A program made the position numbers and the translations under genes. This document shows, piece after piece, positions 1 through 64,000 of a stretch of DNA of 64,000 nucleotides (within the stretch, counting starts at the first letter, position 1; each line of letters starts with the position of its first letter). The stretch is from the NCBI GenBank assembly GCA_964187785.1, contig OZ076409.1:77998001-78062000 (forward strand), in the 5' to 3' direction. The notes beneath the pieces were generated by a model, which was given only the letters and a program-made list of their open reading frames with translations, was not told the origin of the DNA and did not search any database. Source of the stretch: Amphiscolops sp. MND2022. Its lineage: Eukaryota.

Positions 1-185
1 GCGAAAATGTTCCTAGGTGGTGGAGGAATGCCTAACGCCGAATATTGATAGCTGTTTTTCATCAGAGACATAGCGACTCGTTCATTTATTTACCAACACA
101 TTCATTTACCAAACCTATAAAGTTGAAGCAAAGATATCTTTAGAAGTTACCGGTACGGAAAAATACAAGTGGATGAATAATTTAC

Positions 186-3100
186 GGAAGCTTCCGTGGT
201 AACAGAACTTCTTACAAACTGGGATCCCAATTGTTTCGGTAATGCAACGAAAGCACGCAGACCAAAACAAGCTGCCCAAAGACTAGTTATAAAGGACTTT
301 GACACTGAGCTCACTGACCAAGAAGCAAATGAAGACCTCAAAAATGAATACCCTGACGCCGAACTGAAATGTTTCACAAGAAGAGACGGGACACGCTTGT
401 CAACTGCTACCATTGAATTTTCTAATGAACAATCTCACTCCACCGAACATTAACGGACTTTCGAATCACTCCAAAGCAAGCTGTGGAAAGTTACATTGAT
501 GAACAAGGGGTTGGAGTGCTAGCATTATGCGAGACTGGCAAACTTTTAGGACAAAATGACTTCAGAAACTACATCACCTGTAGCAAAAACCAAAGAAAAG
601 GAGTGAGTATCTCAATTCACGACAGTCAACAATCGACGGAACTAAAATGCCTTATGACCAAAATTATAGACATTGTCTTCGCTCTAATCATAAGAGAAAA
701 CCAAAAGTTCGTCGTAGGAGCCGCATACGTACCACCCGATGATCAAGCTTCACTTGACCTGCTGTTAAAATCTCTAACATTTTGTGTCGCCTTCTGTAAT
801 GAACACAATATAAACAATCTGATTTTCATGGGAGACTTCAACTGCGCCATGAAGCGTGGAACGACACTACTCGAAACCAAATCGGCCAACTTCTTCATGA
901 GTACATAGAATCAGCAGAGCATCTAACAATAGCAAACCCAAATACTCCAACCTTCAGCTGCATAAACGGCTCCAGCATTCTAGACCTCTGTATTACCAGT
1001 CCAAATTTTCTTCCCTCCTTGAGTAACATCATGACAGACAACACAATTGAACTCTTTACAGGTGCACCCAATCGGGGTCACTTCCCAGTCACATGGGAAT
1101 GGTTGGTACCCAACTCAGCCAAGAAACAAGTTAAATGGGACCTTACTACAACTAATTGGGAATACTGGTGTCAACAGCTGGATGAGATGAGTCTGACAAC
1201 GCTACAAGACATTTCAATCTTAGATGACCCTTTTCAAATTTGGCATTCTATCAAAGATCTACTAAAGCAATGCATGATCGATGTCATTGACACGAAAGTT
1301 ATCACCCGTCACTCGAAGCCTTATTGGAATGAACGTCGAACGTATTGAAAAGATCTTCGACAAGTCAAAAAGAAGCTGAAACAACGGGAAAAAGGCAGCC
1401 ATTGGGCTCAGTATATGAGACACAAAGAACTCTTCAAATTAGAACTTAACCGCTCACTCAACACCTGGCTACAAAACAACTTAACAAATCTGAACAAAAC
1501 ATCAGGGCCAGACTTCTGGAAGAAATATCAACGTTTCATTGTGGACAGAAACAAAATAACTCTGGGGGTTCTCAAAAACCATGAAGGAAAACTTGTCTCT
1601 TCCACAGAAGAAAGAATTGAAGTTCTAAAAAGATCTTTCTTCACTGGGGAACACCTTAAAAGCCAGAATTTCAGCGAAATTGATCGATTGCAAGCTGTGA
1701 TCACAAAACTAGACTTCTCAGCAAAGATGCACTAGATGAAAAAAGTTGCTTTCTCAACGAACCCATTTCACTCCATGAAATAGAAACAGCCCTGAAAAAT
1801 CTTAAAACTGTATGCAAAGCTTTCGATCCTGATGGCTTTCATCCAAAACTCATTAAGCACTCCGGTCCCCGTTTCCGGTTGATTCTTCAATATCTCATCA
1901 GCAAATCACTGGAATGCGAAAAATGGGTCTGGCGGGAAGGAAAGGTTATTTTTCTCTCAAAAAATGGCAAAAAAGATTATCTAGAAGCAAAAAGTTTCAG
2001 GCCAATAACACTATTAAGTGTGATCGGCAAGCTTTTCGAATCAATCATCGCGGCTAGAATTAACTGGATACTAACTATAAATTATGCTCTTGATGACAAT
2101 CAGGAAGGTTTTCGAAGCGGACGAGGAACATCGCGAATGCTGTACAAAATTTTCAGCGACATCAATGGTATAAACTACCAAAAACGCCGAGCCGTCCTAG
2201 TTGGGATTGACCTTGAAAAAGCCTTTGACAGTGTGGACGTGAACCTAATGACTATTGAACTTATAAACGCAGGAGTTGTCGGAAAACTTGCCCGACTGAT
2301 TCATGATTATCTTTCCTCCCGGACTAACCGCATTCAAATCGATGACACCGTATCGCCGCAGTTTAGTTGTGAACTCGGTCTACCGCATAGAAGTATTCTA
2401 TCCCCGCTACTCTTCATCATTTTTATAATCGACATAGTTAGCGACCCTACACTTACCCACTACAAATGTGCCGATGACACTACACTCTTAGTCGAGTCAA
2501 ACACAGCATCAGATTCGCTTCTGAAAGCGTCTGAAGCCATCGAACAGGTCACGAATTGGTGCTTCCGAAATAGAATTATGATCAACGTCTCGAAAACTTT
2601 TTTTCTTCCCATCAACTTCTCCAAAGAGGAACTGGACCAAGCTCAAAGTTTCACCCACAAAGGCACGAAGGTAGTGAAAGAAAGATTGACTGTCACGGGA
2701 ATAGAAATTGGCGCTGTCAACGAAACCATCATGACCGCAACAAGAAAAGGCTGGGCTGAATGGGCCAAACTCAAGCAATTTTGTCAGATAACAAACGGTT
2801 TGAATTGCAAAACAATCATTAAACTTTACAGATGTGTTATTCAACCAAAAGTCTTTTACGGTCTTCCTGCCTGGAATACTGAAAACCTCAGTAAATTTAG
2901 CGATTTACAAAACACTGTTCTTCACACAGCCACCGGAGGCTACAGCAAACCGGCTGTCAGGAATCTGGAGCTGATGACAGGCGTCAAACCTGTAGACATC
3001 CAAGTTCAAATACTGACAATCAAATTCTTATCGAAAGTTCTCAGTACAAATGACTACATGAAAAAATACATTCTTGAAAATGCTGACACAAACCCGAAAG

Positions 3101-3668
3101 TTGAACGCGACCTAAAGATGCTCAAATGTTTTTTGGCATGGAAATTCAACTCAAGAACGAACAGAAACATTGACATAAAAGATTTGACAGCCTACACCCT
3201 TACATACAACCAAGCTGAAATCGAAAAATACGAATTAGGACTTTGGCAGAGACACTGGACCCATCAATGTGAGACCCCGCCAGTTCCACTCAACCACAAA
3301 ATCCAAATGCAGTACAGATTTTCCCGGAAAGACGAAGTAGACACCTTCAGAATAATATCAGGCCACTGCAAATTAAACGATTTTCTCTACAAAATTTGGA
3401 AAGCACCTTCTCCAAGATGCTCCTGTGGTTTTAACGAAGAAACAGTGGAACATTTCTTACTCTTCTGCAATATGTTCGATGAGCCTAGAGAAAAATGGCA
3501 AATTCGAGGCTCCCTGTCGGAAGCTCTCCAAAACAAGAACTTTACTGACTTTATCAAAGAAACAGAACGGTTTAATTGACTTCATGAGAACTTGTGTCAT
3601 TTCATCTTGTTTGAATAACTAAGATTGTTAACTGCTCGCAAAAAGGAGCTATCAGAATTATATATATA
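186..3668 (+). mobile_element. Degenerate non-LTR retrotransposon (LINE) with ORF1 remnant, APE endonuclease, RT and C-terminal Zn finger
   Basis: Broken ORFs 196-453, 483-908 (AAYVPP, IFMGDFN), 1019-1348, 1415-1735, 1879-3579 (FRPITLLS, QEGFR, DLEKAFDSV, CADD for YADD, CSCG..ETVEHFLLFC); short (TA)n tail near 3659-3668; several frameshifts/stops. Confidence 0.9.
1879..3579 (+). pseudogene. LINE reverse transcriptase fragment
   Basis: RT motifs present but altered (GLPHRS for GxPQGS, CADD); separated from upstream ORF2 pieces by stops/frameshifts. Confidence 0.85.
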
Positions 3669-5995
3669 GTAGTAGTAAAAGACTCAATTCACTGAGGACA
3701 GGAAGCGTAAACAACAATACGTATGAATGCTGCATTTACATGTTTGAAAGATATATATTTAGAAAGAAATACGATATCAGGAACGACACACAGAACATCT
3801 ACATCTCACATGATAGGTACACATGTTATTGTAGTTAAACTTTGTTCTAGTCAGATTTTTCAAATATTCAGAAAGTGCATGTTTGAATTTTTCCAACGGC
3901 CAATTGAAGTCAATGATTTTATCTGCAAGTAACACATTGCTTATCCAAGGAGCACGAACACAAAATTTTTCCATGGATTTCCACTTTGAAGAGTAGCTGA
4001 TTTCAAAAAGATCAAGTCGTGAATTTCTGGTTAGATTGCATTTTTGCTTCAGAGGCATCGTAATATGGAAATCGACACGTTTGTTCACAATTTTCCAAAG
4101 AAGAATGACATCGGCCCGAACAAGTTGATAACAAATTGGAAGGAGATCCAATCTTTCCAAGGTACATTCATAATCCAGGCCAGGACAGATCCATCGGAGC
4201 ACTTTTTTCTGGAAATTTTCCAAGCACTGTAGGCTAAAACAACAAGGGGCCCAACAAGGTGAAGCATACAAAAGAATACTCAGAACTAAAGTTTTATACA
4301 ACATTAACTTCTTCCCAGTTGAGAGACTAAACGGTAACACACGTCTGATAAATTGAAACACTTTGATCCCTTTTTGGATTGCTTTTAGGATGTGATCTTT
4401 CCAATTTAAATCTTTTGATATCAGGACACCTAAATCCAATATTTGATCTACGGAAATGAATGGGTTTTCTCCAAGGCGTAACGTCGAAGGTTGCGTTGAA
4501 TTTGAGCAGGGGAAAAGCTTCAACTTTGTAGTATTGAACTCCATTCGGTTATCATCATATTGTAGTAGACTGTTGATATCCATTTGGGTTTCAATGTTGG
4601 GTAGCATTGCAATCAGTTTGAGATCATCTGCAAAGAGAAAATCATGTGTGTATTGAATAACAGAGGGTAGGTCGTTTATAAATAGAAGGAACAACAGGGG
4701 ACCCAGGGTACTGCCTTGTGGTACTCCCGAAGTTATGGGCAGAATGCTTGAGCAAATATCATCAAAGCGAACACATTGTGAGCGGTCTGAAAGATAAGAG
4801 GCAAGTAACATTGTGATATTTCGATCAAAACCAAAAGACGGGAGCTTTTTGATGAGAAGATCATGAGGCACAGTGTCGAAAGCTTTCGCAAAATCGAAGT
4901 AAACACAAGAAAAGGGGATGTTTTGATCCAAACAATCATACAGGGCATCGAGATAGTGAATCAGTTGGGTTACTGTATTTCGCTTAGTCATAAAACCGAA
5001 TTGTGAATTAACGATTTTAGCTCTGACGCGAGGATAAATATGATCGAAAAGTATCTTCTCTAGAATGAGTGAAACGCGTGGTAAAATGCTGATTGGCCGA
5101 TAGTTAGTAACACAAGAAATAGATCCAGACTTATGCAGAGGGGTTATGTAAGCCAATTTCCATTCGGAGGGCCAGCTACAAGATTGAATAATTGAGAGAA
5201 ACAGATATTGTACTGCAGGTGCAATAAGATAGCCAGTATGTTTAAGCACAAAACAAGGAATGCCATCGGAAGTACAAGCAGTTGAGTCGTCAGCAAGTGT
5301 TAAGAGGGATACGATAGTTTCTAATTTGATATCGAGGTCGTCCAACGAAACTTCAATGTTTTCGGGCCATACCATATCATCAAGGTTTACCATAGTAGCT
5401 GGTTTGTAGACGGAGGCAAAGTATTTATTTAGCAGTTCACATTTTGAAAAATCGTCAGCTGAAGTATTATCACCATTTTTGAGCGTATTTGGTAAGCCCC
5501 TTTTTGAATTAAGAGACCGTAATAACTTGAAACAATGATTAGAATCTTTCAAATGTAGGTTTTCAACTAAAGAGGCTTTATCTAATTCAATGGAGAAAGA
5601 TAGATTTTGTTCACAGATATTGAGAGAAGCTGCATAAGAAGCGTTCCAATTTTTATCCAATTTTCTTTGTAAAGTGTTTTTACAATTTGCTAGGTGGACA
5701 GTATGAGATGAGAAGTAATATGGATATAATTGGCGCTTTTTACGTTTTTTAGAGAGCGATTTTTCCATGACTTCATGGAAATATTGGTACTATATCTCGA
5801 CAAAAATTGAGCGGAAAAACGAAACAGTTGGAAAGAAAGTTATAAAGTGGGTTAAGATTCTCGTTGAATGTTGCCAGAATTAAAGAGGATCGACTGTATT
5901 GTTTGCCAGTTGGAAGAGACTGTAGCATTTCGAAGGAGTTTATTCGTGTTTAAACAAATACTGGAAAATGATCGGAAATTTTCTCAGAATGGACA
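3669..5995 (-). mobile_element. CR1/L2-group LINE, 5' part runs into the assembly gap
   Basis: ORF 3777-5768 with NYRPISIL, QFGF, DFAKAFDTV, GVPQGS, FADDLK, DLGV; APE end motif ISDHFPV just before the gap; short (TAC)n tail near 3669-3678. Confidence 0.9.
3777..5768 (-). CDS. LINE ORF2 reverse transcriptase portion (663 aa open)
   Basis: Canonical non-LTR RT motifs; upstream endonuclease part is separated by a stop. Confidence 0.85.
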   Translation of the reverse strand: MEKSLSKKRKKRQLYPYYFSSHTVHLANCKNTLQRKLDKNWNASYAASLNICEQNLSFSIELDKASLVENLHLKDSNHCFKLLRSLNSKRGLPNTLKNGDNTSADDFSKCELLNKYFASVYKPATMVNLDDMVWPENIEVSLDDLDIKLETIVSLLTLADDSTACTSDGIPCFVLKHTGYLIAPAVQYLFLSIIQSCSWPSEWKLAYITPLHKSGSISCVTNYRPISILPRVSLILEKILFDHIYPRVRAKIVNSQFGFMTKRNTVTQLIHYLDALYDCLDQNIPFSCVYFDFAKAFDTVPHDLLIKKLPSFGFDRNITMLLASYLSDRSQCVRFDDICSSILPITSGVPQGSTLGPLLFLLFINDLPSVIQYTHDFLFADDLKLIAMLPNIETQMDINSLLQYDDNRMEFNTTKLKLFPCSNSTQPSTLRLGENPFISVDQILDLGVLISKDLNWKDHILKAIQKGIKVFQFIRRVLPFSLSTGKKLMLYKTLVLSILLYASPCWAPCCFSLQCLENFQKKVLRWICPGLDYECTLERLDLLPICYQLVRADVILLWKIVNKRVDFHITMPLKQKCNLTRNSRLDLFEISYSSKWKSMEKFCVRAPWISNVLLADKIIDFNWPLEKFKHALSEYLKNLTRTKFNYNNMCTYHVRCRCSVCRS

Positions 5996-6195
5996 NNNNN
6001 NNNNNNNNNNNNNNNNNNNNNNNNNNNNNNNNNNNNNNNNNNNNNNNNNNNNNNNNNNNNNNNNNNNNNNNNNNNNNNNNNNNNNNNNNNNNNNNNNNNN
6101 NNNNNNNNNNNNNNNNNNNNNNNNNNNNNNNNNNNNNNNNNNNNNNNNNNNNNNNNNNNNNNNNNNNNNNNNNNNNNNNNNNNNNNNNNNNNNNN
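5996..6195. other. Assembly gap (N run)
   Basis: Run of N bases. Confidence 1.
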
Positions 6196-6214
6196 TGATG
6201 ACAAGCGTTATCAT

Positions 6215-6234
6215 TACAGTGGGGTAACCGGCAA
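6215..6234 (+). repeat. Left terminal inverted repeat
   Basis: TACAGTGGGGTAACCGGCAA, preceded by ATCAT. Confidence 0.92.
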
Positions 6235-6892
6235 GGCCTTCCAAAACTCGGAAAATGTTGGGCAAAAACTCGGGAATGCATGGGCGAGTTTTGTTGTTCA
6301 TAACTGAAAATCTCGGAAACGCATGGGCGAAGTCAACTAATTGTTGAACATAATCTGTCCATTCGTTTCCCACCAAGTGTGGCCTTTCAATTTGATAGAA
6401 ACTTTGAATACATATCAAAAAATGTCCGAGATATACCTAATCAACTAAAGATAAGGATTTGCCGATTATCAGAATTTTAGTAAACCCTTCCCAGGTACTT
6501 TTTTTCGAAATAAATTTGAATAATGATTATCAAGCTTCCATGCTTCTCATCATTCCACCTTAAATCGAACAACTCTCATTTAATATAATTGAATAAGCTT
6601 AAACTCATACTATATATCAATCAATAGGAAGATTAGGAGATTACAAGAAGATTAGATTGGTATCATAAGATCTTTCCGGGGGCTTGTCTTTTTGAACAAT
6701 TTAATCCTCATTACTTTTTGTTTGACTCAATTGTTTAATGTTATTGTTGTCAATTATTACAATGTCGCTCCACTACTGTTCTTTTGCCCCAAATCGAAAA
6801 CAAAATGATTCACAAGAGACTGATTCAATTAAGAAACATAATGGAAAAGATATCACAATTGTTATGGCAATGGATACAAAAAATGAATAAAT

Positions 6893-8437
6893 TTAAAAAC
6901 TAAACTGACTTCTGCAATTATTGGCTGCGGAACGACGATATTCGTCATCGCCATTTAAATTGTCCTGGAAACAATCGATAGATACTCGCACAGTTTTCAG
7001 CAGAAAATCGTTGTTAATTGAAAATTTTAGGCTTTTGATAATGTGGCAGAAAGTTTTAGGGAAGATTGGTGGGAGCATATCCCATTGTCGGCCTAGGGTA
7101 CTGTCCCATTCTGCATTTTTGTGGAACTTTTCTGAGTCAGGATCTATATGAAATTTGACTTGGTGTCCAGAACCCATTAAAAAGATATTGTTGGAAATTT
7201 CGTCAACCAAGCAAATGTCCTGATTCATCATTGTGCGTTTGGACTGGGATATCCCGACCAAACGTTTCAGCGCTGACAGGTAATGAAAAGCTCTATTCAC
7301 AGGTGAACAAGCTGCGGACAAGTCCAGAGCTTTCTGCTTCATGTAGTTTGCTTCTGTCAACACTAGCTTTACAGCTGGGTAAGTGATGGAGTAGCATCTG
7401 TCTTCTTCATCGACCAGTTTCGCCATGGCCTTCTTCATCTCCACGTCGAACCATATCTTCTCCAATTTCATCGTGAAGACCGTGCTCCTAATGTTTATCG
7501 TAACGTGGTCACCTGATAACAGAATGCGAATATTCAGTTTCATTTAGTAATAATAATTTATTAACCACTTGAGAAAGATTTATGCGACAAAGTTTCTATA
7601 AGCATGTAAATTTTTCGAGAGGACGCTCGTGGCAAAAAACTTGGTTTCAGTTTTTTTGTTTGATTTTTTTTAGTACCGTAGAAGTTAGACTAGTAATAAT
7701 CAAATTGATCATTTACCTGCTGATGCAATACCATTTTCGCAGGGTACAATGTCCAGAAGTTCGTCTTTCTCGGCAAGACTCGCAATATATGCGGCAATAT
7801 CAATTTTCTGTCTGGGAGTGGTTATAGTGGGTTCTGGTTCTGCATCTGTTTCTACTACTCTCTTTTTTTGCCGCGATGGTTGGACATCTTCGGGCTCCGA
7901 ATCAAACTCTGAAGGCTGCCTCGTGTCAGGATGAGTCCAGTTCTTCGGACGAATTTGTTCATAGTCGATGAACTGGATGTCCTTTGTGCGCCCGTCGAAG
8001 GAAACAGCCATATTTTGCTGGAATGGGTCATTCATGACAACATAACCCGAGTTCAGCAGCTTCGACTCCTCGGCATCTTTTCTAACCTCTTCCAAACTAG
8101 GAATGTCCGCTGGTGATTTCCGTGATGTCCCAGTGAAAAAGATTCTGTCCCCTAGTTGGCGCTTTCTTGGGTCGGGGATGTCAAAAACGGTTTCTGCTGG
8201 CTTCTTGGATTTCCGGCGACCGCGGACATCTTGTAATACTATACATTTTCTAACCGGCCAGCAATTTTGGGGTGTGTTGGGGGACACTTCAATTCTGTCT
8301 GATCCGAATCGCTTCACAAGTTTATCGGGCCAATTGAGGTATTTCACTCGGATTCCAAATGATCCTTCAAACCCAATGATGCGAGCATCTTCCCAAATTT
8401 TTGTTGCAGGATCCAAAACTTGAACTTGCTCTTTCAT
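6893..8437 (-). CDS. Two-exon gene with N-terminal Tudor/chromo-barrel-like domain(s); exons ~8437-7717 and 7512-6893
   Basis: Phase-1 GT-AG intron 7513-7716 joins ORFs 7709-8494 and 6893-7543 in frame; VQVLDPATKIWEDARIIG..IRVKYLNW resembles PHF20/MBT-type Royal-family barrels; start codon approximate. Confidence 0.6.
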
Positions 8438-8737
8438 ATCAAAAACACTGATGAAATCCATTTCAATTAATGAAATTAGTGCTTTATTTTTCAAGAAATT
8501 TAATTTCGTAAACGAGTATTTTCAGTATTGCATTTGCCACTAATGTTTATCAAGCAAGTTTGAGCAAATAAAATCGTTATCGGGACAAATGATTATCAAG
8601 TGAGTTTGATCGACTCAAATCGTTACATACGCATAAGATGAATTTTAAATGTCAGACGCATATTAATTAATTGTCAGACGCATTTTAAATGACAATAAAC
8701 CCCCAGACACTTTTGCACGGAACATCCAAAACGTAGC

Positions 8738-9065
8738 ACGATAAATTTATAATTTTTTGTCAAACGCTTTTCGATCAAGCAGACGCATTTCAAAATCCAC
8801 GTGAGTGTGAGCACGCTAAAACTACAATTACTCGATTTATTTCCGATATAATCAATAACATCAATAACGTAATACGATAATTTTATAATATTTTGTCAAA
8901 CGCTTTTCGATCAAGCAGACGCATTTCAAAATCCACGTGAGTGTGAACACGCTAAAACTACAATTACTCGATTTATTTCCGATATAATCAATAACATCAA
9001 TAACGTAATACGATAATTTTATAATTTTTTGTCAAACGCTTTGCGAACCAGCAGACGCATTTCAA
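8738..9065. repeat. 136-bp tandem repeat (~2.4 copies) in the divergent intergenic region
   Basis: CAAACGCTTT recurs at 8761, 8897 and 9033. Confidence 0.85.
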
Positions 9066-9170
9066 GAATGGAAACGCTAGTGTGGAAACGATAAAGTGTC
9101 AATACGCTTTTGAAAAAACAACAACTACTAGAATAACTTCCAATATAACTTTCGACGTACGACAATCAGG

Positions 9171-12100
9171 ATGACAATACACCCCGAGAAGCTTCTGCAC
9201 GATTACACTGAAACAATTGATGGAAAAAGTTTTGTGGATGCTAAAATTTTGGATGTTTTTGCTGGGCATATTATAAGAGAAAAATCTCGAAAACTGAAAA
9301 GCGCGATCGAAATAGTAATTGAAGGAACTGAATTAAAACTCGAAGATTGTGTAATAAACAAAAAAAAACTTGCTTTGTTGCAATTGGAATATTGCAAATA
9401 ATAATTGTTCGTGGTTTACAAAGTGGGTTTCCATGGACACAATTACGAAGAAGATACGTGTCCTATTTTTTCCCAAATACGCCGCAGCTAATTCCCGACT
9501 CACAACCTTTTGTCAATCCACTTCCAATGCCAACAATCCCAGTGGAGCAGTTTTCTAAACCTGAATCAGGTTTCAGTCAGAAGATGCATACAATTCTCGC
9601 AACATTAGCAGCTACAGAACAAAAGCGGATTCATACTAAGGCCCAGAAGACCTCTCTGCATCAATTTGAAGCCAAGGCTCTGGTTAAGGGTGTTTTTTCA
9701 AACTATTTATCGTACGAAAAGCTGAAGTCAGACATATTTATCTGTACTAAAACTGGTAGTTGGATAAATATGATCAACACGCTGAAAAAAACTTTCCATG
9801 TCGATGGACTGGGTCAAAAACAACTAATTCCTGGTTCTACGGCGATCAAAGAGATGTCAAAACCGATGATTTCAAAGTTTATATCCCTATTCAAACCAAA
9901 AAACACTTTCTCGGGATTCAGAATTGATTTTGTACGTGCTATCAAAGTCATGACATTCATTCTGTTCAAAGGAAGAACTGATTTGCAAGGTCTGAAAGTT
10001 GATATTTGGGGAGATGGTGTTCAAATAGGGAAAAAGGATCAAACTCGAATGGCCTTCCGTTTTCTCGAAGGAACATCTATCAGCAATCAGTCATCAGATG
10101 CACTCTTCTCTTTTGCTGTTTTCCAAGGTATGTTCTGCTATTTTGTCCTGCTGAATCTTTAAATATAATTTAGCTCTAGGTTAGCTTCGCACACTTTACA
10201 ATACGTGTTTACAGGTCACGACGGTCGTTGGTTGCTAGAGCAAAATGTCGGGTACCTGGAACTAGGTGAGCAAGATTCCTCTTGGCTTTACCAGCAGACG
10301 AAACAACTCCATGACGCCGGAGTCCTTTTAACATACAGTGGAGATCAACCATTCCTAAATCGCCTTCTCATTGGAACCTCTGTTGATCACATGGAGAGTG
10401 AAGAAAATCCATCAAAATTGCAGATGTATCTTGGGAATGACGATTCAGTTAAACCAGAAACCGTGCACGAAAAAAGTGGACATCGAGGTGATGTTCGCCT
10501 ACCATTTCGAACCACCATTCCTCATGAAAGTTTGACGTTTTTGCCAGACATCAGATGCGTTTGTCCCGACGGCACTCATGCAATAACAAGGTGTGTCGAG
10601 GGAGACATTAGAAAGTTCATGGAGTTGAAAATTCTCCAATCTGAAGATGACTCAGCTACAGTTGATTATATTAGGGAAAATTTTCAGCGCAATTTGACCG
10701 AGAGAGGTTGGAAAGAGCCTGGCTTCGAATTTGACATTGACAAACGCAACAAAAAATGTGCTCCCATTTCCCTTAGTGGCAGAGAAGCTATCACTGGCAT
10801 TGCTGATATGTACGAACTTGCTGAGGCTGGTGTTCAGCATGAACTGTTCGAAGGAGTTTTTTCCGAGAACAAGACTGTTGGAGCCTTGTCGGGTACAAAA
10901 AGTGCAAGCATGAATGTGTTGAAAAATCTTCATCCCAATTCATTCGAAAATATCGAAAGCCCATGTCAAATGAAACTTTTGGTTGCAGCTGAACTCTGGA
11001 GAAAGTCACTAAATCAGCTTACCGTGCTGATGAGGACGAGGAAGAAATTCGAAGAACAGGACTTTTCCGACTATAAATACTGGTCAGAAATCCACTATCA
11101 CATTTCGATTGTACTGTTCGATGTAAAACTAGGTTTGACACCGTACAGACTGAAACTGTGCCTGATTCCCCAGCTGTTAGAAGGAGGCTACATTGAATCA
11201 CCCTTTAACCACCTGTGCGAAGGCCCCGAAAAATCAAATCATCATGTCCATAGAGACTTTCAGCAAAAGACCATGCGAGGGGGAGGGACAGTTCGACACG
11301 CCGACCCCATGTTTCTCGAAATGTTTTTCACTTTCTGTTCTGGTCTCCGGTTTTCGACTTTGGAAGGCACAATCGACGAACAGCTCTCACTTTGCCATCA
11401 ACGGCTTTTCAATGAACCCATAGAGGTGAACCTATCTTTTTTAGACTCCCTGGGACCAACTGAGAAAGCCATCATTCCCGTTGGAAAAGTTCGAGAGAAG
11501 TCCCGCCTTTTCTTGGGTAAGGATTTTTTTTGTACCTATATGCCCACGTCCAACTTTTTTGGTTATGAAACCTAAGTGGTATAAATTTAGCGAAATTTAG
11601 TTGGATAAACCAACAATATAGTGTGAATTTTGCTTTTCTTGCGACTCCGAAATAAATGTAGTGGATCGTTGAACAAATGTTTGACTTGAGTTTTGCTGAA
11701 TATTTGTATTGCACCGCAACACGTTGACAAATATTAGTCCTAAGTTACTCGGATGAAATACTTCCTCAAAACAGCAACAGATTCCAAGTACCACTGGCGT
11801 AGTGGTTACTTCGTGCGACGTTCCGTCGTTCCGCCGCTCGTTCGCTCTTGGTATACAGGTTCGCTTCTCTGCGCCGCTGTTGGTGCAGCCTTCGGTAACC
11901 AGTGGCTGGTATTGTGTCTGGTATTGTGTGTGGTAGCCATTGGCTGGTATTACTTGCCATAGATGTCGATTGCCGGTGACGACCGCGCATTCAACAACTG
12001 TGGCAATTAGTGAGTAGATTGAGATTGGAATTCTCTCTGGCGGAGAGAGAAATCCAATCTCAATCTACTTATTTTTATGTTTTCAACTTATTATTTGCAA

Positions 12101-13138
12101 TTAGTTCTTCGCTTAACAGTGAGTTTTGAATGATGCAATTACATACCTGTTCAGAACGATCGTAGCAAAGAAAATAGAATACAGTAGTGATATTATTAAA
12201 AGCAACAAAAGACAAATTTTAGAATCAAATATCTATCAAAAAGCATTTGACTGAAGGACTTGATATGTTTTGATTGAGAAATTATATTAAAGTCTCAATG
12301 AAACCACGCTGTAAAAATAGGCGTTTTCGAAAATACTAAGTTTTTAATAATCTCACTACTGTACATGCAAAACCGTCTTAGAATTATACGGCAATAAGCA
12401 CGTTCGGCAATGGAAGGACCACCTTAGAAACCTGTTGTTACATATTCGAAGTTCGGTATATAACCAATTGTTTTCACAGAACTAAACAATATTCCGTTTG
12501 CTCCAGGATCGAGATTCTTTCTGCACGGGAAATTCAATAAAGAGCAACGAATTCAACATGAAAACCAAGATGGAAAAACTCTTGGACCCGCTGAGTGTCT
12601 CAAAAAAGTTATCAAAAAAGCGGGAGGGAAAGTTCTAGAACGAGCAGCATTGAATACTCTCCTCTCCAGACACTCCAAGTTGCCACACATTTACGTGGTT
12701 CTCCAAAATGACACAGATCTTATTAGTGCAACAACGTCGTGTGATTCTTTGCCACAAGTGACAGAAGTTATGGCCAAAGGAAAATGCAAAAAAAGGAAAC
12801 TAAATGAACCAAGTCGAACCAGTTACGTTTTACGACACTTGGCCAGTCGTGGACTTACGTTTCTATCCGTTGACTATATTTTGAAAAGTATCGAAACTTC
12901 AACAATTTTGGATGTGGAGTCTTTTGCGTTCAAACCAGGGCCAGACATCCCATCAACTTCTGTTCGTGATCATCGCAAAATTTTCCTTCTTCAGAGGAAT
13001 CCCGAACTACAAAACACAACTTCAGCTATAACATCGGTACTTCGTAAACGACGAGAAATGCTGAAGAAGCGCGAACAAGAAAAAATGAATGACGCTCAGA
13101 AAGAACACGATGAATCATCCTCAGACTCATCAGACTGA
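9171..13138 (+). CDS. RAG1/Transib-like DDE transposase with C-terminal BRCT; exons 9171-10127 (frameshift in A9 at 9360-9368), 10215-11516, 12480-13138
   Basis: Two phase-1 GT-AG introns (10128-10214, 11517-12479) keep frame; motifs WGDG (D 10013), YSGDQPFL (D 10343), CPDGTH, LTPY, CEGPEKSNH (E 11228) are collinear with RAG1 SCDG, GYDEK, IDALH, TNY, SEGNESGNK; last exon FFLHG..LKKVIKKAGGKV..IYVV..VDYILKSIE is BRCT-like. Confidence 0.75.
12013..12069. repeat. Near-perfect hairpin (26-bp stem, 5-nt loop) in transposase intron 2
   Basis: AGTAGATTGAGATTGGA-ATTCTCTCT / AGAGAGAAA-TCCAATCTCAATCTACT, one mismatch. Confidence 0.9.
12180..12363. mobile_element. Tc1/mariner-type MITE (TA-flanked)
   Basis: TA-CAGTAGTGATATTATT ... 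AATAATCTCACTACTG-TA; relative at 21657-21897. Confidence 0.75.
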
Positions 13139-13697
13139 GAATCATTTGATAATCATAATTGATAAATCGTGAAAACTTTGATTCGAACAATAATAAATTA
13201 TTTTTACCTGTTTTTATTGTCAAAATTTAATTGAATCATTCGAATTGTTTTAAACAAATTCAAAATAGAAACGTACCAAAAAGTAGCAGCGCAAAATACT
13301 AAGTAAAAACCGAAAAGAAAGAATAAAACCAAATCTTTCAAAGACCAAGAACTGGAATTCAAAATTCTAAAGTATTACTACAGTAAACTGCGAAATTGCA
13401 TCAAGTGCTGAAATACTTCGCTGAAAACAAGTTTCGAGATTTAATAATAATATATATCAATACAATGAAATAAAATAATAAAGGTTAAGAATATGTAAAA
13501 CAAAAAATTTTATCTCGAAAATGGTTTTCAACGAACTAATCAATCAAGAGACCAAAAAGTGTTTCGACCGAGTTTTTTGTCAACAATTTGAAATAGGTGA
13601 GTTAATGATATGTTCCTGTTTGGGAAATTGAGAGACATGTACCGGTTGATAGTTTGCACAAATTTTCGTCGATTGCTCTTGGATCGGCTGCCTTTTT

Positions 13698-16600
13698 TTA
13701 ATTGAAGCTGAGGACATGTAGTGCTTTGGCCAGAAGCTCCCATTTCATTAGCCTACAGTTCCCAATGGCACTCTCTAGAATAACTTTCGTCATTAACGAT
13801 AAGAAATGTGGGAAACATTTCTCAAGAGGTTCATCATTGTCCCGTTCCCTCTGGTAAACAGTCAAAGTCGTGTCTAAAAACATATATGCACAAGCATTAG
13901 TAAAACTGCCTCGAACCCATAGAAGAAGTAAAACCCGAATTTTTTTGAGAAATTAACTTAATCCGATTTTAATTTTAAAAATGAAGATTTTTTCGATTTT
14001 TTTGCTTTTTACCTTTTATCTCTTCTAACAAACAACTGAGAAACAATTATATGAAAACTGAATTTCAAAATTACCTAGATCACAGATGGTGAGAAAATTG
14101 AATCCCACGGCCACGCTGTCCGCACAGGTTCTGACCATATGTATCATGCCTGCTGGCATGATCATTGACTCGCCGCCTGTTATCGTCACTTTAAACACTT
14201 GACTTTGGAGGTGGGTGTCACTTGGTAGGAAAACATTTTGTTTTGTTGCCTCAATGCACCAATTCTCGAGAATTTCTTGGTTTCGAACTGTTCCAGGAAT
14301 CATGAAAAACTCTTTTTTACCGTGAAGAAGATGGTAAAAGACGCTGGTATTCGTGTAGTCAACATGCCAAGGTGTAATGGAACCTTTTTGACTGAGAAGA
14401 ATATAGCAATTTTGCTCCAGCTCAAAATTGAATAAATGAGACACTGAAAGTTCTTTAACTGCCGTTGGTACATCGAAATGCAAGTTCTTTGTGAGACTGG
14501 AGCTAAGATCAAGGACATTCATTGGGCCGCTCATAGCTCCAAACTCAATGGCATTTACAAAATCTTTTCCTGAGAGTGTCAAACACAGGAGTTTTTGCAG
14601 CTGAAATAGACATGTGTTGTATATGAAAAAAGAATACACTTCGAAGATCTACAATTTTGGTTTTAAAATATAAAAACCCTAATATTTTTTAAATGTTCGG
14701 TTTTCATTGGTGAAGTTAAAAAGACGAAGCCAAAAACGAACACTGACAGGTTTGTACATTCGGACAGATAATTGTACATCTTCTGCGTGTAGACAGTCTT
14801 CGAAGATGTTTCTTCGCGCTCCAAAGTTGATGTTGGGCAATTTCATACCATCCATATGTCCTCGAACAATACAGGCTCTTTTCCGCTGCAGCTCCTCCTC
14901 TATTTCGCTGCTGGTAACATTGGTGCAGCAAACTCGCATCTCGGACCCGGAAGATTCTCTGATTACATCCAGCAGCTCATGATGCTCTGCTTCATCCACA
15001 AATGCAACCAGAGAAACTTCTTCATCTTCTGCTTGAACCTGTTCGTAGCTGTTGGAATCTGAAACGAAAATTGTCAATATCATAATAAAGTTTTTTAAAT
15101 GATTGGTAGATGTTTTTCGAATACTTTTGATGAGTATCAGTGGATTCGTTTGGCAAGTAGTAAAATTGGTATGTAGAAATTTTGATATAGGTAAAACAAT
15201 AGGATTTTATTGTACCTTGGGGATTGTGTGTGGCTACTTCTTCACTTTCGTCTTCCTCACGGTTCTCTTCCTGGAGGGATTCTTCATTGCTGTCAGAATC
15301 TGAAACAAACATCGTCAAAATCAATTTAACGTTATTGAGATGATTGGTTGTTTGTCGAATATTTTCGATACGTAATATTGATATAGGTAAACAAGTCGAA
15401 GTCGTGTCTAAAAACACATATGCACAAGTATTAGTAAAACTGCCTTGAACACATGGATGGAACAAAATCCGATTTTTTTAAAAATTAACTCAATCCGATT
15501 TTAATTTTAAAAGTAAAGATTTTTTGATTTTTTTTGCTTTTTACCTTTCATCTCTTTTAACAAATAACTGAGAAACAATATTTTATGAAAACTGAATTTT
15601 ATTGTACCTTGGCGAACGTGTGTGGCTACTTCTTCTTCACTTTCGTCTTCCTCACAGGTCTCTTCCTGAAGGGCTTCATTGCTGTCGGAATCTGAAACAA
15701 AAATCGTCAAAATTATTATAAAATTATTGAGATTTGTGGATGTTTTTCGAATATTCTCGATAAGTATCAGTGGAATCGTTTGACAAGTAGGCAAATTGGT
15801 GTAGAAAAATTGATATAAGTAAAACGATAGGATTTTATTGTACCTTGGCGAACGTGTGTGGCTACTTCTTCTTCACTTTCGTCTTCCTCACAGGTCTCTT
15901 CCTGGAGGGCTTCTTCATCGTTGTCAGAATCTGAAACAAAAATCGTCAAAATCATAATAAAGTTAGAGAAGATTGGATGTTTTTCGGATATTTTCGATAA
16001 GTATCAGTGGAATCGTTTGACAAGTAGTCAAATTGGTGTAGAAAAAATGATATAGGTAAAACAATAGGATTTTATTGTACCTTGGCGAACGTGTGTGGCT
16101 ACTTCTTTTTCACTTTCGTCTTCCTCACAGATCTCTTCCTGGAGGGCTTCTTCATCGTTGTCAGAATCTGAAACAAAAGTCGTCAAAATCATAATAAAGT
16201 TAGAGAAGATTGGATGTTTTTCGGATATTTTCGATAAGTATCAGTGGAATCGTTTGACAAGTAGTCAAATTGGTGTAGAAAAAATGATATAGGTAAAACA
16301 ATAGGATTTTATTGTGCCTTGGCGAACGTGTGTGGCTACTTTTTCACTTTCATCTTCTTGACGGTTCTCTTCTTGGAGGGCTTCATTGCTGTCGGAATCT
16401 GAAACAAAAATCGTCAAAATCATAATAAAGTTAGAGAAGATTGGATGTTTTTCGGATATTTTCGATAAGTATCAGTGGAATCGTTTGACAAGTAGTCAAA
16501 TTGGTGTAGAAAAATTGATATAGGTAAAACAATAGGATTTTATTGTACCTTGGCGAACGTGTGTGGCTACTTTTTCACTTTCATCTTCTTGACGGTTCTC

Positions 16601-19150
16601 TTCTTGGAGAGCTTCATTGCTGTCGGAATCTGAAACAAAAATCGTCAAAATCATTATAATGTTAGAGAAGATTGGATGTTTTTCGGATATTTTCGATAAG
16701 TATCAGTGGAATCGTTTGACAAGTAGTTCACAAATTGGTGTAGAAAAATTGATATAGGAAAAACAATAGGATTTTATTATACCTTGGCGAACGTGTGTGG
16801 CTACTTTTTCACTTGCATCTTCTTGACGGTTCTCTTCTTGGAGGGCTTCTCCATTGCTGTCAGAATCTGAAACAAAAATCGTCAAAATCATTATAAAGTT
16901 ATTGAGAAGATTGGATGTTTTTCGGATATTTTCGATAAGTATCAGTGGAATCGTTTGACAAGTAGTTCACAAATTGGTGTAGAAAAATTGATATAGGAAA
17001 AACAATAGGATTTTATTGTACCTTGGCGAACGTGTGTGGCTACTTTTTCACTTTCATCTTCTTGACGGTTCTCTTCTTGGAGAGCTTCATTGCTGTCGGA
17101 ATCTGAAACAAAAATCGTCAAAATCATTATAATGTTAGAGAAGATTGGATGTTTTTCGGATATTTTCGATAAGTATCAGTGGAATCGTTTGACAAGTAGT
17201 TCACAAATTGGTGTAGAAAAATTGATATAGGAAAAACAATAGGATTTTATTATACCTTGGCGAACGTGTGTGGCTACTTTTTCACTTGCATCTTCTTGAC
17301 GGTTCTCTTCTTGGAGGGCTTCTCCATTGCTGTCGGAATCTGAAACAAAAATCGTCAAAATCATTATAAAGTTATTGAGAAGATTTGTGGATGTTTTTCG
17401 AATATTTTCGATAAGTATCAGTGAAATCGTTTGGCAAGTAGTCAAACTGGTATGTCGAAAAATTGATATAAGTAAAACGATAGGATTTTATTGTACCTTG
17501 GCGAACGTGTGTGGCTACTTCTTCTTCACTTTCGTCTTCTTGACGGTTCTCTTCTTGGGGAAAGTGTGTGACTACTTCTTCTTCACTTTCGTCTTCCTCA
17601 TAGGTCTCCTCCTGGAGGGCTTCATTGCTGTCGGAATCTGAAACAAAAATCGTCAAAATCATCATAAAGTTATTGAGAAGATTTGTGGATGTTTTTCGAA
17701 TATTTTCGATAAGTATCAGTGGAATCGTTTGGCAAGTAGTCAAACTGGTATGTCGAAAAATTGATATGAGTAAAACGATAGGATTTTATTGTACCTTGGC
17801 GAACGTGTGTGGCTACTTCTTCTTCACTTTCGTCTTCTTGACGGTTCTCTTCTTGGGGAAAGTGTGTGACTACTTCTTCTTCACTTTCGTCTTCCTCATA
17901 GGTCTCCTCCTGGAGGGCTTCATTGCTGTCGGAATCTGAAACAAAAATCGTCAAAATCATTAAAAAGTTATTGAGAAGATTTGTGGATGTTTTTCGAATA
18001 TTTTCGATAAGTATCAGTGGAATCGTTTGGCAAGTAGTCAAACTGGTATGTCGAAAAATTGATATGAGTAAAACGATAGGATTTTATTGTACCTTGGCGA
18101 ACGTGTGTGGCTACTTCTTCTTCACTTTCGTCTTCTTGACGGTTCTCTTCTTGGGGAAAGTGTGTGACTACTTCTTCTTCACTTTCGTCTTCCTCATAGG
18201 TCTCCTCCTGGAGGGCTTCATTGCTGTCGGAATCTGAAACAAAAATCGTCAAAATCATCATAAAGTTATTGAGAAGATTTGTGGATGTTTTTCGAATATT
18301 TTCGATAAGTATCAGTGGAATCGTTTGGCAAGTAGTCAAACTGGTATGTCGAAAAATTGATATAAGTAAAACGATAGGATTTTATTGTACCTTGGCGAAC
18401 GTGTGTGGCTACTTCTTCTTCACTTTCGTCTTCCTCACAGGTCTCTTCCTGGAGGGCTTCTTCATCGCTGTCAGAATCTGGTTCGATGTGAACTCGACGG
18501 TACCGACGTGACGTCCTTCTCTGTTCTCTTCTTCTTCTCGAATCCATCCTCGCTTGCCATCGTGGGTGTTCGATCTTCTTCTTTGGGGTCCCTTTGATTT
18601 TAATCAGGTCTTTGATTCGATGGGAATAACCTTTCCCCTCCCGCCGTCTTTTTTCCGACCAGCTGTACTCTCCTGGCACATTGCCTTTGGGCTTTTTTTT
18701 AAGAACAGCGGATTCCCCTTTAAGATAAAACGATTTGTATTTTTGCTTCAGGCAATCGTAAGCAGAACTTTCCTTGCACAATTCCTCGATGTTTTCTGGT
18801 GTTGGTTCCAACAAATTTCCTGGGTACCATTCCTCCCTTTGCAACTCAAACACTTTCAGGGTGCAAGTTCTTCCGAGGGAGTGTTGAGCGGTCCTGTGAT
18901 AGCTAAAGAACGGTCCTCCGTCTTTCTCGCCGCATCCACAAAAGCGACAAATAAAATTTGCCCGACTGTAAATTTTTTGTGCAATGCAGGTGAACTCCAG
19001 CTGGTGTTCTTCAACAGGTCTCTTCCTTGGTGCCCAGTCTTTGTACATGTGCCTCTGGCACGCAACTTTTTCGCTGAATTTTCTCCGGCATTCTGAAACA
19101 CATATTCCGATTAGTATTGGTGAAAAACATGTTTGAAAAAAATTCGACAT
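13698..19150 (-). CDS. Multi-exon JmjC histone demethylase-like gene (KDM2/KDM7 type) with N-terminal Cys/His region and acidic repeat exons
   Basis: Exons 19150-~18391, 12 repeat exons, 15058-14748, 14600-14075, 13873-13698 with consistent phases; YILLSQKGSITPWHVDYTNTSVFYHLLHGKKEFFMIP..MPAGMIHMVRT..DSVAVGFNFL keeps HxD..H and the 2-OG Lys; a possible frameshift may extend the C-terminus to 13540. Confidence 0.8.
15059..18480 (-). repeat. Tandem array of intron+exon units (mostly ~231-241 bp, three of 298 bp), each exon coding DSDSNEALQEE(T/N)xxEDESEEEVATHVRQ-like acidic peptides
   Basis: Each unit has TTTCAG|ATTC acceptor and CCAAG|GTA donor (one GC donor near 16316); example exon 15691-15608 is 84 nt, phase 1-1. 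Confidence 0.88.
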
Positions 19151-19707
19151 TTTAAATTCTATTTCAGATATCCGAACAGATCATCAAAATGATAATGCCA
19201 TTTAAGACTTGGAAACGCATGGGCAATTTGAAACGCAGAAATACATGGCTTTTTCATTGCTTTTCATCACTCGGAAACGGATGGGCGAACGTTCAATTCA
19301 TTTTATGCCAATTAGCTTACGTTATTTCATACTTCGGTTTTTATCCCCTATTTTGAAACGATAATTGAAGGTTCGCACGTCATCAGGTAATTATCACCAC
19401 AGTTGAGTTGAAAAGCGTCCTTAAATGAGCTCATCTTCATGCAAATCTAAATAGCACATCCGCAAAGCTATTACCAACGGTATGTACTACTTTTTTCAAT
19501 AATTAAATAATTCATTATCAGAAATGAATAATTATCATATATGTACTATTTAATACGAAGATCACCATTTTTCTTTAATTATAATATACCACAGTTGATT
19601 GACGAAGCGTCTTTGAATTAGTTCGAATTTGGATCGCTCAAGGAAAGGATTGAGCACTCACCATTCAATCCAAACAGTAGCTAGAAAACAGTCTCTTTTA
19701 CATAACG

Positions 19708-21075
19708 ATGAACCCTCCTCAACATGAGAAATCTCTCTCTTACACTGTCTTGGGGACTAGCCCGGCTGTGACAAATTCTGTTGCTCCAAACGAAACATTT
19801 GAAAGATTTTCGACTCCATTTAAACCGAATGAAAGCAACTTTGCATACTACATGAGTACTCCCTTGGATCAATCTAGTTCGACACAACAGTTGTATGGAT
19901 CACCCAGTGTGTCATCTAAAAGCTGGCCAAGTTTCACCCAAGTTGAACAAAGGATATTTTCACAAATCTCTAATATAGAAGGTGTGAATTATGAAGATAG
20001 CCCTTCGGACGTCTCGATAATGGTACAAGCTCAACTTGCTGCAAATCAAATGACACCTCTGTTAATCAACACTGCAAATCAACTGAACCACACTCCGAAT
20101 GACAGTACGACGAATCAACTGAGCCACACTCCAAGTGACAGTACGACGAATCAACTGAGCCACACACCGAGTGACAGTACGACGAATCAACGGAGCCACA
20201 CCCCAAGTGACAGTACGAGCCACACTCCGAGTGACATCATGGCAAGCCAACTGAGCCGTTCTTCAAGTGATATCGCGGCAAGTCAGCTGAGCCAAACTCC
20301 GAGTGATATCATGGCAAGTCAGCTGAGCCGTTCTTGCAACGACACCTTGGCAAACATGGAAAGATGCCAACAGGAGATAGCGAACAAGCGGAAACTTAAC
20401 CATTATGATGAGGAAAACCATGGCCCAAAAAGTAAACGATGTGTTCCCAAAAACTATGAGAAAAATTTGCGAGAAATTACCCCAGTGCACCTAACATTAT
20501 GCACAACTGTTGAAGCGCGACTCTTGTCAGACCTTTATGACATAATGAAGCAATTCAAATTCGCAAAATCTCTAACCAGCATTGACAAAACCAATTTGTT
20601 TGGGGACCTCATTGCTTATTTGCTGGAATTTTCTATTCCAAAGTGTAGAGATCGCAAAATTTTGAGCATTACAACTCATGCCGTTTTACAAATGGTCCCT
20701 CAAATTCAGCACAATAGAAGTTCTAACTCAAGTGACTTGTTAGTCTTGCAAATTGAAGATGAAGCTGGGTACTTGGACAGCTTCAGAATTCCTCACATTG
20801 TTGGAGAAGCAATGTTAATATATTTTGAAGCTGTACGACCGTACTTCATAAAACCTGAAGGTATCGACCAGAAAAAAAGGTTCATGCAGTCACCCAGTCA
20901 AGGGATACCACCATATTACGTCATGACGGAGCCATTCTTTGTCAACAGCTGGGGAAAAACACAATTCAAAGTGCGGAACATAAGAAATCGGATTGAACAG
21001 GTAACTAATCAAATACTGTTTGATAAGAATTACTTGACTCACTTTGCAATACCCCTTACTTCCAAGATGACTTGA
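19708..21075 (+). CDS. Ser/Thr-rich N-terminus with 12-aa repeats plus truncated tyrosine-recombinase-like domain
   Basis: NQLSHTPSDSTT repeats (~20078-20345); LIAYLL..KCRDRKILSIT, AMLIYFEAVRP and PFFVNSWGK resemble the N-terminal half of a YR catalytic domain; no HxxR/H/Y half. Confidence 0.5.
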   Translation: MNPPQHEKSLSYTVLGTSPAVTNSVAPNETFERFSTPFKPNESNFAYYMSTPLDQSSSTQQLYGSPSVSSKSWPSFTQVEQRIFSQISNIEGVNYEDSPSDVSIMVQAQLAANQMTPLLINTANQLNHTPNDSTTNQLSHTPSDSTTNQLSHTPSDSTTNQRSHTPSDSTSHTPSDIMASQLSRSSSDIAASQLSQTPSDIMASQLSRSCNDTLANMERCQQEIANKRKLNHYDEENHGPKSKRCVPKNYEKNLREITPVHLTLCTTVEARLLSDLYDIMKQFKFAKSLTSIDKTNLFGDLIAYLLEFSIPKCRDRKILSITTHAVLQMVPQIQHNRSSNSSDLLVLQIEDEAGYLDSFRIPHIVGEAMLIYFEAVRPYFIKPEGIDQKKRFMQSPSQGIPPYYVMTEPFFVNSWGKTQFKVRNIRNRIEQVTNQILFDKNYLTHFAIPLTSKMT

Positions 21076-21569
21076 AAGATAGATGCGAAAACCAATTCTG
21101 ACCAGGCGTCTGCGATGTTGTCTATCCTACAATGGGTCGAGGAATAATCGCGACCAAACCATTTAACAAGGATGACGTTATTTTTGACTACCACGGACAT
21201 GTAGAAGAAAACACGAACAACGTCGACTACTACTGCAGTCTGGACCCAGAGAACCGCAAGCCAGAATACTGCATCGAGGTTAAAACAAGGCCGGGAAGAA
21301 TTATTGATGCAACCTCGGAAATATGCCCCATCCACAACGATGGCAGAAGGTGCCTTGCTCGATTGTGCAATTACTCAAGTACCTTTGATGGTGGAAAGAC
21401 CAACCCAGCTTGTAACATGAAACTGGTCGAATTGAAATGTACATACTTGAAAAATAATCCGCGTTACGTGCTACTTATTGCAAAGCGGAAAATTGAACCC
21501 CTGGAGCAGCTGATGTTTGATTACATGGACCCCGAAGCCAATAGAATTTTCGGCGGTAATGCCGAGTAA
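21063..21569 (+). pseudogene. SET-domain methyltransferase (PR-Set7/SETD8-like), probably disrupted
   Basis: GRGIIATKPFNKDDVIFDYHG, IDAT, ARLCNYS, CNMK, IEPLEQLMFDY; in-frame TGA at 21099-21101 in Q-F-*-P-G-V upstream of ATG 21132. Confidence 0.8.
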
Positions 21570-21656
21570 AACCATTGATAAACTCGAACTTTGTTTTTAA
21601 CTTATCAGTTTTTATATAATTTTTGTTGGAATATTAGTCATTGTCATCTAGTCAAA

Positions 21657-21897
21657 TACAGTGGTGATATTTTTAAAAGCAACAAAGCCGCTTCAAAGTC
21701 TGCGGCAGGTGAAAAAAAAACTTCAAAGTCATCCCAAAACATGTATTTTCGAAAAAATCTTCAAACAAACATATTTGTAAACTAGATAAAAATCTAGAAT
21801 ACGTTTATTTTTATAAGTTTTCATAAACCACTGCCGTTTTAGAGATATTCGATTTTGAGATTTGCCTTTTGATGCTCTCAATAATATCACTACTGTA
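21657..21897. mobile_element. Tc1/mariner-type MITE, same family as 12180-12363
   Basis: TA-CAGTGGTGATATT ... AATATCACTACTG-TA; shared AAAAGCAACAAA. Confidence 0.75.
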
Positions 21898-22400
21898 TAT
21901 TATCTTCGGGTTTTGTTTTCTTTGTCAATTTTGAATTCAAAATATGCCAATGGATATTCCAAAAAGCAGATATCGATTAACACTCTCAAGGAATCATATA
22001 AAAGAACTAACTGGGGCAGACGGTCGGATCGTTGAGGAGGCTGATTTGATCCCTATCAGTCAAAATGTGCTCCTGGAGAGTGACTTGTTCATCATCGGTC
22101 TCAACTTCCTCGTTTCCTGCAGCAACGTAGTCAAACGTGAAACATTCGGATTTAGTTTTCCTATTATTCATGTGTTCAAATAGTGGTTGATGAACTGCGG
22201 GCATTAGTCAAAACATAGACACATGTAAGATTTCAAAAAGTTCATGTTAAAAACTAACTCTGACAGACGGTTGGCTCATCTCTGTCAGTCGAAACGCCGC
22301 GGTGTTCTTGAAGAACTGCTTCGGTACTGGCTTCTCTATCATGATGAAGGCTTGGCCTAAATTTGGGCTGAAAAAAACAACAAATTTGCCAAATTTACAT

Positions 22401-22449
22401 TAAAGTGGGGTAACCGACAAGGCCTTCCAAAACTCGGGAATCCATGGGC
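22401..22449 (+). repeat. Internal degenerate copy of the transposon left end
   Basis: TAAAGTGGGGTAACCGACAAGGCCTTCCAAAACTCGG matches 6215-6251 with two substitutions, one in the heptamer. Confidence 0.9.
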
Positions 22450-22567
22450 ACGTTTTGATATCCGTAACCGAATTTCTGGCAACCAAATGAGCAAAACTTT
22501 TGAGATTAGAATAACAGTGTATTTCTATATAAGCATTATATTTAATTTTTTTTGACTAAGAAATATC

Positions 22568-22926
22568 GGTGAATTCCCAAATAACATAAGAGCAAATAAC
22601 ATAAAAACAAAATTAGTTTCAAATAACATTAAAATGAAATGGGTTTCACTAAACATAAAAATAAAATTGTTAATGAGAAAATATCAGTGGTCAAAAGCAT
22701 ACACAATTCAAAAGATTCACTGAAAAAAGTGTGGAAATTACAGATAAAATTTTCTGAGTTCGATCGTTTTACCGGGTATTCGGTTTTATTTTTATGTTCT
22801 TTGACACTAATTTTGTTTTTATGTTATTTGCATTCATTTGTATGTTTAGTGAAACTCATTTCAATTTTGTGTTTTGAAACTAATTTTATTTTTGTTGTTT
22901 GTTCTTATGTTATTTAGGAAATCACC
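22568..22926. mobile_element. Foldback MITE with long imperfect TIRs
   Basis: GGTGAATTCCCAAATAACATAAGA ... TCTTATGTTATTTAGGAAATCACC; inner GTTTCACTAAACATA / TATGTTTAGTGAAAC; TSD not clear. Confidence 0.65.
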
Positions 22927-24581
22927 AACGTTTATCAAGAAAAAATATTGAAAGCAATTATTAAAACCAAAGTATTAAAAAGCCAACCCTGAAAGTTAAT
23001 AAATCAACTGATTAACTCTAACCTGTTTCAAATGGTCCGGTAAGTCGTCTAGTTCAATGTCCAGCTTCCGGATCCGTAAAAGTAACGTTTTTAACATGGC
23101 AATGACAATTGAAAACAAATGACTAACTTTTACACGCACAGTATCAATATGACCTCATCGGAATATGCGACGAAAGAATTTCGTCCAATCAGAAGCGAGT
23201 ATTCGGTTTCGTTCATCAAGATTACATGTAGTTTGATCAACAGAAAAACAAATAAACTTTTGCTCCCGTATTACAACAATCTTACTGATTTACTTGTGCA
23301 CTTAAATCACTAAAATGGAAGTGAAATTACTTTGAACATTTAGTAACATTCCACTTCTTGGAGCGTTGACTTTAACAACTGATAAGAACGTTCACACTTT
23401 GAAAAAATGGTGAATATCAGAACAATCATTTGATCAATTCTCAATAAATAAATCAATGACGTTTCACAGGATACCAACTCAATTAATAAATATGAAAAAA
23501 TCAATTGTTTTGTTATGATTGAAAAAACCTAAACTCATTTTATATATCAACTATACTGTTCTTTTGCCCAAAACAAAGAATCCTGATTTTTGATGATTAG
23601 ATTAATTGTCAATAAATAAATCAATGACGATTCACAGGATACCAATTAAATTAATAAATATCAAACAACCATATATATCAATCAAGGTGAATAGTTGAAT
23701 AAAGTTGTTTCTGTAGTAAGTGTACAACTATCAAACAATTTTTTGTTATGATTGAAAAAACTTAAACTCGTATTATATATCAACTATACTGTTCTTTTGC
23801 CCCAAAACAAAAACGATTCACAGAATACTGATTTAATAAGTTCCAAAAAAATGAAATACATCAAAATTACATACTAACACATCATAATATACCTACACAT
23901 CATAATACATCAAAATATTTGTAATTATCATAATTGCCCGATCATAATTGCCATTATATACAAAAGAAAAGAATAGTTAAGTATTAAACAGTATTAAAAT
24001 AAAGTAAACTAAATTTTATCACGATAATAATCTTGCAGTGATTGGCCGGAACGAAAAAATTATTAGGGTTATATTCCTGCAGATATCGGCTTCGGAACGA
24101 AGATTTTCGTCATTGCCAATTTTATTTGTCCCGCCTAAAATACTGGGAAAATAATAGTTGAGCTGATATTTCTTAGTCAAAAAAAATTAAGAATTTAATT
24201 TGATAACTAAATTAATTTTAACTGAATTAATTTGATAAACCAAAAACTGAACACTGAAAATCTGCATGTGTAGATAAATAATGAGACACTTCCATGTCAA
24301 AGCAGTGTATTGAATTGGCCGAAGCGAGTGGCAGATCTATCTAAATCTTGAAATTCTTTGAGCAAGCGATGGAATTACTTGCCCAATTTACTCTCATCAA
24401 CGAGTATGCATGGGCAATTAAAGCCATCGCTCCTGCAAAGAAACTCAATACGTAGCTTGTGCTTCCTCGGAAATCAATAGGCAACAGTTTTGGCTGCGAA
24501 ACGAATGGGCATTTTTGGCCCATACATTCATTCATGTCCATCATTTTCCGAGCCGCACAACGAGTAAAATCTGCATTTTCG

Positions 24582-24601
24582 TTGCCGGTTACCCCACTGT
24601 A
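24582..24601 (-). repeat. Right terminal inverted repeat
   Basis: TTGCCGGTTACCCCACTGTA is the exact reverse complement of 6215-6234, followed by ATCAT. Confidence 0.92.
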
Positions 24602-24603
24602 AT

Positions 24604-25245
24604 CATGTATTGGAAGACGGCATCTCAACTTTACCCCTTGGTCACTACATGATCAGAGATGTGCATGTTGAGCAAGACATTGTGGATGAACCAGAATGGG
24701 GATATGAAGAGGAAGAGATACCATCAAGTCCCACATGGGATGAACTGAACGGCAATGATCCGCAAGTCACAATCTCCCAAATATTCCCAGATGAGGCTCC
24801 GATGACGGCAAATGCCCCTCTGTCATCACCATTGCGTGTGCGAGTAAGTGAGGATGAACCAATCTCATTAACTCAACTGATGGAAGCATGGTCGCCTCCC
24901 GATCCGGGCATGCACCAAAGAGAGTACAGTGATTCCGAGCTGGAAGACCAGTTCAGTAACATGGACGAATCAGTTGAGGAGCGAAGCCCTCCGAGAAATC
25001 CCTTTATTGACGATGAGGCAGAGGAAGCATCAGATACAGGTGAAACTGCAGACGATGATGAAGAGTCAGACCCTAAGGACTGCGTTATAGTCGAGACACT
25101 AACAGAAGACGAGGCGAACGCCATTGAAGACTTGGAATACCTGATTGATTTCGACAATTGGTTCAGCGACGATGAATTTGTGAACCGCATCAAAAGAGTG
25201 AAAAGGAGACGGATGGAGATTGTGAGCGACAGCGAGAGCGAATAA
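24604..25245 (+). pseudogene. 3' part of a highly acidic ORF interrupted by the transposon
   Basis: Removing the element and one TSD gives the open frame DDKRYH-VLEDGISTLPLGHY..; D/E-rich, RNPFIDDEAEE, basic KRVKRRR near the end. Confidence 0.6.
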
Positions 25246-25489
25246 GACTTCATGTTATTTCATATGCTACTAGCTAGTCTGATGTGTGCAAAGCTTATTG
25301 TTTTCTTTGTATTGTTCTCAAGTACCTGTTGAGTGAACTTTCAAGTAGTTATACGCGCTTCAGTAAATTCAGAAATTCAGTCTTGTTTTGCTCTCATTTT
25401 ATTGGCCGACGCGTTGTCTAATAGCATAGAAGATTCACCAAAAGATGTAGAATATATTTCTCCAAATGGAAAACGAATGGACAGATGGT

Positions 25490-27965
25490 TAAAAAACAGA
25501 TTGTAGGCCTGAAAGGACTCCCCCGCAGGCCATATTGCGGCCCCATAGGCGTAAAATGGAAATTGCTTGGCTATAAATGCAAAATACTAGGCCTACATGC
25601 CGCCCCCGTAGGTCTAATCGCGGCCCCATACCCGTTAAATGGAAAAAAGTTGGCTGTAAAAGCAAAATACTGCGCTTTAACGCGGCCCCCGCAGGCCTAA
25701 TCGTGGCCCCATAGCAGTAAAATGGAAATTGCTCTGCTTAAAAAGCCAAATACTGGGCTTTAACGCCGCCCCCGCAGGTCCAATTGCGGTCCCATAAGCG
25801 TAAAATGGAAATTGCTTAGCTCAAAAAGCAAAATACTTGGCTTTATTGCCTCCCCCGCAGGCCTTACTGCGGCCCCACAACCGTAGAATGGAAAAAGCTT
25901 GGCTTAAAAAGCAAAATACTGGGCTTTAACGCCGCCCCCGCAGGCCCAATTGCGGTCCCATAAGCGTAGAATGGAAAAAGCTTGGCTTAAAACCAAAATA
26001 CTAGCCTTACATGCCGCCCCGCAGGCCTTACTGCGGCCCCATAACCGTAGAATGGAAAAAGCTTGGCTTAAAAACCAAAATACTGGGCTTAAAAGCCGCC
26101 GCGCCCGCAGGCTTTACTGCGGCCCCATAAGCGTAGAATGGAAAATGCTTGGCTTGAAAAGGACAATACTGGGCTGTAACGCCGCCCCCGCAGGCCTAAT
26201 CGCGCCCCCAAAAGCGTAAAATGGAAAATGCTTAGCTCAAAAAGCAAAATACTGGGCTTTAATGCCGCCCCCGCAGGCCTAATCGCGGCCCCATAATCAT
26301 AAAATGGAAATTGCTTGGCTTAAAATTAAAAAGCAAAATACTGGGCTGTAACGCTGCCCCCGCAGGCCTAAAAGCGCCCCCACAAGCGTAAAATGGAAAA
26401 AGGTTGGCTGTAAAAGCAGAATACTTGGCTTTAATGCAGCCCCGCAGGCTCAATCGCGGCCCCATAACCGTAGAAGGGACTAAACTTGGCTGTAAAAGTA
26501 AAATACTGGGCTTTATTGCCTCCCCCGCAGGCCTTACTGCGGCCCGATAACCGTAGAATGGAAAAAGCTTGGCTTAAAACCAAAATACTAGGCTTACATG
26601 CCGCCCCGCAGGCCTTATCGCGGCCCCTTAACCGTAGAATGTAAAAAGCTTGGCTTAAAAACCAAAATATTGGGCTTAAAAGCCGCCCCCGCAGGCTTTA
26701 CTGCGGCCCCATAGGCGTAAAATTGAAAAAGCGCGGCTATAAAAGCAAAATATTAGGCTTTAATGCCGGCCCCGCAGGCCTTACTGCGGCCCCATAAGCG
26801 TAAAATGGGAGAAACATGGCTATAAAAGCAAAATACTGGGCTTTAATGCCTCCCCCACAGGTCTTACTGCGGCCCCATAAGCGTAGAATGGAAAAAGCTT
26901 GGCTTAAAACCAAAATACTAGCCTTACATGCCGCCCCGCAGGCCTTACTGCGGCCCCATAACCGTAGAATGGAAAAAGCTTGGCTTAAAAACCAAAATAC
27001 TGGGCTTAAAAGCCGCCGCGCCCGCAGGCTTTACTGCGGCCCCATAAGCGTAGAATGGAAAATGCTTGGCTTGAAAAGGACAATACTGGGCTGTAACGCC
27101 GCCCCCGCAGGCCTAATCGCGCCCCCAAAAGCGTAAAATGGAAAATGCTTAGCTCAAAAAGCAAAATACTGGGCTTTAATGCCGCCCCCGCAGGCCTAAT
27201 CGCGGCCCCATAATCATAAAATGGAAATTGCTTGGCTTAAAATTAAAAAGCAAAATACTGGGCTGTAACGCTGCCCCCGCAGGCCTAAAAGCGCCCCCAC
27301 AAGCGTAAAATGGAAAAAGGTTGGCTGTAAAAGCAGAATACTTGGCTTTAATGCAGCCCCGCAGGCTCAATCGCGGCCCCATAACCGTAGAAGGGACTAA
27401 ACTTGGCTGTAAAAGTAAAATACTGGGCTTTATTGCCTCCCCCGCAGGCCTTACTGCGGCCCCATAACCGTAGAATGGAAAAAGCTTGGCTTAAAACCAA
27501 AATACTAGGCTTACATGCCGCCCCGCAGGCCTTATCGCGGCCCCTTAACCGTAGAATGTAAAAAAGCTTGGCTTAAAAACCAAAATATTGGGCTTAAAAG
27601 CCGCCCCCGCAGGCTTTACTGCGGCCCCATAGGCGTAAAATTGAAAAAGCGCGGCTATAAAAGCAAAATATTAGGCTTTAATGCCGGCCCCGCAGGCCTT
27701 ACTGCGGCCCCATAAGCGTAAAATGGGAGAAACATGGCTATAAAAGCAAAATACTGGGCTTTAATGCCTCCCCCACAGGTCTTACTGCGGCCCCATAGGC
27801 GTAAAATTGAAAAAGCGAGGCTATAAAAGCAGAATACTAGGCTTACATGCCGCCCCGCAGGCCTTACTGCGGCCCCATAGGCGTAAAATTGAAAAAGCGT
27901 GGCTATAAAAGCAAATTACTAGGCTTACATGCCGCCCCGCAGGCCTTACTGCGGCCCGTTAGCAG
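25490..27965. repeat. ~83-bp satellite (~30 monomers) with 917-bp higher-order repeat
   Basis: Monomer AAAAGCAAAATACTGGGCTTTAATGCCGCCCCCGCAGGCCTTACTGCGGCCCCATAAGCGTAGAATGGAAAAAGCTTGGCTT; identical blocks at 26259 and 27176. Confidence 0.92.
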
Positions 27966-28292
27966 TAGAATGGACGAAAGATGCATAATATATCAAAATC
28001 TTTGGCTCATATAATGATTGTGTATGCTCATATGGTTGACTGTAGCAATAAATTGAAATAAAGTGAAATGTACGTACCAGTGTGCAGTGCTCTCTCTTCC
28101 GTGGTTCTTCTTCTTTTGGTTCTTTTTTGTAACCACCTCCCAAAAGCCTTAAAATACCTTAAACCTGATGCGGGGTAAAAACCGTGGAATCGGAAACACC
28201 GCAAGGATGACCTTTCACACATCCACAGTCCTTACCCAGACCGTTCTCACACTTAATCTAATTCTTACCAGAAAAAAAGTGAGAAGGTTGCT

Positions 28293-28838
28293 TTACTTGA
28301 TTTTAGATAATGCTTTGTTAATTGCTCTAATACAAGATAGAGTAGTATCAGAACCACTAATATCATACTCAGTCAAGCCTATCAGTTCGAAAATTTTGCG
28401 TGCAAGTGGAGATCCTTTGCAACCTTCATCCTTTTTGGCTGCTCTGATGACAACTTTCACGTCCTGACATTTGCCTTCCACACATGTAGTCAACTTCTCA
28501 CCAACAAATCGGAAATTCATCTCAGCAATTTCACGGGCTTTTGATTCAGCGGGACTTCTTGTTTTGCCAATTTTCTCGCCTATGCCAATCGATCCTTTGC
28601 CGTCTGCTAACATGACACATACCAGGAAACGAAAGCGCTGTTGGGTTTTGCCATCTTTCTCAGTCAAATTCTCTAGAGGTATGCACTTCAACAGTTCATA
28701 TTTTTTATCAGACTCGGGCTGTACAATTCGAACTTTGGCAGGTGGTACCACCATCATATTCTTTTGTTCTTTCTCCGAAAGGTCCCAGATCGAACTCTTA
28801 ATATAACTGTACACAGCGCATTTCACTTTCGGGGGCAT
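28293..28838 (-). CDS. Divergent intronless ribosomal protein uS5 (RPS2)-like protein
   Basis: QRFRFLVCVMLADGKGSIGIG, VEGKCQDVKVVIRAAKKDEG, SPLARKIFELIGL and TTLSCIRAINKAL align by eye with uS5 N- and C-domain motifs. Confidence 0.75.
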   Translation of the reverse strand: MPPKVKCAVYSYIKSSIWDLSEKEQKNMMVVPPAKVRIVQPESDKKYELLKCIPLENLTEKDGKTQQRFRFLVCVMLADGKGSIGIGEKIGKTRSPAESKAREIAEMNFRFVGEKLTTCVEGKCQDVKVVIRAAKKDEGCKGSPLARKIFELIGLTEYDISGSDTTLSCIRAINKALSKIK

Positions 28839-29318
28839 TTTAAGTCGTTCTTCTACAGAAAATTATCATTATTTTTTTGGTTAGAAGGGTAATCTTGTTT
28901 TGAAAAAAGTTTGAAAAGTGTTTTGAGAAATGTACTAGAATTAAAATCTTCGCAAAAAGTCAAAGTAACTAACCTTAGTTTGATGATCAAGAAATGAGAC
29001 GATAGGGAAAAATTTTCTCCGGGATTGTTCACTGCTACCAAGATTCCGAAGGTACCAATTCAATTCAACGGATATCAGTACACAAATCTTCAATGCATAT
29101 CAGGATGTAACATTTAATTCCTAGGAGAAACTTTTGAAAAATTTCTAAGAAAAGAAAATCTTTTCAAAGAAGCGTAATAACCACTTGATGATTTTCCGTT
29201 TAATTTCAATAGTAACATTGAAATATGAGTTCATATTAATCCTGATGTGCATTGAGATACTTATTCGTTTGCTAATGCTAAGCTGGGTAATTTATTCAAT
29301 ATTTCCGGAAAACGTAGA

Positions 29319-29611
29319 CAAAGCCGATAGACTGGATGATGTTCAGGTGAAAATAGAAAAATTAGGCAGAAATAAACAGTTGGAGAAATGCAACAGATTT
29401 ATCTGCTAACGCGATGAGAAAGCCGATAGACTGGATGATTTTCAGTTGAAAATAGAAAAATTAAGCAGAATGAAACAGGTGGAGAAATGCAACAAATTTA
29501 TCTGCTAATGCGATGACAAAGTCGTTAGACTGGTTGATTTTCAGTTGAAAATAGAAAAATTAGGCAGAATTAAACAGTTGGAGAAATGCAACAGATTTAT
29601 CTGCTCATGCG
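29319..29611. repeat. ~98-bp tandem repeat, 3 copies
   Basis: AAAGCCGATAGACTGGATGAT..GGAGAAATGCAACAGATTTATCTGCT repeated three times. Confidence 0.85.
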
Positions 29612-30195
29612 AAGCTTGCAAGGGACTGAATAAACAAAGAAACGGTAGTCAGAAATTAGTTGAGTAAAAGCCCGAAAGATGAAGAAAATTGAGACAAGGA
29701 AAGTTGCAAAATTACAAGAGATTTGTTTGACGAAGAGAAAAGTGCAAGGGTCTGATTAAACAAATTAAAGAGAGCCAGAAGTTAGTTGAGTGAAAAGCTG
29801 TCGCAAACATTGTAGTTAGTTAGTTTAAATTTGGACTGACCAAACAAAAGATACACTACTCAAAGTATTCAGGCACTTATCAAACGACAAATGAAGAATT
29901 CCGCCTGGAATGGTTCACTTCATATTAGCATTCAAAAGAAGTTCAGCATCAATCCACACTGAGAATGTTCGAGGGTCCAGCGAAAGAGTCTGGAAATATG
30001 GCAAATGATTTTATGAACAAGAGAATGTTTTTGTAAAGTTTGTCAAACCGAACGCATGTGTTCAAATCCGGCGAATATGAAGATTTATTTTTGGATTATA
30101 TTTAAAAGCGATGAATGACAGTTAGTCGCAATAACTAACCGGGGAGCCGCTACAGGCTGAATGGTTATATAACGGAATTAAATACATCGATTTCA

Positions 30196-30268
30196 GTTCG
30201 CGGTGGTCTAGTGGTTAGCTACCCTGACTTCCTGTCATGAGGTCCCTGGTTCGAATCCAGGACTTTGC
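30196..30268 (+). ncRNA. tRNA-derived sequence (SINE head or pseudo-tRNA)
   Basis: A box TGGTCTAGTGG and B box GGTTCGAATCC at tRNA spacing; poor acceptor stem. Confidence 0.6.
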
Positions 30269-30570
30269 AAAATTTTTGTAAACTAACCCCCCCCTAAATT
30301 CGGCCATCATATATAAAATCAAACTACTCAAATTATATTTAGAAATTACACCAAGATGCTATCATTGTCCATGTGCTTAGGAAAACATTTGAATTAAGGC
30401 TGTAGAATTTGTGCTTTCAAATTTGTTTTAATTCAAGGCAAAAACCTTGTAATATTTTCCTCGCGTCTTGTTTCAGTCAAAAACAGTAAATGCTATGGAC
30501 TGTCGGAACCTGACATTTTCTTCGTTAATCGATACTCCAAAATAAGCGAAGAAATTTCATTTCCATTCAG

Positions 30571-31520
30571 TTTTTTGTTGGGAGCCAAAGAAGAAACGAA
30601 TCTCGACAAGCGTGCTCAGATATGCGACAGCTTCTGTTGGGCCTTAATGAGGGAGAATAAAAGTGTAAGGTGTGTTGTTTTCCACAAACTAATATCTGGC
30701 AAGTTGAACTCGTCGAACCGAGTCAATTCTCTATTCTTTGATTTATTCTTCTGGATCACAAACAAACCTGGAACCCTTCTTGCATTAAGTGAATTAGAAG
30801 AAGGTTTTTCTGTATCTCAGATGTCACTCATGAATTGGCTCCGAAGACTGGCTGTGAAACTAAAAGTTGTCCTAATTTTGGGTTTTCTCGATTACCAAGA
30901 AGGGGATATTCAAGTTATAGACGCTTTAACTTACGCCGGGGTTTCTACTCTGGTATATTGCGATAATGCAGCTTCTGAAAAACTGGTCGCTGATGTCTCA
31001 AACTCTGGTGTTGCTACTGAGTTCCTGTCGGTTCCTGAGACTACGGATAATGATAATTTCGAATCTAGCAATACACAACTTCGTGAAAGTGCCTCGACGG
31101 CCTCAATGTCACAACTATTGTCACCTTTAAGCAACTGTGAAGCCGTTTTCAAAGAGCTTCCCCATAATATTCAAACTCTAGTTAATCACTGTGCAATATT
31201 AGAGGATAAAGTCCTCTCTATGAAAACATTGAAACATTTATGGCGCTATTTATGTCGAGATCAAACCACTGATCGCATGGAGGTGCACTCAGTTCTTGAC
31301 GTGTTGATCAACAAAAGAATCGTGACTCATTTTCTCGACAGTTATTTCCTGGCTCCGTCAATGAAGAAGTACCTCCGATCTCAATATAGCCAAGTGGCAT
31401 GGAAGCTTCTTCATCAAAACTTTCTTCAGGCCTATTTGGAGAAATTCAAAAATTGGCTCAATGTACCCGAATCAGATACTTACTTCCATCGCTACTTGAT
31501 CCATCATCTAATAGAAGCAG
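30571..31520 (+). CDS. Apaf-1-like gene, exon with degenerate NB-ARC/winged-helix region
   Basis: ELPHNIQ..CAIL..LKHLW..LDVLINKRIV..LHQNFLQAY..DTYFHRYLIHHLIEAG resembles Apaf-1 WHD/HD2; phase-1 donor at 31521; possible first exon 30495-30523. Confidence 0.7.
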
Positions 31521-32584
31521 GTAATTTTCACCATTTGTTCATTCAAACGTACATCGCAAAATCAATTTTTCCTACAACAGCCTGTAATATCTCTTTATCA
31601 TTCACTTTTTCTAGATTTTTCCATGTAATCTTTTTCCAATAATTCGCTTATCTTGTGAATGCAAACAAATGAATTTCTGGAGTCCATTTAGTGTGGCTTT
31701 GGATTGTGCTAGTAGTGTTGCTGACTTTTGAAGAAAATGCAGTGTTCGAATAATTCAACAACTTACAATTTTTCTTGTATTTTATTTCTTGACTTTCTTA
31801 ATAAAGCTGCAGTTGAAATTGCGAGGAATGATTTCCGTTCTCAGAAAAAGATTTCTTGTCATGGTTTAATTGGAGAAGTATTTAGGCTCTGGTACTGTTC
31901 TAAATTGAAGGTTCATGGATATTACTGCCTCTCATTCCATCTCTAATTACTAATTAAAGGCACCCTGTGATAAAGGGTAACCTCGTGAAATCAGTTTTGT
32001 TTAGTTAAAATTAACCAATTTTCAACCAAAAATTAGCCAAAACTTTTTTGACAAAATCGGTTAAAACTTCGGTTAAAGAATCGGTTAAAACTGGAAGAGA
32101 ATTGAATGTGAAGGATTGCTTAACGAATATTATATTAGCTCGAAGTTCCTGAAAACTCCCGAAATGGAAAAAATTTGAAATTCGTGGATGAGAGGAATAT
32201 TCAGAATATTCAACAAATGGCGTTTTATCGAAAAGTTGAAACGTAAAAAAGGTCAAATTTGCCATTTGAAAGTAGACGAAGTGAAAGTTTTCACAACTTC
32301 GCCTCATGTTTCAGAGCATATTCAAAGCGCTGTATCAATTTGTTAGTTTTGAGTCTAATCTAACCGAATCGGTTAACCTGTGTCTGCAAATAATGCCAAT
32401 AGCATATTACGAAAACGGAGTGAGCTATGGTCACATACAGTGAATGAGGTCGCTTGTAAGCGAAAGAAGCGATAAGCGTCGACACCGAAAGCCACGACTG
32501 AAATTTGTGCTTATCTGATTGGTCAGAAATTTTAGCTATTTTTGGTAATAATTGCCTAACTCTTACAGTGGCAAGTTTTTTTGG

Positions 32585-33039
32585 CGTGTCCGTTTAAGTT
32601 CGCCACATATAAGTTAGCCCGTAAATCTTAGCCATATTTCATTTAGCCACCATATATGTTCGCCACATACAAGTTCGCCACATTTTCGGCCAATCAAATT
32701 CGAGCATTCAAAATTACGATAACGTAGTCAGATATGTTCACATGCCCCAAGTGCCCTAAATGCAGGAGCGAAGCGAAGCGGAGCGACGTGCCATATGGCC
32801 ATGCCTCAATGTTGCTACTTGGCGAAGGGAGCGAAGCGACCGAGCCATACAACAAGTATGCTAATCGCCACTAAATATAACCAAATGAAAATAATCGCTG
32901 ATATGGAATTCTTTCATTAGCTGAAATGTGGCGAAAATAAACGTGGCGATCTTATATGGTGGCTAACTTAAACGTGGCTAAGTTTTACGGGCTAACTTAT
33001 ACGTGGCGAACTTAAATATGGCGAACTTACAACGGCACC
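32585..33039. mobile_element. MITE with subrepeat-rich TIRs (TTCGCCAC/TTAGCC motifs)
   Basis: Inverted ends AAGTTCGCCACATATAAGTTAGCCCGTAAA / TTTACGGGCTAACTTATACGTGGCGAACTT; flanked by TTTTTTGG on both sides. Confidence 0.7.
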
Positions 33040-34532
33040 TTTTTTGGGTGTTACATCCGCCACCTGTACAATTGAAAGATTTGTCTCTTGCGATGGTAGT
33101 TTGTTGCGGAAAGGTGGTAATAAATTTCTACAAGTTCGAAATGTAAAGAAATTGCAGCTTCTGAAAACGGCCAATGTTTATTCCCAAAAGCGCCGCTTAA
33201 GCGTTAACGGGCCAGTCACAAGCGCAACAAGCGATGAGCGCGTTTTTTGGTAGAACCTAATTCACTGGTCACATACCTCTGGCGCCTTAAATGTAGGAGC
33301 GAAATGTGGCAACGTGTCATTACTAGTCCAGCGGCTGGTTTTGACGTAAGTCGACCTGGAGAAGCGGGAAGGGCCCATAAGGAGGAAACCTGAGTCATAC
33401 CAACAAAATTCTGGCTTAATTAAAAATAAATTCCATTAATGTTTCTTTTAAGCTTTCATCTGCGGCGTTTCTTCCTATAAACGGTTGAATCGATCAGTTA
33501 TTAATTTATGCAATTCAAGAAACTGTTTCCAAAGCTAATTGTTTAACCGATGCCCGAGCCACTTGTTAAGCTGGACATCACCGAATGAAATATCGAAAGT
33601 GTTAACCACAGCTTTAATAAAGTTTTTCATGTTTTTCTGTCAATTTTGTTTTTCATCAATAATTTTTGAGTAACTTCGGAAATCTCAGATCGAAATTCAC
33701 TCCATCGAAGCTTGTCAAATCTTATTGCCGATTTCGCATGTCGACATTTTTCCTATCATCTGGCAATGGCCTGCTTTTTGTCGTCAAGGCTTAACCAGTC
33801 GCCTTAATGGCTTTGTTTGGTTTTTCGCTCAGCAATAAAATGCCAATCTGTTGTTTCCTGCTCAAATGTCCCCGTGTCAAGTTTTTTTGCCTTGAAGTTT
33901 GTAGCGAATATCGATTTCTTATAATTCACTTCCAAACTGTCTCCGGAATGCATTTTATTTCTTGTTTCTTTCATCACAACTTTCCGTGTTCCGGTTGTGC
34001 TTTCATTTGAACTTTGCAATTCAGCGAACAGTTCGCTGCGAACGTGCATTCTTGTAAGCTTTTATAACAACGGTGGTAATTGACATTCAGTTTTGAAGTA
34101 CGAATACCATTTAAAGGTAAATGAGGTACCTTTTTCGGCGCTCGGCTCCAAGTTTTCCGAGGGGCGTCTATGTTTGCTACAGTATATTTAGTCGGCGCTA
34201 TATGAAATTATTAACCCGACTATGATAATGGCGTTTTCTCGCATTAACCAAAAAAGTTTCGCCCAAGGTTTAAAGAGCATCCAAAGAGTTCCTTCTGTGA
34301 AAATGTGTCATTTTACTTGATCTACAAAGCTATACGAGACCAAGGGATTGTTTTTGGAATTTTTGGTAATAGGTGACTTTGAAAACTGTTTCTCATCGAA
34401 GATTTTGTGATTAAAGGTCATAGTGTATTTTTGGATATTGTAAGTTTTTTTCATTATTTGCCTGAAAAATACCCCCTGAGCATAATTAGTAGACTGCTCT
34501 TTTCAAGTCTTGAGCGAGACGTCATGTGTTTT

Positions 34533-35153
34533 TTAGTCGGCGCTTCATGAAGTGAAACGCGACTATTATAGTGACTTTTTTTTCTATCCACACGAACTGA
34601 CCAAAATAGTTCTTAAAAGTTCTACAAAATATTATGGTGTCAAATTGCACCATTTGGCCTAGCGAACTGGACCAAAATGGTTTTACCTGTTTTTCCGCGT
34701 AACATACCATACCGGGCGAGACCAAAGAGTCCCCCTTTCAATTTTTTCGGATTTTTTTTTTCGAAATTTTTTTCCTCAAAGGGTCCCCCCTGCATTTTTT
34801 TGATGTTTTGCGACAGAATGGATGTTGGAAAATCCCAAAGGGTTCCTCCTTTCAGTTTTTTCGGCATTGTGAGATTTTTCCCGAAAATAAAAAAAAATTT
34901 TCTTCAATTTTTTCATGTTTTGCGACAGAATGGATGTTGAAAAACCTCAAAGGGTCCCCCCTTTCAGTTTTTCGGCATTGTGAGACGTTAGCGCGCCAGT
35001 CGGTCTATTTTTTTAGTATGTAATTTTTTCAAAAAAAAAATTTGGAAAAATTTCCGATTTTCGACTGCTGTAAAAGAATACTTGACACTTGGAAGTCTTT
35101 TTGCTATTTTTGAGCCTTGGATATGGCGCCGACTTGGGCCGGTCCCGGCTTGT
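34533..35153 (+). mobile_element. Abundant non-autonomous repeat, Helentron/HINE (DINE-1)-like
   Basis: Subterminal inverted AGTCGGCGC / GCGCCGACT, short 3' GC stem-loop, T-rich flanks; close copy at 50669-51338; relatives near 36250-37620, 47270-47642, 56214-56873(-), 57000-57433, 58281-59032(-), 59383-59740, 61800-62106(-). Confidence 0.6.
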
Positions 35154-38100
35154 AGCACTTTCTTTTGAGTTTCGTATTTTTTACTGCAAAACAAAGATGG
35201 AGGAGGTTTTTTATTAAGTCAACTTCTGAAGTGCCTCTGCTACGGACAGGTGTTCACTTTATGCGTAGTTTTCGTTTGATGTTGCATTAATCGCACAGGA
35301 AACAGCTTTATGTCGATTTAGCAGCCATAATTGATATAAAAAACTTTGGAATTAAAAAGTTGGATGTTCGAAATTGTCCCGGGTGAATATCCTTGAATAT
35401 GTCTCAGACTGTTATAAATTACGGATGTAACGTATGATCTTTTTGAGACATGAAAATACATTTGCTTTTGCGACGTTCTTATTGCTTGTTTAATAGTTAG
35501 TCAAAGAATTTTTCTGAGGGTCAGCTTGATTTTTTTCGGGTTTTTCTTTTTTTGGTGGAATTCTTCCACGTCTTTTGATCAATGAGCTAGCGTTGTTTGA
35601 AAGTTGAGATGTATTTTGGGAAAATCATGGATTTTCGCTCAGTTACCGTTACGTAGCCAAAGTTTGGTTTTGATGTTTCATCAACAAAGTGTGATTAAAT
35701 TTTCTTCGTACGAAATGAATTGAGCATACACGAAGCAGTTGTACAAATACCACATAAGTTGGCAGTCAGCTGCTGACCCTTCTTTGTTTGCACCCTGATT
35801 CAAACAGACCTGAAATATTGAAAATTGGGACTGATAGTTTGGCAGTAAATAAATTTCGACGTATTTTGTTTTGAGCTAATGAAAACAGCCTCTAAAATAT
35901 AGAAAAACTAGCTAGAAAAACTAAGTTGTTTCAAGTTTTTGCTCCAATTCAAAAAACGCCTGCTCATTTAATTTTCAGCAAGACAACTGCAATAATCACT
36001 AACTACTCGGCATGGGTGTTCAATGAATAATTGTTGAAAAAATAATGCCAATAAATACTGACGAATACAGTAATTACACTTGCGATAAATTACACGCTTT
36101 TTTCCGCGCGACAACTCTCGTTTCAGCCCGCAAGTCGCACAGTTCACACGTTCGTTGTCTAGTGGTAAGATGTTTGCTTTTCAACCCAGAGGTTTCGTGT
36201 TCAAACCGTGCGTATGCGCTAATATTTTTACAAGTATTCGGAAGCACAATTTTCGCACTTTTTTCGACAGTATGAGACTCCACCCCCTTTTTTCGGCTTT
36301 GTAGGACTTTTTTGAAAATTTTTAATGTCCCCAAAGTGTCCTCCTTTCAATTTGTTTGATATTTTCCAGCAACGAATGTTAGAGAATCCCAAAGGGTCTT
36401 TTTTCAGATTTTTCGGCACTATGAGACTGTTAAAATTTCTCATTTTTTGTTTTTTTTTCGTATATTTTTCGAAAGACTCCAATGGGTTCCCCTTCAACTT
36501 TTTTGAAATTTTGCAACAGAATGGTTGTTAAAAAATCTCAAAGGGCCCCCTTTTACAGTTTTCGGCATTGTGAATTTCAAAATGAATAATTTTTGTCTTA
36601 AAATTAGGTTTTCTGAGGCCCAGCACGCTATATCCGTTTGGACAAATTGAATTTTGTTTTTTTTTAAAGACCGGCGTTTTTTCTATGCTACTTTTTTAAT
36701 ATTTCTGCTTTAGCAGGAATGTTATTGAAATCTGGAAACGTGTACTTTTTTCCAGAACAATTTTTCGGACGATCTGAATAATTCAGATATTTTGTTCGGC
36801 AGTGAGTGTAAGCGAGAGAGCTGCCGAAGACAATTCAATTCCAGTGCGATGGAACGAGCGAGTGGTAATTATCCATTCGTATGCTGACGTCATTGAGATG
36901 AAGCGAGCGAATGTTCGTAATTGTGCTTTCGTTGCCCCGAGTTATTGAGATGAAGCGAATGAGTGTTAATTATTCGTTCGTTGAGAGCTTCGTCTGCATT
37001 CAAATGCGAATGCGAAACTTCGTCTACGCTTAGTAGTTATATTTTCTTTAGTCCGAGAAGAATTAAAGGCGGTGTAAACTTGTACAGTGATTAATTGTGC
37101 TCTAAGTAATGATTAAACAGGAGTGTATTGGTATTCCAGATATGATTCTTTCATTAATGAATTAATATTAATGATTAAAGCATAAATAGTACTGAGCCCC
37201 GGAGGGGCCTATTTTTCTAATTTGTTTTCATCGAAGCCCCCCTCAATTTTACTTAAAATGAAACGTTTTGTGAGCATAAAGGACTGCTCAAGGTTTTCGG
37301 CACTATGCGACTTACTGGAGACCTTCAAGAAATTTTTCGAAAAATTTCGATTTTTTTCCTTATTTTTCTCTTTTTTTTTTAATTGTTTCCGGTTGAGAGA
37401 TGGGTTTTTTGCTGTTTCCAGTTGGGGAAGAATGGCTTTCGAGATTTATGCGTATCCCTTCGGGTATTTTTTGGCGCTGTAAAATTGATGAAATTTTAAC
37501 TAATTTTACACTTGGTTCTCCGTATAATTTTGCTTATTTGGTTTTCTTCAAAAGTTCGCAACCTTCTTCTGCGCTAGTGTTTGCGAAGCACGGCTTCGCC
37601 TCTGTGTTTATTGTTGGCTTCGAGCAATAATTATTTTCGATGACAAATAAAAATCGCAAAATACGCTTGATTCGAAGTTTGGAATTCGAACTCGAAAATT
37701 TCAATTTTTCGTGGTTACGTGCAACCTCGAATACAACAGAGATAATTTAGCGTCGCGTGTTTTGTATATACAAACTATAGAAAATCGCCCTGAAAACCTC
37801 GAATCGCAATTGTTTTTGCAATACAATAAAGGTTGATGGGATTTGAAAGTTATTGCTGATATTGTATGTGGATTCAGTGTTTTGACATTATTATTACTGT
37901 CAAGTGTCAACTATGTAGTGTAACTGCATTACGTGGTGGTTTGTGTTAGAAAAAGTTGTATCAAAAATTTAGCTATTGCCTTTAATACAGAAATCAGTTT
38001 AAATTTCAAGTTCATGCCTTCGTCATACGTTTGCCAGTTGAACTTAAGGAACAAATCGATTGCTGCTTGTATTTATAATGCGATTCAGGCCAAGAGGTCA

Positions 38101-38514
38101 AATGTGAGTGGTGTCCTATTTTTGTTTTATTTCACTCGTACTTTGAATTGTGCATACCCCACAATTCAAACCAAGATTGGAACCCCTGTACGTTTTCAAT
38201 TTTTAGAACAGAACAAGCCCCTCCTATGAGGTCAGTAGATACGAGCGTTTATCATCCCAGCCGGTTGACGCCGTCCCAATTGAAGCACTTCTAAGTCGAA
38301 ACATGACCGGTTGAATTTGACCATTGTTTGAATATTACCACTGGTTTTCAAGTGTTTCTTTGAATTGAACTGGTCTAATCAGTAAAGGTATTGGGTTGAA
38401 GTTGGTCAAACGAAAGAGTATAATATAATTAAATGCCGGCAACATAAATTTTACTATATTTAAGTCCAGTCTGATAACTATCAAGTTTTATGAAATTGGA
38501 TCAATAAACTATGC

Positions 38515-39002
38515 TGTTGACAACCAATGTTTGTCAACAATCGAAAGCGGTCAAATATAATACGTCTGCGGTGTACTGAATTGTGTACACGTCAAAACAC
38601 TTCAATGTCATGCCGCCATGGCCTAGCGGTATGGTCGGTGCCTGTCAACCATACCGAAGCGGTTCGATCCCCGCGTGGGGCTCATTTCGGATGAACTAGT
38701 TTTTCGTTTTTGCGTTCCGTTTATTACGTAATATTTTCCTTTGTCCTCTGAAAGTATATCATCCAATTAATTAACGTATTTGTTAACATTACATAACAGT
38801 CTGCAGTTCCCTTAATTTCACATGTACTATTTGCCGATAACACCGTTCTAAAGCAAGTTGCATATAATTCGTCTTGTGTATTGTTACGTTATTGTGTCTT
38901 CGGACATAATTGTTTGCCGAAATATCCTGAATCAGAATTCAGACTTAGTTTTTAAAAGCCTTTTACTTACCCGGTTCGATTGAGACAGACGAAGTTGAGA
39001 CA
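38515..39002 (+). repeat. 5' LTR (488 bp)
   Basis: TGTTGACAAC...GTTGAGACA, repeated at 46776. Confidence 0.95.
38612..38682 (+). ncRNA. tRNA-like (Asp-GTC-like) sequence inside the LTR; second copy 46873-46943
   Basis: A box TGGCCTAGCGG, loop CTGTCAA, B box GGTTCGATCCC; imperfect cloverleaf. Confidence 0.65.
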
Positions 39003-39006
39003 TTTT

Positions 39007-39024
39007 TGGTGCCGCGACCCGGGA
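39007..39024 (+). promoter_or_regulatory. Primer-binding site, most similar to tRNA-His complement
   Basis: TGGTGCCGCGACCCGGGA four bases after the 5' LTR. Confidence 0.75.
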
Positions 39025-39397
39025 ATTCGTGTTTATCCAACTTTCTGGCTTCTCCTGTGGTTGATGTGGAACATCGTCTGGCCGTCATCGATGTGGAGCT
39101 TCAACCCCGACGCCCTTCTCCGAAATTGAAGCAACTCACTTCAACCCTTTCACTCCGAAAGTCACTTCTTTGCAGATAAGTCCAAACCGAATTCAGGAAA
39201 GTTTGAAAAACTTGTGAAAAACTTCAATAATGACATTCAAAATAGAAAACTCATGAACTCACTCGGTGCTTAAATTGTTCAAACTCTGTATAGTTAGTGT
39301 AATGTAAATCAGCGTCAGAGGACAAAAGAACTTAGGTCGGTCCGGTAGGTTTTCCTTTAAACTTCACTTTTTGCTTCATTCCCCTCCGGAAAAATTT

Positions 39398-39994
39398 ATG
39401 GTTTTCATACTAGGAGCCAGTTCACTCCATCACGCGTTGGGAAGTTTGTCGAAAAAGGCTCAAAAGCGTCTTGCTTCCCGAGTGTTTACTATTCCCGGAC
39501 TTAGCTGCAATCCTAACGCAGTAAACAAGAGAAAAACAGTTCAGTATTTACTCAAAAACTGTTTTAAAAGCAAACGTGACCTTATTGTTTGGCACGACGT
39601 AGTCAACAATTCTTTGAGTGAACACCGTAGCAACGGAAATAATCCCTTAACCGCGCAGCAATTACAAAACGTCCTCACTACGTTCCGCGATCGAATAAAA
39701 GCTGTAGTTTACTGTAAAAGACAAGGTGTGCCTGATATTTTTGAAAACTTAAAGAACACAGTTTTTACAGTTCACATTTTGAAAGACTTGATTTCCAAAA
39801 GAAAAGCTCGCGACAGGAAGCTTTTGAAACAATACTCGTTGCTTCATCAACTCCATGAACTAGAGTTGAAGTCCCTGACTTTGATCTTAAAATACAGTGG
39901 AAAACTTCCTGCTCTTGTACGAAAAAGCCGTCCCAAAAAACTTAATAAACGCCGGCGTCGAGCTAAGCGGAATCGATTGTTAGTTACGGAGTAA
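39398..39994 (+). CDS. Extra ORF upstream of gag, SGNH/GDSL-fold-like with basic C-tail
   Basis: VFILGASS, TIPG, IVWHDVVNNSL and LLHQ resemble SGNH blocks I, II, III and V. Confidence 0.55.
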   Translation: MVFILGASSLHHALGSLSKKAQKRLASRVFTIPGLSCNPNAVNKRKTVQYLLKNCFKSKRDLIVWHDVVNNSLSEHRSNGNNPLTAQQLQNVLTTFRDRIKAVVYCKRQGVPDIFENLKNTVFTVHILKDLISKRKARDRKLLKQYSLLHQLHELELKSLTLILKYSGKLPALVRKSRPKKLNKRRRRAKRNRLLVTE

Positions 39995-40449
39995 ATTTTG
40001 TTTGGTGTTCCTCTGTGTCTGAGGTTAACTCCTTAGTTATGGAGGGGTACTGAGCATTTTTTTCTCTTTCTGAAGATTTTTTGTCGATCTCGTTTGTTTT
40101 TTAAGCCCCCGTTTCCGCTAAATTTTTCTCCCGTTTTCTTAAATTATCTTTGGCTATACTTTGTGCTGGCCCGTGACCTGGGTTCACTCCTGGGTTATAG
40201 GTCGGGTACATCTGTGTGCCTGAGATTCTTTGTACTCTCTAGACTATTCCCCTTTCCGCACTTATAAAATTGACATTGCAAATCCTTGCTATTGAATCCC
40301 CGCCAATAACTCTACCGCTTCTGGTGTTTGTCGGTGACCTAACTTAATTGTCGGGTTATAGACAAATCACAATAAAAGCTCCTTCCTTGCTTTGAGTTTC
40401 TCCCGTAGTTTACCGTGCGATCAACCATTTACGTTGATCAAATAATTCA

Positions 40450-43400
40450 GTGATGTCAGCCGACCCCCTTGAGAAGGTGTCAAAGCTTTTTGAGGCGAGA
40501 TCGAAATTAGAAGGACAATTGAAAAAGGCCCAACTTGACATAGAAGAAGCTATCTGGAAACGCGATCGAAAAGTTAGAGTGGAAAAAGCAGTTGCCACTT
40601 GTCATGAATGCTTCGATGCAGCAATCGCGAAAAACGATGAATTGTTACAATTAGCGAAAAAGACTGAGGAGAAAGAAAAGTTAACGAATGAACTTGTAGA
40701 CTGGGTGGACACTGTCACTAGACATAACCACATATACTTGGAAGATGCTCGAAAGTACTTAGACAGCCCAGAAGACCCTACTAGTACCGCGAAGGCTAGA
40801 GAGCAACTTAGTACCAAGTCAAATAGTACCAGTAAAATGGATTCATCTACATCCAAAACATCCAGCCAACGCAAGAAAGACCTAGCGCTTGCTAAGATGC
40901 GACGTGAGGAAGCCGAGAGACAATGTGAGGCAGCTCTGCGCCTACAGCAAGTCAAAAATCAGCTGGCTCTAGAGGAAATAGAAGAAAGTAACAGGCAAAA
41001 AGTTGCTGAAGCCAGGATGTGTGAGGTTGAAATGGAAATAGAAGCTGAGAGCACCCAACCCAGTGAAGTAGCTAGTAATCGTGACTTTGATGTGGCTCCC
41101 GAGGAAGGCCGCACTGAAGAGTGGGTAAACAATACTTCACAATCTGTACATGAACCCACTGCTCAGAACATCGGGGATGAAAATGATACTCAAGTAACTG
41201 GCGATGGAACTGTGGTTACCCAAATAGAACGTCAACCCACATCTGAGGTTGTAACTGACTATGAGTCAGTGTTGTCGTCAGCTCCCCGTGATCAACAATA
41301 TCCGGTTTCATCTCGTCTGTCAGTACACTCTGCACCGACCGGTGCGCAGTTGTCGAATGATCCTGCAAAAGAATTAGAAGTTTCAGGAACCATTCTTCCT
41401 GGGCGAAGTCTGCTGCAGGACACTGGTAGCCTCAATGTGGGCTTTCCACCCGGAATCACTGGTACGATAATTGCACCTCCTGTTTCTTCAGCTGCACGAG
41501 TTATACCAGCTCCTTCTCAGCCAGCAAGCAGACATATTGTTCCGAACTTGTCTTCTTGGACTTTTTCTAAACCTCAACCACCAACGTTGCAAGTTTTTTC
41601 GACAATGCCAAATAATGCTAAGAGCGTCTCAGCACATGGCGCTGGTGCAGTTCCATATACAAGTGGTGGAACAGTGTACTATCTACCCCGGGTACCGAAT
41701 CCAACCGTTGTACAAGCTAGTGCTCCGTTCCCTCCCAGCACGAATGCCCATCCATCTACCTCAGTCGCTGCTGCTATCCCAGCGTCCAGTCAATTACCCG
41801 GTAATAATCCTGTAACACTTAAGGATTTGGCAGAGCTTTTAACCATCAGTCGAAAAGATCCACTTCCGGAGTGGAAACTCGAGTCCTATGATGGAAATCC
41901 TTTGCAGTGGCATGAGTGGTTCGGTCAATTCCGATCAGCCGTTGACTCCGCTCCACTCAGTCCCGATGTGAAGTTAACATACTTGAAAACGCTGGTTACA
42001 GGTAAAGCTAAATTAGCCATTGCCAACTTTGCCTACTGTGGGAGCATGTACCCGCAAGCACTAAAAACTTTGGAGCGAAAATTCGGCCAACCGCAGGCCG
42101 TAGTTGGAGCACATTTGGATAAATTGTCTAACTACCCTGCTGTGAAAATGCACAGCTCAGAAAGCATAGTCAGCTACGCTTCTGTCATAACGAGTCTTGT
42201 GAGTGTTTTCCAATCCCTTTGTTACGATTCTGATCTGAGAAGCGCATCCTTATTGAATCAAGCTGTGTCCAAGTTACCTCCTAACTTGAAAGAAGGATGG
42301 TCGCTCCATACTGTTAAAAGGGATCTTCTCCGGCCGACATTGCTAGATTTCGATACGTGGCTCCAGGAAAAAGCTGAGGCTCATGAGAGAATGCGAGCTA
42401 TTTCGAAAAAAGCATCTATTGAAGAGTCTCCCCCCGTCAGCTTGAAAAAAGCTACTTCGAAAGTTTTTGCCTCCAACACTGCGCATCAGAAGAGTACTAA
42501 GGTGGGAGTTGCATCAGAAACAAAGAAAGCTTTCCCTCCTTGTGTTGTCTGTAAAGGAAATCATGGCCTCTGGAAATGCACAGTTTTTAAAGAGAAGACG
42601 CCGACTCAGCGAGCAAAAGTGCTGGCGGAGAACCAACTATGTTTTTCCTGCTTTAATGCTAACCACGGATTCCGCAACTGTCCGAATCCTAGAAAGTCCG
42701 CTAAAGACGGTTGCAATAGCAGCCATAATACTTTATTGCATGGCGCAGACCGCGTGTTCCCCAGCAAACAGCGCAACACGCTGCCAGTGTGCTCTGATTC
42801 TAGCGCCAATGTTACCAACGCTGTTCCGGAGCTTACGAAAGCCGAAAAATCCGCAAGTTTCTCAGCCGTAACCAATGTAAAAGGACTGTTGCCAATTCTG
42901 AGGGTGAAGTTAACTTCAGCTAAAGGTTCAGAAACCCCTCTGGCTCTTTGTGATACCGCTTGCAGTCATTCTTGGATGACGCGGAATCTTGCAGATAAAT
43001 TAAAAGTTCGAGGTCATCCGATCACAGTTACAGTCAACGGAATTAATTCACAAGAGACAGTTAACAGTGAAACAGTCGACTTGGAATTGTCCAGTTTATC
43101 TGGCGAAGACAACGAAGTCTATCACTTAACGCCCTATGTGAAGCAAAGTATCAATGTTGGACATGATTTCATTGATATACCTGCCCTTCAAAAAGAGTAT
43201 CCACATCTTGCACCATTGAATTCTGAAGCATACAATTACGCCGATGTAGAGTTGGTTCTTGGTCAGGACGCTTTTGCAGCCATCCATCCGTTAGAGTACT
43301 TCGAAACCGATTCGAAGAACTCACCGATAGCCGTTCGTCTTCCGTTAGGATGGGTTGTAAGCGGGCCTCTTCCTTCGACCACTTGTATGATTTCGACATG

Positions 43401-46400
43401 TTTTAAAGCTAATGTGGAAACCGGAAACTTGACTGAGCAAGTACGTGCTTGGTACGATCTTGAATCTTTTGGAGCTTTCAAGCAAGTGGACCCGCGTTCA
43501 TCTTCAGATGAGCGAGCTTCAAAAATTCTAGAAGAAACAACATTTCACGATGGCGAACGCTATCAAGTTGGGATGTTGTGGGCAACCGACGAGCCGCTTC
43601 CCGACAATTATTTTGCTGCTTTGGTTCAATTAAAATCTCTCGAGAAACGTCTTGAGAAAGACCCAGAGCTGAAAGCAAGATACCAAAAAACCATAGACGA
43701 TGACCTTGCCCATGGTTAAATCGTTGAAGTACCTGCTTATGATGCTACAAATCGTTCCAGCCGTGAGTGGTACCTACCCCGCCATCCGGTAGTGAATCCA
43801 CACAAGCCCGAAAAAGTACGAAGAGTTTTGAACGGAGCTGCTAAGTGCCACAAACAGTCGCTGAACAGCGCTCTGTTGACTGGCCCAGACTTATTACAAA
43901 ATCTTTCGCACGTTCTCATTCGTTTCCGTGAATTTCGCTTCGCAGTATCTGCAGACATCGAAGCGATGTTTTTGCAAGTGGGAGTCTTGCCTTCCGATCA
44001 ACCGTCACTTCGATTTTTGTGGCGGGAAGCCCCCACCAATAAAATTGTTGTGTTTCAATACACGCGACACATTTTCGGGTCTAAAGACTCTCCGACGTGT
44101 GCTAATTACGCATTACGCCGTACAGCTACCGACAACGAATCTACATACCCCGACGCAGCTCTTGCTGTCAAAGAAAAGTTCTACATGGACGATTATCTTG
44201 ACTCGATGGAAACCTCAGAGGAGGTCTTGACACGATCACAAGCTCTGATAGAATTGTTGAACAAGGGAGGATTCAAGCTGACAAAGTTTGTTAGCAACAT
44301 CCAAAAAATCGCCGGCAAACTGAATGAAAACACTGAATCATGTCAAATACAAGACGAAGCAAAACGGTTCTCTGACACCCTTGGCAATTCCTCACATGTT
44401 CTTGGTTTGAAGTGGAACCATGCCACTGATACTCTGATTGTAAGTCGAGGAACAGATCGTACTGTTCAGACTCCGCTAACCCAGAGATCTGTGCTCAGTT
44501 TGGTTGCTTCGGTTTTTGACCCCATTGGTCTAGTAGCACCATTCACTGTGAAAGCACGCCTCATCCTGAAAGAAATCTGGCGTTTATCCGGCCAAGAGTG
44601 GGATAACGAACTTCCCAATGAGATAGCTGAAAGAATCACTGAATGGACTTTGGACCTGCCGAGACTTTTAAATATAACAATTCCTCGAAGCTTCTTTCCC
44701 ACGACCGTTGATAAAATAGAACTCCATGTTTTCGGAGATAGCTCACAAGAAGCTTTCAGTGCAGTAGCTTTTCTTCGTGGACATTCGTTAGAGTTGTCTG
44801 GAAATACAACTCATTTAGCATTCGTTATTGGGAAAGCACGGGTTGCGCCCATGAAAACATTGACAGTACCGAAGCTGGAATTGCAAGCCGCGTTATTAGC
44901 TGCCCGCCTTTCGAATGAAGTGCACCAAGCACTAACTCGACCTCTTGAAAAGACTTACTTATGGACCGACAGCACAACGGTGCTGCAGTGGTTGAACTCT
45001 TTGGAGAAACAACCGATTTTCATTGCCAATCGTGTGAGTGAAATACTTGATCTCACAACTGTGGATCAGTGGAATTACATAGGTACAACCGACAATCCAG
45101 CTGATGCCGGTACCAGAGGACTTTCTGCTGAGGCACTGAAAGTTAGTAGTTGGTTCACTGGACCAGAATTTCTTCGAACACCCGACTTCCCGTTTCAAGT
45201 GGATGACACAGTCTTGCAAAGCATCAAGAAGAAAAACGTTGAGCAGCAATTGTTCGTGTCAATCACGTCGAATCAGCAGCAAACACAGGTTGTGTTTGAT
45301 TGGACAAAATACAGCAGCTTCTCGAAAATAGTCCGCATAACAGCTTACATTCTGCGTCTTTTACCAAGGAATCGTCACTTCCGCTCTGGCGACCTGAAAA
45401 TCACCGACTCAATTGAAATAACTTTCGCCGAAGAGAAAGTGCTTCTCCTCTCGCAGAGAGAATCATTCAGAGATGAACTCAAATGTTTGTTTAAAGAGAA
45501 GTCGATCGCTAACACCAGCCGTATCCGATCGTTCTCACCTTTCGTCGGACCCAGAGGTTTGCTGATGTCCACAGGACGCACTAAACGGCTCGATGCGATT
45601 GAGTTCGACACGAAGCATCCAATAATTTTAGATGGTTTACATCCAGTCGTACCTTTGATGCTTGAGAATTTACACAAATGTCATCATCAACAAGGACTTG
45701 ACTTTATGAGGTCTCAAGTGCAACAACGTTTCGCTGTCCTGAGATTACGTCAAATGCTCCGCAAAGTTGAAACAGAATGTCTTGTCTGTAGAAAGCGCAA
45801 AGCACAAACCTTAACTCCAATGATGGCTGATTCGCCTAAAGAGAGGTTAGCATTTCAGTCTCCACCTTTCACCATGACCGGCGTCGACTACTTCGGTCCC
45901 TTTTTTGTCAAAGTTCGACGTTCATCTGAAAAACGATGGGCTTTCTTGTTGACATGCTTGACCACACGCGCTGTACATCTGGAAATTGTCTCCTCCTTGG
46001 ATACTAGCGCTTGTGTGATGGGCATTGAGAGATTCATTGCACGTCGTGGAACGCCATCACTGATATGGTCAGATAACGGCACTAATTTTGTGGGTGCGGA
46101 GAAAGAGCTTCGTACTTGTATTCAATGTTGGAATCAACAAGCTCCTTCGATAATGTTTCATAAAAAGCTGACATGGAAGTTCAATCCTCCTGGAAGTCCG
46201 CATCAGGGAGGGTCTTGGGAACGGCTTGTTAGGAGCTGTAAGCGTGTGTTTTACGCAATCTTAGGCAATCGGAAGTTAACCGAAGACGTCCTTTTGACTA
46301 CCTTCTGTCTAGTGGAACAAACACTTAACGCCCGACCCTTGACACCTGTTAGTTCTGACCCCAATGAATTCGACGCGCTGTGCCCGAACCATTTCCTGCT

Positions 46401-46821
46401 TGGCAGACCCAGTTCAAGCCTACCGTCAATAAACCCAGCTGTCAATGATTTTGACCATCGGAAACGCTTCGCTCGCGCTCAAGCTTATGCAAACGCCATC
46501 TGGTCTCGTTGGATCAAGGAATACGTTCCACTACTGAACCAACGTGGGAAGTGGCATTCAGACTCCGACCGACACCTGAAAGCTGGCGACTTAGTTTGGA
46601 TCATTGATCCTACCGCTCCGCGCGGCTTTTACCCAACGGCAAGAGTTGAGTCACTCAACTACGGTTCTGACGGTATCGCCCGGTCAGCTAACTTACGAAC
46701 AAAACATAGCCTTTATACCAGACCCTTAGTCAAAATCGTCCCCCTTTTTGAGCCGTCTTCTTCGGGGGCGGAGGATGTTGACAACCAATGTTTGTCAACA
46801 ATCGAAAGCGGTCAAATATAA
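40450..46821 (+). pseudogene. BEL/Pao gag-pol polyprotein with one in-frame TAA (43717-43719)
   Basis: Gag YDGNPLQW, Cys/His knuckles, protease LCDTAC, RT ADIEAMF/YMDD, RNaseH FGDSS..ELQAA..WTDS, integrase GVDYFGP/SDNGTNF/WERLV; both ORF pieces in the same frame. Confidence 0.93.
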
Positions 46822-47074
46822 TACGTCTGCGGTGTACTGAATTGTGTACACGTCAAAACACTTCAATGTCATGCCGCCATGGCCTAGCGGTATGGTCGGT
46901 GCCTGTCAACCATACCGAAGCGGTTCGATCCCCGCGTGGGGCTCATTTCGGATGAACTAGTTTTTCGTTTTTGCGTTCCGTTTATTACGTAATATTTTCC
47001 TTTTCAGAATTCAGACTTAGTTTTTAAAAGCCTTTTACTTACCCGGTTCGATTGAGACAGACGAAGTTGAGACA
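46776..47074 (+). repeat. 3' LTR (299 bp, ~190-bp internal deletion relative to 5' LTR)
   Basis: Near-identical to the 5' LTR apart from missing ~38743-38931. Confidence 0.95.
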
Positions 47075-49119
47075 TATGCTCACGTCGAAAAAGCTCCCAG
47101 TAGCTACAACAACATTACCATGCAAACTATTCGTCCAAGCTTGGCGTATTGCGAAAGATTTGTGCATTTCAATACAAAGTTCACAACAGTTTTCCAGCAC
47201 GTGTAACAATCAACCTCCTCCTGCCTTGATCATGTTATCGGTAATAGCTTCTGAACACCCAATTTTTAGTCGGCGTATTTTCCTTAAGGAAAAAAGCCCG
47301 ACTATTACAGTGACTAGTTTTTTTGTCAGAGAACAGAATGTATGCGCAGTGGATACTTTTTACAGAACTACTAAACTACTGGACCGGCAACCGGAAAAGC
47401 ATCTAAGTTGGTGCAAATGGTCCTCCCTTCATTTACTCTATTTTTAACGTAAGATACAAAACCGGACGAGACTATAGGATTGGATTTTTTTGGCACTGTG
47501 CGAATTTTTGAAACGTTTTTTTGATATTTTGCAGCAAACTGGACTTTCAAAAACGCCCAAAGGGTGCCATCTTTTACAATTTAAAAAACTGCGCTTTTTG
47601 AGCCTTTGATATAGCGCCGACTTTAGACGTTCCCGTCTTGTTGAACCCTTGCCTTAAGCGATCATTATACACTTGAAGCCTTTATTCTAGTGAAACATCT
47701 CCAACGTCGAAATGACGATGAAACACTAAATGTACAGAAATCTGAAAAAACATAGAAAAATGGATCGCCCCAATTCTTTTTCCTTTTAGACCAAAAGTTA
47801 AGATTGATTAGCAGTGAAGCCAGCTTAAAAAATAATTATTGGATTTCGAGTTCAAATGATTTTCAGCCTCAAACGAGTCGCATCCTTGAAAGCTTTCAAA
47901 AACACTCTGAATCATGCATAACTAACCGAAAGGCAGATAGCACATCGGAACAAGTTGCATCAGATTTTCAGATTTAGTTAGAAGAGCCCACTCAGAGTAG
48001 CAAAAATACCACAATGAGAAGAAACTGGGTAACAACTCTTCAATAAAAGCGATACACAATTCAAGAGAAAGTTCACCGCGCAAATATTGAATCAAATCAG
48101 AATATGCTCATTGCCGTATTGACTTAATTTTTTACCCAGATAATGCCTATTTTTCATCTGAAGTCCCGGCGGAAAACTATGTAAACAATATTTCCAGAAA
48201 CGTTGACTCGATAGTTTCGAATAAAATTGTCTGTGAGTTATCCGTAGTTTTGGGAAATCTGAAAAAAGCTGAAGACCTGGAATTAGAAATAAATTTTTGA
48301 ATTGCTGCTCGTCAATGATTGATCAGTATAGTTGTGGTATCTTGAATCTCTGTATCGAATAATGAATTTTCTCGCAATTTTTCATGATCGTTAAAGTGTT
48401 CATGAAAGAAAATCCGATAAAGTTCGGAAAATTTTATTGAAGCAGATGGCAAAATTTTTGTTGAAAATGAGCTATTCTCCGAAAACAATAAGCTGCAAGA
48501 ATGTGATAGAATTTCTTCACCATCTTCGTAACGAACTTAACAAAAGATCAACCGAAGATGCATACTTCATTGACGAAGAAAGCTTTCGATACACTAGATC
48601 AATCAATTTTTTTACTAGGTTGAAAAATATGGGCAGAGGCCCAATTTTGCGACTACCAAATAGTTATCAATTACCTAAAGAACCGATATCAGTTGGTAGA
48701 AAGCAATGGCAAAACTTCATCTCAAAAGCTTTTAACTACTTGTGTTTACAGGAGTTCGTCTTGAGTCCTTTTTTTGTTTCTGGTATACATAAATGGTTAA
48801 CCACAATGTGTGCATGGATGCAAAATCACCCTTTTCGGTGATGATTCTACTGTTTTAAATTTGAAAAGAATTCAAATGAGGAAAACATAGTGTCAGCAAA
48901 TAAAGAAATGGTTTGATATGAACAAGCTTATAATTAATCTAACGAAATGCGAATCCGTCAGTTTCCGCAAAAGGCAACCGATTAAGGGTGAAATTTTTGA
49001 TGGAAAAATCTCGCTTGATATACTATGTAAGTATCTACGGGTGTCTTAAGGCCAGAATTTCAATTTCAAAGAGCAAGGACCAAAAAAGTTCAACACGTTT
49101 TGCGGATTCATCTACGAAC

Positions 49120-49307
49120 TACAGTCGAACTCGGATAAAAGAAACACGGATAAAAGAAAAATTCGGATAAAAGAAACGTTTTCACTCCTCCGCTTTTATG
49201 CAAGACAAACTTACTACGTTAATAGGACAACTGATAAAAGAAACTGTGGATAAAAGAAACTATTTTCCTACCGCCCTATGAGTTTCTTTTATCCGAGTTT
49301 GACTGTA
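49120..49307. mobile_element. pogo/Tigger-type MITE
   Basis: TA-CAGTCGAACTCGGATAAAAGAAAC ... GTTTCTTTTATCCGAGTTTGACTG-TA. Confidence 0.85.
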
Positions 49308-49416
49308 TAACGTTTTGGTTACGTTGTCTACTGCTTTTCTATACGATGTTTTTCTACTGCTCGTGTCGTGTACAAATTCCGTTGTCATTTGCGATCTCTT
49401 AATTCACGGAGCAACC

Positions 49417-49600
49417 GCGAAAATGTTCCTAGGTCGTGGAGGAATGCCTAACGCCGAATATTGATAGCTGTTTTTCATCAGAGACATAGCGACTCGTTCA
49501 TTTATTTACCAACACATTCATTTACCAACCCTACAAAGTTGAAGCAAAGATCTTTAGAAGTTACCGGTACGGAAATATACAAGTGGATGAATAATTTACA
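49417..49600 (+). repeat. Dispersed repeat, also at 1-186
   Basis: GCGAAAATGTTCCTAGGT...GTGGATGAATAATTTAC nearly identical at both places. Confidence 0.85.
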
Positions 49601-49610
49601 GCTAATTCCC

Positions 49611-50165
49611 GAATGTGGCAGATTTCGTCCCACGTCGAATTTTGACAGATTTCGTCCCAAACAGATTTCGTCCCATTTTTAACAGATTTCGTCCTATTTC
49701 TGACAGGTTTCGTCCCATTTTAAACAGATTTCGTCCCATTCTAGACAGATTTCGTCCCATTTTTGACAGATTTTGTCCCGGATTACGGGAAATTATTCTA
49801 TGCTATACACAAAATTAAGCGCTAATCGGTATAATCAATTAGGTGATTCTTCATTCGGTGCTGTTACAGCCAATATGTATGGAACTTGATTTTTTTGAAG
49901 AGGTTAGCATATTTGTTGTATGGCTCGGTCGCTTCGCTCCCTTCGCCAAGTAGCAACATTGAGGCATGGCCATATGGCACGTCGCTTCGCTCCTGCATTT
50001 AGGGCACTAGGGGTATGTGAACATAGCTGACTACGTTATAATAATTATTTGGGACGAAATCTGTCAAAAATGGGACGAAATCTGTTTTAATGTTTAAAAA
50101 TGGGACGAAATCTGTCAAAATTCCACGTCGGACGAAATCTGTTTGGGACGAAATCTGTCACTCCC
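49611..50165. mobile_element. Mutator-like MITE with CAGATTTCGTCCC subrepeats
   Basis: 9-bp TSD CTAATTCCC (49602-49610, 50166-50174); inverted arrays of CAGATTTCGTCCC / GGGACGAAATCTG. Confidence 0.85.
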
Positions 50166-50668
50166 CTAATTCCCACAAATAATAAAAGTTACTTAAAACA
50201 CTAACAAAGCTAGCTTCACGTCTAAGTAAAACATGCGTTTCTATTAACAATGAGCTATTTGTTCGATCTTTTCTGATGGTAGATTACCCCCTGTGAATTG
50301 CTGTTTTATTGTGAGGCGCAGTTCGTTGCTTCAAGAGTTAATCTTCCTTCAAATGACTTTCTTAGTTGATTCTCGAGGCGAAGACTTTTGGTAGAGCCGA
50401 GAAGATCGTCCTTCCCGATTTTTAATTAATTTTTGGACCACATTGAAAGTTAATTTATGTAACATCAAATGACCAAGTTATTAGTTGGTTGAAGTTACAG
50501 TAGATCGAAAATGCAACATGTTGCGAGCAGTTGAAATTGCATACGATGAAATGTCCTGTAATCTTATTTCGCCGAGACCGCTTGCGGGAGGGGAAAACAT
50601 GGTCCAGAGATTGACATTTGACCAAATTCGGGAAAAATCGATCTCATTAGAAATGGATGTTCTCATTT

Positions 50669-51338
50669 TTTAGTCGGCGCTTCATGAAGTGAAACGCGAC
50701 TATTATAGTGACTTTTTTTTTCTATCCACACGAACTGACCAAAATAGTTCTACAAAAGTTCTACAAAATATTATTGCATCAAAATGCACTATTTGATCTA
50801 GCGAACTGAACCAAAAAGGTATTTCCTGTTTTTCCGCGTAACATACCTTACCGGGCGAGACCAAAGACTCCCGCCTTTCATTTTTTTCGGCACTGCGAGA
50901 CTTTTTTTCGAAAAAAAATTTTTCCCCAAAGGGTCCCCCTGCATTTTTTTGATGTTTTGCGACAGAAAGGATGTTGAAAAATCTCAAAGGGTCCCCCCTT
51001 TCAGTTTTTTTTTCGGCATTGTGAGATTTTTTCCCGAAAATGACAATTTTTGTTTTCTTCAATTTTTTAATGTTTTGCGACAGAATGGATGTTGAAAAAC
51101 CTCAAAGGGTGCCCCCTTTCAATTTTTCGGCATTGTGAGACTTTAGCGCGCCAGGGGCTCGCGCTAGCGAGCCCCGGCGCGCCACTCGGTCCATTTTTTT
51201 AGTATGTAATTTTTTCAAAAAAAAAATTCGAAAAATTTTCGATTTTCGACTACTGTAAAAGAATACTTGACACTTGGAAGTCTTTTTGCTATTTTTGAGC
51301 CTTGGATATGGCGCCGACTTGAGCCGGTCCCGGCTTGT
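50669..51338 (+). mobile_element. HINE-like repeat, same family as 34533-35153
   Basis: Same termini TAGTCGGCGCTTCATGAAGTGAAACGCGACT ... GATATGGCGCCGACTT..CCGGCTTGT. Confidence 0.6.
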
Positions 51339-51746
51339 TAACAATTATTTTGCAACTCATTGTGGATCGGCAAAAAATCTTTATCTATATATATCGGCTT
51401 TGTTGGCATAATTAATAAGGAATTGTTCACTGAGAGCTTTCGAATGCTCATTTCGTTCCTAATTAACAAGGCTTATATTATCACATTAAGACATGTTCAC
51501 AAGGAATTAACTTGATTTGCTTTTTTGCAATTTTTAAAAATTCAAAGAAATCTAAAAGTTGAAATGTCTAAAAGTAAAAAAGATTTCTCAAAAAAAATTG
51601 TAAACTTGATCTATCTTTTCATTTTTCGAACGTTTTGCTGACTAATTGTCAGTCCCCGTAGGGGCAATTTTAATCATTTTGAGTAAAACTTGCTCAATGG
51701 CGATATACTGTTGAAAATAAAACTTATTTGATGTTGGCCGTTTCAG

Positions 51747-52755
51747 GGGGAAAATCGGAAATAGTGAATTTGCTTTCGAATTTCGAGTGGCTATTGCATC
51801 GGTGCCGCTGTGACCTGCTTAAACAACTACCCTTCGACGTGCAGCTTCTTCTGACTGTGAAAGATGAAGACAAAGACTCACTGCATTCCTTTTTGAAAAT
51901 CTGTGATCTCATGATCCAACTTAATCCCGGCACTAATTACAAAATGTTTCTCACTTACACAATAGCATCTTTATGCAACAAAATAGGGGCGTCTTCAATC
52001 TTCACAAAGCTCTTCACGTCTCTGTCGAAAGTAGTCAACCGTGGTTTCTGGTTTCTTCCATTGCATGACTCATTGATTCCGAAACTTACTTGCAAAATGC
52101 GGCAAGTTAGGTCCGTAGCTAATGATACTGAAATCATTTTCAGTAACAGTAAAGTAATTCTCCTGGCTTCCTCAACTGAGCTGATTCTTCTCAACCGTAC
52201 TGATGTGACCTTTACTCGATCTGTCAAGTTTTCCACCGAGTGCCCTATTGTGCTCGTCACAGTCATCAAAGACATGGAAGTCAATTTGGTGACTCAAGAT
52301 TGCAACCTGTGGGTATGCAATTTCTCAACAGGGAGTATTCAGTTGGTAACTAATCTATATCCTTCATGTAAGGTTATTCAAGCTTATTCCATGGTAGAAC
52401 ATTCTCTGGTCATTACTGTCCACTGCAATGGTGTGCTCAAAATATGGTGCTCTGTTTCTTACGAACTCTCTGCCGCTGTCAGTCTGGCAAACAACGGTGC
52501 TAACTTCTCTAATCCTGATACAATCACAGTATCCTGTGCTTTCTCTGAGGATGAGATTGTGAGGGTTGCGGTTGTGTGTACGGGCAAAGAAAGCAACTCT
52601 TGTCATGTGCTAGAGTATGATTGTGAAACAATGGAGTTGACCAAGGTCGCAACAATTGCCATGAGTAGTGATATCAAGAGCGGCTATATCAGCAAAAGTG
52701 GCGATATCATTGTTTCCACTGCTGCCGATGCTTCTATAGAGATATACAGTATCGA
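51747..52755 (+). CDS. Apaf-1-like gene, next exon (end of HD2 and start of WD40 repeats)
   Basis: Phase-1 acceptor matches donor 31521 (20.2-kb intron); EIVNLLSNFEWL; WD-like TVHCNGVLKIW and TAADASIEIY; phase-2 donor 52756. Confidence 0.75.
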
Positions 52756-54237
52756 GTAAGTATGTTTCTCAAATATGAACATTGACGTGTCATTAGCAAA
52801 AATCCACATTATAAGAAATATATCGCTAATTTCAACTATGAATATAGCACTCACTTAATAAAAACTTGTTAAAAATAACAATAGCAAAGCTTGATGATCG
52901 CGGTACAAACTACTGTGTTTTTCACTTGTTTTCAGTCGCAGTTTCCCGCCCATTGAGGAATTTTCAGCGATTTGATAAGCACTTCAAATGCCCAAACGTC
53001 AATTAGTTAAATCCCCTAACAATTAAAAATTCCCTTTGAACATGGGAATTTCAAATTGCATTTCAGAAATCAATTTTTCACTCATGCAATACAAAGTATG
53101 AGAAGATGCACAACTTGTTCTCTTGCAAAAGGTGAATTGAATTTATCATTTCATCTTGGAAGCTTATAAGCGATGTCAAAACTCTGAAACATACACAAGG
53201 AATCATTTCAAGCAGAACTCAGTAATACTTATTTAATTCCCATATATGCTACATGAAAGGAAACGTAAAAGAGCATGTATGTCTCATTTGGCTTCTAATT
53301 CACTTGGTACATAGAAACGCTATTGAATTTGTTGTCGGGTTTTTCGAAATTGAATGACCTGGACTGACGAAAAGTCATGAATTCATTTATCGCAGAACCT
53401 TTTGTGCCACGAAAAATCTTCAGGAAGGGTTCCCTGGGCTAATTGGAGGCAACTTCTTGTTTTCATTTCTTCGAAAGAACTCCTTTGTTGTTTTTACCAC
53501 GTGAGAGTCGTCAAGAGTTGTGGAAAATGAGAACTATGCTCCTAATTTTTACGCATTTATCCCAAAGATCAGAATCCGTTTTTGGTTTTGTTTCGTCTAT
53601 TTGACGGTTTCTGGATAATTGGTCAATTTCATTTGCAATTGGAAATTTTCGTGCCTGAGCAAAATCGCTTGACAAAGATAAATGGCCTTATTTAAGTCAA
53701 CGGTTCTGGTTTATTGTGGTCTCTAAGTTTCCCTGTTCAACTGAAGACAGGATATTATGCTTTTTAGACCGTATTCGACTTTTTCATTGTCTATCTACTT
53801 CCTGAATTTAGGTGTTTTTTAATAGTTGGTCAAATGACTATTCGAGACCAAATGATGGATAAAGTGTAAGTACTTAAGTGTAAGCTGCCTCCTTTTCTTC
53901 ATAAGAATCGATTATTTTATTTGTAATTGGTTACCGATTATGGAATGTAGTCTTTAACTTGAAAAGAATTGAAGGCATGGATGGAAATACGAAAATACTA
54001 GTGTGATATTTTAGCCACTACCTACGATTGAGTTCATAGAGATAGCAATCACTTGGTGCCTCTAGTTTCTCCAGCATTAGAATTTCTACTTAGAAAAGCC
54101 ATTAAATAATAATCAGAGTCTTTCTGGTCTAAACGCGATGTCTATGGTCCATTTTAAACACTACTGGAATTGAAAAATAATGCTATAGAATTTTTAGACT
54201 TCATATGCGCATAAAAAATGTACAAATTGTGTTTCAG

Positions 54238-55735
54238 GACCGAAACCTTCATTCGTACTCCTGGCGTTTCTTCAACTCTATTGGCCCAAACCAGAAGCGG
54301 CTTGTACGTGTTTGTTGACGAATCTGGAACACTTGATCTCTGTACGCTGGAAGGAGAAACGCAGGTTGCTCCCGTGCTGTCGCAAACACTCGAAGTGGGT
54401 GCTATATCTCAATGCTACGTTGCTGATGACGTGGATGATCTGATTGTTCTATCCATTGAATCGAACTCCGAACGCAGTCCTAAAATGCTGTCTATTTTAG
54501 CACTGCAATCTCTGCTTTATAGCTCCCTTACAGATCCCAGATCGGTCGTTAGATTCGAAATTAGAAGTGATGTTAATCAAGTTTTTCTAAATGGCGATGG
54601 ATCTCTTGTGTACTCCATTTTGTCCAATCGGATCATATGCGAGGCAACAGATACATTGAATCCTGTTCAAGTTTACAGTTTACTCGGAAATGTGAAGCTG
54701 TTTTGCTATACGGAAGCTATATTCGGCGGCCTAGTGTGTTTGTATTTCGAAACAGGGTTCTTCATTCTACTCAAGTGCCCTTCTTTTGACAGGCTCTTTG
54801 ATTCTACTGACACAAAAATTCATGAAACGGCCCCATTCTTCTGTTTCTTCAGTGAGCACTTGTTATACTTTGTCTTCGAAGCATTCATTGAGATATGGGA
54901 TTGCCAACTTTTGAAGAACCTGATCATCAAACTTCCAGTGGAAATGCCAATTTCAGATGCTGCTATTTCTGGCCATTGTTTACAACTTCTGCACAGAAAT
55001 GGAATGGTGCGTAGTATAAATCTTCAGGACATGGCGTGGGATCTCATTGGTTTTAATAGCTCTCCTCTGGATAATTTGTGGATGCGACCATTCTTCCTAT
55101 ACGTTCCACTGCTTAAGGACTGGCTGGTAGGATTTGTTTCAACAAGTTTCGTTTCATTGACCGGAACATTTGGCTCAACGGAGACCACCAAGTTTGACCT
55201 TGGGGTTTCGTCTCATGACTACAACCCTTTGAGTGTACAAGTTGTTGGAGTGAAGAAACTGTGTGTTATTTTAGATGATTCTACGAAACAACAGATCATC
55301 TTGAAAGTATACGATTTCAGTAATCTTTGTGACGCTCAAAGCTATACGTTGTTATACGAAGAAAGCACCTATGCACAATACTGTAGAACTAATCCTTCCA
55401 GTATTTGCATTGCTGCTGACGTTTCAAAAATGCTCTGGGTTGAAGAGAAGACAGCATATGTTGCTCTGGTGTCACCTGATGATCATAAAGTTGTTAAACT
55501 AAATGTCTCAGAAAACATCACCAAAGCTGCATTTGCAACCGATGATATCGTATTCATATGTTGCGATGACTTCACCTTCCATCTATGTTCGCTGGACATG
55601 TCAGAAAATGTTCAGAAAGTTACAGATGCGAATAGCTGCCACGAGGCATCTGTCAGCAGGGTTGATCTGTATTTCGACGAGCAGTGTTCTTGGATAGTGT
55701 CTTGTGACACTAAAGGATCTGTCTGTTTTTGGATT
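54238..55735 (+). CDS. Apaf-1-like gene, WD40/beta-propeller exon
   Basis: Phase-2 acceptor matches donor 52756; FIEIWD, HEASVSRV..IVSCDTKGSVCFW; 3' boundary uncertain. Confidence 0.7.
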
Positions 55736-58700
55736 GTCAGACCCGATCGGTATCGCTCTTGACAATTTTTGCTCAAAAATTAAAGCCACAATTATGTTAA
55801 TGCTGCTTGATTTTCGAACCAAAACACCCGCTATGCACCGGGGTATTTTCGGCCTTCAATTGGCTAACTATAGAATTAGTCGGCTGAGCTTTTTTTTTCT
55901 GTCGGACGACATTAAAGACGCGTTGGAAAAACCATGCACCGCAACTGCTGATGATGCATGCAAACAGCTTTTGCAGCATGTTTCAAAATGGATCCCATTG
56001 TGTTTACATTTCTATAAATGGTGTGCTTAGATGTCTGTAATTCTATGCTGCAATTAGTGTGCAAACAAACCGAATACCGTTTTCATAAACACTGAAATTG
56101 ATGGACAATATAAAGTCCTGATAATTCAAATTATTGTAGTGTTATTTTACAGTTATTATTGTAGGCTATTTTAAATTGAATTAATAATTTAAATTCCATT
56201 TGAATTATGAACAACAAGCCGGGAAGGCCCAAGTCGGCGCTCCCGCTCAAGGTTCAAAGAATTGAGTTTTTTTAAATACCCGAAGAGATAAAAGTAAGAC
56301 TCGAAAACACTTTTTGCCCAACTGGAGACAACAAAACCCGTTTCGCTACACCGAAAACTCGAAAAACGAAAACTTGAGAAATGTCTCCGGTAAGTCACAT
56401 AGTGCTGAAAACCCTAAGGGGTCCTCCTATGCTCGCAAAACTTTTGGTCTCTAATAAAAATTGAGGGGGCTTCGATAAAAACCACTTAGAAAAAAGTTGC
56501 ATTGAACCGAAAAAACGCGATGTCAGACAAAAAATGAGAGGTCACCATTTGATATTTTTGAACTTCATCTGTTGCAGAGAATTTTAAATTGAAGGGGGAT
56601 CTTTCGGATACATTGAAAAATTTTGAAAAAAATTCTCAAACCCGAAAAAGGGGGTGAACGTCTCGTAGTGCCAAAACAAGTGGAAAGGGAACCCTTCTGC
56701 TGTGGAATGGTTTTGTATTTCATGTTAGAGGCTTTGGATGCGTTCAAAATCAAGTACCAAGTACTTATGGTAAAATTGCACAGTTCACAAAAAGTGGACC
56801 GATCGCGTTCAACTGACGAAAAAACAACTAGTCACTGTAAGAGGGGTGCTTTTTCTTCGAAAACGCCGACTAAAAATGGACGTCACTACTTGCATCAAAG
56901 TTTGTTTGTAGACAAAAATTTTGTTATTGACCTCCATTTTCATTCAAACATACAAAGACTCTTTATTTAGCCTTTTGGAATTGGACAAAAGCTGTTTTTA
57001 GTGGGCACCTTTTCCCTCAAGGAATTTTTTTTCAGCCTACAATCTCACACTGAATGGTCCACTTTTCTTACAATTCTTAGAATCTTACAATTTTTACAAC
57101 TCTTACTTAGCTTACGAAGTAGTATTTTTACATCATCTAAGAAACTCAACGTGGCCAAAGGGTACTCCCTTAGAGTATTTTCGGCTCTGAGACTTTTTTT
57201 CGAAAACAAAATCACCAAATCACCCCTGCAATTTTTTGATATTTTCCGACAGAATGGATGTTGAAAAATCCCAAAGGGTCCCCCTTTCAGTTTTTTTCGG
57301 CATTGTGAGACTTTTTTCATTGTGGGATTTTTTCATAAAAGGGTCCCCAATTCACCAATACTTTGACATTTTGAAGTCCTTTTGCTATTTTGAGCCTTAG
57401 ATATGGCGCCGACTTGGGCCGTTCCCGGCTTGTTGTGGATTTTCAGGGCCTTTCTGATAAAAAAGCAGCTTCAACTTTCCTTCCTGAAAACGTACTGGAT
57501 CGTTGTTTTGTTCGCTTTTGAGTTGGCTTAATGTTGAAACCCTACGAAAATGTTAGAAATTTCTTCTCAATGGGAGTCGAAGAGACCGAACAGATCTCTT
57601 CGACTCTTGTTGTATTGAGTCGAAAAGACATTTTTTTAACGTACTTTTCGGATTTCTTTTTAAAAAACATCATGCAAAGCTGGTTGCTCTGTCTTAGAAC
57701 TTTTTGGATTTTTAACCCACGAAAATATTTGAAAACTGGACAAAAATTGCATAAAAAGCCCACAATTTTGAAAGTGTTGACTATTTTGCCGCCATTTTGG
57801 TTATAACCAAAAAAATCTCATCGCACGAAACTAAGTTTGTCAGTTTAATTCCAGTGGAGAGTGCCTTTAATTTGGGTATGATATTGGTGCGTGGCTAATT
57901 TTTGGGGAAACCTCGCTCAGTAATTTTCCTTTCCCACATGGGAAAATAATGAATCATGTGCCACATGCCGGAAACGTTTGCAATTTGTGAATACTTCGAA
58001 AGTTCGTGCGCTAACGGGAATTTTGAAAAACTTTGGCACAACTAAAGATAATGGGTACCAAATGTGGCATGTTTCTCCGATATACGAGGCAAGTTTACTG
58101 TTCACTGAGCTGCAAGTGGAGTTTCAGTCGGCGACAGAACGCGGTCGGTATATCGAAAGGTGTGACTCAAAACAAGCCAGCCAAATCCGAGTCTATTTTC
58201 GTTACTTTTGAACAAGTCCGTTTGACAGTTTAAGAATATTGCTTCGAATTTTGCGTGTCAACTAACAACGCGCACGAATAAACAAGTCGGGACCACCTAA
58301 AGTCGGCGCCCGCTCAAGGCTCAAAAAGTCTTAAGATTTTAAATACACTCAAGGGTGGTTTTTGAAAAGCTTTAGAAAAAATCACAGTGCGGAACGAAAA
58401 ATTCGAAATTCAGTGTGAAACTTCGAGCAACAAAAAACCCAAAATAGTCAAAAAATGTTGAAAGTTGAGTGCCAAAAAACCCAAAGGTATATTTTAGGCT
58501 CCAAAACGCTTTTTAGGAGTCGCAAAAAAATTTCGACTACTTATGCAATCGTGTTTTTTTCTCCCGACCTTTCATGAAAATTTCAAATTTCTCAAAAACT
58601 GTCCATACGATTTTCATGAAATTTTGCACAGTCATTCTACACCCAAAGGGGCCCTGCCTGCGCAATGGCATCAAAATCCTTTGACTGGAATGTGAGAAAC

Positions 58701-60041
58701 ATTGCCAAAAATGGCCAAAAAACAGCCATTTTTCAACTTTTCATTATTGAAATCATTTTTAAAACTCAAGAACAACCCTGTGGTGAAATGGAAAAATTGT
58801 CGAAAAGTTGCACAGTGCCGAAAAAATCTTAAACGAGGACCGGACCCTGCAGCCTCGTCTACCTTTGCAAATGTGAAAAAAAAATTGGACCCGAGCGAAA
58901 TTCGATCATATGACCACCCGCGCTTCAGCTGTGCACGCTAATCACTATGCAAAGCAACCTTCGTGTGTTTGAGCTATCGGTGCATTAAAAAAACAAAAAA
59001 AACTAGTCACTGTAATAGTAGCCGACTAAAAACCAGGTGATATATCTAAGACCGACAATTTGCAAAAACAAATTATCGTCTGTTTAATTCGTGCTCCTCA
59101 ATATTGTTATTGCTTTTTTTCAATCCCTAGTGATACAAATTAAGTGGATTCCACCGTAAATAACTTTTAGCTCTAACCAAGCGTCACTGTTTCATCGTAT
59201 TTTTCAGTGTTAATTTCTGCGTAAGCTGCAATATTACTGTAACATGGACTGTCAACTTTTTTCTGTCATTTTTAATGATAGGAAGCGAACCAGTCCAGTT
59301 TTACTAATTGATCATTCACTAGAGCTTCGCTAGCATTCGAATAAGACTGCAGAACGTCATCACCGCTTGTTATAAGCATTTTTTAGTCGGCGCTTTTATA
59401 TAATAGAAAAGCCTGACTATTTAGCCACAGTATTTTTTGTTTTTCCTCAAGACAGTCTCGGATGCAACGAAATTTTTGTTCAGTTTGTTCAACTAAACGA
59501 ATACCTGAGAAACGCAAGTTATTGCAAAGGGTCCCCCTTTAAACGTAACATACAAAACCGGACGAGACTGAAGGGTCCGCCCTTTAAATTTTTTTCTGTC
59601 TCCGAAGGGTCCTATCCGGAGTAAAGCGTTATATTCGAACTATATTGCGTTTTAGGAAGGAAGTGGCTGAAGTTCGAAAACAGTTTTCATGAAAACGTAC
59701 TACGCATATTTTAAAAAACTTTATTCAAGTAACAAGTCTAATATTCCAGGATTTGAATGCTTTTAGTCACAATTACTGAGCTCGTATTTTCGCAAAATTC
59801 AAAACTGAAAATTGAGAAATCTTTTGCAATTGGAAGACTTGCTCCCGGAGAATTTTCCTATTTGATTTTTCAATCAAATTAATTCTTATATGAGGTCTCC
59901 TATCGAAGAAAAAATGAATTACAGATTTTATTGCAAACTTTATGTAGCTCAAGACCAATCAAATTGATGAGTGAATGAGTCTCAGAATATTGAAATAGAA
60001 ATTCGGTTGATCTCACGGCTAAGTGATGATGCCACTTTTGC

Positions 60042-60278
60042 TCAATGCCAGTGCATCCTTTGCTGCTCCCATCCGGCGGGATATTTGAAGTAGCCGTGAT
60101 CGATACTGGCTGCATCGTCTTCGGAGTCTTCAGGTGATGACGTAAGCATTCCTGCTGCTCTTCGCTCTGGCATATCGGATGCCAGGTATCTTCGTGGCAT
60201 CAGGGCCCATCTAGACTGTCCCACAGACAAAACCATATAAATGATTGCGACAATTGCCAACAATTTTTTATAAGCCAT
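60042..60278 (-). CDS. Small secreted peptide / neuropeptide-precursor-like ORF (78 aa)
   Basis: Signal-peptide-like MAYKKLLAIVAIIYMVLSVGQS; two RR sites; acidic spacer; GC-richer than flanks. Confidence 0.6.
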   Translation of the reverse strand: MAYKKLLAIVAIIYMVLSVGQSRWALMPRRYLASDMPERRAAGMLTSSPEDSEDDAASIDHGYFKYPAGWEQQRMHWH

Positions 60279-62615
60279 AATTTTTGAGGATGTAGTGGTC
60301 TTTTGAAAAGTTGCAATTAAAAATTGTGAGTTTTAAAAAAACCTTCAAATTTGAAATGCCTCTTTAGGCGTTCAATGGCAAATTTTCAGTTGATATTACC
60401 GCGGTAAAATGAACGTTTTGTCGATGCATTATTGCGCAATGTCATGTCAGATGAAAACAAGAATCCTTCGTTTATTTTCCATTTGTTCTCATTATTGCTC
60501 GAATCTTTGTGTTTTGAAAAAGAAATAACGAATATTTTGCAACTTTTGAATCTAGAAAGTCACTGGCTTTTGATGTTGAAAAATAAATAGGATTGTATCC
60601 GCTTAGCTGGAATGAAGAAGTGATTAATTTTATGACCCCTTTGGATAAGTACCAACGCTGTCGGCTCTCGGCGTTGAAAATAAAATACAAATTGCAGTTG
60701 AAGAAAAAGTAATGGTAAGGGGTACTGGATTTTTGTTTGAGTCCTTTTGAATAGTCTTTTGATCCTGCAGATGTATTTGGTTTCAAAAGAAGTTCACATA
60801 GCAAATAAAATGCAAATCAGGGATTGGTGTGAGGAAAGGTAGAAATAAATATGGTCCAATCAAGCAACACCATTTTCATTTTTTATCCAAGAAAAAAGTG
60901 TCTTTTGACAAAATGCGAGCTTTATTAATTTGTTTTAATCCATCCATATCTGTATTTTGTGTCAAGACTGTGAATGAATGCTAATACTGAATACATTTAT
61001 TGACAGCTTTTGATGATTTTTGACAAGGATTTGTTCTCAGACAAGGATTTCCTCTGCCGTAAAAATGAGACGTTAACCCGATTGATCTGTCTTGTAGGGA
61101 GATTTTCAGTCAACTAATGCTTCTGCTAATTTATTAAGCATATCATTGATCTTTGTACTCAACAAGCCGATAAGACATTTTAACGACACCAGGTGAATAT
61201 TGATTTTTGATTCCTGGGCAAAAATAATTCCAAGCTTGTTTAAATACCCTGAATTTTTTGATGTCTTTAAAAATGGTATTTCTTTCAGTTACAAAAAAAT
61301 CCGTGACTAAGTAAAACATATTCAAAGACCATCAAAAACTCCATGACTAAGTTTGAACCAGGAAACTTTAGATTCACATTTTTCAGACTTCCGAATCGAA
61401 ATTAAGTGTTCAATTTGTCAAGGCGTGTCAATTCGTTCAATGGTCAATAGTCGATAAGAAAAAAGTTCAATACCCTAATTCCCCGGTAGAGGTCGAATAA
61501 TTGGTTCTGCCTTTGAAAACTTTGCACTTTCAGGATACTATATATCCAAGGCAAGAAATTGCTCAAGTTGACAATGCTCTTAATGCTCGCCGTTTTTCTC
61601 CGCCGAATGCATTTTTCCTCATGACTATACCACTATTAATGGTGCTTTTCGCAAAATCTTTCAATAAAGCTCATTGTTTCTTTACACAAAAGTATGCTAA
61701 GTAGTCAATTGCTTTCAAATTTCAGGATGTTGAAACCCGTAGAATCATTCAAGATTGTACAAAAATTCCAAGTTTTTCAGAAATTGAACTCTTGATTCAT
61801 TGAGGCATTTTTTCGGAGGGAAAATACTTAGTTATGCAGAAAAAAGTATGCGAAGTGAAAAAACTACGGTCTATGCTCCTAAAACGCTTTGTTTAAAACC
61901 GAAGGCTTCGATAAAAAAAGTGGATAGTACCAAAAAAAACACAAAGGGGAACCACTTGGTCTTTCCTCTACTTTTGCAAGCATAAATTTTTGGTTTGATG
62001 CGAGACTCCAACCCACGTACTCCTGCTTCTCCGACCTCGTGTAAGATCCGAGTTAACCTACCGACTGCTATAGTCGGTTCTTTTCTTCGGAAAGCGCCGA
62101 CTAAAAATTTTAGAAGTATTGACATTGACTGAGTATTGATTTGGCTTATTGTTTTCAGTCCAGCCGAAAGCGGCACGATTCGGGCCCCGCTTAAGGCTCA
62201 GAAACTAACGAGGGGAGAAATGCTCTAGATTTTCTCCAAATTTTCATGGTTTGCACTTGCCCAGATTTGACATGCAAGCCTCCTACCAGTAGGCTTTTTG
62301 ATATCGCTTTTTTGTAGAACTTTTGGGAGGGAAAATGAATCGGAATAGGAATCCATTATGAGAGCCAGTTCTATTTTTAGGTTGAGTCACAAATGCTGAA
62401 GTGATGAGAAAAGCTTTGAAATTTTGTGATAAATTTGTCATCCTAATGTATTGAAATTTTCCACGACCGTGGAAACAAAGCTTATTTTTACAAACAGAAT
62501 GCCCGTCGTTGCTTTTTGCAGCCAATTTGTTGAGGTCTCAGTTTGACTTGTTGTAAATTGTTGGTTTTTTTTCTCGGTAGTTGATTACATTAAATTAATC
62601 TGAGTTGTATGCGAA

Positions 62616-63389
62616 CAGTGATGTCCCTTTGTAATTTTTTAAACGATTTTTTATACTAAAGGATCGGCCTTGAAATTTAAAGGACCCTTTAAAGGATTCG
62701 AAAAAAAAACATATTTCAACAAATACTTTAAGGGGAACGTCATACAGACATTAAGTAATACACATCTAATTTTCAAACAGCAGAATATTCATGTTGTAAT
62801 CTTACTGGCTGAAATTTGGAATCGCATTGAATTCACTATGCTGAAAACGCGTCTGTTTCGTCGGAATTATTAGGAGTCGGAAAAAAATTTTGACTACTTA
62901 TGCAATCGTGTCGTTTTTTTCTCCCGACTTTTCAATGAAAATTCAAATTTCTCAAGAACTGTTCATACGATTCTCTATAATATTTGGCACAGTCATCCTA
63001 CGCCCAAAATGCTCCTGCGTGCGCAAAGGCATCAAAATCGTATGATCGCGATGTGAGAAACAGTAAAAATTACCCCAAAAATGGCATTTTTCGACTTTTT
63101 TCGATTTTCTCAAAAACTCTCCATACGATTCGAACGAAATTTTCTACAGTCATTCTACACCATATTAGATATCTTGCTTCGATTATTATGTGTCGCACCA
63201 AAAAACATCAGCAAAAAACAAATCGATTGGTTCGACCCATTATGGTAAGCAGCTGCATCGAAAAATCCAGAATAGATTCATAGAATAATTTTCTCACCGT
63301 GCTATTCGTATTTATAATTGCTGTCAAATTTCCTGTTTATTTTGCTTAAAGGAAAAAGAATCCTTTAAAGGAAAAAAGGGACATCACTG
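62616..63389. mobile_element. Tc1/mariner-type MITE with a nested repeat (~62872-63170, related to ~58513-58740)
   Basis: CAGTGATGTCCCTTT ... AAAGGGACATCACTG. Confidence 0.7.
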
Positions 63390-63552
63390 TATACGAAAGA
63401 ATATATTTGAATCGACAAGAAATGTCCAGGAATAAGTGCCATTTATGATATCAACGGCTAAAACTTAAAGCGTATTTCATCAAGAGAGCTAAAAACCTTT
63501 GAAGCCAATCCACTTCTAATATTTTTTCTCTGTAGTTCTATTGGAAACTTGA

Positions 63553-64000
63553 ATTCATACTATAATAAACGATACCGGCTTTTGGAGGTGCAAATTGAAA
63601 CTTGTTCATTCTCAAGAAATGTCATCGCCCGTCAAGGCATCGTGTTCATCATATTTCGACCACTCGGTTTCAGAAGCCAAACTCGTCTACGCCTCTGTGA
63701 GTGAAGACGACCATCTCACAATCTGGATCATTGACACGAAAGTTCTGGAAATCGAGAGTTTTATTCAACGAGAAGCGCCATCGTTTGCATGCTGTCTTCG
63801 GATATTCCATGAATCTGTTCAATATCTCTCCAACGATTACGCAATCTCAGAATATGACTATGTAGCCTCGGCATTCGTTTCCAAATCGCAAGTTCCTCGT
63901 AATTTGAACCCATTCCGAACCCTGCACAGATTTTTGGGCACGTCAGGGCTGATTGCGTCATCTTGTCCTACCAGCAGTGAAGTTTTGATCTGGGATTCAG
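63553..64000 (+). CDS. Probable further WD40 exon, open to the window end
   Basis: Frame reads ..SVSEDDHLTIW..IASSCPTSSEVLIWDS; acceptor uncertain because an in-frame TGA lies just after the best AG (~63535). Confidence 0.5.
   Translation, partial: MHTIINDTGFWRCKLKLVHSQEMSSPVKASCSSYFDHSVSEAKLVYASVSEDDHLTIWIIDTKVLEIESFIQREAPSFACCLRIFHESVQYLSNDYAISEYDYVASAFVSKSQVPRNLNPFRTLHRFLGTSGLIASSCPTSSEVLIWDS

Follow-up and report, generated by a model that had tools for sequence, protein, structure and literature searches.

A giant CATTAC-ended DNA transposon with a predicted RAG1/Transib-fold transposase and unequal, repeat-bearing ends in Amphiscolops

We analyzed a 64,000-nucleotide stretch of contig OZ076409.1 from Amphiscolops sp. 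MND2022 (the window) and found that it carries a DNA transposon of 18–19 kb with the termini CATTAC...GTAATG, a 23-bp TIR, and a 2-bp target-site duplication (TSD). A RAG1/Transib fold is predicted for its transposase, and the element likely moves by cut-and-paste; the motifs repeated inside its ends are likely En/Spm-type protein-binding sites, not the nonamer of an RSS. We put the probability of this reading at roughly 0.8.

The 20-mer TACAGTGGGGTAACCGGCAA occurs exactly at 6215–6234 (+) and at 24582–24601 (−), confirming a first-pass annotation of this DNA that had described a core shared by both ends. This is above chance: with up to three mismatches allowed, the window holds three occurrences compared to 0.42 expected, and 0 of 100 shuffles reached three. 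An internal copy of the TIR core with two mismatches lies at 22403–22417 on the + strand. Across the 1.07-Gb genome the 20-mer has 162 exact matches and the reversed control has none. Among these matches we read 51 distinct ends at 50 loci; CAT lies directly outside TACAGTG in 48 of the 51, position −3 is C in 49, and conservation ends at −4. The annotation had taken TACAGTG as the terminus, with a noncanonical terminal T; the true ends are CATTAC, and the terminus is the CAT three bases further out.

Outside CAT...ATG, 17 of 18 paired copies of the window's own family carry a direct repeat of two variable bases, the exception being an aged copy of 353 bp. The window insertion also has paralogous empty sites, and all of those examined (19/19) read GCG(T/A)T-AT-GTATTGG; the target therefore had a single AT and lacked CAT. 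The TSD had first been read as 5 bp because ATCAT borders both TACAGTG ends in the window copy. This apparent repeat arises because the last base of that copy is C where the family has G (right tip ATC compared to ATG), either through mutation or through an assembly error. Apart from a 553-bp deletion, the window copy is 99.8% identical to the copy at G000:C1:6284908-6303855. The coordinates of its features are collected in Table 1.

Table 1. Features of the transposon copy, in window coordinates.
Feature	Position	Strand	Remark
Whole transposon copy	6212..24604	+	18,393 bp; modal copy 18,948 bp
Left TSD copy, 2 bp (AT)	6210..6211		
Right TSD copy, 2 bp (AT)	24605..24606		
Left TIR, 23 bp	6212..6234	+	begins CATTACAGTG
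Right TIR, 23 bp	24582..24604	−	outermost base differs from family (G>C, + strand)
Subterminal unit L1	6247..6263	+	+36 from terminus; second block of the first-pass annotation
Subterminal unit L2	6269..6285	+	+58; holds third block of the first-pass annotation
Subterminal unit L3	6312..6328	+	+101
Subterminal unit R1	24536..24552	−	+53 from right terminus
Subterminal unit R2, degenerate	24518..24534	−	+71 from right terminus
Three inverted degenerate units	24399..24512 (24496-24512, 24466-24482, 24399-24415)	+	about +109, +139, +206
Accessory gene, two ORFs	6893..8521	−	conserved
Transposase gene	9171..13138	+	RAG1/Transib-fold DDE core (predicted) and C-terminal BRCT
Transposase predicted exons	9171-10127, 10215-11516, 12480-13138	+	introns from GT-AG and homology only
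Transposase motifs	WGDG 10007, SGDQP 10337, PDGTH 10565, CEGPEKSNH 11216	+	
JmjC exon	14025..14648	−	HxD...H residues present; Pfam JmjC E=1.1e-9
Internal tandem array	15041..18515		231-298-bp units
Cys/His-rich ORF	18266..19180	−	no Pfam match in window copy
SET-domain gene	19681..21569	+	Pfam SET E=8e-9

The host site is itself another repeat, present in at least 40 copies at 92–99% identity (window 6196–6211 and 24605–25400), with an acidic open frame that runs to 25245. Elsewhere, the window holds two ORFs for reverse transcriptase, likely from LINEs, that lie on opposite strands (1684–3579 and 3777–5789), an 83-bp tandem array with higher-order structure (25438–28020), a ribosomal protein S5-domain ORF on the − strand that is possibly a retrocopy (28293–28862), and BEL/Pao retrotransposon ORFs with DUF1759, Peptidase_A17, and DUF5641 (40438–46821), the last of which indicate an animal host.

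The element has recently multiplied. Searching the genome with the transposase returned 21 copies at 99–100% identity and several groups at 39–45%, and a search with a distant homolog returned further copies. We delimited nine families (own, AB, C, D, E, F, G, H, and I) of 17–40 kb, in which core identity to the window protein is 30–42% (H not scored). All nine have CATTAC..GTAATG termini, and TIR patterns match 613 times for C/E/F, 1661 times for D/H/I, and 164 times for one end of G. A 2-bp TSD flanks 36 of 43 sister-family pairs (7/10, 11/14, 9/9, and 9/10 in the separate sets; in the 9/9 set, three G copies share flanks and one spurious partner with eight mismatches was dropped), or 53 of 61 pairs overall. 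It is absent in 8 of 61; the sister pairs lacking it include one made of two right ends, two family-C copies lying in a TCAA satellite, and a copy whose end is duplicated. The other copies therefore lack the 5-bp TSDs expected by the first-pass annotation, through variable 2-bp TSDs and not through the TA duplications it had named as the contrary outcome.

Several families have peculiarities of their own. The TIRs of family G are imperfect, with 4–6 of the first 22 bases differing between ends, and still have 2-bp TSDs (L227, L229, L239-L242, L245). Copies of H and I (for example L250-L251 with L178-L180) reach 30–40 kb with intact TSDs and contain many dispersed internal repeats in both orientations. 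Two family-C copies that are 99.97% identical (G000:C12:44297028-44316895 and G000:C13:2002485-2022352) each have TCAA satellite on one side, and the sequence to the left of one matches that to the right of the other, suggesting either misassembly or an exchange between the copies. The transposases of the own family and family C are about 40% identical, yet a short segment common to the two families reaches 82% protein identity over 50 residues (L070:7284-7565 and L053:3748-4056), possibly through exchange between families. In the 5' part of the transposase gene, an A-run (9360–9368 in the window) is 1–3 bases short of the in-frame length in all ten young copies read (10/10), and older copies are in frame (one of 20 loci was unreadable); the short run is most likely a homopolymer miscall.

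[quoted passage not shown] Neither a CxxC after D395 nor an HxxxH before E690 is conserved in the alignment; the conserved His residues are H468, H684, and H694. Tc1/mariner was rejected given that the TSD dinucleotide varies instead of being TA and that the D-to-E distance differs from DD34E/D. In an AlphaFold model of the family-D homolog, which has a single-exon gene and is 42% identical to the window protein in the core, the best structural matches are RAG1 and HzTransib, with structural identities of 10–13%; the RAG1/Transib fold of the transposase is a prediction from this model. Among the structural matches, solved structures of the fold are limited to RAG1 and Transib. To our knowledge no structure of EnSpm, Chapaev, or Plavaka is in the PDB, so a placement nearest to RAG1 is biased. 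Pfam searches with the core of 25 homologs gave no match to RAG1, Transib, EnSpm, or Plavaka, nor did a profile search of the PDB find RAG1, Transib, or EnSpm. The first ~112 residues of the transposase (L140:134-470) make up a domain predicted with high confidence (pLDDT above 90) that has no structural match among those listed, a candidate for binding the subterminal repeats.

The best structural matches would also suit a very divergent but true Transib, nested within the Transib/RAG1 clade, whose ends and TSD length were altered and which acquired cargo. The DxxHxxxR and ExxExxN motifs, which we take to resemble Transib/RAG1 more than EnSpm, lean the same way, as does the lack of a profile match to EnSpm proteins of the same genome (HH probability 0.3%). 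Transib TSDs and ends are moreover labile, with TSDs that can be 3 bp or TA, according to the accessible part of bioRxiv 10.64898/2026.08.26.747230. We nevertheless find this origin doubtful. The identity to RAG1 and HzTransib is far below the 26% average between RAG1L and Transib (PMC9435367) and CxxC is lacking, both of which argue against a true Transib; H(3-4)H and a RAG1 Pfam match are absent as well. As described in the available text of PMC1131882, Transibs are single-gene elements of 3–4 kb with CxxC, CAC-type ends, and 5-bp TSDs. In contrast, our families are far larger and have four conserved genes, no zinc motif, and shorter TSDs, and all 16 ends compared depart from the CAC-start, RSS-like heptamer by 4–5 mismatches.

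We favor the view that the element belongs to an undescribed lineage of the CMCT clade near RAG1/Transib, with conserved unequal ends, and consider this likely. It has the 5'-CA..TG-3' termini of that clade (Kojima 2025), a TSD within the clade's range of 2–5 bp, and a RAG1-like DDE transposase, as judged from the catalytic residues and the predicted model, but it lacks C(2)C and H(3-4)H in the stretch from the second D to the E. It probably works like a CMCT element and descends from one, yet fails this hallmark. It also resembles EnSpm/CACTA: CATTA is one base from CACTA, and the CA..TG ends, short TSD, large size, and asymmetric, multi-copy subterminal repeats in both orientations all recur there, the repeats being bound by TnpA (from the accessible text of PMC2613891). 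Unlike EnSpm/CACTA, it has no match to Transposase_21 (Tnp2) and no TnpA homolog was detected, and EnSpm proteins of the same genome keep CxxC and HxxxH. Such canonical EnSpm transposases coexist in this genome (L266-L277), some as identical copies. PlavakaB, a fungal CMCT group, has CATCA..TGATG ends, a 2-3-bp TSD, and epigenetic-enzyme cargo of the TET/JBP type, as far as the available part of PMC12730594 describes it; it retains both C(2)C and H(3-4)H. The cargo here is SET and JmjC. RAG1 and ProtoRAG (RAGL) differ in their 5-bp TSD and CAC terminus, in having a terminal heptamer, a nonamer at a fixed place, and both zinc motifs, and in lacking the BRCT tail found here; identity to them is 11–13%.

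Inside both ends lies a 17-nt unit, approximately CTCGGRAAnnnATGGGC. The annotation had described a second block, shared by the two ends from 6247 and ending at 24552, 12 and 29 bp inside the core, and this block holds up (p=0.002 against 500 shuffles). It had also listed a third block; both are present, not as separate signals but as copies of the one repeat. Of the three inverted units at the right end, two carry the de novo 11-mer and the third was placed by eye. In all six families tested, the ends have the asymmetric, multi-copy subterminal repeats of the EnSpm/CACTA type: a family-specific 11-mer, the best k-mer selected separately for each family, recurs 6–29 times across the two strands of the subterminal 300 bp, compared to at most 1.3 expected from the element interior.

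The two ends are nonetheless unequal in a consistent way. All seven families scored (7/7; G not scored) have their first motif core at +36 to +41 on one end, and on the other, long end it lies at +51 to +63 without a fixed place; the differences are 10, 17, and 22–25 bp. Motif regexes were picked by us for each family and registers are uncertain by 1–3 bp. The short end adjoins the accessory gene in all seven families having that gene, and end polarity tracks gene order, not transposase direction. The long ends of C, D, E, F, and I (5/8 families) carry a palindrome of 20–26 bp (p<=0.015), and no significant palindrome was found in the window's family (p=0.27), AB, or G. Families C, E, and F are related, as are D, H, and I, leaving about four independent lineages behind the asymmetry. 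The ends have an inherited polarity, but the long distance and the orientation of the sites vary.

These unequal ends could enforce left-right pairing resembling the 12/23 rule, the first inner site acting like a nonamer at a short or long helical distance so that only short-long pairs are cut. The predicted fold, the offsets and their differences, the palindrome filling the long spacer, and the polarity are in keeping with such a rule, the sole same-end pair inspected lacks a TSD, and bipartite TIRs that are asymmetric occur in Subgroup I Transibs and in RAGL (PMC9435367). Several features count against it: the motif occurs in multiple copies facing either way, its long-end orientation is inverted for C, D, E, and F but direct for the window's family, the long offset spans a range of 12 bp, and the window's family has no significant palindrome. 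Analyst-chosen regexes and few independent lineages further weaken the case, and descent alone would give left-right pairs. We judge a pairing rule unlikely.

The more specific likeness to RSSs fails. Spacers of 12 and 29 bp recur at 25/25 left and 26/26 right ends, respectively, among genomic copies of the own family, which are near-identical; across families the long offset varies. Asymmetry of the RAG/ProtoRAG kind survives insofar as the RAG1/Transib fold is predicted and unequal ends are kept across divergent families. In contrast, RAGL and ProtoRAG have two single blocks per end with unequal, fixed spacers, and the inner block here is neither single nor fixed. TACAGTG occupies bases 4–10 in the own, D, I, and AB ends, where C, E, F, and G have TACGACG, TACGAGG, or TACGATA. 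The true terminal 7-mer has 4–5 mismatches to the consensus RSS heptamer in 16 of 16 ends, and no match to the consensus nonamer is better than two mismatches, with none at a shared position. That the ends begin with TACAGTG and make 5-bp TSDs as ProtoRAG does, as ATCAT beside both ends of the window copy had implied, has a vanishingly small chance of being right, given a 5-bp repeat in 1 of 18 pairs, empty sites without CAT, and CATTAC at the start of every family.

The transposase travels with a conserved set of genes. With Pfam support, SET homologs are present in 8/8 and JmjC homologs in 7/8 full-length elements; in the window copy, the SET gene lacks 553 bp near 21046. The Cys/His-rich ORF likely represents the zinc-finger-bearing 5' portion of the JmjC gene, and C2H2 matches occur in sister families AB, D, and F. 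Homologs of the accessory gene are found in 7/8 full-length elements and, on 2 of 12 metagenome contigs that differ in sequence, lie head-to-head with the transposase. This gene has no Pfam or Atlas match, and its N-terminal part looks Tudor-like by eye. Among 53 ORFs from six families there was no kelch or PHD domain, and a RAG2-like ORF was not detected; one conserved gene has no assigned domain. SET genes also occur in some oomycete Harbinger and MuDR elements, according to the portion of PMC12730594 available.

We propose that a transposase dimer would bind both TIRs and cut at the CAT ends, probably through a nick followed by a hairpin, as in RAG and Transib, with insertion at a 2-nt stagger. 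The subterminal arrays may be bound by the N-terminal region of the transposase or by the element's zinc-finger protein, and could then help bring the ends together and orient them; a short end with its first site near +38 and a long end with its first site near +55–62, often with a palindrome in between, would give the element its polarity. The BRCT domain likely recruits repair or chromatin partners, and SET and JmjC likely shield the element from silencing.

The literature consulted, including the accessible part of a DDE survey (bioRxiv 10.1101/2021.09.26.461848), describes no RAG1-like element with CATTAC ends, a 2-bp TSD, and a fused BRCT; Repbase could hold one under EnSpm or Transib. 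A more far-reaching proposal, which we think quite improbable, is an unnamed, deep-branching sister of RAG1/Transib: a giant of 17–40 kb, still multiplying in an animal genome, that dropped the zinc site, fused a BRCT, adopted a 2-bp stagger, and fixed a kit of histone writer, eraser, and unnamed gene, and whose short end and palindrome-bearing long end enforce left-right pairing as an independent route to a 12/23-like rule.

Given that RAG1 and Transib both bind zinc and make 5-bp duplications, a relative without zinc ligands and with a 2-bp stagger would be informative; if it has the same predicted fold, it would show what the zinc domain contributes to target bending and TSD length. Nine unequal-ended families in one genome are natural substrates for asking whether asymmetry alone yields a pairing rule, a question that bears on the origin of the 12/23 rule. 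Their size suggests a large cargo capacity, and the conserved kit of SET, JmjC, and BRCT makes them a test case for self-managed chromatin in transposons.

Follow-up and report, generated by a model that had tools for sequence, protein, structure and literature searches.

A recently amplified DDE transposon with SET, JmjC and Tudor-like genes as conserved cargo

Are four genes enclosed by inverted repeats in Amphiscolops sp. MND2022 parts of a single mobile element, and if so, what kind of transposon carries relatives of chromatin regulators, and to what end? We addressed this question in a window of 64,000 nucleotides (assembly GCA_964187785.1, contig OZ076409.1, positions 77,998,001 to 78,062,000), where a first-pass annotation had described a RAG1/Transib-like element bounded at 6215–24601 by a 20-bp terminal inverted repeat (TIR) and a duplication of the target site (TSD) of 5 bp.

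Element ends and target-site duplication

The perfect 20-bp inverted repeat is present (6215–6234 and 24582–24601), but the true ends lie outside it. In the first set of loci inspected, CAT precedes the repeat at 20 of 20 left ends and ATG follows it at 19 of 20 right ends, the exception being the window copy, which has ATC. These flanks at nearly all end loci extend the TIR to 23 bp and place the element at 6212–24604 (18,393 bp), with termini CATTACA...TGTAATG. The end features of the window copy are:

6210..6211, no strand: left 2-bp TSD (AT), from paired copies and empty sites
6212..6234, plus strand: left 23-bp TIR, beginning CATTACAG, from end alignment and paired copies
22398..22450, plus strand: internal degenerate left-end copy
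24582..24604, minus strand: right 23-bp TIR, from end alignment and paired copies; last base C for G in the window copy only
24605..24606, no strand: right 2-bp TSD (AT), from paired copies and empty sites

All 27 copies of this family (family A) with paired ends are flanked by a 2-bp TSD, comprising 10 different dinucleotides, where mismatched end pairs give a 2-bp match by chance in 10%; a duplication of 4–8 bp was found in none of the 27. At all eight empty-site paralogues an unbroken copy of the host repeat continues through with a single AT. The sequence ATCAT, previously read as a 5-bp TSD, occurs in the window copy alone (1/27) and arises from the left TSD AT followed by the terminal CAT, together with the variant last base on the right. 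The termini begin CAT and not CAC, unlike the recombination signal heptamer-like ends of Transib/ProtoRAG elements.

A four-gene mobile unit

The gene order and strands described for the element were confirmed, as follows:

6893..8461, minus strand: Tudor-like gene; predicted exons 8461–7717 and 7512–6893, 454 aa (splice model)
9171..13138, plus strand: DDE transposase (RAG1-like fold, BRCT at the C-terminus); exons predicted at 9171–10127, 10215–11516 and 12507–13138
12587..12925, plus strand: BRCT domain of the transposase (Pfam BRCT_2)
13698..19150, minus strand: JmjC gene; splice model of 16 predicted exons encoding 982 aa
15216..18452, minus strand: tandem array of 237-bp and 298-bp units, one in-phase acidic JmjC-gene exon per unit
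19708..21569, plus strand: YR-like/SET gene, with a SETD8-like SET domain at 21135–21524

The window copy itself is damaged: the reading frame of its transposase is broken at an A9 run close to the start of the gene (9360–9368), and ~550 bp are gone within the YR-like/SET gene, at ~21041–21046. Both ends are paired at 27 loci in unrelated sites (11.2–23.0 kb, median 18,943 bp), and 26 of these copies contain all four genes, the remaining one being without SET; a further ~0.9-kb copy retains the ends only. A single-copy host gene cluster, or an assembly chimera beside an N gap, is excluded by the 27 paired copies together with a left flank that matches the empty site, and the number of paired copies likewise makes an assembly artefact unlikely.

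Three more families (B, C and D) are present in the same genome, with transposases 30–53% identical. All four families have CATTAC ends, 2-bp TSDs (AT in B, TC in C and AC in D, in the one copy checked per family) and a common four-gene set, arranged in three orders overall. Linkage is close throughout: SET and Tudor-like matches lie within 15 kb of 15 of 15 family B JmjC matches, a SET match lies within 12 kb of 26 of 30 family C transposase loci, and the transposase lies within 14 kb of 9 of 10 family D SET matches. Family C includes intact intronless transposase copies. In families A and B, and on three of the 13 metagenome contigs, the Tudor-like gene stands head-to-head with the transposase; JmjC and SET appear on none of these contigs, which at 1.3–5.9 kb are too short for linkage. 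Twelve candidate relatives in viral contigs yielded none confirmed, and ten homologue clusters bore no informative names. The four-gene set travels as one 16–19 kb unit into varied sites. The element is a large, recently amplified DDE transposon, and its conserved cargo comprises the SET, JmjC and Tudor-like genes.

Selection on the cargo was assessed from four copies per gene, with 2–14 differences per class. Shared differences between subfamilies A1 and A2 gave dN/dS values of 0.17 (transposase), 0.10 (SET), 0.19 (JmjC) and 0.08 (Tudor-like), with p values of 0.005 to 5e-7 against site counts, while private post-insertion differences gave 1.1–1.5; for JmjC the contrast between shared and private classes is borderline (p 0.051). 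All four genes are under purifying selection along the transposing lineage and post-insertion changes look neutral. Such selection means that the proteins matter to the element and is silent on their function. A reading of the cargo as passengers or host-benefit genes with no role in transposition is very improbable and largely refuted: it could draw on the paired copy without SET, the ends-only copy and the SET deletion in the window, which indicate that cargo is dispensable in cis for some jumps, although these losses may be post-insertion, and it must face the survival of the same four genes through rearrangement in four families of 30–53% transposase identity and a pattern, unlike that of host-selected genes, of purified lineage changes and neutral changes after insertion.

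A zinc-free transposase with a RAG1-like fold

The transposase motifs WGDG, SGDxPF and ExxEKSNH lie at ~10013, ~10343 and ~11228, and the DDE triad is conserved in homologues (D in 63/65, D in 60/61 and E in 66/67). Folding without an alignment gave a pLDDT of 31, and an alignment-based model of the family C core (pLDDT 92.9) was used instead. This model matches RAG1 with a Z-score of 18.5 over ~385 residues at 11% identity, BbRAG1L at 18.2 and HzTransib at 13.4. The transposase is 9–13% identical to RAG1 and HzTransib, Pfam and PDB sequence searches named nothing in the core, and at its C-terminus Pfam BRCT_2 scores 27.7 bits against a cut-off of 27.3, with a BRCT_2 match in 20 of 40 aligned homologues. 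Among 150 homologues examined, the zinc motifs C(2)C and H(3–4)H were found in 0 of 35 and 0 of 53, respectively, of those with the motif spans.

Transib/RAG1L elements make 5-bp TSDs and end in a CACA(A/G)TG-like terminal heptamer. The element shares with them, as exemplified by ProtoRAG, a DDE triad, a RAG1-like fold and TIRs starting with CA, but it differs in its 2-bp TSD, in its CATTACA ends (the heptamer is not matched in families A–D), in its C-terminal BRCT and missing zinc motifs, and in its length of 16–19 kb with three cargo genes. Unlike in RAGL elements such as ProtoRAG, the transposase of the window element is adjoined by the JmjC gene and not by RAG2L, and the ORFs scanned gave no kelch or PHD match. 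The suggestion that JmjC occupies the RAG2L position did not hold across families, as the family D JmjC gene is in tandem with the transposase. The RAG1-like part of the original classification survives in the fold; the Transib label is unsupported, given the TSD, the CAT ends, the missing zinc motifs and the low identity.

Wider comparison points to the CMCT clade, which the element resembles in its CA..TG termini, its TSD within the 2–5 bp range and its RAG1-like core. Some members of the clade carry epigenetic cargo (TET/JBP), and all its lineages are reported with C(2)C and H(3–4)H zinc motifs (PMC12730594), which the element lacks. The ends of PlavakaB (CATCA..TGATG, with 2–3 bp TSDs; PMC12730594) agree with CATTA..TAATG at 4 of 5 bases; both elements are large and cargo-bearing, but PlavakaB is fungal, carries TET/JBP and has the zinc motifs, and the element has no Pfam Plavaka match.

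It remains plausible, if somewhat unlikely, that the element is instead a divergent Transib/RAG1L proper, or a Repbase family under EnSpm, Mirage, Plavaka or similar. RAG1, BbRAG1L and HzTransib are its top structural matches, TSDs of 5, 3 and 2 bp are reported inside Transib (preprint 10.64898/2026.08.26.747230), and the PlavakaB ends and TSDs are close to its own. However, the top rank of RAG1/Transib is uninformative because these are the sole CMCT members among the listed structural matches, a transposase profile searched against the PDB at E 10 retrieved neither RAG1 nor HzTransib, both zinc motifs are missing, and the 25 Pfam families listed for 40 homologues, down to single matches at E 0.63, include neither RAG1 nor Plavaka nor Transposase_21. 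Profiles of RAG1, Plavaka and DUF1280 gave no match in the genome, and neither did their controls. The best reading is that of an unnamed zinc-free lineage of RAG1-fold (CMCT-type) cut-and-paste transposons. Its transposase would have the RAG1 fold and lack a zinc site regarded as universal among CMCT lineages; the 2-bp stagger bears on the evolution of RAG target geometry.

Cargo proteins

The DDE transposase, BRCT, JmjC and SET assignments of the first-pass annotation were confirmed, the last three by Pfam, and the Tudor-like and YR-like ones stand as leads without Pfam or PDB matches. The predicted JmjC protein begins with a Cys/His-rich first exon, followed by 12 acidic cassette exons and a KDM2/KDM7-like JmjC domain (Pfam E 1e-9; KDM2A/PHF8 in the PDB at E 3e-18). 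In the window copy the iron ligands lie at ~14366 (HxD) and ~14141 (distal His), and the HxD...H ligands and cosubstrate lysine are retained in families A–D. KDM2A, PHF8 and KDM7A are the nearest solved relatives and share the catalytic motifs, but they lack the C2H2-like finger and acidic exon array predicted here as fusion partners. A C2H2-like exon, below the Pfam cut-off, lies upstream of JmjC in families B, C and D; between A and B the Cys/His exons show a marginal alignment (E 0.02), and the join of this exon to JmjC is a splice prediction. No PHD or CxxC was seen in the cargo SET and JmjC proteins.

The YR-like/SET protein comprises a low-complexity N-terminus, a middle domain that is possibly recombinase-derived and a SETD8-like SET domain (Pfam E 8e-9), and in family D a single 680-aa ORF holds the YR-like and SET fusion. 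The YR-like domain has an Atlas feature score of 0.91 to DUF3504 and Phage_integrase clusters, a lead based on 88–100 shared features only. It gave no Pfam or PDB sequence match, its alignments show no evident R-K-H-R-H/W-Y catalytic set, and a weak search found no longer homologue of the region. The SET domain conforms to the SETD8-type motif set GxG, YxG, RLxNHS and F/YDY, with variants in family A (NYS where B, C and D have NHS) and family D (second Gly of GxG absent); YHG, RLxN and FDY are invariant in 7/7 sequences. Its best 14 PDB matches are SETD8, making SETD8/KMT5A the nearest solved relative with catalytic motifs kept, but identity is low, an invariant CPxH...C insert has no counterpart in the SETD8 alignment, and the cargo protein differs in its recombinase-like fusion partner and in a Phe at the Tyr334 switch position (7/7). 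The top match, 3F9W, is the SETD8 Y334F mutant, and a sister entry contains dimethyl-lysine (table in PMC3529403).

The fourth protein has a barrel-like N-terminal region with conserved aromatics and homologues in families B, C and D. Atlas feature scores of 0.82–0.85 serve as a lead, Pfam and PDB sequence and profile searches gave no match, and the protein may tentatively be called Tudor-like, a candidate methyl reader.

Proposed function of the cargo

We lean modestly towards the cargo being an anti-silencing kit with which the element manages its own chromatin. The transposase would use its DDE triad to cut at the CATTAC ends. The SET and JmjC proteins would be an active lysine methyltransferase and demethylase, and their fused putative DNA-binding parts (a recombinase-like domain and a C2H2-like finger) would steer them to element DNA. 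Together with the Tudor-like protein they would keep the element's chromatin accessible, so that it can be expressed and excised, by erasing a mark that represses or blocks and writing one of the element's own. By the nearest solved relatives, the writer would act on H4K20 and the eraser within the H3K36, H3K9, H3K27 or H4K20 range. Precedents for such a kit, cited in PMC12730594, include TET/JBP, SET and Vandal anti-silencing cargo.

An unlikely alternative is that the cargo imitates a host H4K20-methyl/Tudor/BRCT module of the 53BP1 type, steering repair of the excision break or marking and reading target chromatin. The host 53BP1 module offers a parallel, and the SET domain with Phe at the Tyr334 position and its 3F9W match, the BRCT on the transposase and the head-to-head Tudor-like gene all suit this proposal. 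Against this, the 27 target sites show no preference beyond AT-richness, a lone BRCT may merely bind DNA ends, and the demethylase is explained less directly. We consider it less probable still that the three cargo proteins work as a methyl switch whose substrates are not histones but the transposase or host silencing proteins; a writer and an eraser on one element suit an on/off switch, and the low identity to SETD8 and the CPxH...C insert are compatible with other substrates, but the nearest relatives of both enzymes are histone-directed and both carry putative DNA-binding fusions.

Beyond the anti-silencing reading, we tentatively propose, as a possibility that we do not favour, that the element belongs to a zinc-free RAG1-fold lineage, undescribed and of superfamily rank, whose methyl-lysine circuit would be complete and aimed at the element itself. 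The writer would be SETD8-like, with a predicted action beyond monomethylation, the eraser of the KDM2/7 type and the reader Tudor-like, with a BRCT on the transposase. If so, the element would amount to a small, mobile version of the host's H4K20-methyl/53BP1 module that stayed together through rearrangement, and chromatin reading would have been coupled with a RAG1-like transposase in a case independent of RAG2.

DNA transposons encoding chromatin regulators are known from other superfamilies, with one regulator each: SET-carrying HarbingerS and MuDR elements of oomycetes and Vandal anti-silencing MuDRs of plants, as cited in PMC12730594; the transposon-borne regulators cited there come from plants, fungi and oomycetes and are single genes. 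New here is the combination of methyltransferase-like, demethylase-like and candidate reader genes in many near-identical copies, with selection tied to transposition; the literature covered, with most subscription papers, Repbase Reports and Dfam outside its scope, contained no element with such a cargo set. Because family C has intact intronless transposase copies, rewriting by a transposon of its own histone marks is directly testable. Of the SET and JmjC matches in the genome, well over a hundred come from these cargo genes and would be mistaken for expansions of host genes.

Ends, target site and mobility of the element

Using both element ends as queries against the 1.07-Gb genome, we recovered at least about 30 near-identical matches for each end, together with a second subfamily at 88–95% identity. 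The 20-bp inverted repeat reported by the first-pass annotation is present in the window copy but incomplete. CAT precedes it in 20/20 left-end loci inspected and ATG follows it in 19/20 right-end loci inspected, the window copy alone ending in C; the element therefore spans 6212-24604 with a 23-bp TIR, replacing the original boundaries of 6215..24601. The proposed TSD (duplication of the target site) of 5 bp also gave way: the 5-bp repeat occurs in the window copy only, and exactly 2 flanking bases are duplicated in 27/27 paired copies, a count that includes only one of the two right ends at a locus where this end is duplicated. These duplications comprise 10 different dinucleotides, and duplication of 4–8 bases was found in 0/27; the 2-bp agreement expected from mismatched pairs is 10%. 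The insertion site is another repeat (window 6196-6211 and 24605-25300; at least 40 genome matches, 90–98%), and 8/8 fetched copies of this host repeat are uninterrupted at the site and carry a single AT. The element is mobile and inserts with a 2-bp stagger. The empty site appears to close a reading frame that we take, from a motif seen by eye, to resemble the C-terminus of a Polinton/Maverick-type protein-primed DNA polymerase.

The right end and flank of one copy are duplicated 1.6 kb apart (L029/L030, C4:78.20 Mb), and a derivative of about 0.9 kb retains the two ends only (L113, C7:54.61 Mb). In the window, an N gap of 200 bases (5996-6195) lies 16 bases left of the element, those 16 bases being empty-site sequence, and an internal degenerate left-end copy (22398-22450) delimits with the right end a nested 2.2-kb unit.

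A fixed gene set across four families

The gene set is fixed. Protein matches mapped onto the 27 paired copies place the transposase, JmjC and Tudor-like genes in 27/27 each and SET in 26/27, bearing out the expectation of conserved cargo. We fetched one representative of each of three more distant families.

Representatives of families B, C and D
B, C1:98.45 Mb, 19.4 kb: gene order as family A
C, C2:32.33 Mb, 17.8 kb: SET/YR-like(-), Tudor-like(+), transposase(+), JmjC(-)
D, C10:35.45 Mb, 16.5 kb: transposase(+), JmjC(+), Tudor-like(-), YR-like/SET(+)

All three are bounded by CATTAC...GTAATG and flanked by a 2-bp TSD, and transposases are 30–53% identical pairwise between families. Among the other matches listed, linkage holds for 15/15 family B JmjC matches (SET and Tudor-like within 15 kb), 26/30 family C transposase loci (SET within 12 kb) and 9/10 family D SET matches (transposase within 14 kb). 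Outside the Amphiscolops genome we found 359 transposase relatives at E 0.001, and in short metagenome contigs the Tudor-like gene lies head-to-head with the transposase in 3/13. A fifth family, about 75% identical to the family C transposase, has Tudor-like and SET matches nearby (G000 C5:13.48 Mb, C1:104.29 Mb and others). Short ORFs within the element at window 21935-22330 and 11600-12064 gave no Pfam match; they could be what is left of another gene, or noise.

The window copy is damaged: about 550 bp are missing from its YR-like/SET gene, leaving a SET frame of 155 aa compared with 322 in most copies. The transposase frame is broken at an A run of variable length (window position 9360-9368) in 5/6 copies of subfamily A1 examined, and is in frame in 2/2 copies of subfamily A2, where the run is interrupted; the break may mean that these copies are truly non-autonomous, or it may stem from slippage or from an error in assembling the homopolymer.

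A RAG1-fold transposase

The three-exon transposase with BRCT is supported by a homologue (P0001), and its catalytic motifs are intact, with residues kept in aligned relatives at D 63/65, D 60/61 and E 66/67. The core of the family C transposase, modelled from an alignment (pLDDT 92.9), matches RAG1 with Z 18.5 (rmsd 4.0, 385 aligned), with Foldseek in agreement, and also BbRAG1L (Z 18.2), HzTransib (13.4), P element (12.3) and Hermes (8.7), at 8–13% identity to these five. The RAG1/Transib-like label held for the predicted fold, but the Transib membership tests run on other traits failed. According to Kojima 2025 (PMC12730594), all lineages of CMCT, the clade of RAG1-fold transposases, have in common the zinc motifs C(2)C and H(3-4)H, mostly CA..TG ends and TSDs of 2–5 bp; the element is alike in ends and TSD, whereas its transposase family lacks these motifs (C(2)C in 0/35 and H(3-4)H in 0/53 homologues with locatable spans, among 150). 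RAG1, Plavaka and EnSpm-type profiles gave no match among 40 homologues of the transposase. The 2-bp TSD differs from the 5-bp TSD of RAG, HzTransib and BbeRAGL (10.1101/2023.08.20.553239), but TSD alone should not be over-read because Transib relatives vary among 5, 3 and 2 bp (preprint 10.64898/2026.08.26.747230). On its predicted structure, the enzyme would work like a RAG1-fold transposase.

Cargo genes and their selection

The best JmjC matches are KDM2A, PHF8 and KDM7A (E 3e-18 to 1e-15), and the iron ligands are intact in all four families A–D. A predicted, phase-consistent 16-exon model comprises a Cys/His-rich first exon, 12 acidic cassette exons and JmjC; at the place equivalent to the first exon, B, C and D have a C2H2 match below threshold. 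A tandem array (window 15216-18452) holds one in-phase acidic exon per unit, with a GC donor in one unit, and an acidic linker in the JmjC protein could be tuned by gain or loss of array units or by alternative splicing. The YR-like region and SET form one protein, a single 680-aa ORF in family D; the YR and Tudor labels serve as leads. SET is closest to SETD8 (best 14 of 17 matches) and has Phe at the SETD8 Tyr334 position, a change that in SETD8 raises methylation state. Structure 3F9W is listed as this Y334F mutant (PMC3529403). Family A has NYS in place of NHS. The SET alignment also contains an invariant C-P-x-H...C-like insert ahead of RLxN (Cys, His, Cys in 7/7), a possible metal site.

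Selection was compared between one A1 copy and four A2 copies per gene, the copies differing by gene and chosen among the longest matches.

dN/dS of differences common to all four A2 copies, dN/dS of differences private to one copy, and p for shared versus private
Transposase: 0.17, 1.48, 0.0025
SET: 0.10, 1.50, 0.0055
JmjC: 0.19, 1.35, 0.051
Tudor-like: 0.08, 1.13, 0.0002

The cargo is under purifying selection during transposition and decays neutrally once inserted. Such element-level selection suggests that the cargo serves the element rather than the host, and beside it the idea that the cargo genes are passengers is highly improbable. We lean towards a reading in which the cargo would edit chromatin at the element's own DNA and this self-targeted editing would keep the element active. 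Conditioning of breaks or targets by the cargo is unlikely, and a non-histone switch slightly more so.

Literature searches, with Repbase/Dfam outside their scope, found no element with JmjC, SET and Tudor-like cargo, nor do the available portions of PMC6431247, PMC8245031, PMC4411706 and PMC9435367 describe one; earlier cataloguing under another name is conceivable, if somewhat doubtful.

Other features of the window
429-5789: two convergent LINE-like reverse-transcriptase regions
25438-28020: tandem array, 83-bp unit
28296-28862: fragment like ribosomal protein S5
38515-47003: Bel/Pao LTR retrotransposon, identical 228-bp terminal repeats, two long ORFs
49619-50160: inverted 21-bp arrays, like a small foldback element

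Follow-up and report, generated by a model that had tools for sequence, protein, structure and literature searches.

The RAG1-like gene at positions 9171..13138 of the window (the entire 64,000-nucleotide stretch of DNA analysed here) is one of four genes inside a DNA transposon of 18,393 bp, which occupies window positions 6212-24604. The original prediction had recognised the gene, but had not delimited the 18.4-kb, four-gene element around it. We regard it as fairly probable that the whole is a recent cut-and-paste transposon of 18 kb, of which the transposase has, judging from its predicted fold, the core of RAG1 and Transib, contains neither a C(2)C nor an H(3-4)H zinc motif, and carries one BRCT domain.

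The left terminal inverted repeat (6212..6234, + strand), which starts with CATTAC, was placed by agreeing copy boundaries and exact genome matches, and the right one (24582..24604, - strand), of which the terminal G is changed to C in this copy, by copy comparison. The terminal inverted repeats are 22 bp in length, and the first 22 bases found 152 exact matches in the genome, against none for the reversed control. They are flanked by unstranded 2-bp target site duplications (AT) at 6210..6211 on the left and at 24605..24606 on the right. The same 2-bp pattern was found at 25/27 paired ends, with varying duplicated sequence, namely at 13/13 pairs (from 18 regions), at 10/10 further pairs, in the window copy and in 1/3 copies of subfamily B, the other two of which showed no matching 2-bp duplication. 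When longer duplications were scored in 23 pairs, a 3-bp match appeared in 1/23 and a 5-bp match in 0/23. A 5-bp duplication, which was the first guess in the window, was dropped after other copies had fixed the element ends.

Seven copies match the window from 6212 on, six of them as far as the right end. The exon-2 protein has at least 92 matches in its own genome of 1.07 Gb, a lower bound with 91 of 1030 candidates scored, and 19 are full-length at 99-100%. The mean divergence was 0.19% among the 20 best-scoring copies, a value biased low by the choice of copies as best hits. The element has amplified recently. Four subfamilies reside in the genome, with transposases 38-44% identical and CATTAC ends in 4/4, and elements of the three further subfamilies measure 15-20 kb. 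The copy in the window has probably lost autonomy and function, because its last base is altered and about 550 bp of the SET gene are gone at 21046 in comparison with 7/7 other copies. Tandem repeats of 136 bp (families D10/D11; 8721..9065, unstranded) lie between divergent genes. A viral origin was rejected, the ORFs scanned having no capsid, polymerase or PHROG match, and matches to MreB and poxvirus C7 were rejected as below threshold. No confirmed relative was found in the viral and metagenome contigs scanned, and the element ends are known from this genome alone.

The transposase gene is on the + strand and begins with an N-terminal domain (9171..9368), which by alignment is conserved in relatives and has no Pfam or PDB match. 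A KilA-N/APSES reading of this domain, made by eye, was discarded, with no profile support and a pLDDT below 50 there. The remainder of exon 1 (9368..10127) comprises the dimerisation/pre-RNase H region and the first catalytic Asp (10013-10015) in a WGDG motif, which we take to be of the Transib type. Behind intron 1 (10128-10214; GT-AG, in frame), exon 2 (10215..11516) encodes the catalytic part, with the second Asp (10343-10345) in SGDQ, the Asp at 10568 and a conserved His (10577-10579) in PDGTH, TPY at 11138, and the Glu (11228-11230) in EGPEKSN, as well as an insertion domain without zinc motifs and the C-terminal helices. These five motifs are all present and collinear, as had been read from the sequence. 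Intron 2 (11517..12506) contains two small inverted-repeat insertions, and exon 3 (12507..13138) encodes a single BRCT domain, identified by Pfam BRCT_2, the junction and the fold of a relative, with a basic/acidic tail.

Two in-frame acceptors, ending at 12506 and 12479, are available to intron 2. The in-frame third exon of the original prediction stands, with its GT-AG intron and its Pfam BRCT_2 match; only its boundary has to be moved. Position 12507 is the most likely start of the BRCT exon, because splicing to the acceptor ending at 12506, which is intact in 19/20 copies, joins the exons as homologues with a single ORF have them, and the acceptor proposed earlier (12479) adds nine residues.

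At the 5' end of the gene, the frame that opens with the ATG at 9171 is shifted in this copy at a run of nine adenines (A9, 9360..9368): the ATG frame stops at 9399, and homology resumes in the -1 frame across the run. With an X placed at the frame break, the gene model yields a protein of 964 aa. The run differs between copies, being A8, A9 or A10, and 2/20 copies are open there and 18/20 frameshifted. Such a break could be programmed rather than a product of decay or assembly error, if ribosomes, or else the transcription machinery, slip by -1 at the A-run and so limit the amount of full-length transposase. A9 occurs in the majority of copies, three shorter runs show no variation in 18-19 of 19 copies, and the 70 bases after the A-run fold at -17.1 kcal/mol, compared with -10.4 +/- 2.7 for 200 mononucleotide shuffles. 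Nevertheless, we think programmed slippage unlikely, as the length of the run is not constant between copies, the relatives have an open frame at its position, and the hairpin behind it is AT-rich and was compared with a lenient shuffle control.

For the fold we used a model (26 sequences, mean pLDDT 69.6) of P0032, a relative of the window protein; P0032 is the subfamily A transposase of the same genome, encoded in one intronless ORF of 1,012 aa and 42-44% identical to the window protein. In the model, the first Asp is surrounded by three strands, the second Asp lies at the end of a strand, and the insertion is helical; the N-terminal 91 residues are poorly modelled. Structural alignment placed P0032 214-739 on RAG1 459-1008 (Z 17.7, rmsd 3.8 A, 410 residues), and the corresponding alignment to HzTransib gave a Z of 15.5. 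In a search of 48,161 chains, RAG1 came first (Z 16.4), with BbRAG1L at 15.1, HzTransib at 12.5 and the P element at 10.9, and ISCth4 ranked below RAG1, BbRAG1L and HzTransib. Foldseek gave 47 hits at E <0.001, and among the matches listed all were RAG1, BbRAG1L or HzTransib. With RAG1 at the top of these comparisons of the P0032 model, the proposal of a RAG1-like protein is supported. An RNase H-like fold with the three acidic residues clustered had also been expected; the RNase H-like RAG1 fold appeared in the P0032 model, but clustering of the D-D-E triad is not visible there because residues 688-714, which include the catalytic Glu, have a pLDDT below 50. In the alignment the three residues (P0032 numbering) are conserved as D315 in 47/48, D395 in 74/74 and E690 in 73/76 homologues, with 283-316 residues from the second Asp to the Glu. 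The enzyme is thus predicted to keep the whole core fold of RAG1 and Transib. At the sequence level, HMMER found no match to RAG1 or any transposase, PDB sequences included, even with a 58-sequence profile, and 0/58 members match the transposase families of Pfam. The Pfam RAG1 profile (PF12940) had no hit in this genome, but neither did its control, so that this negative carries no weight. Language-model features pointed weakly to RAG1-family clusters (0.88-0.93, fewer than 170 shared features).

The positions in the homologues that we take to be those of RAG1 C727, C730, H937 and H942 were assigned by spacing and by known motifs, the fold tools giving ranges only. In RAG1, according to PMC4914335, these zinc ligands lie 19-22 residues after D708 and 20-25 residues before E962, and mutations of the site destabilise the protein. 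A 2025 survey (PMC12730594) states that every lineage it lists in the CMCT clade (CACTA/Mirage/Chapaev/Transib) has both the C(2)C and the H(3-4)H motif. The original prediction had noticed neither a CxxC nor a His pair, and indeed neither was found at the expected place, be it in the window protein or in homologues. The alignment comprised 103 proteins of at least 300 aa (of 126, plus the window model, many being redundant copies). In it, 0/62 homologues have a CxxC some 20 residues past the second Asp, although in two of them an unconserved one occurs at another point of that stretch, and 0/76 have an H(3-4)H between TPY and the Glu; this first protein set reduces to 32 at 70% identity. A further 111 proteins of at least 150 aa, which reach about 30% identity and include a clade at that distance also ending in BRCT, had the ligands in 0/29 and 0/37 motif-anchored windows. 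Where the first Cys would fall by its spacing, we found Ser or Thr in 72/72, and 25 residues before the Glu, Lys in 77/77. The claim that the lineage lost both halves of the zinc site therefore holds as to lineage-wide absence. As to the word "lost", the motifs were presumably lost rather than never had, because all other CMCT lineages have both of them (PMC12730594), our tree covering the new lineage only.

Four residues of the homologues (P0032 numbering) deserve consideration in this regard: His468 (75/76), His684 (76/77) and His694 (74/76) are near-invariant, and Cys473 is present in 60/80. If these supply rearranged ligands, the protein still binds a structural metal, and the site has been replaced rather than lost. 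CMCT enzymes have a third conserved His, to which His468 presumably corresponds, so that this feature is present in the lineage. Replacement appears quite improbable to us, since one of the three histidines is expected as that third His (PMC12730594), the remaining two lie on either side of the catalytic Glu, 20/80 have another residue in place of Cys473, and there is no conserved Cys pair. We thus prefer the loss of the site.

A Pfam scan had been suggested for the third exon, and the last exon does match BRCT_2 (E 3.3e-6, 27.7 bits vs a cut-off of 27.3). Residues 823-966 of P0032 match single BRCT repeats with Z 11.3-11.5 and rmsd 2.2. A BRCT region is found in 50/75 proteins covering the core, and Pfam BRCT_2 scored in 20/58. 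The remaining 25/75 core homologues have no BRCT in the predicted protein; those inspected end early or at an intron, and a true loss in some of the 25 is conceivable. The fusion is retained down to 30% identity. It is real for the lineage, which is settled without RNA because P0032 encodes core and BRCT in one intronless ORF.

Direct binding of the BRCT domain to DNA ends or phosphorylated repair proteins, as the original prediction proposed, would be in keeping with the fold matches, which include the BRCTs of MDC1, BRCA1, XRCC1, ligase IV, PARP1 and RFC, and with a fusion kept at 30% identity. We nevertheless hold it to be improbable. These matches all tie in Z and none names a function, and the domain is single, with one repeat and about 93 residues aligned. 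Phosphate-binding BRCTs (BRCA1, MDC1, RFC) need Ser/Thr before the beta-1 glycine; in the lineage, that residue is V, L, I or H in 36/45, and the Thr-Gly of an NAD-ligase BRCT aligns to Leu-Gly. The features of phosphopeptide-binding tandem BRCTs (two repeats, a Ser/Thr-Gly pocket) were not found. With one repeat only and a mostly aliphatic residue ahead of the Gly, phosphate binding seems less likely, and phosphate-free protein docking would be a likelier use of the domain than phosphoprotein or DNA-end binding.

The three other genes of the element appear to encode chromatin-related proteins. Cargo gene 1 (6893..8458, - strand; orthologues in 4/4 subfamilies) encodes two Tudor/SH3-like barrels and a beta-rich domain, and consists of two ORFs in the window copy and one in subfamily C, the orthologue of which was used for the model and the fold searches. 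The model has an overall pLDDT of 48 with two confident barrels, the beta-rich half being below 50. The barrel matches are almost all to Tudor/Agenet domains (best E 4.7e-4, Z 5-6), although Z values of this size may reflect the common barrel only; the Atlas yielded nothing for this gene (best 0.87). The first exon of cargo gene 2 (13700..19092, ends approximate, - strand) is zinc-finger-like; the gene further has acidic mini-exons repeated in tandem and a JmjC exon (~14075-14601, - strand; Pfam JmjC E 1.1e-9) with the HxD...H metal ligands, which matches KDM2A (E 3.4e-18) and PHF8 (E 2.1e-17). In cargo gene 3 (19709..21569, + strand), an N-terminal part with no profile match is fused to a SET domain (Pfam SET E 8e-9), of which SETD8 is the closest solved structure (E 5.8e-6); the gene is a single ORF of 680 aa in subfamily C. 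A tyrosine recombinase reading of that N-terminal part, made by eye, was abandoned with no Pfam, PHROG or PDB match. The SET and Tudor-like genes are present in 4/4 subfamilies and the JmjC gene in 3/4, none being found among the ORFs of at least 120 aa in subfamily B. We recognised no RAG2-like partner in the cargo, of which the beta-rich part of gene 1 is poorly modelled.

In comparison with RAG1 and RAG1-like systems (ProtoRAG, TransibSU), the element shares the predicted core fold, dimerisation domain through C-terminal domain (Z 17.7, on the model), the D-D-E order, a large insertion between the second Asp and the Glu, and CA..TG ends. It differs from them in lacking ligands of the C727/C730/H937/H942 type, in a duplication of 2 bp instead of 5 bp, in its C-terminal BRCT, and in showing neither a Chapa/RING N-terminus nor a recognised RAG2-like gene; structural identity is about 10%. 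With Transib (HzTransib) it has in common the fold (Z 12.5-15.5, on the model) and short repeats, whereas Transibs have one protein according to PMC4411706, and the present elements four genes in 15-20 kb, a distance of 283-316 residues from the second Asp to the Glu, and no zinc motifs. The length of the duplication is by itself a weak classifier, as it varies from 2 to 5 bp within Transib (bioRxiv 10.64898/2026.08.26.747230). Nor do the ends carry an RSS-like terminal heptamer: with CATTAC in 4/4 subfamilies, the first two bases alone agree with the heptamer given in that preprint.

The element also shows features of CMCT transposons, namely an RNase H-like D-D-E transposase, CA..TG termini, and a duplication within 2-5 bp. 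It resembles the CMCT lineages (EnSpm/CACTA, Mirage, Chapaev, Plavaka, ESTA, Lanisha), as PMC12730594 describes them, in 5'-CA..TG-3' ends, a 2-bp duplication and one conserved His; in the same survey, PlavakaB has CATCA ends and a 2-3 bp duplication, and TET/JBP provide a CMCT precedent for chromatin-enzyme cargo. C(2)C and H(3-4)H, stated there to be common to all of those lineages, are absent here, and the BRCT fusion, for which the literature searched gave no counterpart, sets the element further apart. Phytophthora HarbingerS and MuDR elements with SET genes, cited in PMC12730594, are likewise DNA transposons with their own SET methyltransferase, but have other transposases, and here writer, eraser and reader-like genes stand together. 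Vesta of rotifers is an LTR element and not a DNA transposon.

A search of the full library gave 540 clusters at 50% identity (E <=0.001), 150 of them listed, and many hits may share one host. With this breadth, earlier sampling is plausible, and Repbase or Dfam may already list the lineage, under an EnSpm-like or an unclassified family from animals that makes 2-bp duplications, only its anatomy being undescribed; the CA..TG ends and the 2-bp duplication would fit the CMCT definition. We are rather doubtful of this possibility, as all CMCT lineages listed in PMC12730594 are stated to keep both zinc motifs, the Pfam transposase families match none of the 58 members, and no description of such a lineage, its BRCT fusion or this cargo was found in the literature searched, which did not extend to Repbase Reports and most subscription journals. 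The element was not placed in a named family because the two defining CMCT motifs and the end features of Transib are absent. It is likely a new branch of RAG1/CMCT transposases, set apart from the named families by published descriptions rather than by Repbase sequences.

The element probably moves by dimeric cut-and-paste chemistry: a transposase dimer would bind both inverted repeats, its D-D-E centre would cut as in RAG1 and Transib, and insertion with a stagger of two bases would leave the 2-bp target duplication. The insertion domain probably packs without zinc through near-invariant residues at the old site, i.e., Ser/Thr 414, Lys 665 and His 684 (P0032 numbering). The BRCT probably serves for phosphate-independent docking, either to host factors of end-joining or chromatin or to proteins that the element itself encodes, and the SET, JmjC and Tudor-like cargo would probably keep the chromatin of the element open as an anti-silencing device. 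SETD8, PHF8 and 53BP1 all act on H4K20. A bolder reading makes the lineage a superfamily-level, zinc-independent branch of the RAG1 fold with an H4K20-centred circuit of its own, in which writing by the SETD8-like protein, erasure by the PHF8-like one, reading by two Tudor domains similar to those of 53BP1, and the transposase BRCT together set chromatin and steer repair of the breaks that the element makes; we consider this joint claim unlikely. There may be a link between the missing ligands and the 2-bp stagger, because in HzTransib the ZnB domain makes contact with either repeat or target DNA, and the duplication length varies in Transib, both according to 10.64898/2026.08.26.747230.

The C2H2 zinc site is a signature common to RAG1 and all described CMCT transposases. 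If the bolder reading of a zinc-independent branch is true, the site that RAG1 needs would be dispensable in an active enzyme, possibly together with a switch to a 2-bp stagger. A recently mobile lineage without the ligands, spread over the 540 clusters, is a natural experiment on the role of the zinc site. The absence of the ligands would also alter the motif used for classifying the CMCT clade. Finally, the built-in BRCT and the histone writer-, eraser- and reader-like cargo would make the control of host repair and silencing by a transposon testable with the intronless member.

To the left of the transposon, two LINE-like reverse transcriptase elements are found on opposite strands (positions 429-5789), as is an assembly gap of Ns at ~5997-6195. 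To its right, we noted an acidic ORF of 225 amino acids (24568-25245), a tandem array with an 83-bp unit (25438-28020), a ribosomal protein S5-like ORF on the reverse strand (28293-28862; Pfam E-value 1.3e-6), and a Bel/Pao-like LTR retrotransposon (39308-46821), whose long gag and pol ORFs were recognised by eye and are preceded by an additional ORF of 228 amino acids.

Within the element, the JmjC cargo gene contains an array of ~13 intron-exon units, each 231-298 bp long and arranged in tandem (15000-18520), which code for acidic mini-exons, and the number of these units differs between element copies. Small inverted-repeat insertions were located at 12013-12069, 12170-12363 and 21658-21907; the inverted-repeat insertion in intron 2 of the transposase gene is similar, in reverse orientation, to a segment located downstream of the SET gene. 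In the distant clade of transposase homologues, P0159, P0160, P0164 and P0168 bear an extra basic, aromatic-rich helical tail C-terminal to the BRCT domain. By eye, this tail is reminiscent of an HMG-box, which was not called by Pfam.

A degenerate, ~75% identical copy of the element's left end is found internally, 2.1 kb from the right end (22398-22495), and was present in all six full element copies compared. Inverted repeats lie at 22541-22953, and these and the internal copy together may represent a nested non-autonomous relative.

Elsewhere in the genome, two copies of the related subfamily B (loci L050-L055) border a long short-unit satellite, one on each side; matching duplications were absent from both, which have possibly undergone rearrangement with each other. 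Two short elements, of 1.6 kb (G000 C3:45569550-45571182) and 0.7 kb (G000 C6:71517832-71518507), each retain both terminal repeats and a 2-bp duplication, and are non-autonomous derivatives.

Follow-up and report, generated by a model that had tools for sequence, protein, structure and literature searches.

How did a gene carried by a transposon come to contain a tandem array in which each unit is an exon together with an intron, and what, if anything, does the acidic protein segment it would encode contribute? The array lies on the minus strand at 15059-18477 (outer bound 15059-18480) of the window, the 64,000-nt stretch of Amphiscolops sp. MND2022 DNA analyzed here, and consists of 13 units of exon copy plus intron. 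The reading we favor, at a probability of roughly 0.68, is drawn from sequence comparison: the units would have been copied by crossover from an exon tail and its intron, would be spliced in, and would encode a tolerated, weakly constrained spacer.

Structure of the array and its occurrence among copies

The exon-intron tandem array reported in the initial annotation is real. Thirteen near-identical introns surround 12 internal exons (Table 1), and each internal unit keeps its acceptor and donor around a phase 1-1 exon, as had been claimed. The exons are, in order, 141, 141, 141, 84, 81, 84, 81, 81, 87, 87, 84 and 84 nt long (27-47 codons each, in a stop-free acidic frame); all 12 are multiples of three, against 5 of the 13 introns, whose lengths are 157 (four times), 153, 155, 153, 150 (three times), 152, 308 and 157 nt. 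Every acceptor (13 of 13) ends in TTTCAG. The donors are GTACAA in ten cases, GTATAA in two, and GCACAA in one (at 16317), this last being the single GC donor previously pointed out; the donor motif occurs 13 times in the window and never in 100 shuffles.

Table 1. Positions in the window of the array, its host gene and the surrounding transposon.
Feature	Position	Strand	Remarks
Host DNA transposon, 18.4 kb	6212-24604		Short inverted ends at 6212-6234 and 24582-24604
Two further cargo frames	6893-7543, 7709-8521	minus	Multi-copy with the element
RAG1/Transib-like transposase	9332-11575	plus	One predicted intron, about 10128-10214
BRCT-domain frame, probably last transposase exon	12464-13138	plus	Fused in relatives P0003, P0004 and P0014
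Predicted last coding exon of JmjC gene	13698-13873	minus	Gene model
JmjC exon, KDM2/KDM7 type	14075-14600	minus	H-x-D, K and distal H intact
Post-array exon, leading into JmjC	14748-15058	minus	Phase 1 to 0; ORF identical on 27 contigs
Internal short exons 6-9 of nine	16167-16081, 15930-15844, 15691-15608, 15299-15216	minus	The nine span 15216-17339
Insertion in array intron 12	15386-15599	minus	87% copy of 13853-14065
Array intron 9	16168-16317	minus	GC donor
Internal short exons 1-5 of nine	17339-17256, 17102-17022, 16866-16783, 16629-16549, 16398-16318	minus
Internal long exons (three, identical, 141 nt)	18233-18093, 17935-17795, 17637-17497	minus	298-bp units; exons span 17497-18233
Tail of exon upstream of array	18391-18477	minus	13th repeat-exon copy, 87 nt
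Upstream exon, Cys/His-rich domain and basic stretch	18391-19092	minus	Frame backed by relatives, 42-50% identity
455-aa frame with 36-nt repeats, then SETD8/PR-Set7-like SET domain	19681-21569	plus	SET domain at 21102-21569

Tandem Repeats Finder gives periods of 237, 473, and 298 in the array (scores 2185-3153). Four of the nine short exons alternate as a 473-bp dimer. There are indeed three 298-bp units, each made of a 141-nt exon and a 157-nt intron, but their exon, proposed to be doubled internally, looks more like a fusion, at a CCAAG match, of an 84-nt module with the terminal 57 nt of a different unit type. The 308-nt intron 12 contains a 214-nt insertion that matches, at 87% identity, the last intron of the gene together with its acceptor and roughly the first 21 nt of the following exon; the insertion adds a possible cryptic acceptor, and is seen in sibling copies also. 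The last unit is the most divergent of the array. A tree of 12 of the array introns (intron 12 left out) has no strongly supported fork.

Identical long-unit ORFs occur on 28 contigs. In a second subfamily the array is homogenised around a unit type of its own and comprises at least three units (P0253/P0264); among the 15 members listed for it (of 20), five have a frame that continues through the first intron, in every case into another repeat exon and never into the exon on the JmjC side. In another copy, P0244, the first exon starts like unit 0 and ends like a long unit, which fits a loss of at least one unit, while the database copies P0238 and P0245 have deletions across the first donor. 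From comparison of these copies, the array is a trait of the element family.

One could suppose that the array is mildly harmful, mis-splicing lowering the output of the gene, or that it is partly an assembly artefact with a wrong unit count. Retention of an array intron would give an in-frame stop in 12 of the 13 cases and a frame shift in the 13th, and the three long exons are identical, a situation in which collapse or expansion errors arise. Against this, the array contains 10 distinct exon and 12 distinct intron sequences, unit types found here come up again on many contigs, and it is the array-bearing element family that has many identical copies, making such an explanation highly improbable.

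The host gene and its transposon

By sequence, the gene product is a KDM2/KDM7-type JmjC histone-demethylase homologue. The JmjC domain has a Pfam match (E 1e-9), and its solved-structure matches (14 of 14) are in the KDM2A/PHF8/KDM7A family, the best with E 6e-18. Of 19 JmjC sequences checked, 15 have all of the H-x-D, K, and H motifs, the other four being truncated or frameshifted. The borders of the JmjC exon coincide with the start and stop of similarity to a 47%-identical relative, and the spliced model gives a single open frame that reaches an intact JmjC domain; neither the first exon nor the start codon was located. Neither the upstream exon nor its relative has a Pfam match to a PHD or CXXC domain. 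The N-terminal Cys/His domain likewise has no Pfam match, and its fold model (pLDDT 35) is unusable; its best Atlas match (0.80, to HNH-type clusters) can serve as a lead only. JmjC relatives of greater length were not found among 169 candidates in a weak search, and a profile-free search of 1.84 billion representatives gave close relatives solely in the form of single-exon frames.

Some other gene models were considered and set aside. The upstream exon has nine phase-1 GT sites, and use of an earlier one as donor would place the whole array within an intron; the most donor-like site before the array, at 18630, was rejected because residues after it are conserved in distant relatives. A different reading frame for the basic stretch was likewise discarded, as it is the open frame that relatives bear out.

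The element around this gene is, as far as its sequence tells, a young, multi-copy DNA transposon with a RAG1/Transib-like transposase. It has repeated subterminal motifs and interrupts a B DNA polymerase gene of Maverick type. The left end begins CATTACAG; in this copy the left end is CA and the right end TC. For this one insertion, a 2-bp AT duplication is the simplest reading, as it agrees with the flanks seen in intact relatives without any alteration; the ends are also bordered by a 5-bp direct repeat, which would call for three extra target bases. An 83-bp minisatellite and CAC end near 28090 were rejected as the right end, since that DNA follows the tail of the Maverick-type polymerase.

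The transposase has no sequence match to RAG1 in the PDB, and sequence and Foldseek searches left it unplaced. In a fold search with a low-confidence model (pLDDT 52), RAG1/Transib chains rank 1-4 and 6 of 48,161, with Z scores of 8.4 for BbRAGL (rmsd 4.8, 180 aligned), 7.2 and 7.1 for RAG1, and 7.0 for HzTransib, unrelated chains reaching 6.8. Atlas matches to the RAG1 family are 0.91-0.93. Acidic residues are presumably at RAG1-like motif positions. CxxC is absent from either transposase frame, and the single Hx4H is not conserved in 15 relatives. A metagenome scan found eight short loci with transposase relatives at 33-46%; the two longest have the transposase and a BRCT-like tail, with no JmjC gene within 4.4-4.6 kb. 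A search of viral contigs gave no match.

The SET gene is divergently oriented to the JmjC gene, and its frame junction differs from those of sibling copies. Going by what is known of these families, the JmjC gene would ride on the transposon and probably modify chromatin together with the SET gene.

Origin, splicing, and constraint

The start of the acidic tail and the start of the post-array exon share an in-frame match of 11 of 13 bases around CAG-ATTC. If the ancestral gene had an exon with an acidic tail, a phase-1 intron, and then the JmjC exons, mispairing at this match would copy the tail and intron with donor and acceptor intact, and would therefore produce an exon of 3n length and phase 1-1 automatically. 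Further unequal crossovers and conversion may then have built the blocks, the 473-bp dimer, and the fused 141-nt exon that are seen here, and the same process could have given each subfamily its separate unit type. The earlier suggestion that unit number can change without breaking the frame agrees with the 3n, phase 1-1 exons, and is further borne out by the unit blocks and dimer, the divergent last unit, and P0244. Skipping of exons, the other route suggested, would leave the frame intact as well.

Most of the array exons are probably spliced in, because their donors and acceptors are near-identical to the obligatory pair and the introns are short; the product would then be about 960 aa or more, vs about 570 aa with all skipped. 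The GTACAA repeat donors are far from the usual consensus, which counts against inclusion. On a contrary view, the array is a minisatellite at the DNA level that either leaves the transcript largely as a single long intron or lies in a silent gene, and the acidic tract is never made. In the gene model, skipping of all internal exons would keep the frame and leave the 570-aa product intact, and mean divergence between units is as high for exons (7.0%) as for introns (6.3%, intron 12 left out), as this view would have it. It would, however, require 12 acceptors and 12 donors that match used ones to be ignored, and would leave out-of-frame lengths and stops free to arise, when none is found in 10 distinct exon types (a weak test); we regard it as quite unlikely.

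If included, the 12 exons and the tail of the upstream exon are predicted to encode 420 aa, of which 167 (40%) are Asp or Glu and 27 Lys or Arg. With a net charge of about -140, this tract adjoins a basic N-terminal part (50 K/R vs 25 D/E in 204 aa). Acidic tracts that bind histones are known, and the initial annotation proposed such binding here. In a broader form of this idea, the array is functional and tunable, with variable inclusion of acidic exons altering the charge or reach of the linker, which would bind histones or mask the basic stretch and so regulate the JmjC domain. The strong charge beside a basic region is in keeping with this, as are the conservation of acidic multi-unit arrays in both subfamilies and the kinship of the protein with chromatin enzymes.

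Constraint on the tract was not detected, however. Exon variants number 7 synonymous, 16 non-synonymous, and 0 stops (P 0.12-0.39), and look neutral, in tests of low power (under neutrality the absence of stops has P about 0.3-0.4). The 3-nt exon indels fall in GAA runs, where slippage alone yields multiples of three, and 3n length is also seen in about half of the intron indels. Between subfamilies the repeat unit is 76% identical (over 29 aa), vs 94-96% for the flanking domains. The corresponding position in a distant relative is taken up by a Thr-rich repeat of variable length within an exon, with just 3-9 D/E in 39-76 aa, although the downstream exons of that relative could be acidic. The acidity itself may be mere inheritance from the duplicated GAA-rich tail. 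Since the tract shows no constraint and its counterpart in the distant relative is Thr-rich, histone binding finds no support, and a tunable linker seems unlikely. In the comparison of splice-site and frame conservation with intron divergence that was suggested earlier, sites are kept in 13 of 13 cases and 3n length in 12 of 12 exons; the exons diverge like the introns.

An analogy to the acidic hinge of RAG2, also put forward, finds no support here. In RAG2 the acidic linker connects a kelch propeller with a PHD finger; here the flanks are the Cys/His domain and JmjC, and no kelch or PHD match was found among 18 window frames scanned.

A more elaborate proposal would see here an undescribed RAG1-fold transposon lineage, one that lacks the usual zinc ligands and has a BRCT tail, carrying a SETD8-like and KDM2/7-like writer-eraser pair to manage its own chromatin, with the array as an acidic arm, tunable by splicing and recombination, that sets the reach or activity of the eraser. 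Taken as a whole this seems unlikely. On present sequence comparisons, the tract is most likely a tolerated, weakly constrained spacer between the Cys/His domain and JmjC.

Comparison with known systems

Exon-plus-intron arrays are already known (SmPoMuc, Argiope MaSp2); an element with both JmjC and SET genes is less familiar, and the setting of an array inside such a transposon appears to be little described. The array marks an 18.4-kb RAG1-like element carrying both. Because the gene is present in dozens of near-identical transposon copies, intron birth, fusion, and loss by unequal crossover could be traced copy by copy in one genome. If the enzymes are active, they would offer a testable case of histone-modifying tools used by a transposon against silencing, parallel to the TET/JBP cargo of fungal elements.

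The JmjC gene shares with KDM2A, PHF8, and KDM7A the JmjC domain and its H-x-D, K, and H residues, but has no detected PHD or CXXC domain, with the Cys/His domain and the array upstream instead.

In the available portions of two reports (PMC1131882, PMC12730594), Transib-type elements are 3-4 kb long, with CACAATG heptamer ends and a 5-bp target-site duplication, while the CMCT clade (Kojima 2025) mostly has 5′-CA..TG-3′ ends and a 2-5 bp duplication (PMC12730594). The host element would resemble Transib/RAG1 and CMCT in its putative RAG1/Transib fold (from a low-confidence model), its CA left end, and a probably short duplication, but differs in its 18.4-kb length, lack of the CACAATG heptamer, 2-bp duplication (on the simplest reading), lack of C(2)C or H(3-4)H zinc motifs, C-terminal BRCT domain, and several cargo genes (PMC1131882, PMC12730594). 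Chromatin-enzyme cargo is cited for SET in HarbingerS and MuDR of Phytophthora, TET/JBP in fungal elements, and also Vandal in plants (as cited in PMC12730594). These, like the host element, are DNA transposons with an epigenetic modifier, presumed to counter silencing (PMC12730594); the host element is distinguished by having a JmjC homologue and a SETD8-like gene, head to head. Among the papers listed in literature searches, none dealt with JmjC cargo.

For the array itself, the closest parallels are among host genes. According to the available parts of a study of Schistosoma mansoni SmPoMuc (PMC2576457), a small exon and its flanking introns form a tandem genomic repeat, with introns more than 94% identical, 1-20 units per gene, and a multigene family; unequal crossover and conversion were proposed, and transcript variation was shown. 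The likeness is in the tandem unit of exon plus intron; SmPoMuc has a 27-nt exon and a 1-kb unit and is a secreted mucin, whereas here the predicted product is a nuclear-enzyme homologue encoded in a transposon (PMC2576457). Argiope MaSp2 genes have repeated exon-intron pairs whose small introns are homogenised (mean 97.6%), and some alternate as a two-unit repeat, like the 473-bp dimer; their repeat is the structural core of silk, while here it is a linker without detected constraint (these comparisons drawing on the available portion of PMC9779670). Recently duplicated human genes also have variable internal tandem repeats that alter protein length and exon-intron structure, and these, as far as the available text of the report goes, are like the array in being minisatellite-scale and in young multi-copy genes; there, new introns come from cryptic splice sites in exonic repeats, whereas the unit here includes an intron that already existed (PMC2812944). 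With exon and intron repeated together with intact sites (13 of 13), homogenised units, and frame-symmetric exons, the array has these three features of the SmPoMuc and MaSp2 type.

Structure and probable origin of the array

The tandem exon-plus-intron array of the JmjC gene stands as the initial annotation described it: 13 donors on the minus strand line up with 13 acceptors, and the donor motif has 13 matches in the window and none in 100 shuffles. Three of its 12 internal exons are 141 nt long and the other nine 81-87 nt; a thirteenth copy is the 87-nt tail of the preceding Cys/His-rich exon (the upstream exon). The frame symmetry and the GC donor reported there also hold: all 12 internal exons are multiples of three, in phase 1-1 and stop-free in the acidic frame, and a single donor is GC. 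The introns are 150-157 nt long, with one exception of 308 nt, and 5 of 13 are divisible by three. Tail and exons together encode an acidic tract of 420 residues (167 Asp/Glu, 27 Lys/Arg).

At their starts, the exon tail and the post-array exon share an in-frame CAG-ATTC match. An initial mispairing at this match would have duplicated the tail plus its intron, and the resulting exon would have been symmetric, its splice sites native. Unequal crossover, already proposed for this array, fits its pattern: similar units stand in blocks, there is a 473-bp dimer, and the last unit is divergent. In the 141-nt exon, an 84-nt module runs at CCAAG into the final 57 nt of a different unit type, and the exon may have arisen by in-frame loss of one intron. 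The last intron of the gene has been copied into array intron 12.

With canonical sites, the spliced model gives a single open frame of 962 residues counted from 19092, where the model begins, the gene's first exon not having been located. The product comprises, in order, the Cys/His-rich domain, a basic stretch, the acidic array, the JmjC domain and a short tail. The first of these received no family assignment in Pfam, Atlas or fold-model searches; its exon's frame is confirmed by relatives at 42-50% identity. Pfam assigns the JmjC domain to its JmjC family (E 1e-9), and all 14 matches to solved structures are KDM2A, PHF8, KDM7A/KDM7 or PHF2. Of the 19 copies and relatives checked, 15 keep the iron- and 2-oxoglutarate-binding motifs; truncation or a frameshift affects the other four. 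The borders of the JmjC exon are supported by a relative at 47% identity, which aligns across the modelled exon, from first to last codons.

Skipping all 12 array exons would leave 570 residues, with the frame still open. That every repeat exon is in fact skipped, or the gene silent, seems quite improbable. The repeat exons are likely spliced in, because all donors and acceptors nearly match the pair required even for full skipping.

Constraint, and the array in other copies

Exons of the array have diverged as fast as its introns (7.0% vs 6.3%). Their variants (7 synonymous, 16 non-synonymous, no stops) do not depart from neutral expectation (P 0.12-0.39), under which the lack of stops itself has P 0.31-0.42. 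Between subfamilies, with one pair compared in each case, the repeat unit is 76% identical and the domains 94-96%. We prefer to read the array as a neutral spacer, with a probability of roughly two in three. All three comparisons speak against the main rival, a tuned acidic arm, which we think unlikely. These tests are weak both ways: translation is not proved by them, nor do they exclude a role through charge, which would depend on composition and not on sequence.

Database gene calls ignore introns, so the tails of called proteins reveal the sequence that comes after each exon. A second subfamily is 89% identical; among 15 listed of its 20 members, 5 read through the first intron, all five entering another repeat exon. 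Two further members begin inside the array, which thus has at least three units there; its unit sequence is its own. Within the window's subfamily, one protein (P0244) passes from the beginning of the array's first unit (unit 0) straight into the end of a long (298-bp) unit, as would be expected from loss of one or more units, and two others (P0238, P0245) have deletions spanning the first donor, which may reflect decay or assembly error. The distant relative (47%) has, in the exons seen up to that point, an in-exon Thr-rich repeat at the array's position, with few acidic residues; its length differs among copies (eight length classes, 39-76 residues).

The host element

The 18.4-kb element carrying the gene has short inverted ends, and a subterminal motif is repeated close to each end as well as between the divergent pair of cargo genes. 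The left and right flanks of the element meet at a single position of a B DNA polymerase gene (which we take to be Maverick-type), and this fixes the ends. The left flank has just 15 bases before an assembly gap; the simplest reading would be a 2-bp target duplication, AT.

The element is young and has many copies. A transposase variant (P0184) recurs as an identical frame on 10 contigs, the upstream exon on 12, JmjC on 13, the post-array exon on 27 and the long repeat unit on 28, these contigs possibly coming from more than one assembly. Among cluster members listed, matching the 14 transposase contigs by size recovered at least 5 in the upstream-exon list, at least 5 for JmjC and at least 4 for repeat units, and none of the 14 in a Maverick control list. 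In the distant relative, the longest contig is 8560 bases for both JmjC (P0176) and transposase (P0200), a hint of linkage there.

A low-confidence fold model of the transposase (pLDDT 52), compared with 48,161 chains, placed BbRAGL, RAG1 and HzTransib at ranks 1-4 and 6, with a best Z of 8.4 and unrelated chains reaching 6.8. The Atlas comparison likewise points to the RAG1/Transib side; sequence searches gave no RAG1/Transib match, and the C(2)C and H(3-4)H motifs are absent. Transposase relatives have a C-terminal BRCT domain. The SET gene lies head to head with JmjC, and all 14 PDB matches of its domain are SETD8/KMT5A. In the window's copy a stop codon immediately precedes the SET frame, so that this copy of the gene may carry an intron at that point or be damaged.

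Features of the window, by position
Feature	Position	Remarks
Reverse-transcriptase frames	429-5789	Two, in opposite orientations, beside assembly gap 5996-6196
Host element	6212-24604	Multi-copy RAG1-like transposon; BRCT-tailed transposase without usual zinc motifs; JmjC and SETD8-like genes; two frames without family assignment
136-bp repeat	8721-9065	2.5 copies, between transposase gene and divergent frames without family assignment
Short elements, presumably MITE-like	12180-12363; 21657-21897	Related; ends TACAGT...ACTGTA; first lies between transposase and BRCT frames
Post-array exon	14748-15058	Minus strand
Array	15059-18480	Minus strand
GC donor	16317	
Upstream exon	18391-19092	Minus strand
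Subterminal motif	19208-19286	Two copies between JmjC and SET genes; may be bound by transposase or by a cargo protein
36-nt in-exon repeats	20077-20353	In frame upstream of SET domain; two units fewer in a sibling copy (P0351)
Pre-SET frame end	21040-21101	Differs from sibling copies (455 aa vs mostly 449)
Internal copy of element's left end	22398-22440	93%; with right end could define a 2.2-kb non-autonomous sub-element
26-bp inverted pair	22542-22567; 24165-24190	Perfect; inside possible sub-element
Polymerase gene 3' end, then minisatellite	24607-28090	B DNA polymerase; 83 bp, 29 copies; possible terminus near 28090
Ribosomal S5-like frame; widely spaced frames	28293-28862; 30398-31642; 51683-55762	S5-like frame has no introns; the widely spaced frames have weak APAF-1-like and beta-propeller matches and may be one interrupted host gene
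Pao-type LTR retrotransposon	38515-47075	Pfam Peptidase_A17, DUF1759, DUF5641; LTR segments 100% identical; 5' LTR broken by ~190 bp

Comparison with known systems

The host element is probably of more interest than the repeat itself. It works like Transib/RAG1-type transposons but differs from the published definitions (PMC1131882, PMC12730594) in heptamer, size and zinc motif, and is therefore not filed as Transib. SET and TET/JBP cargo in transposons is already known (PMC12730594); for JmjC cargo in a DNA transposon, a literature search in which subscription journals and Repbase Reports were thinly covered listed no paper. SmPoMuc (PMC2576457) and Argiope MaSp2 (PMC9779670) are known cases of tandem units that combine an exon with a homogenised intron, and in young human paralogues repeats have altered gene structure (PMC2812944). 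The present array probably works alike and has the DNA-level features of these systems. The array is real, and its repeat architecture is of a known kind; the carrier element is the less familiar part.
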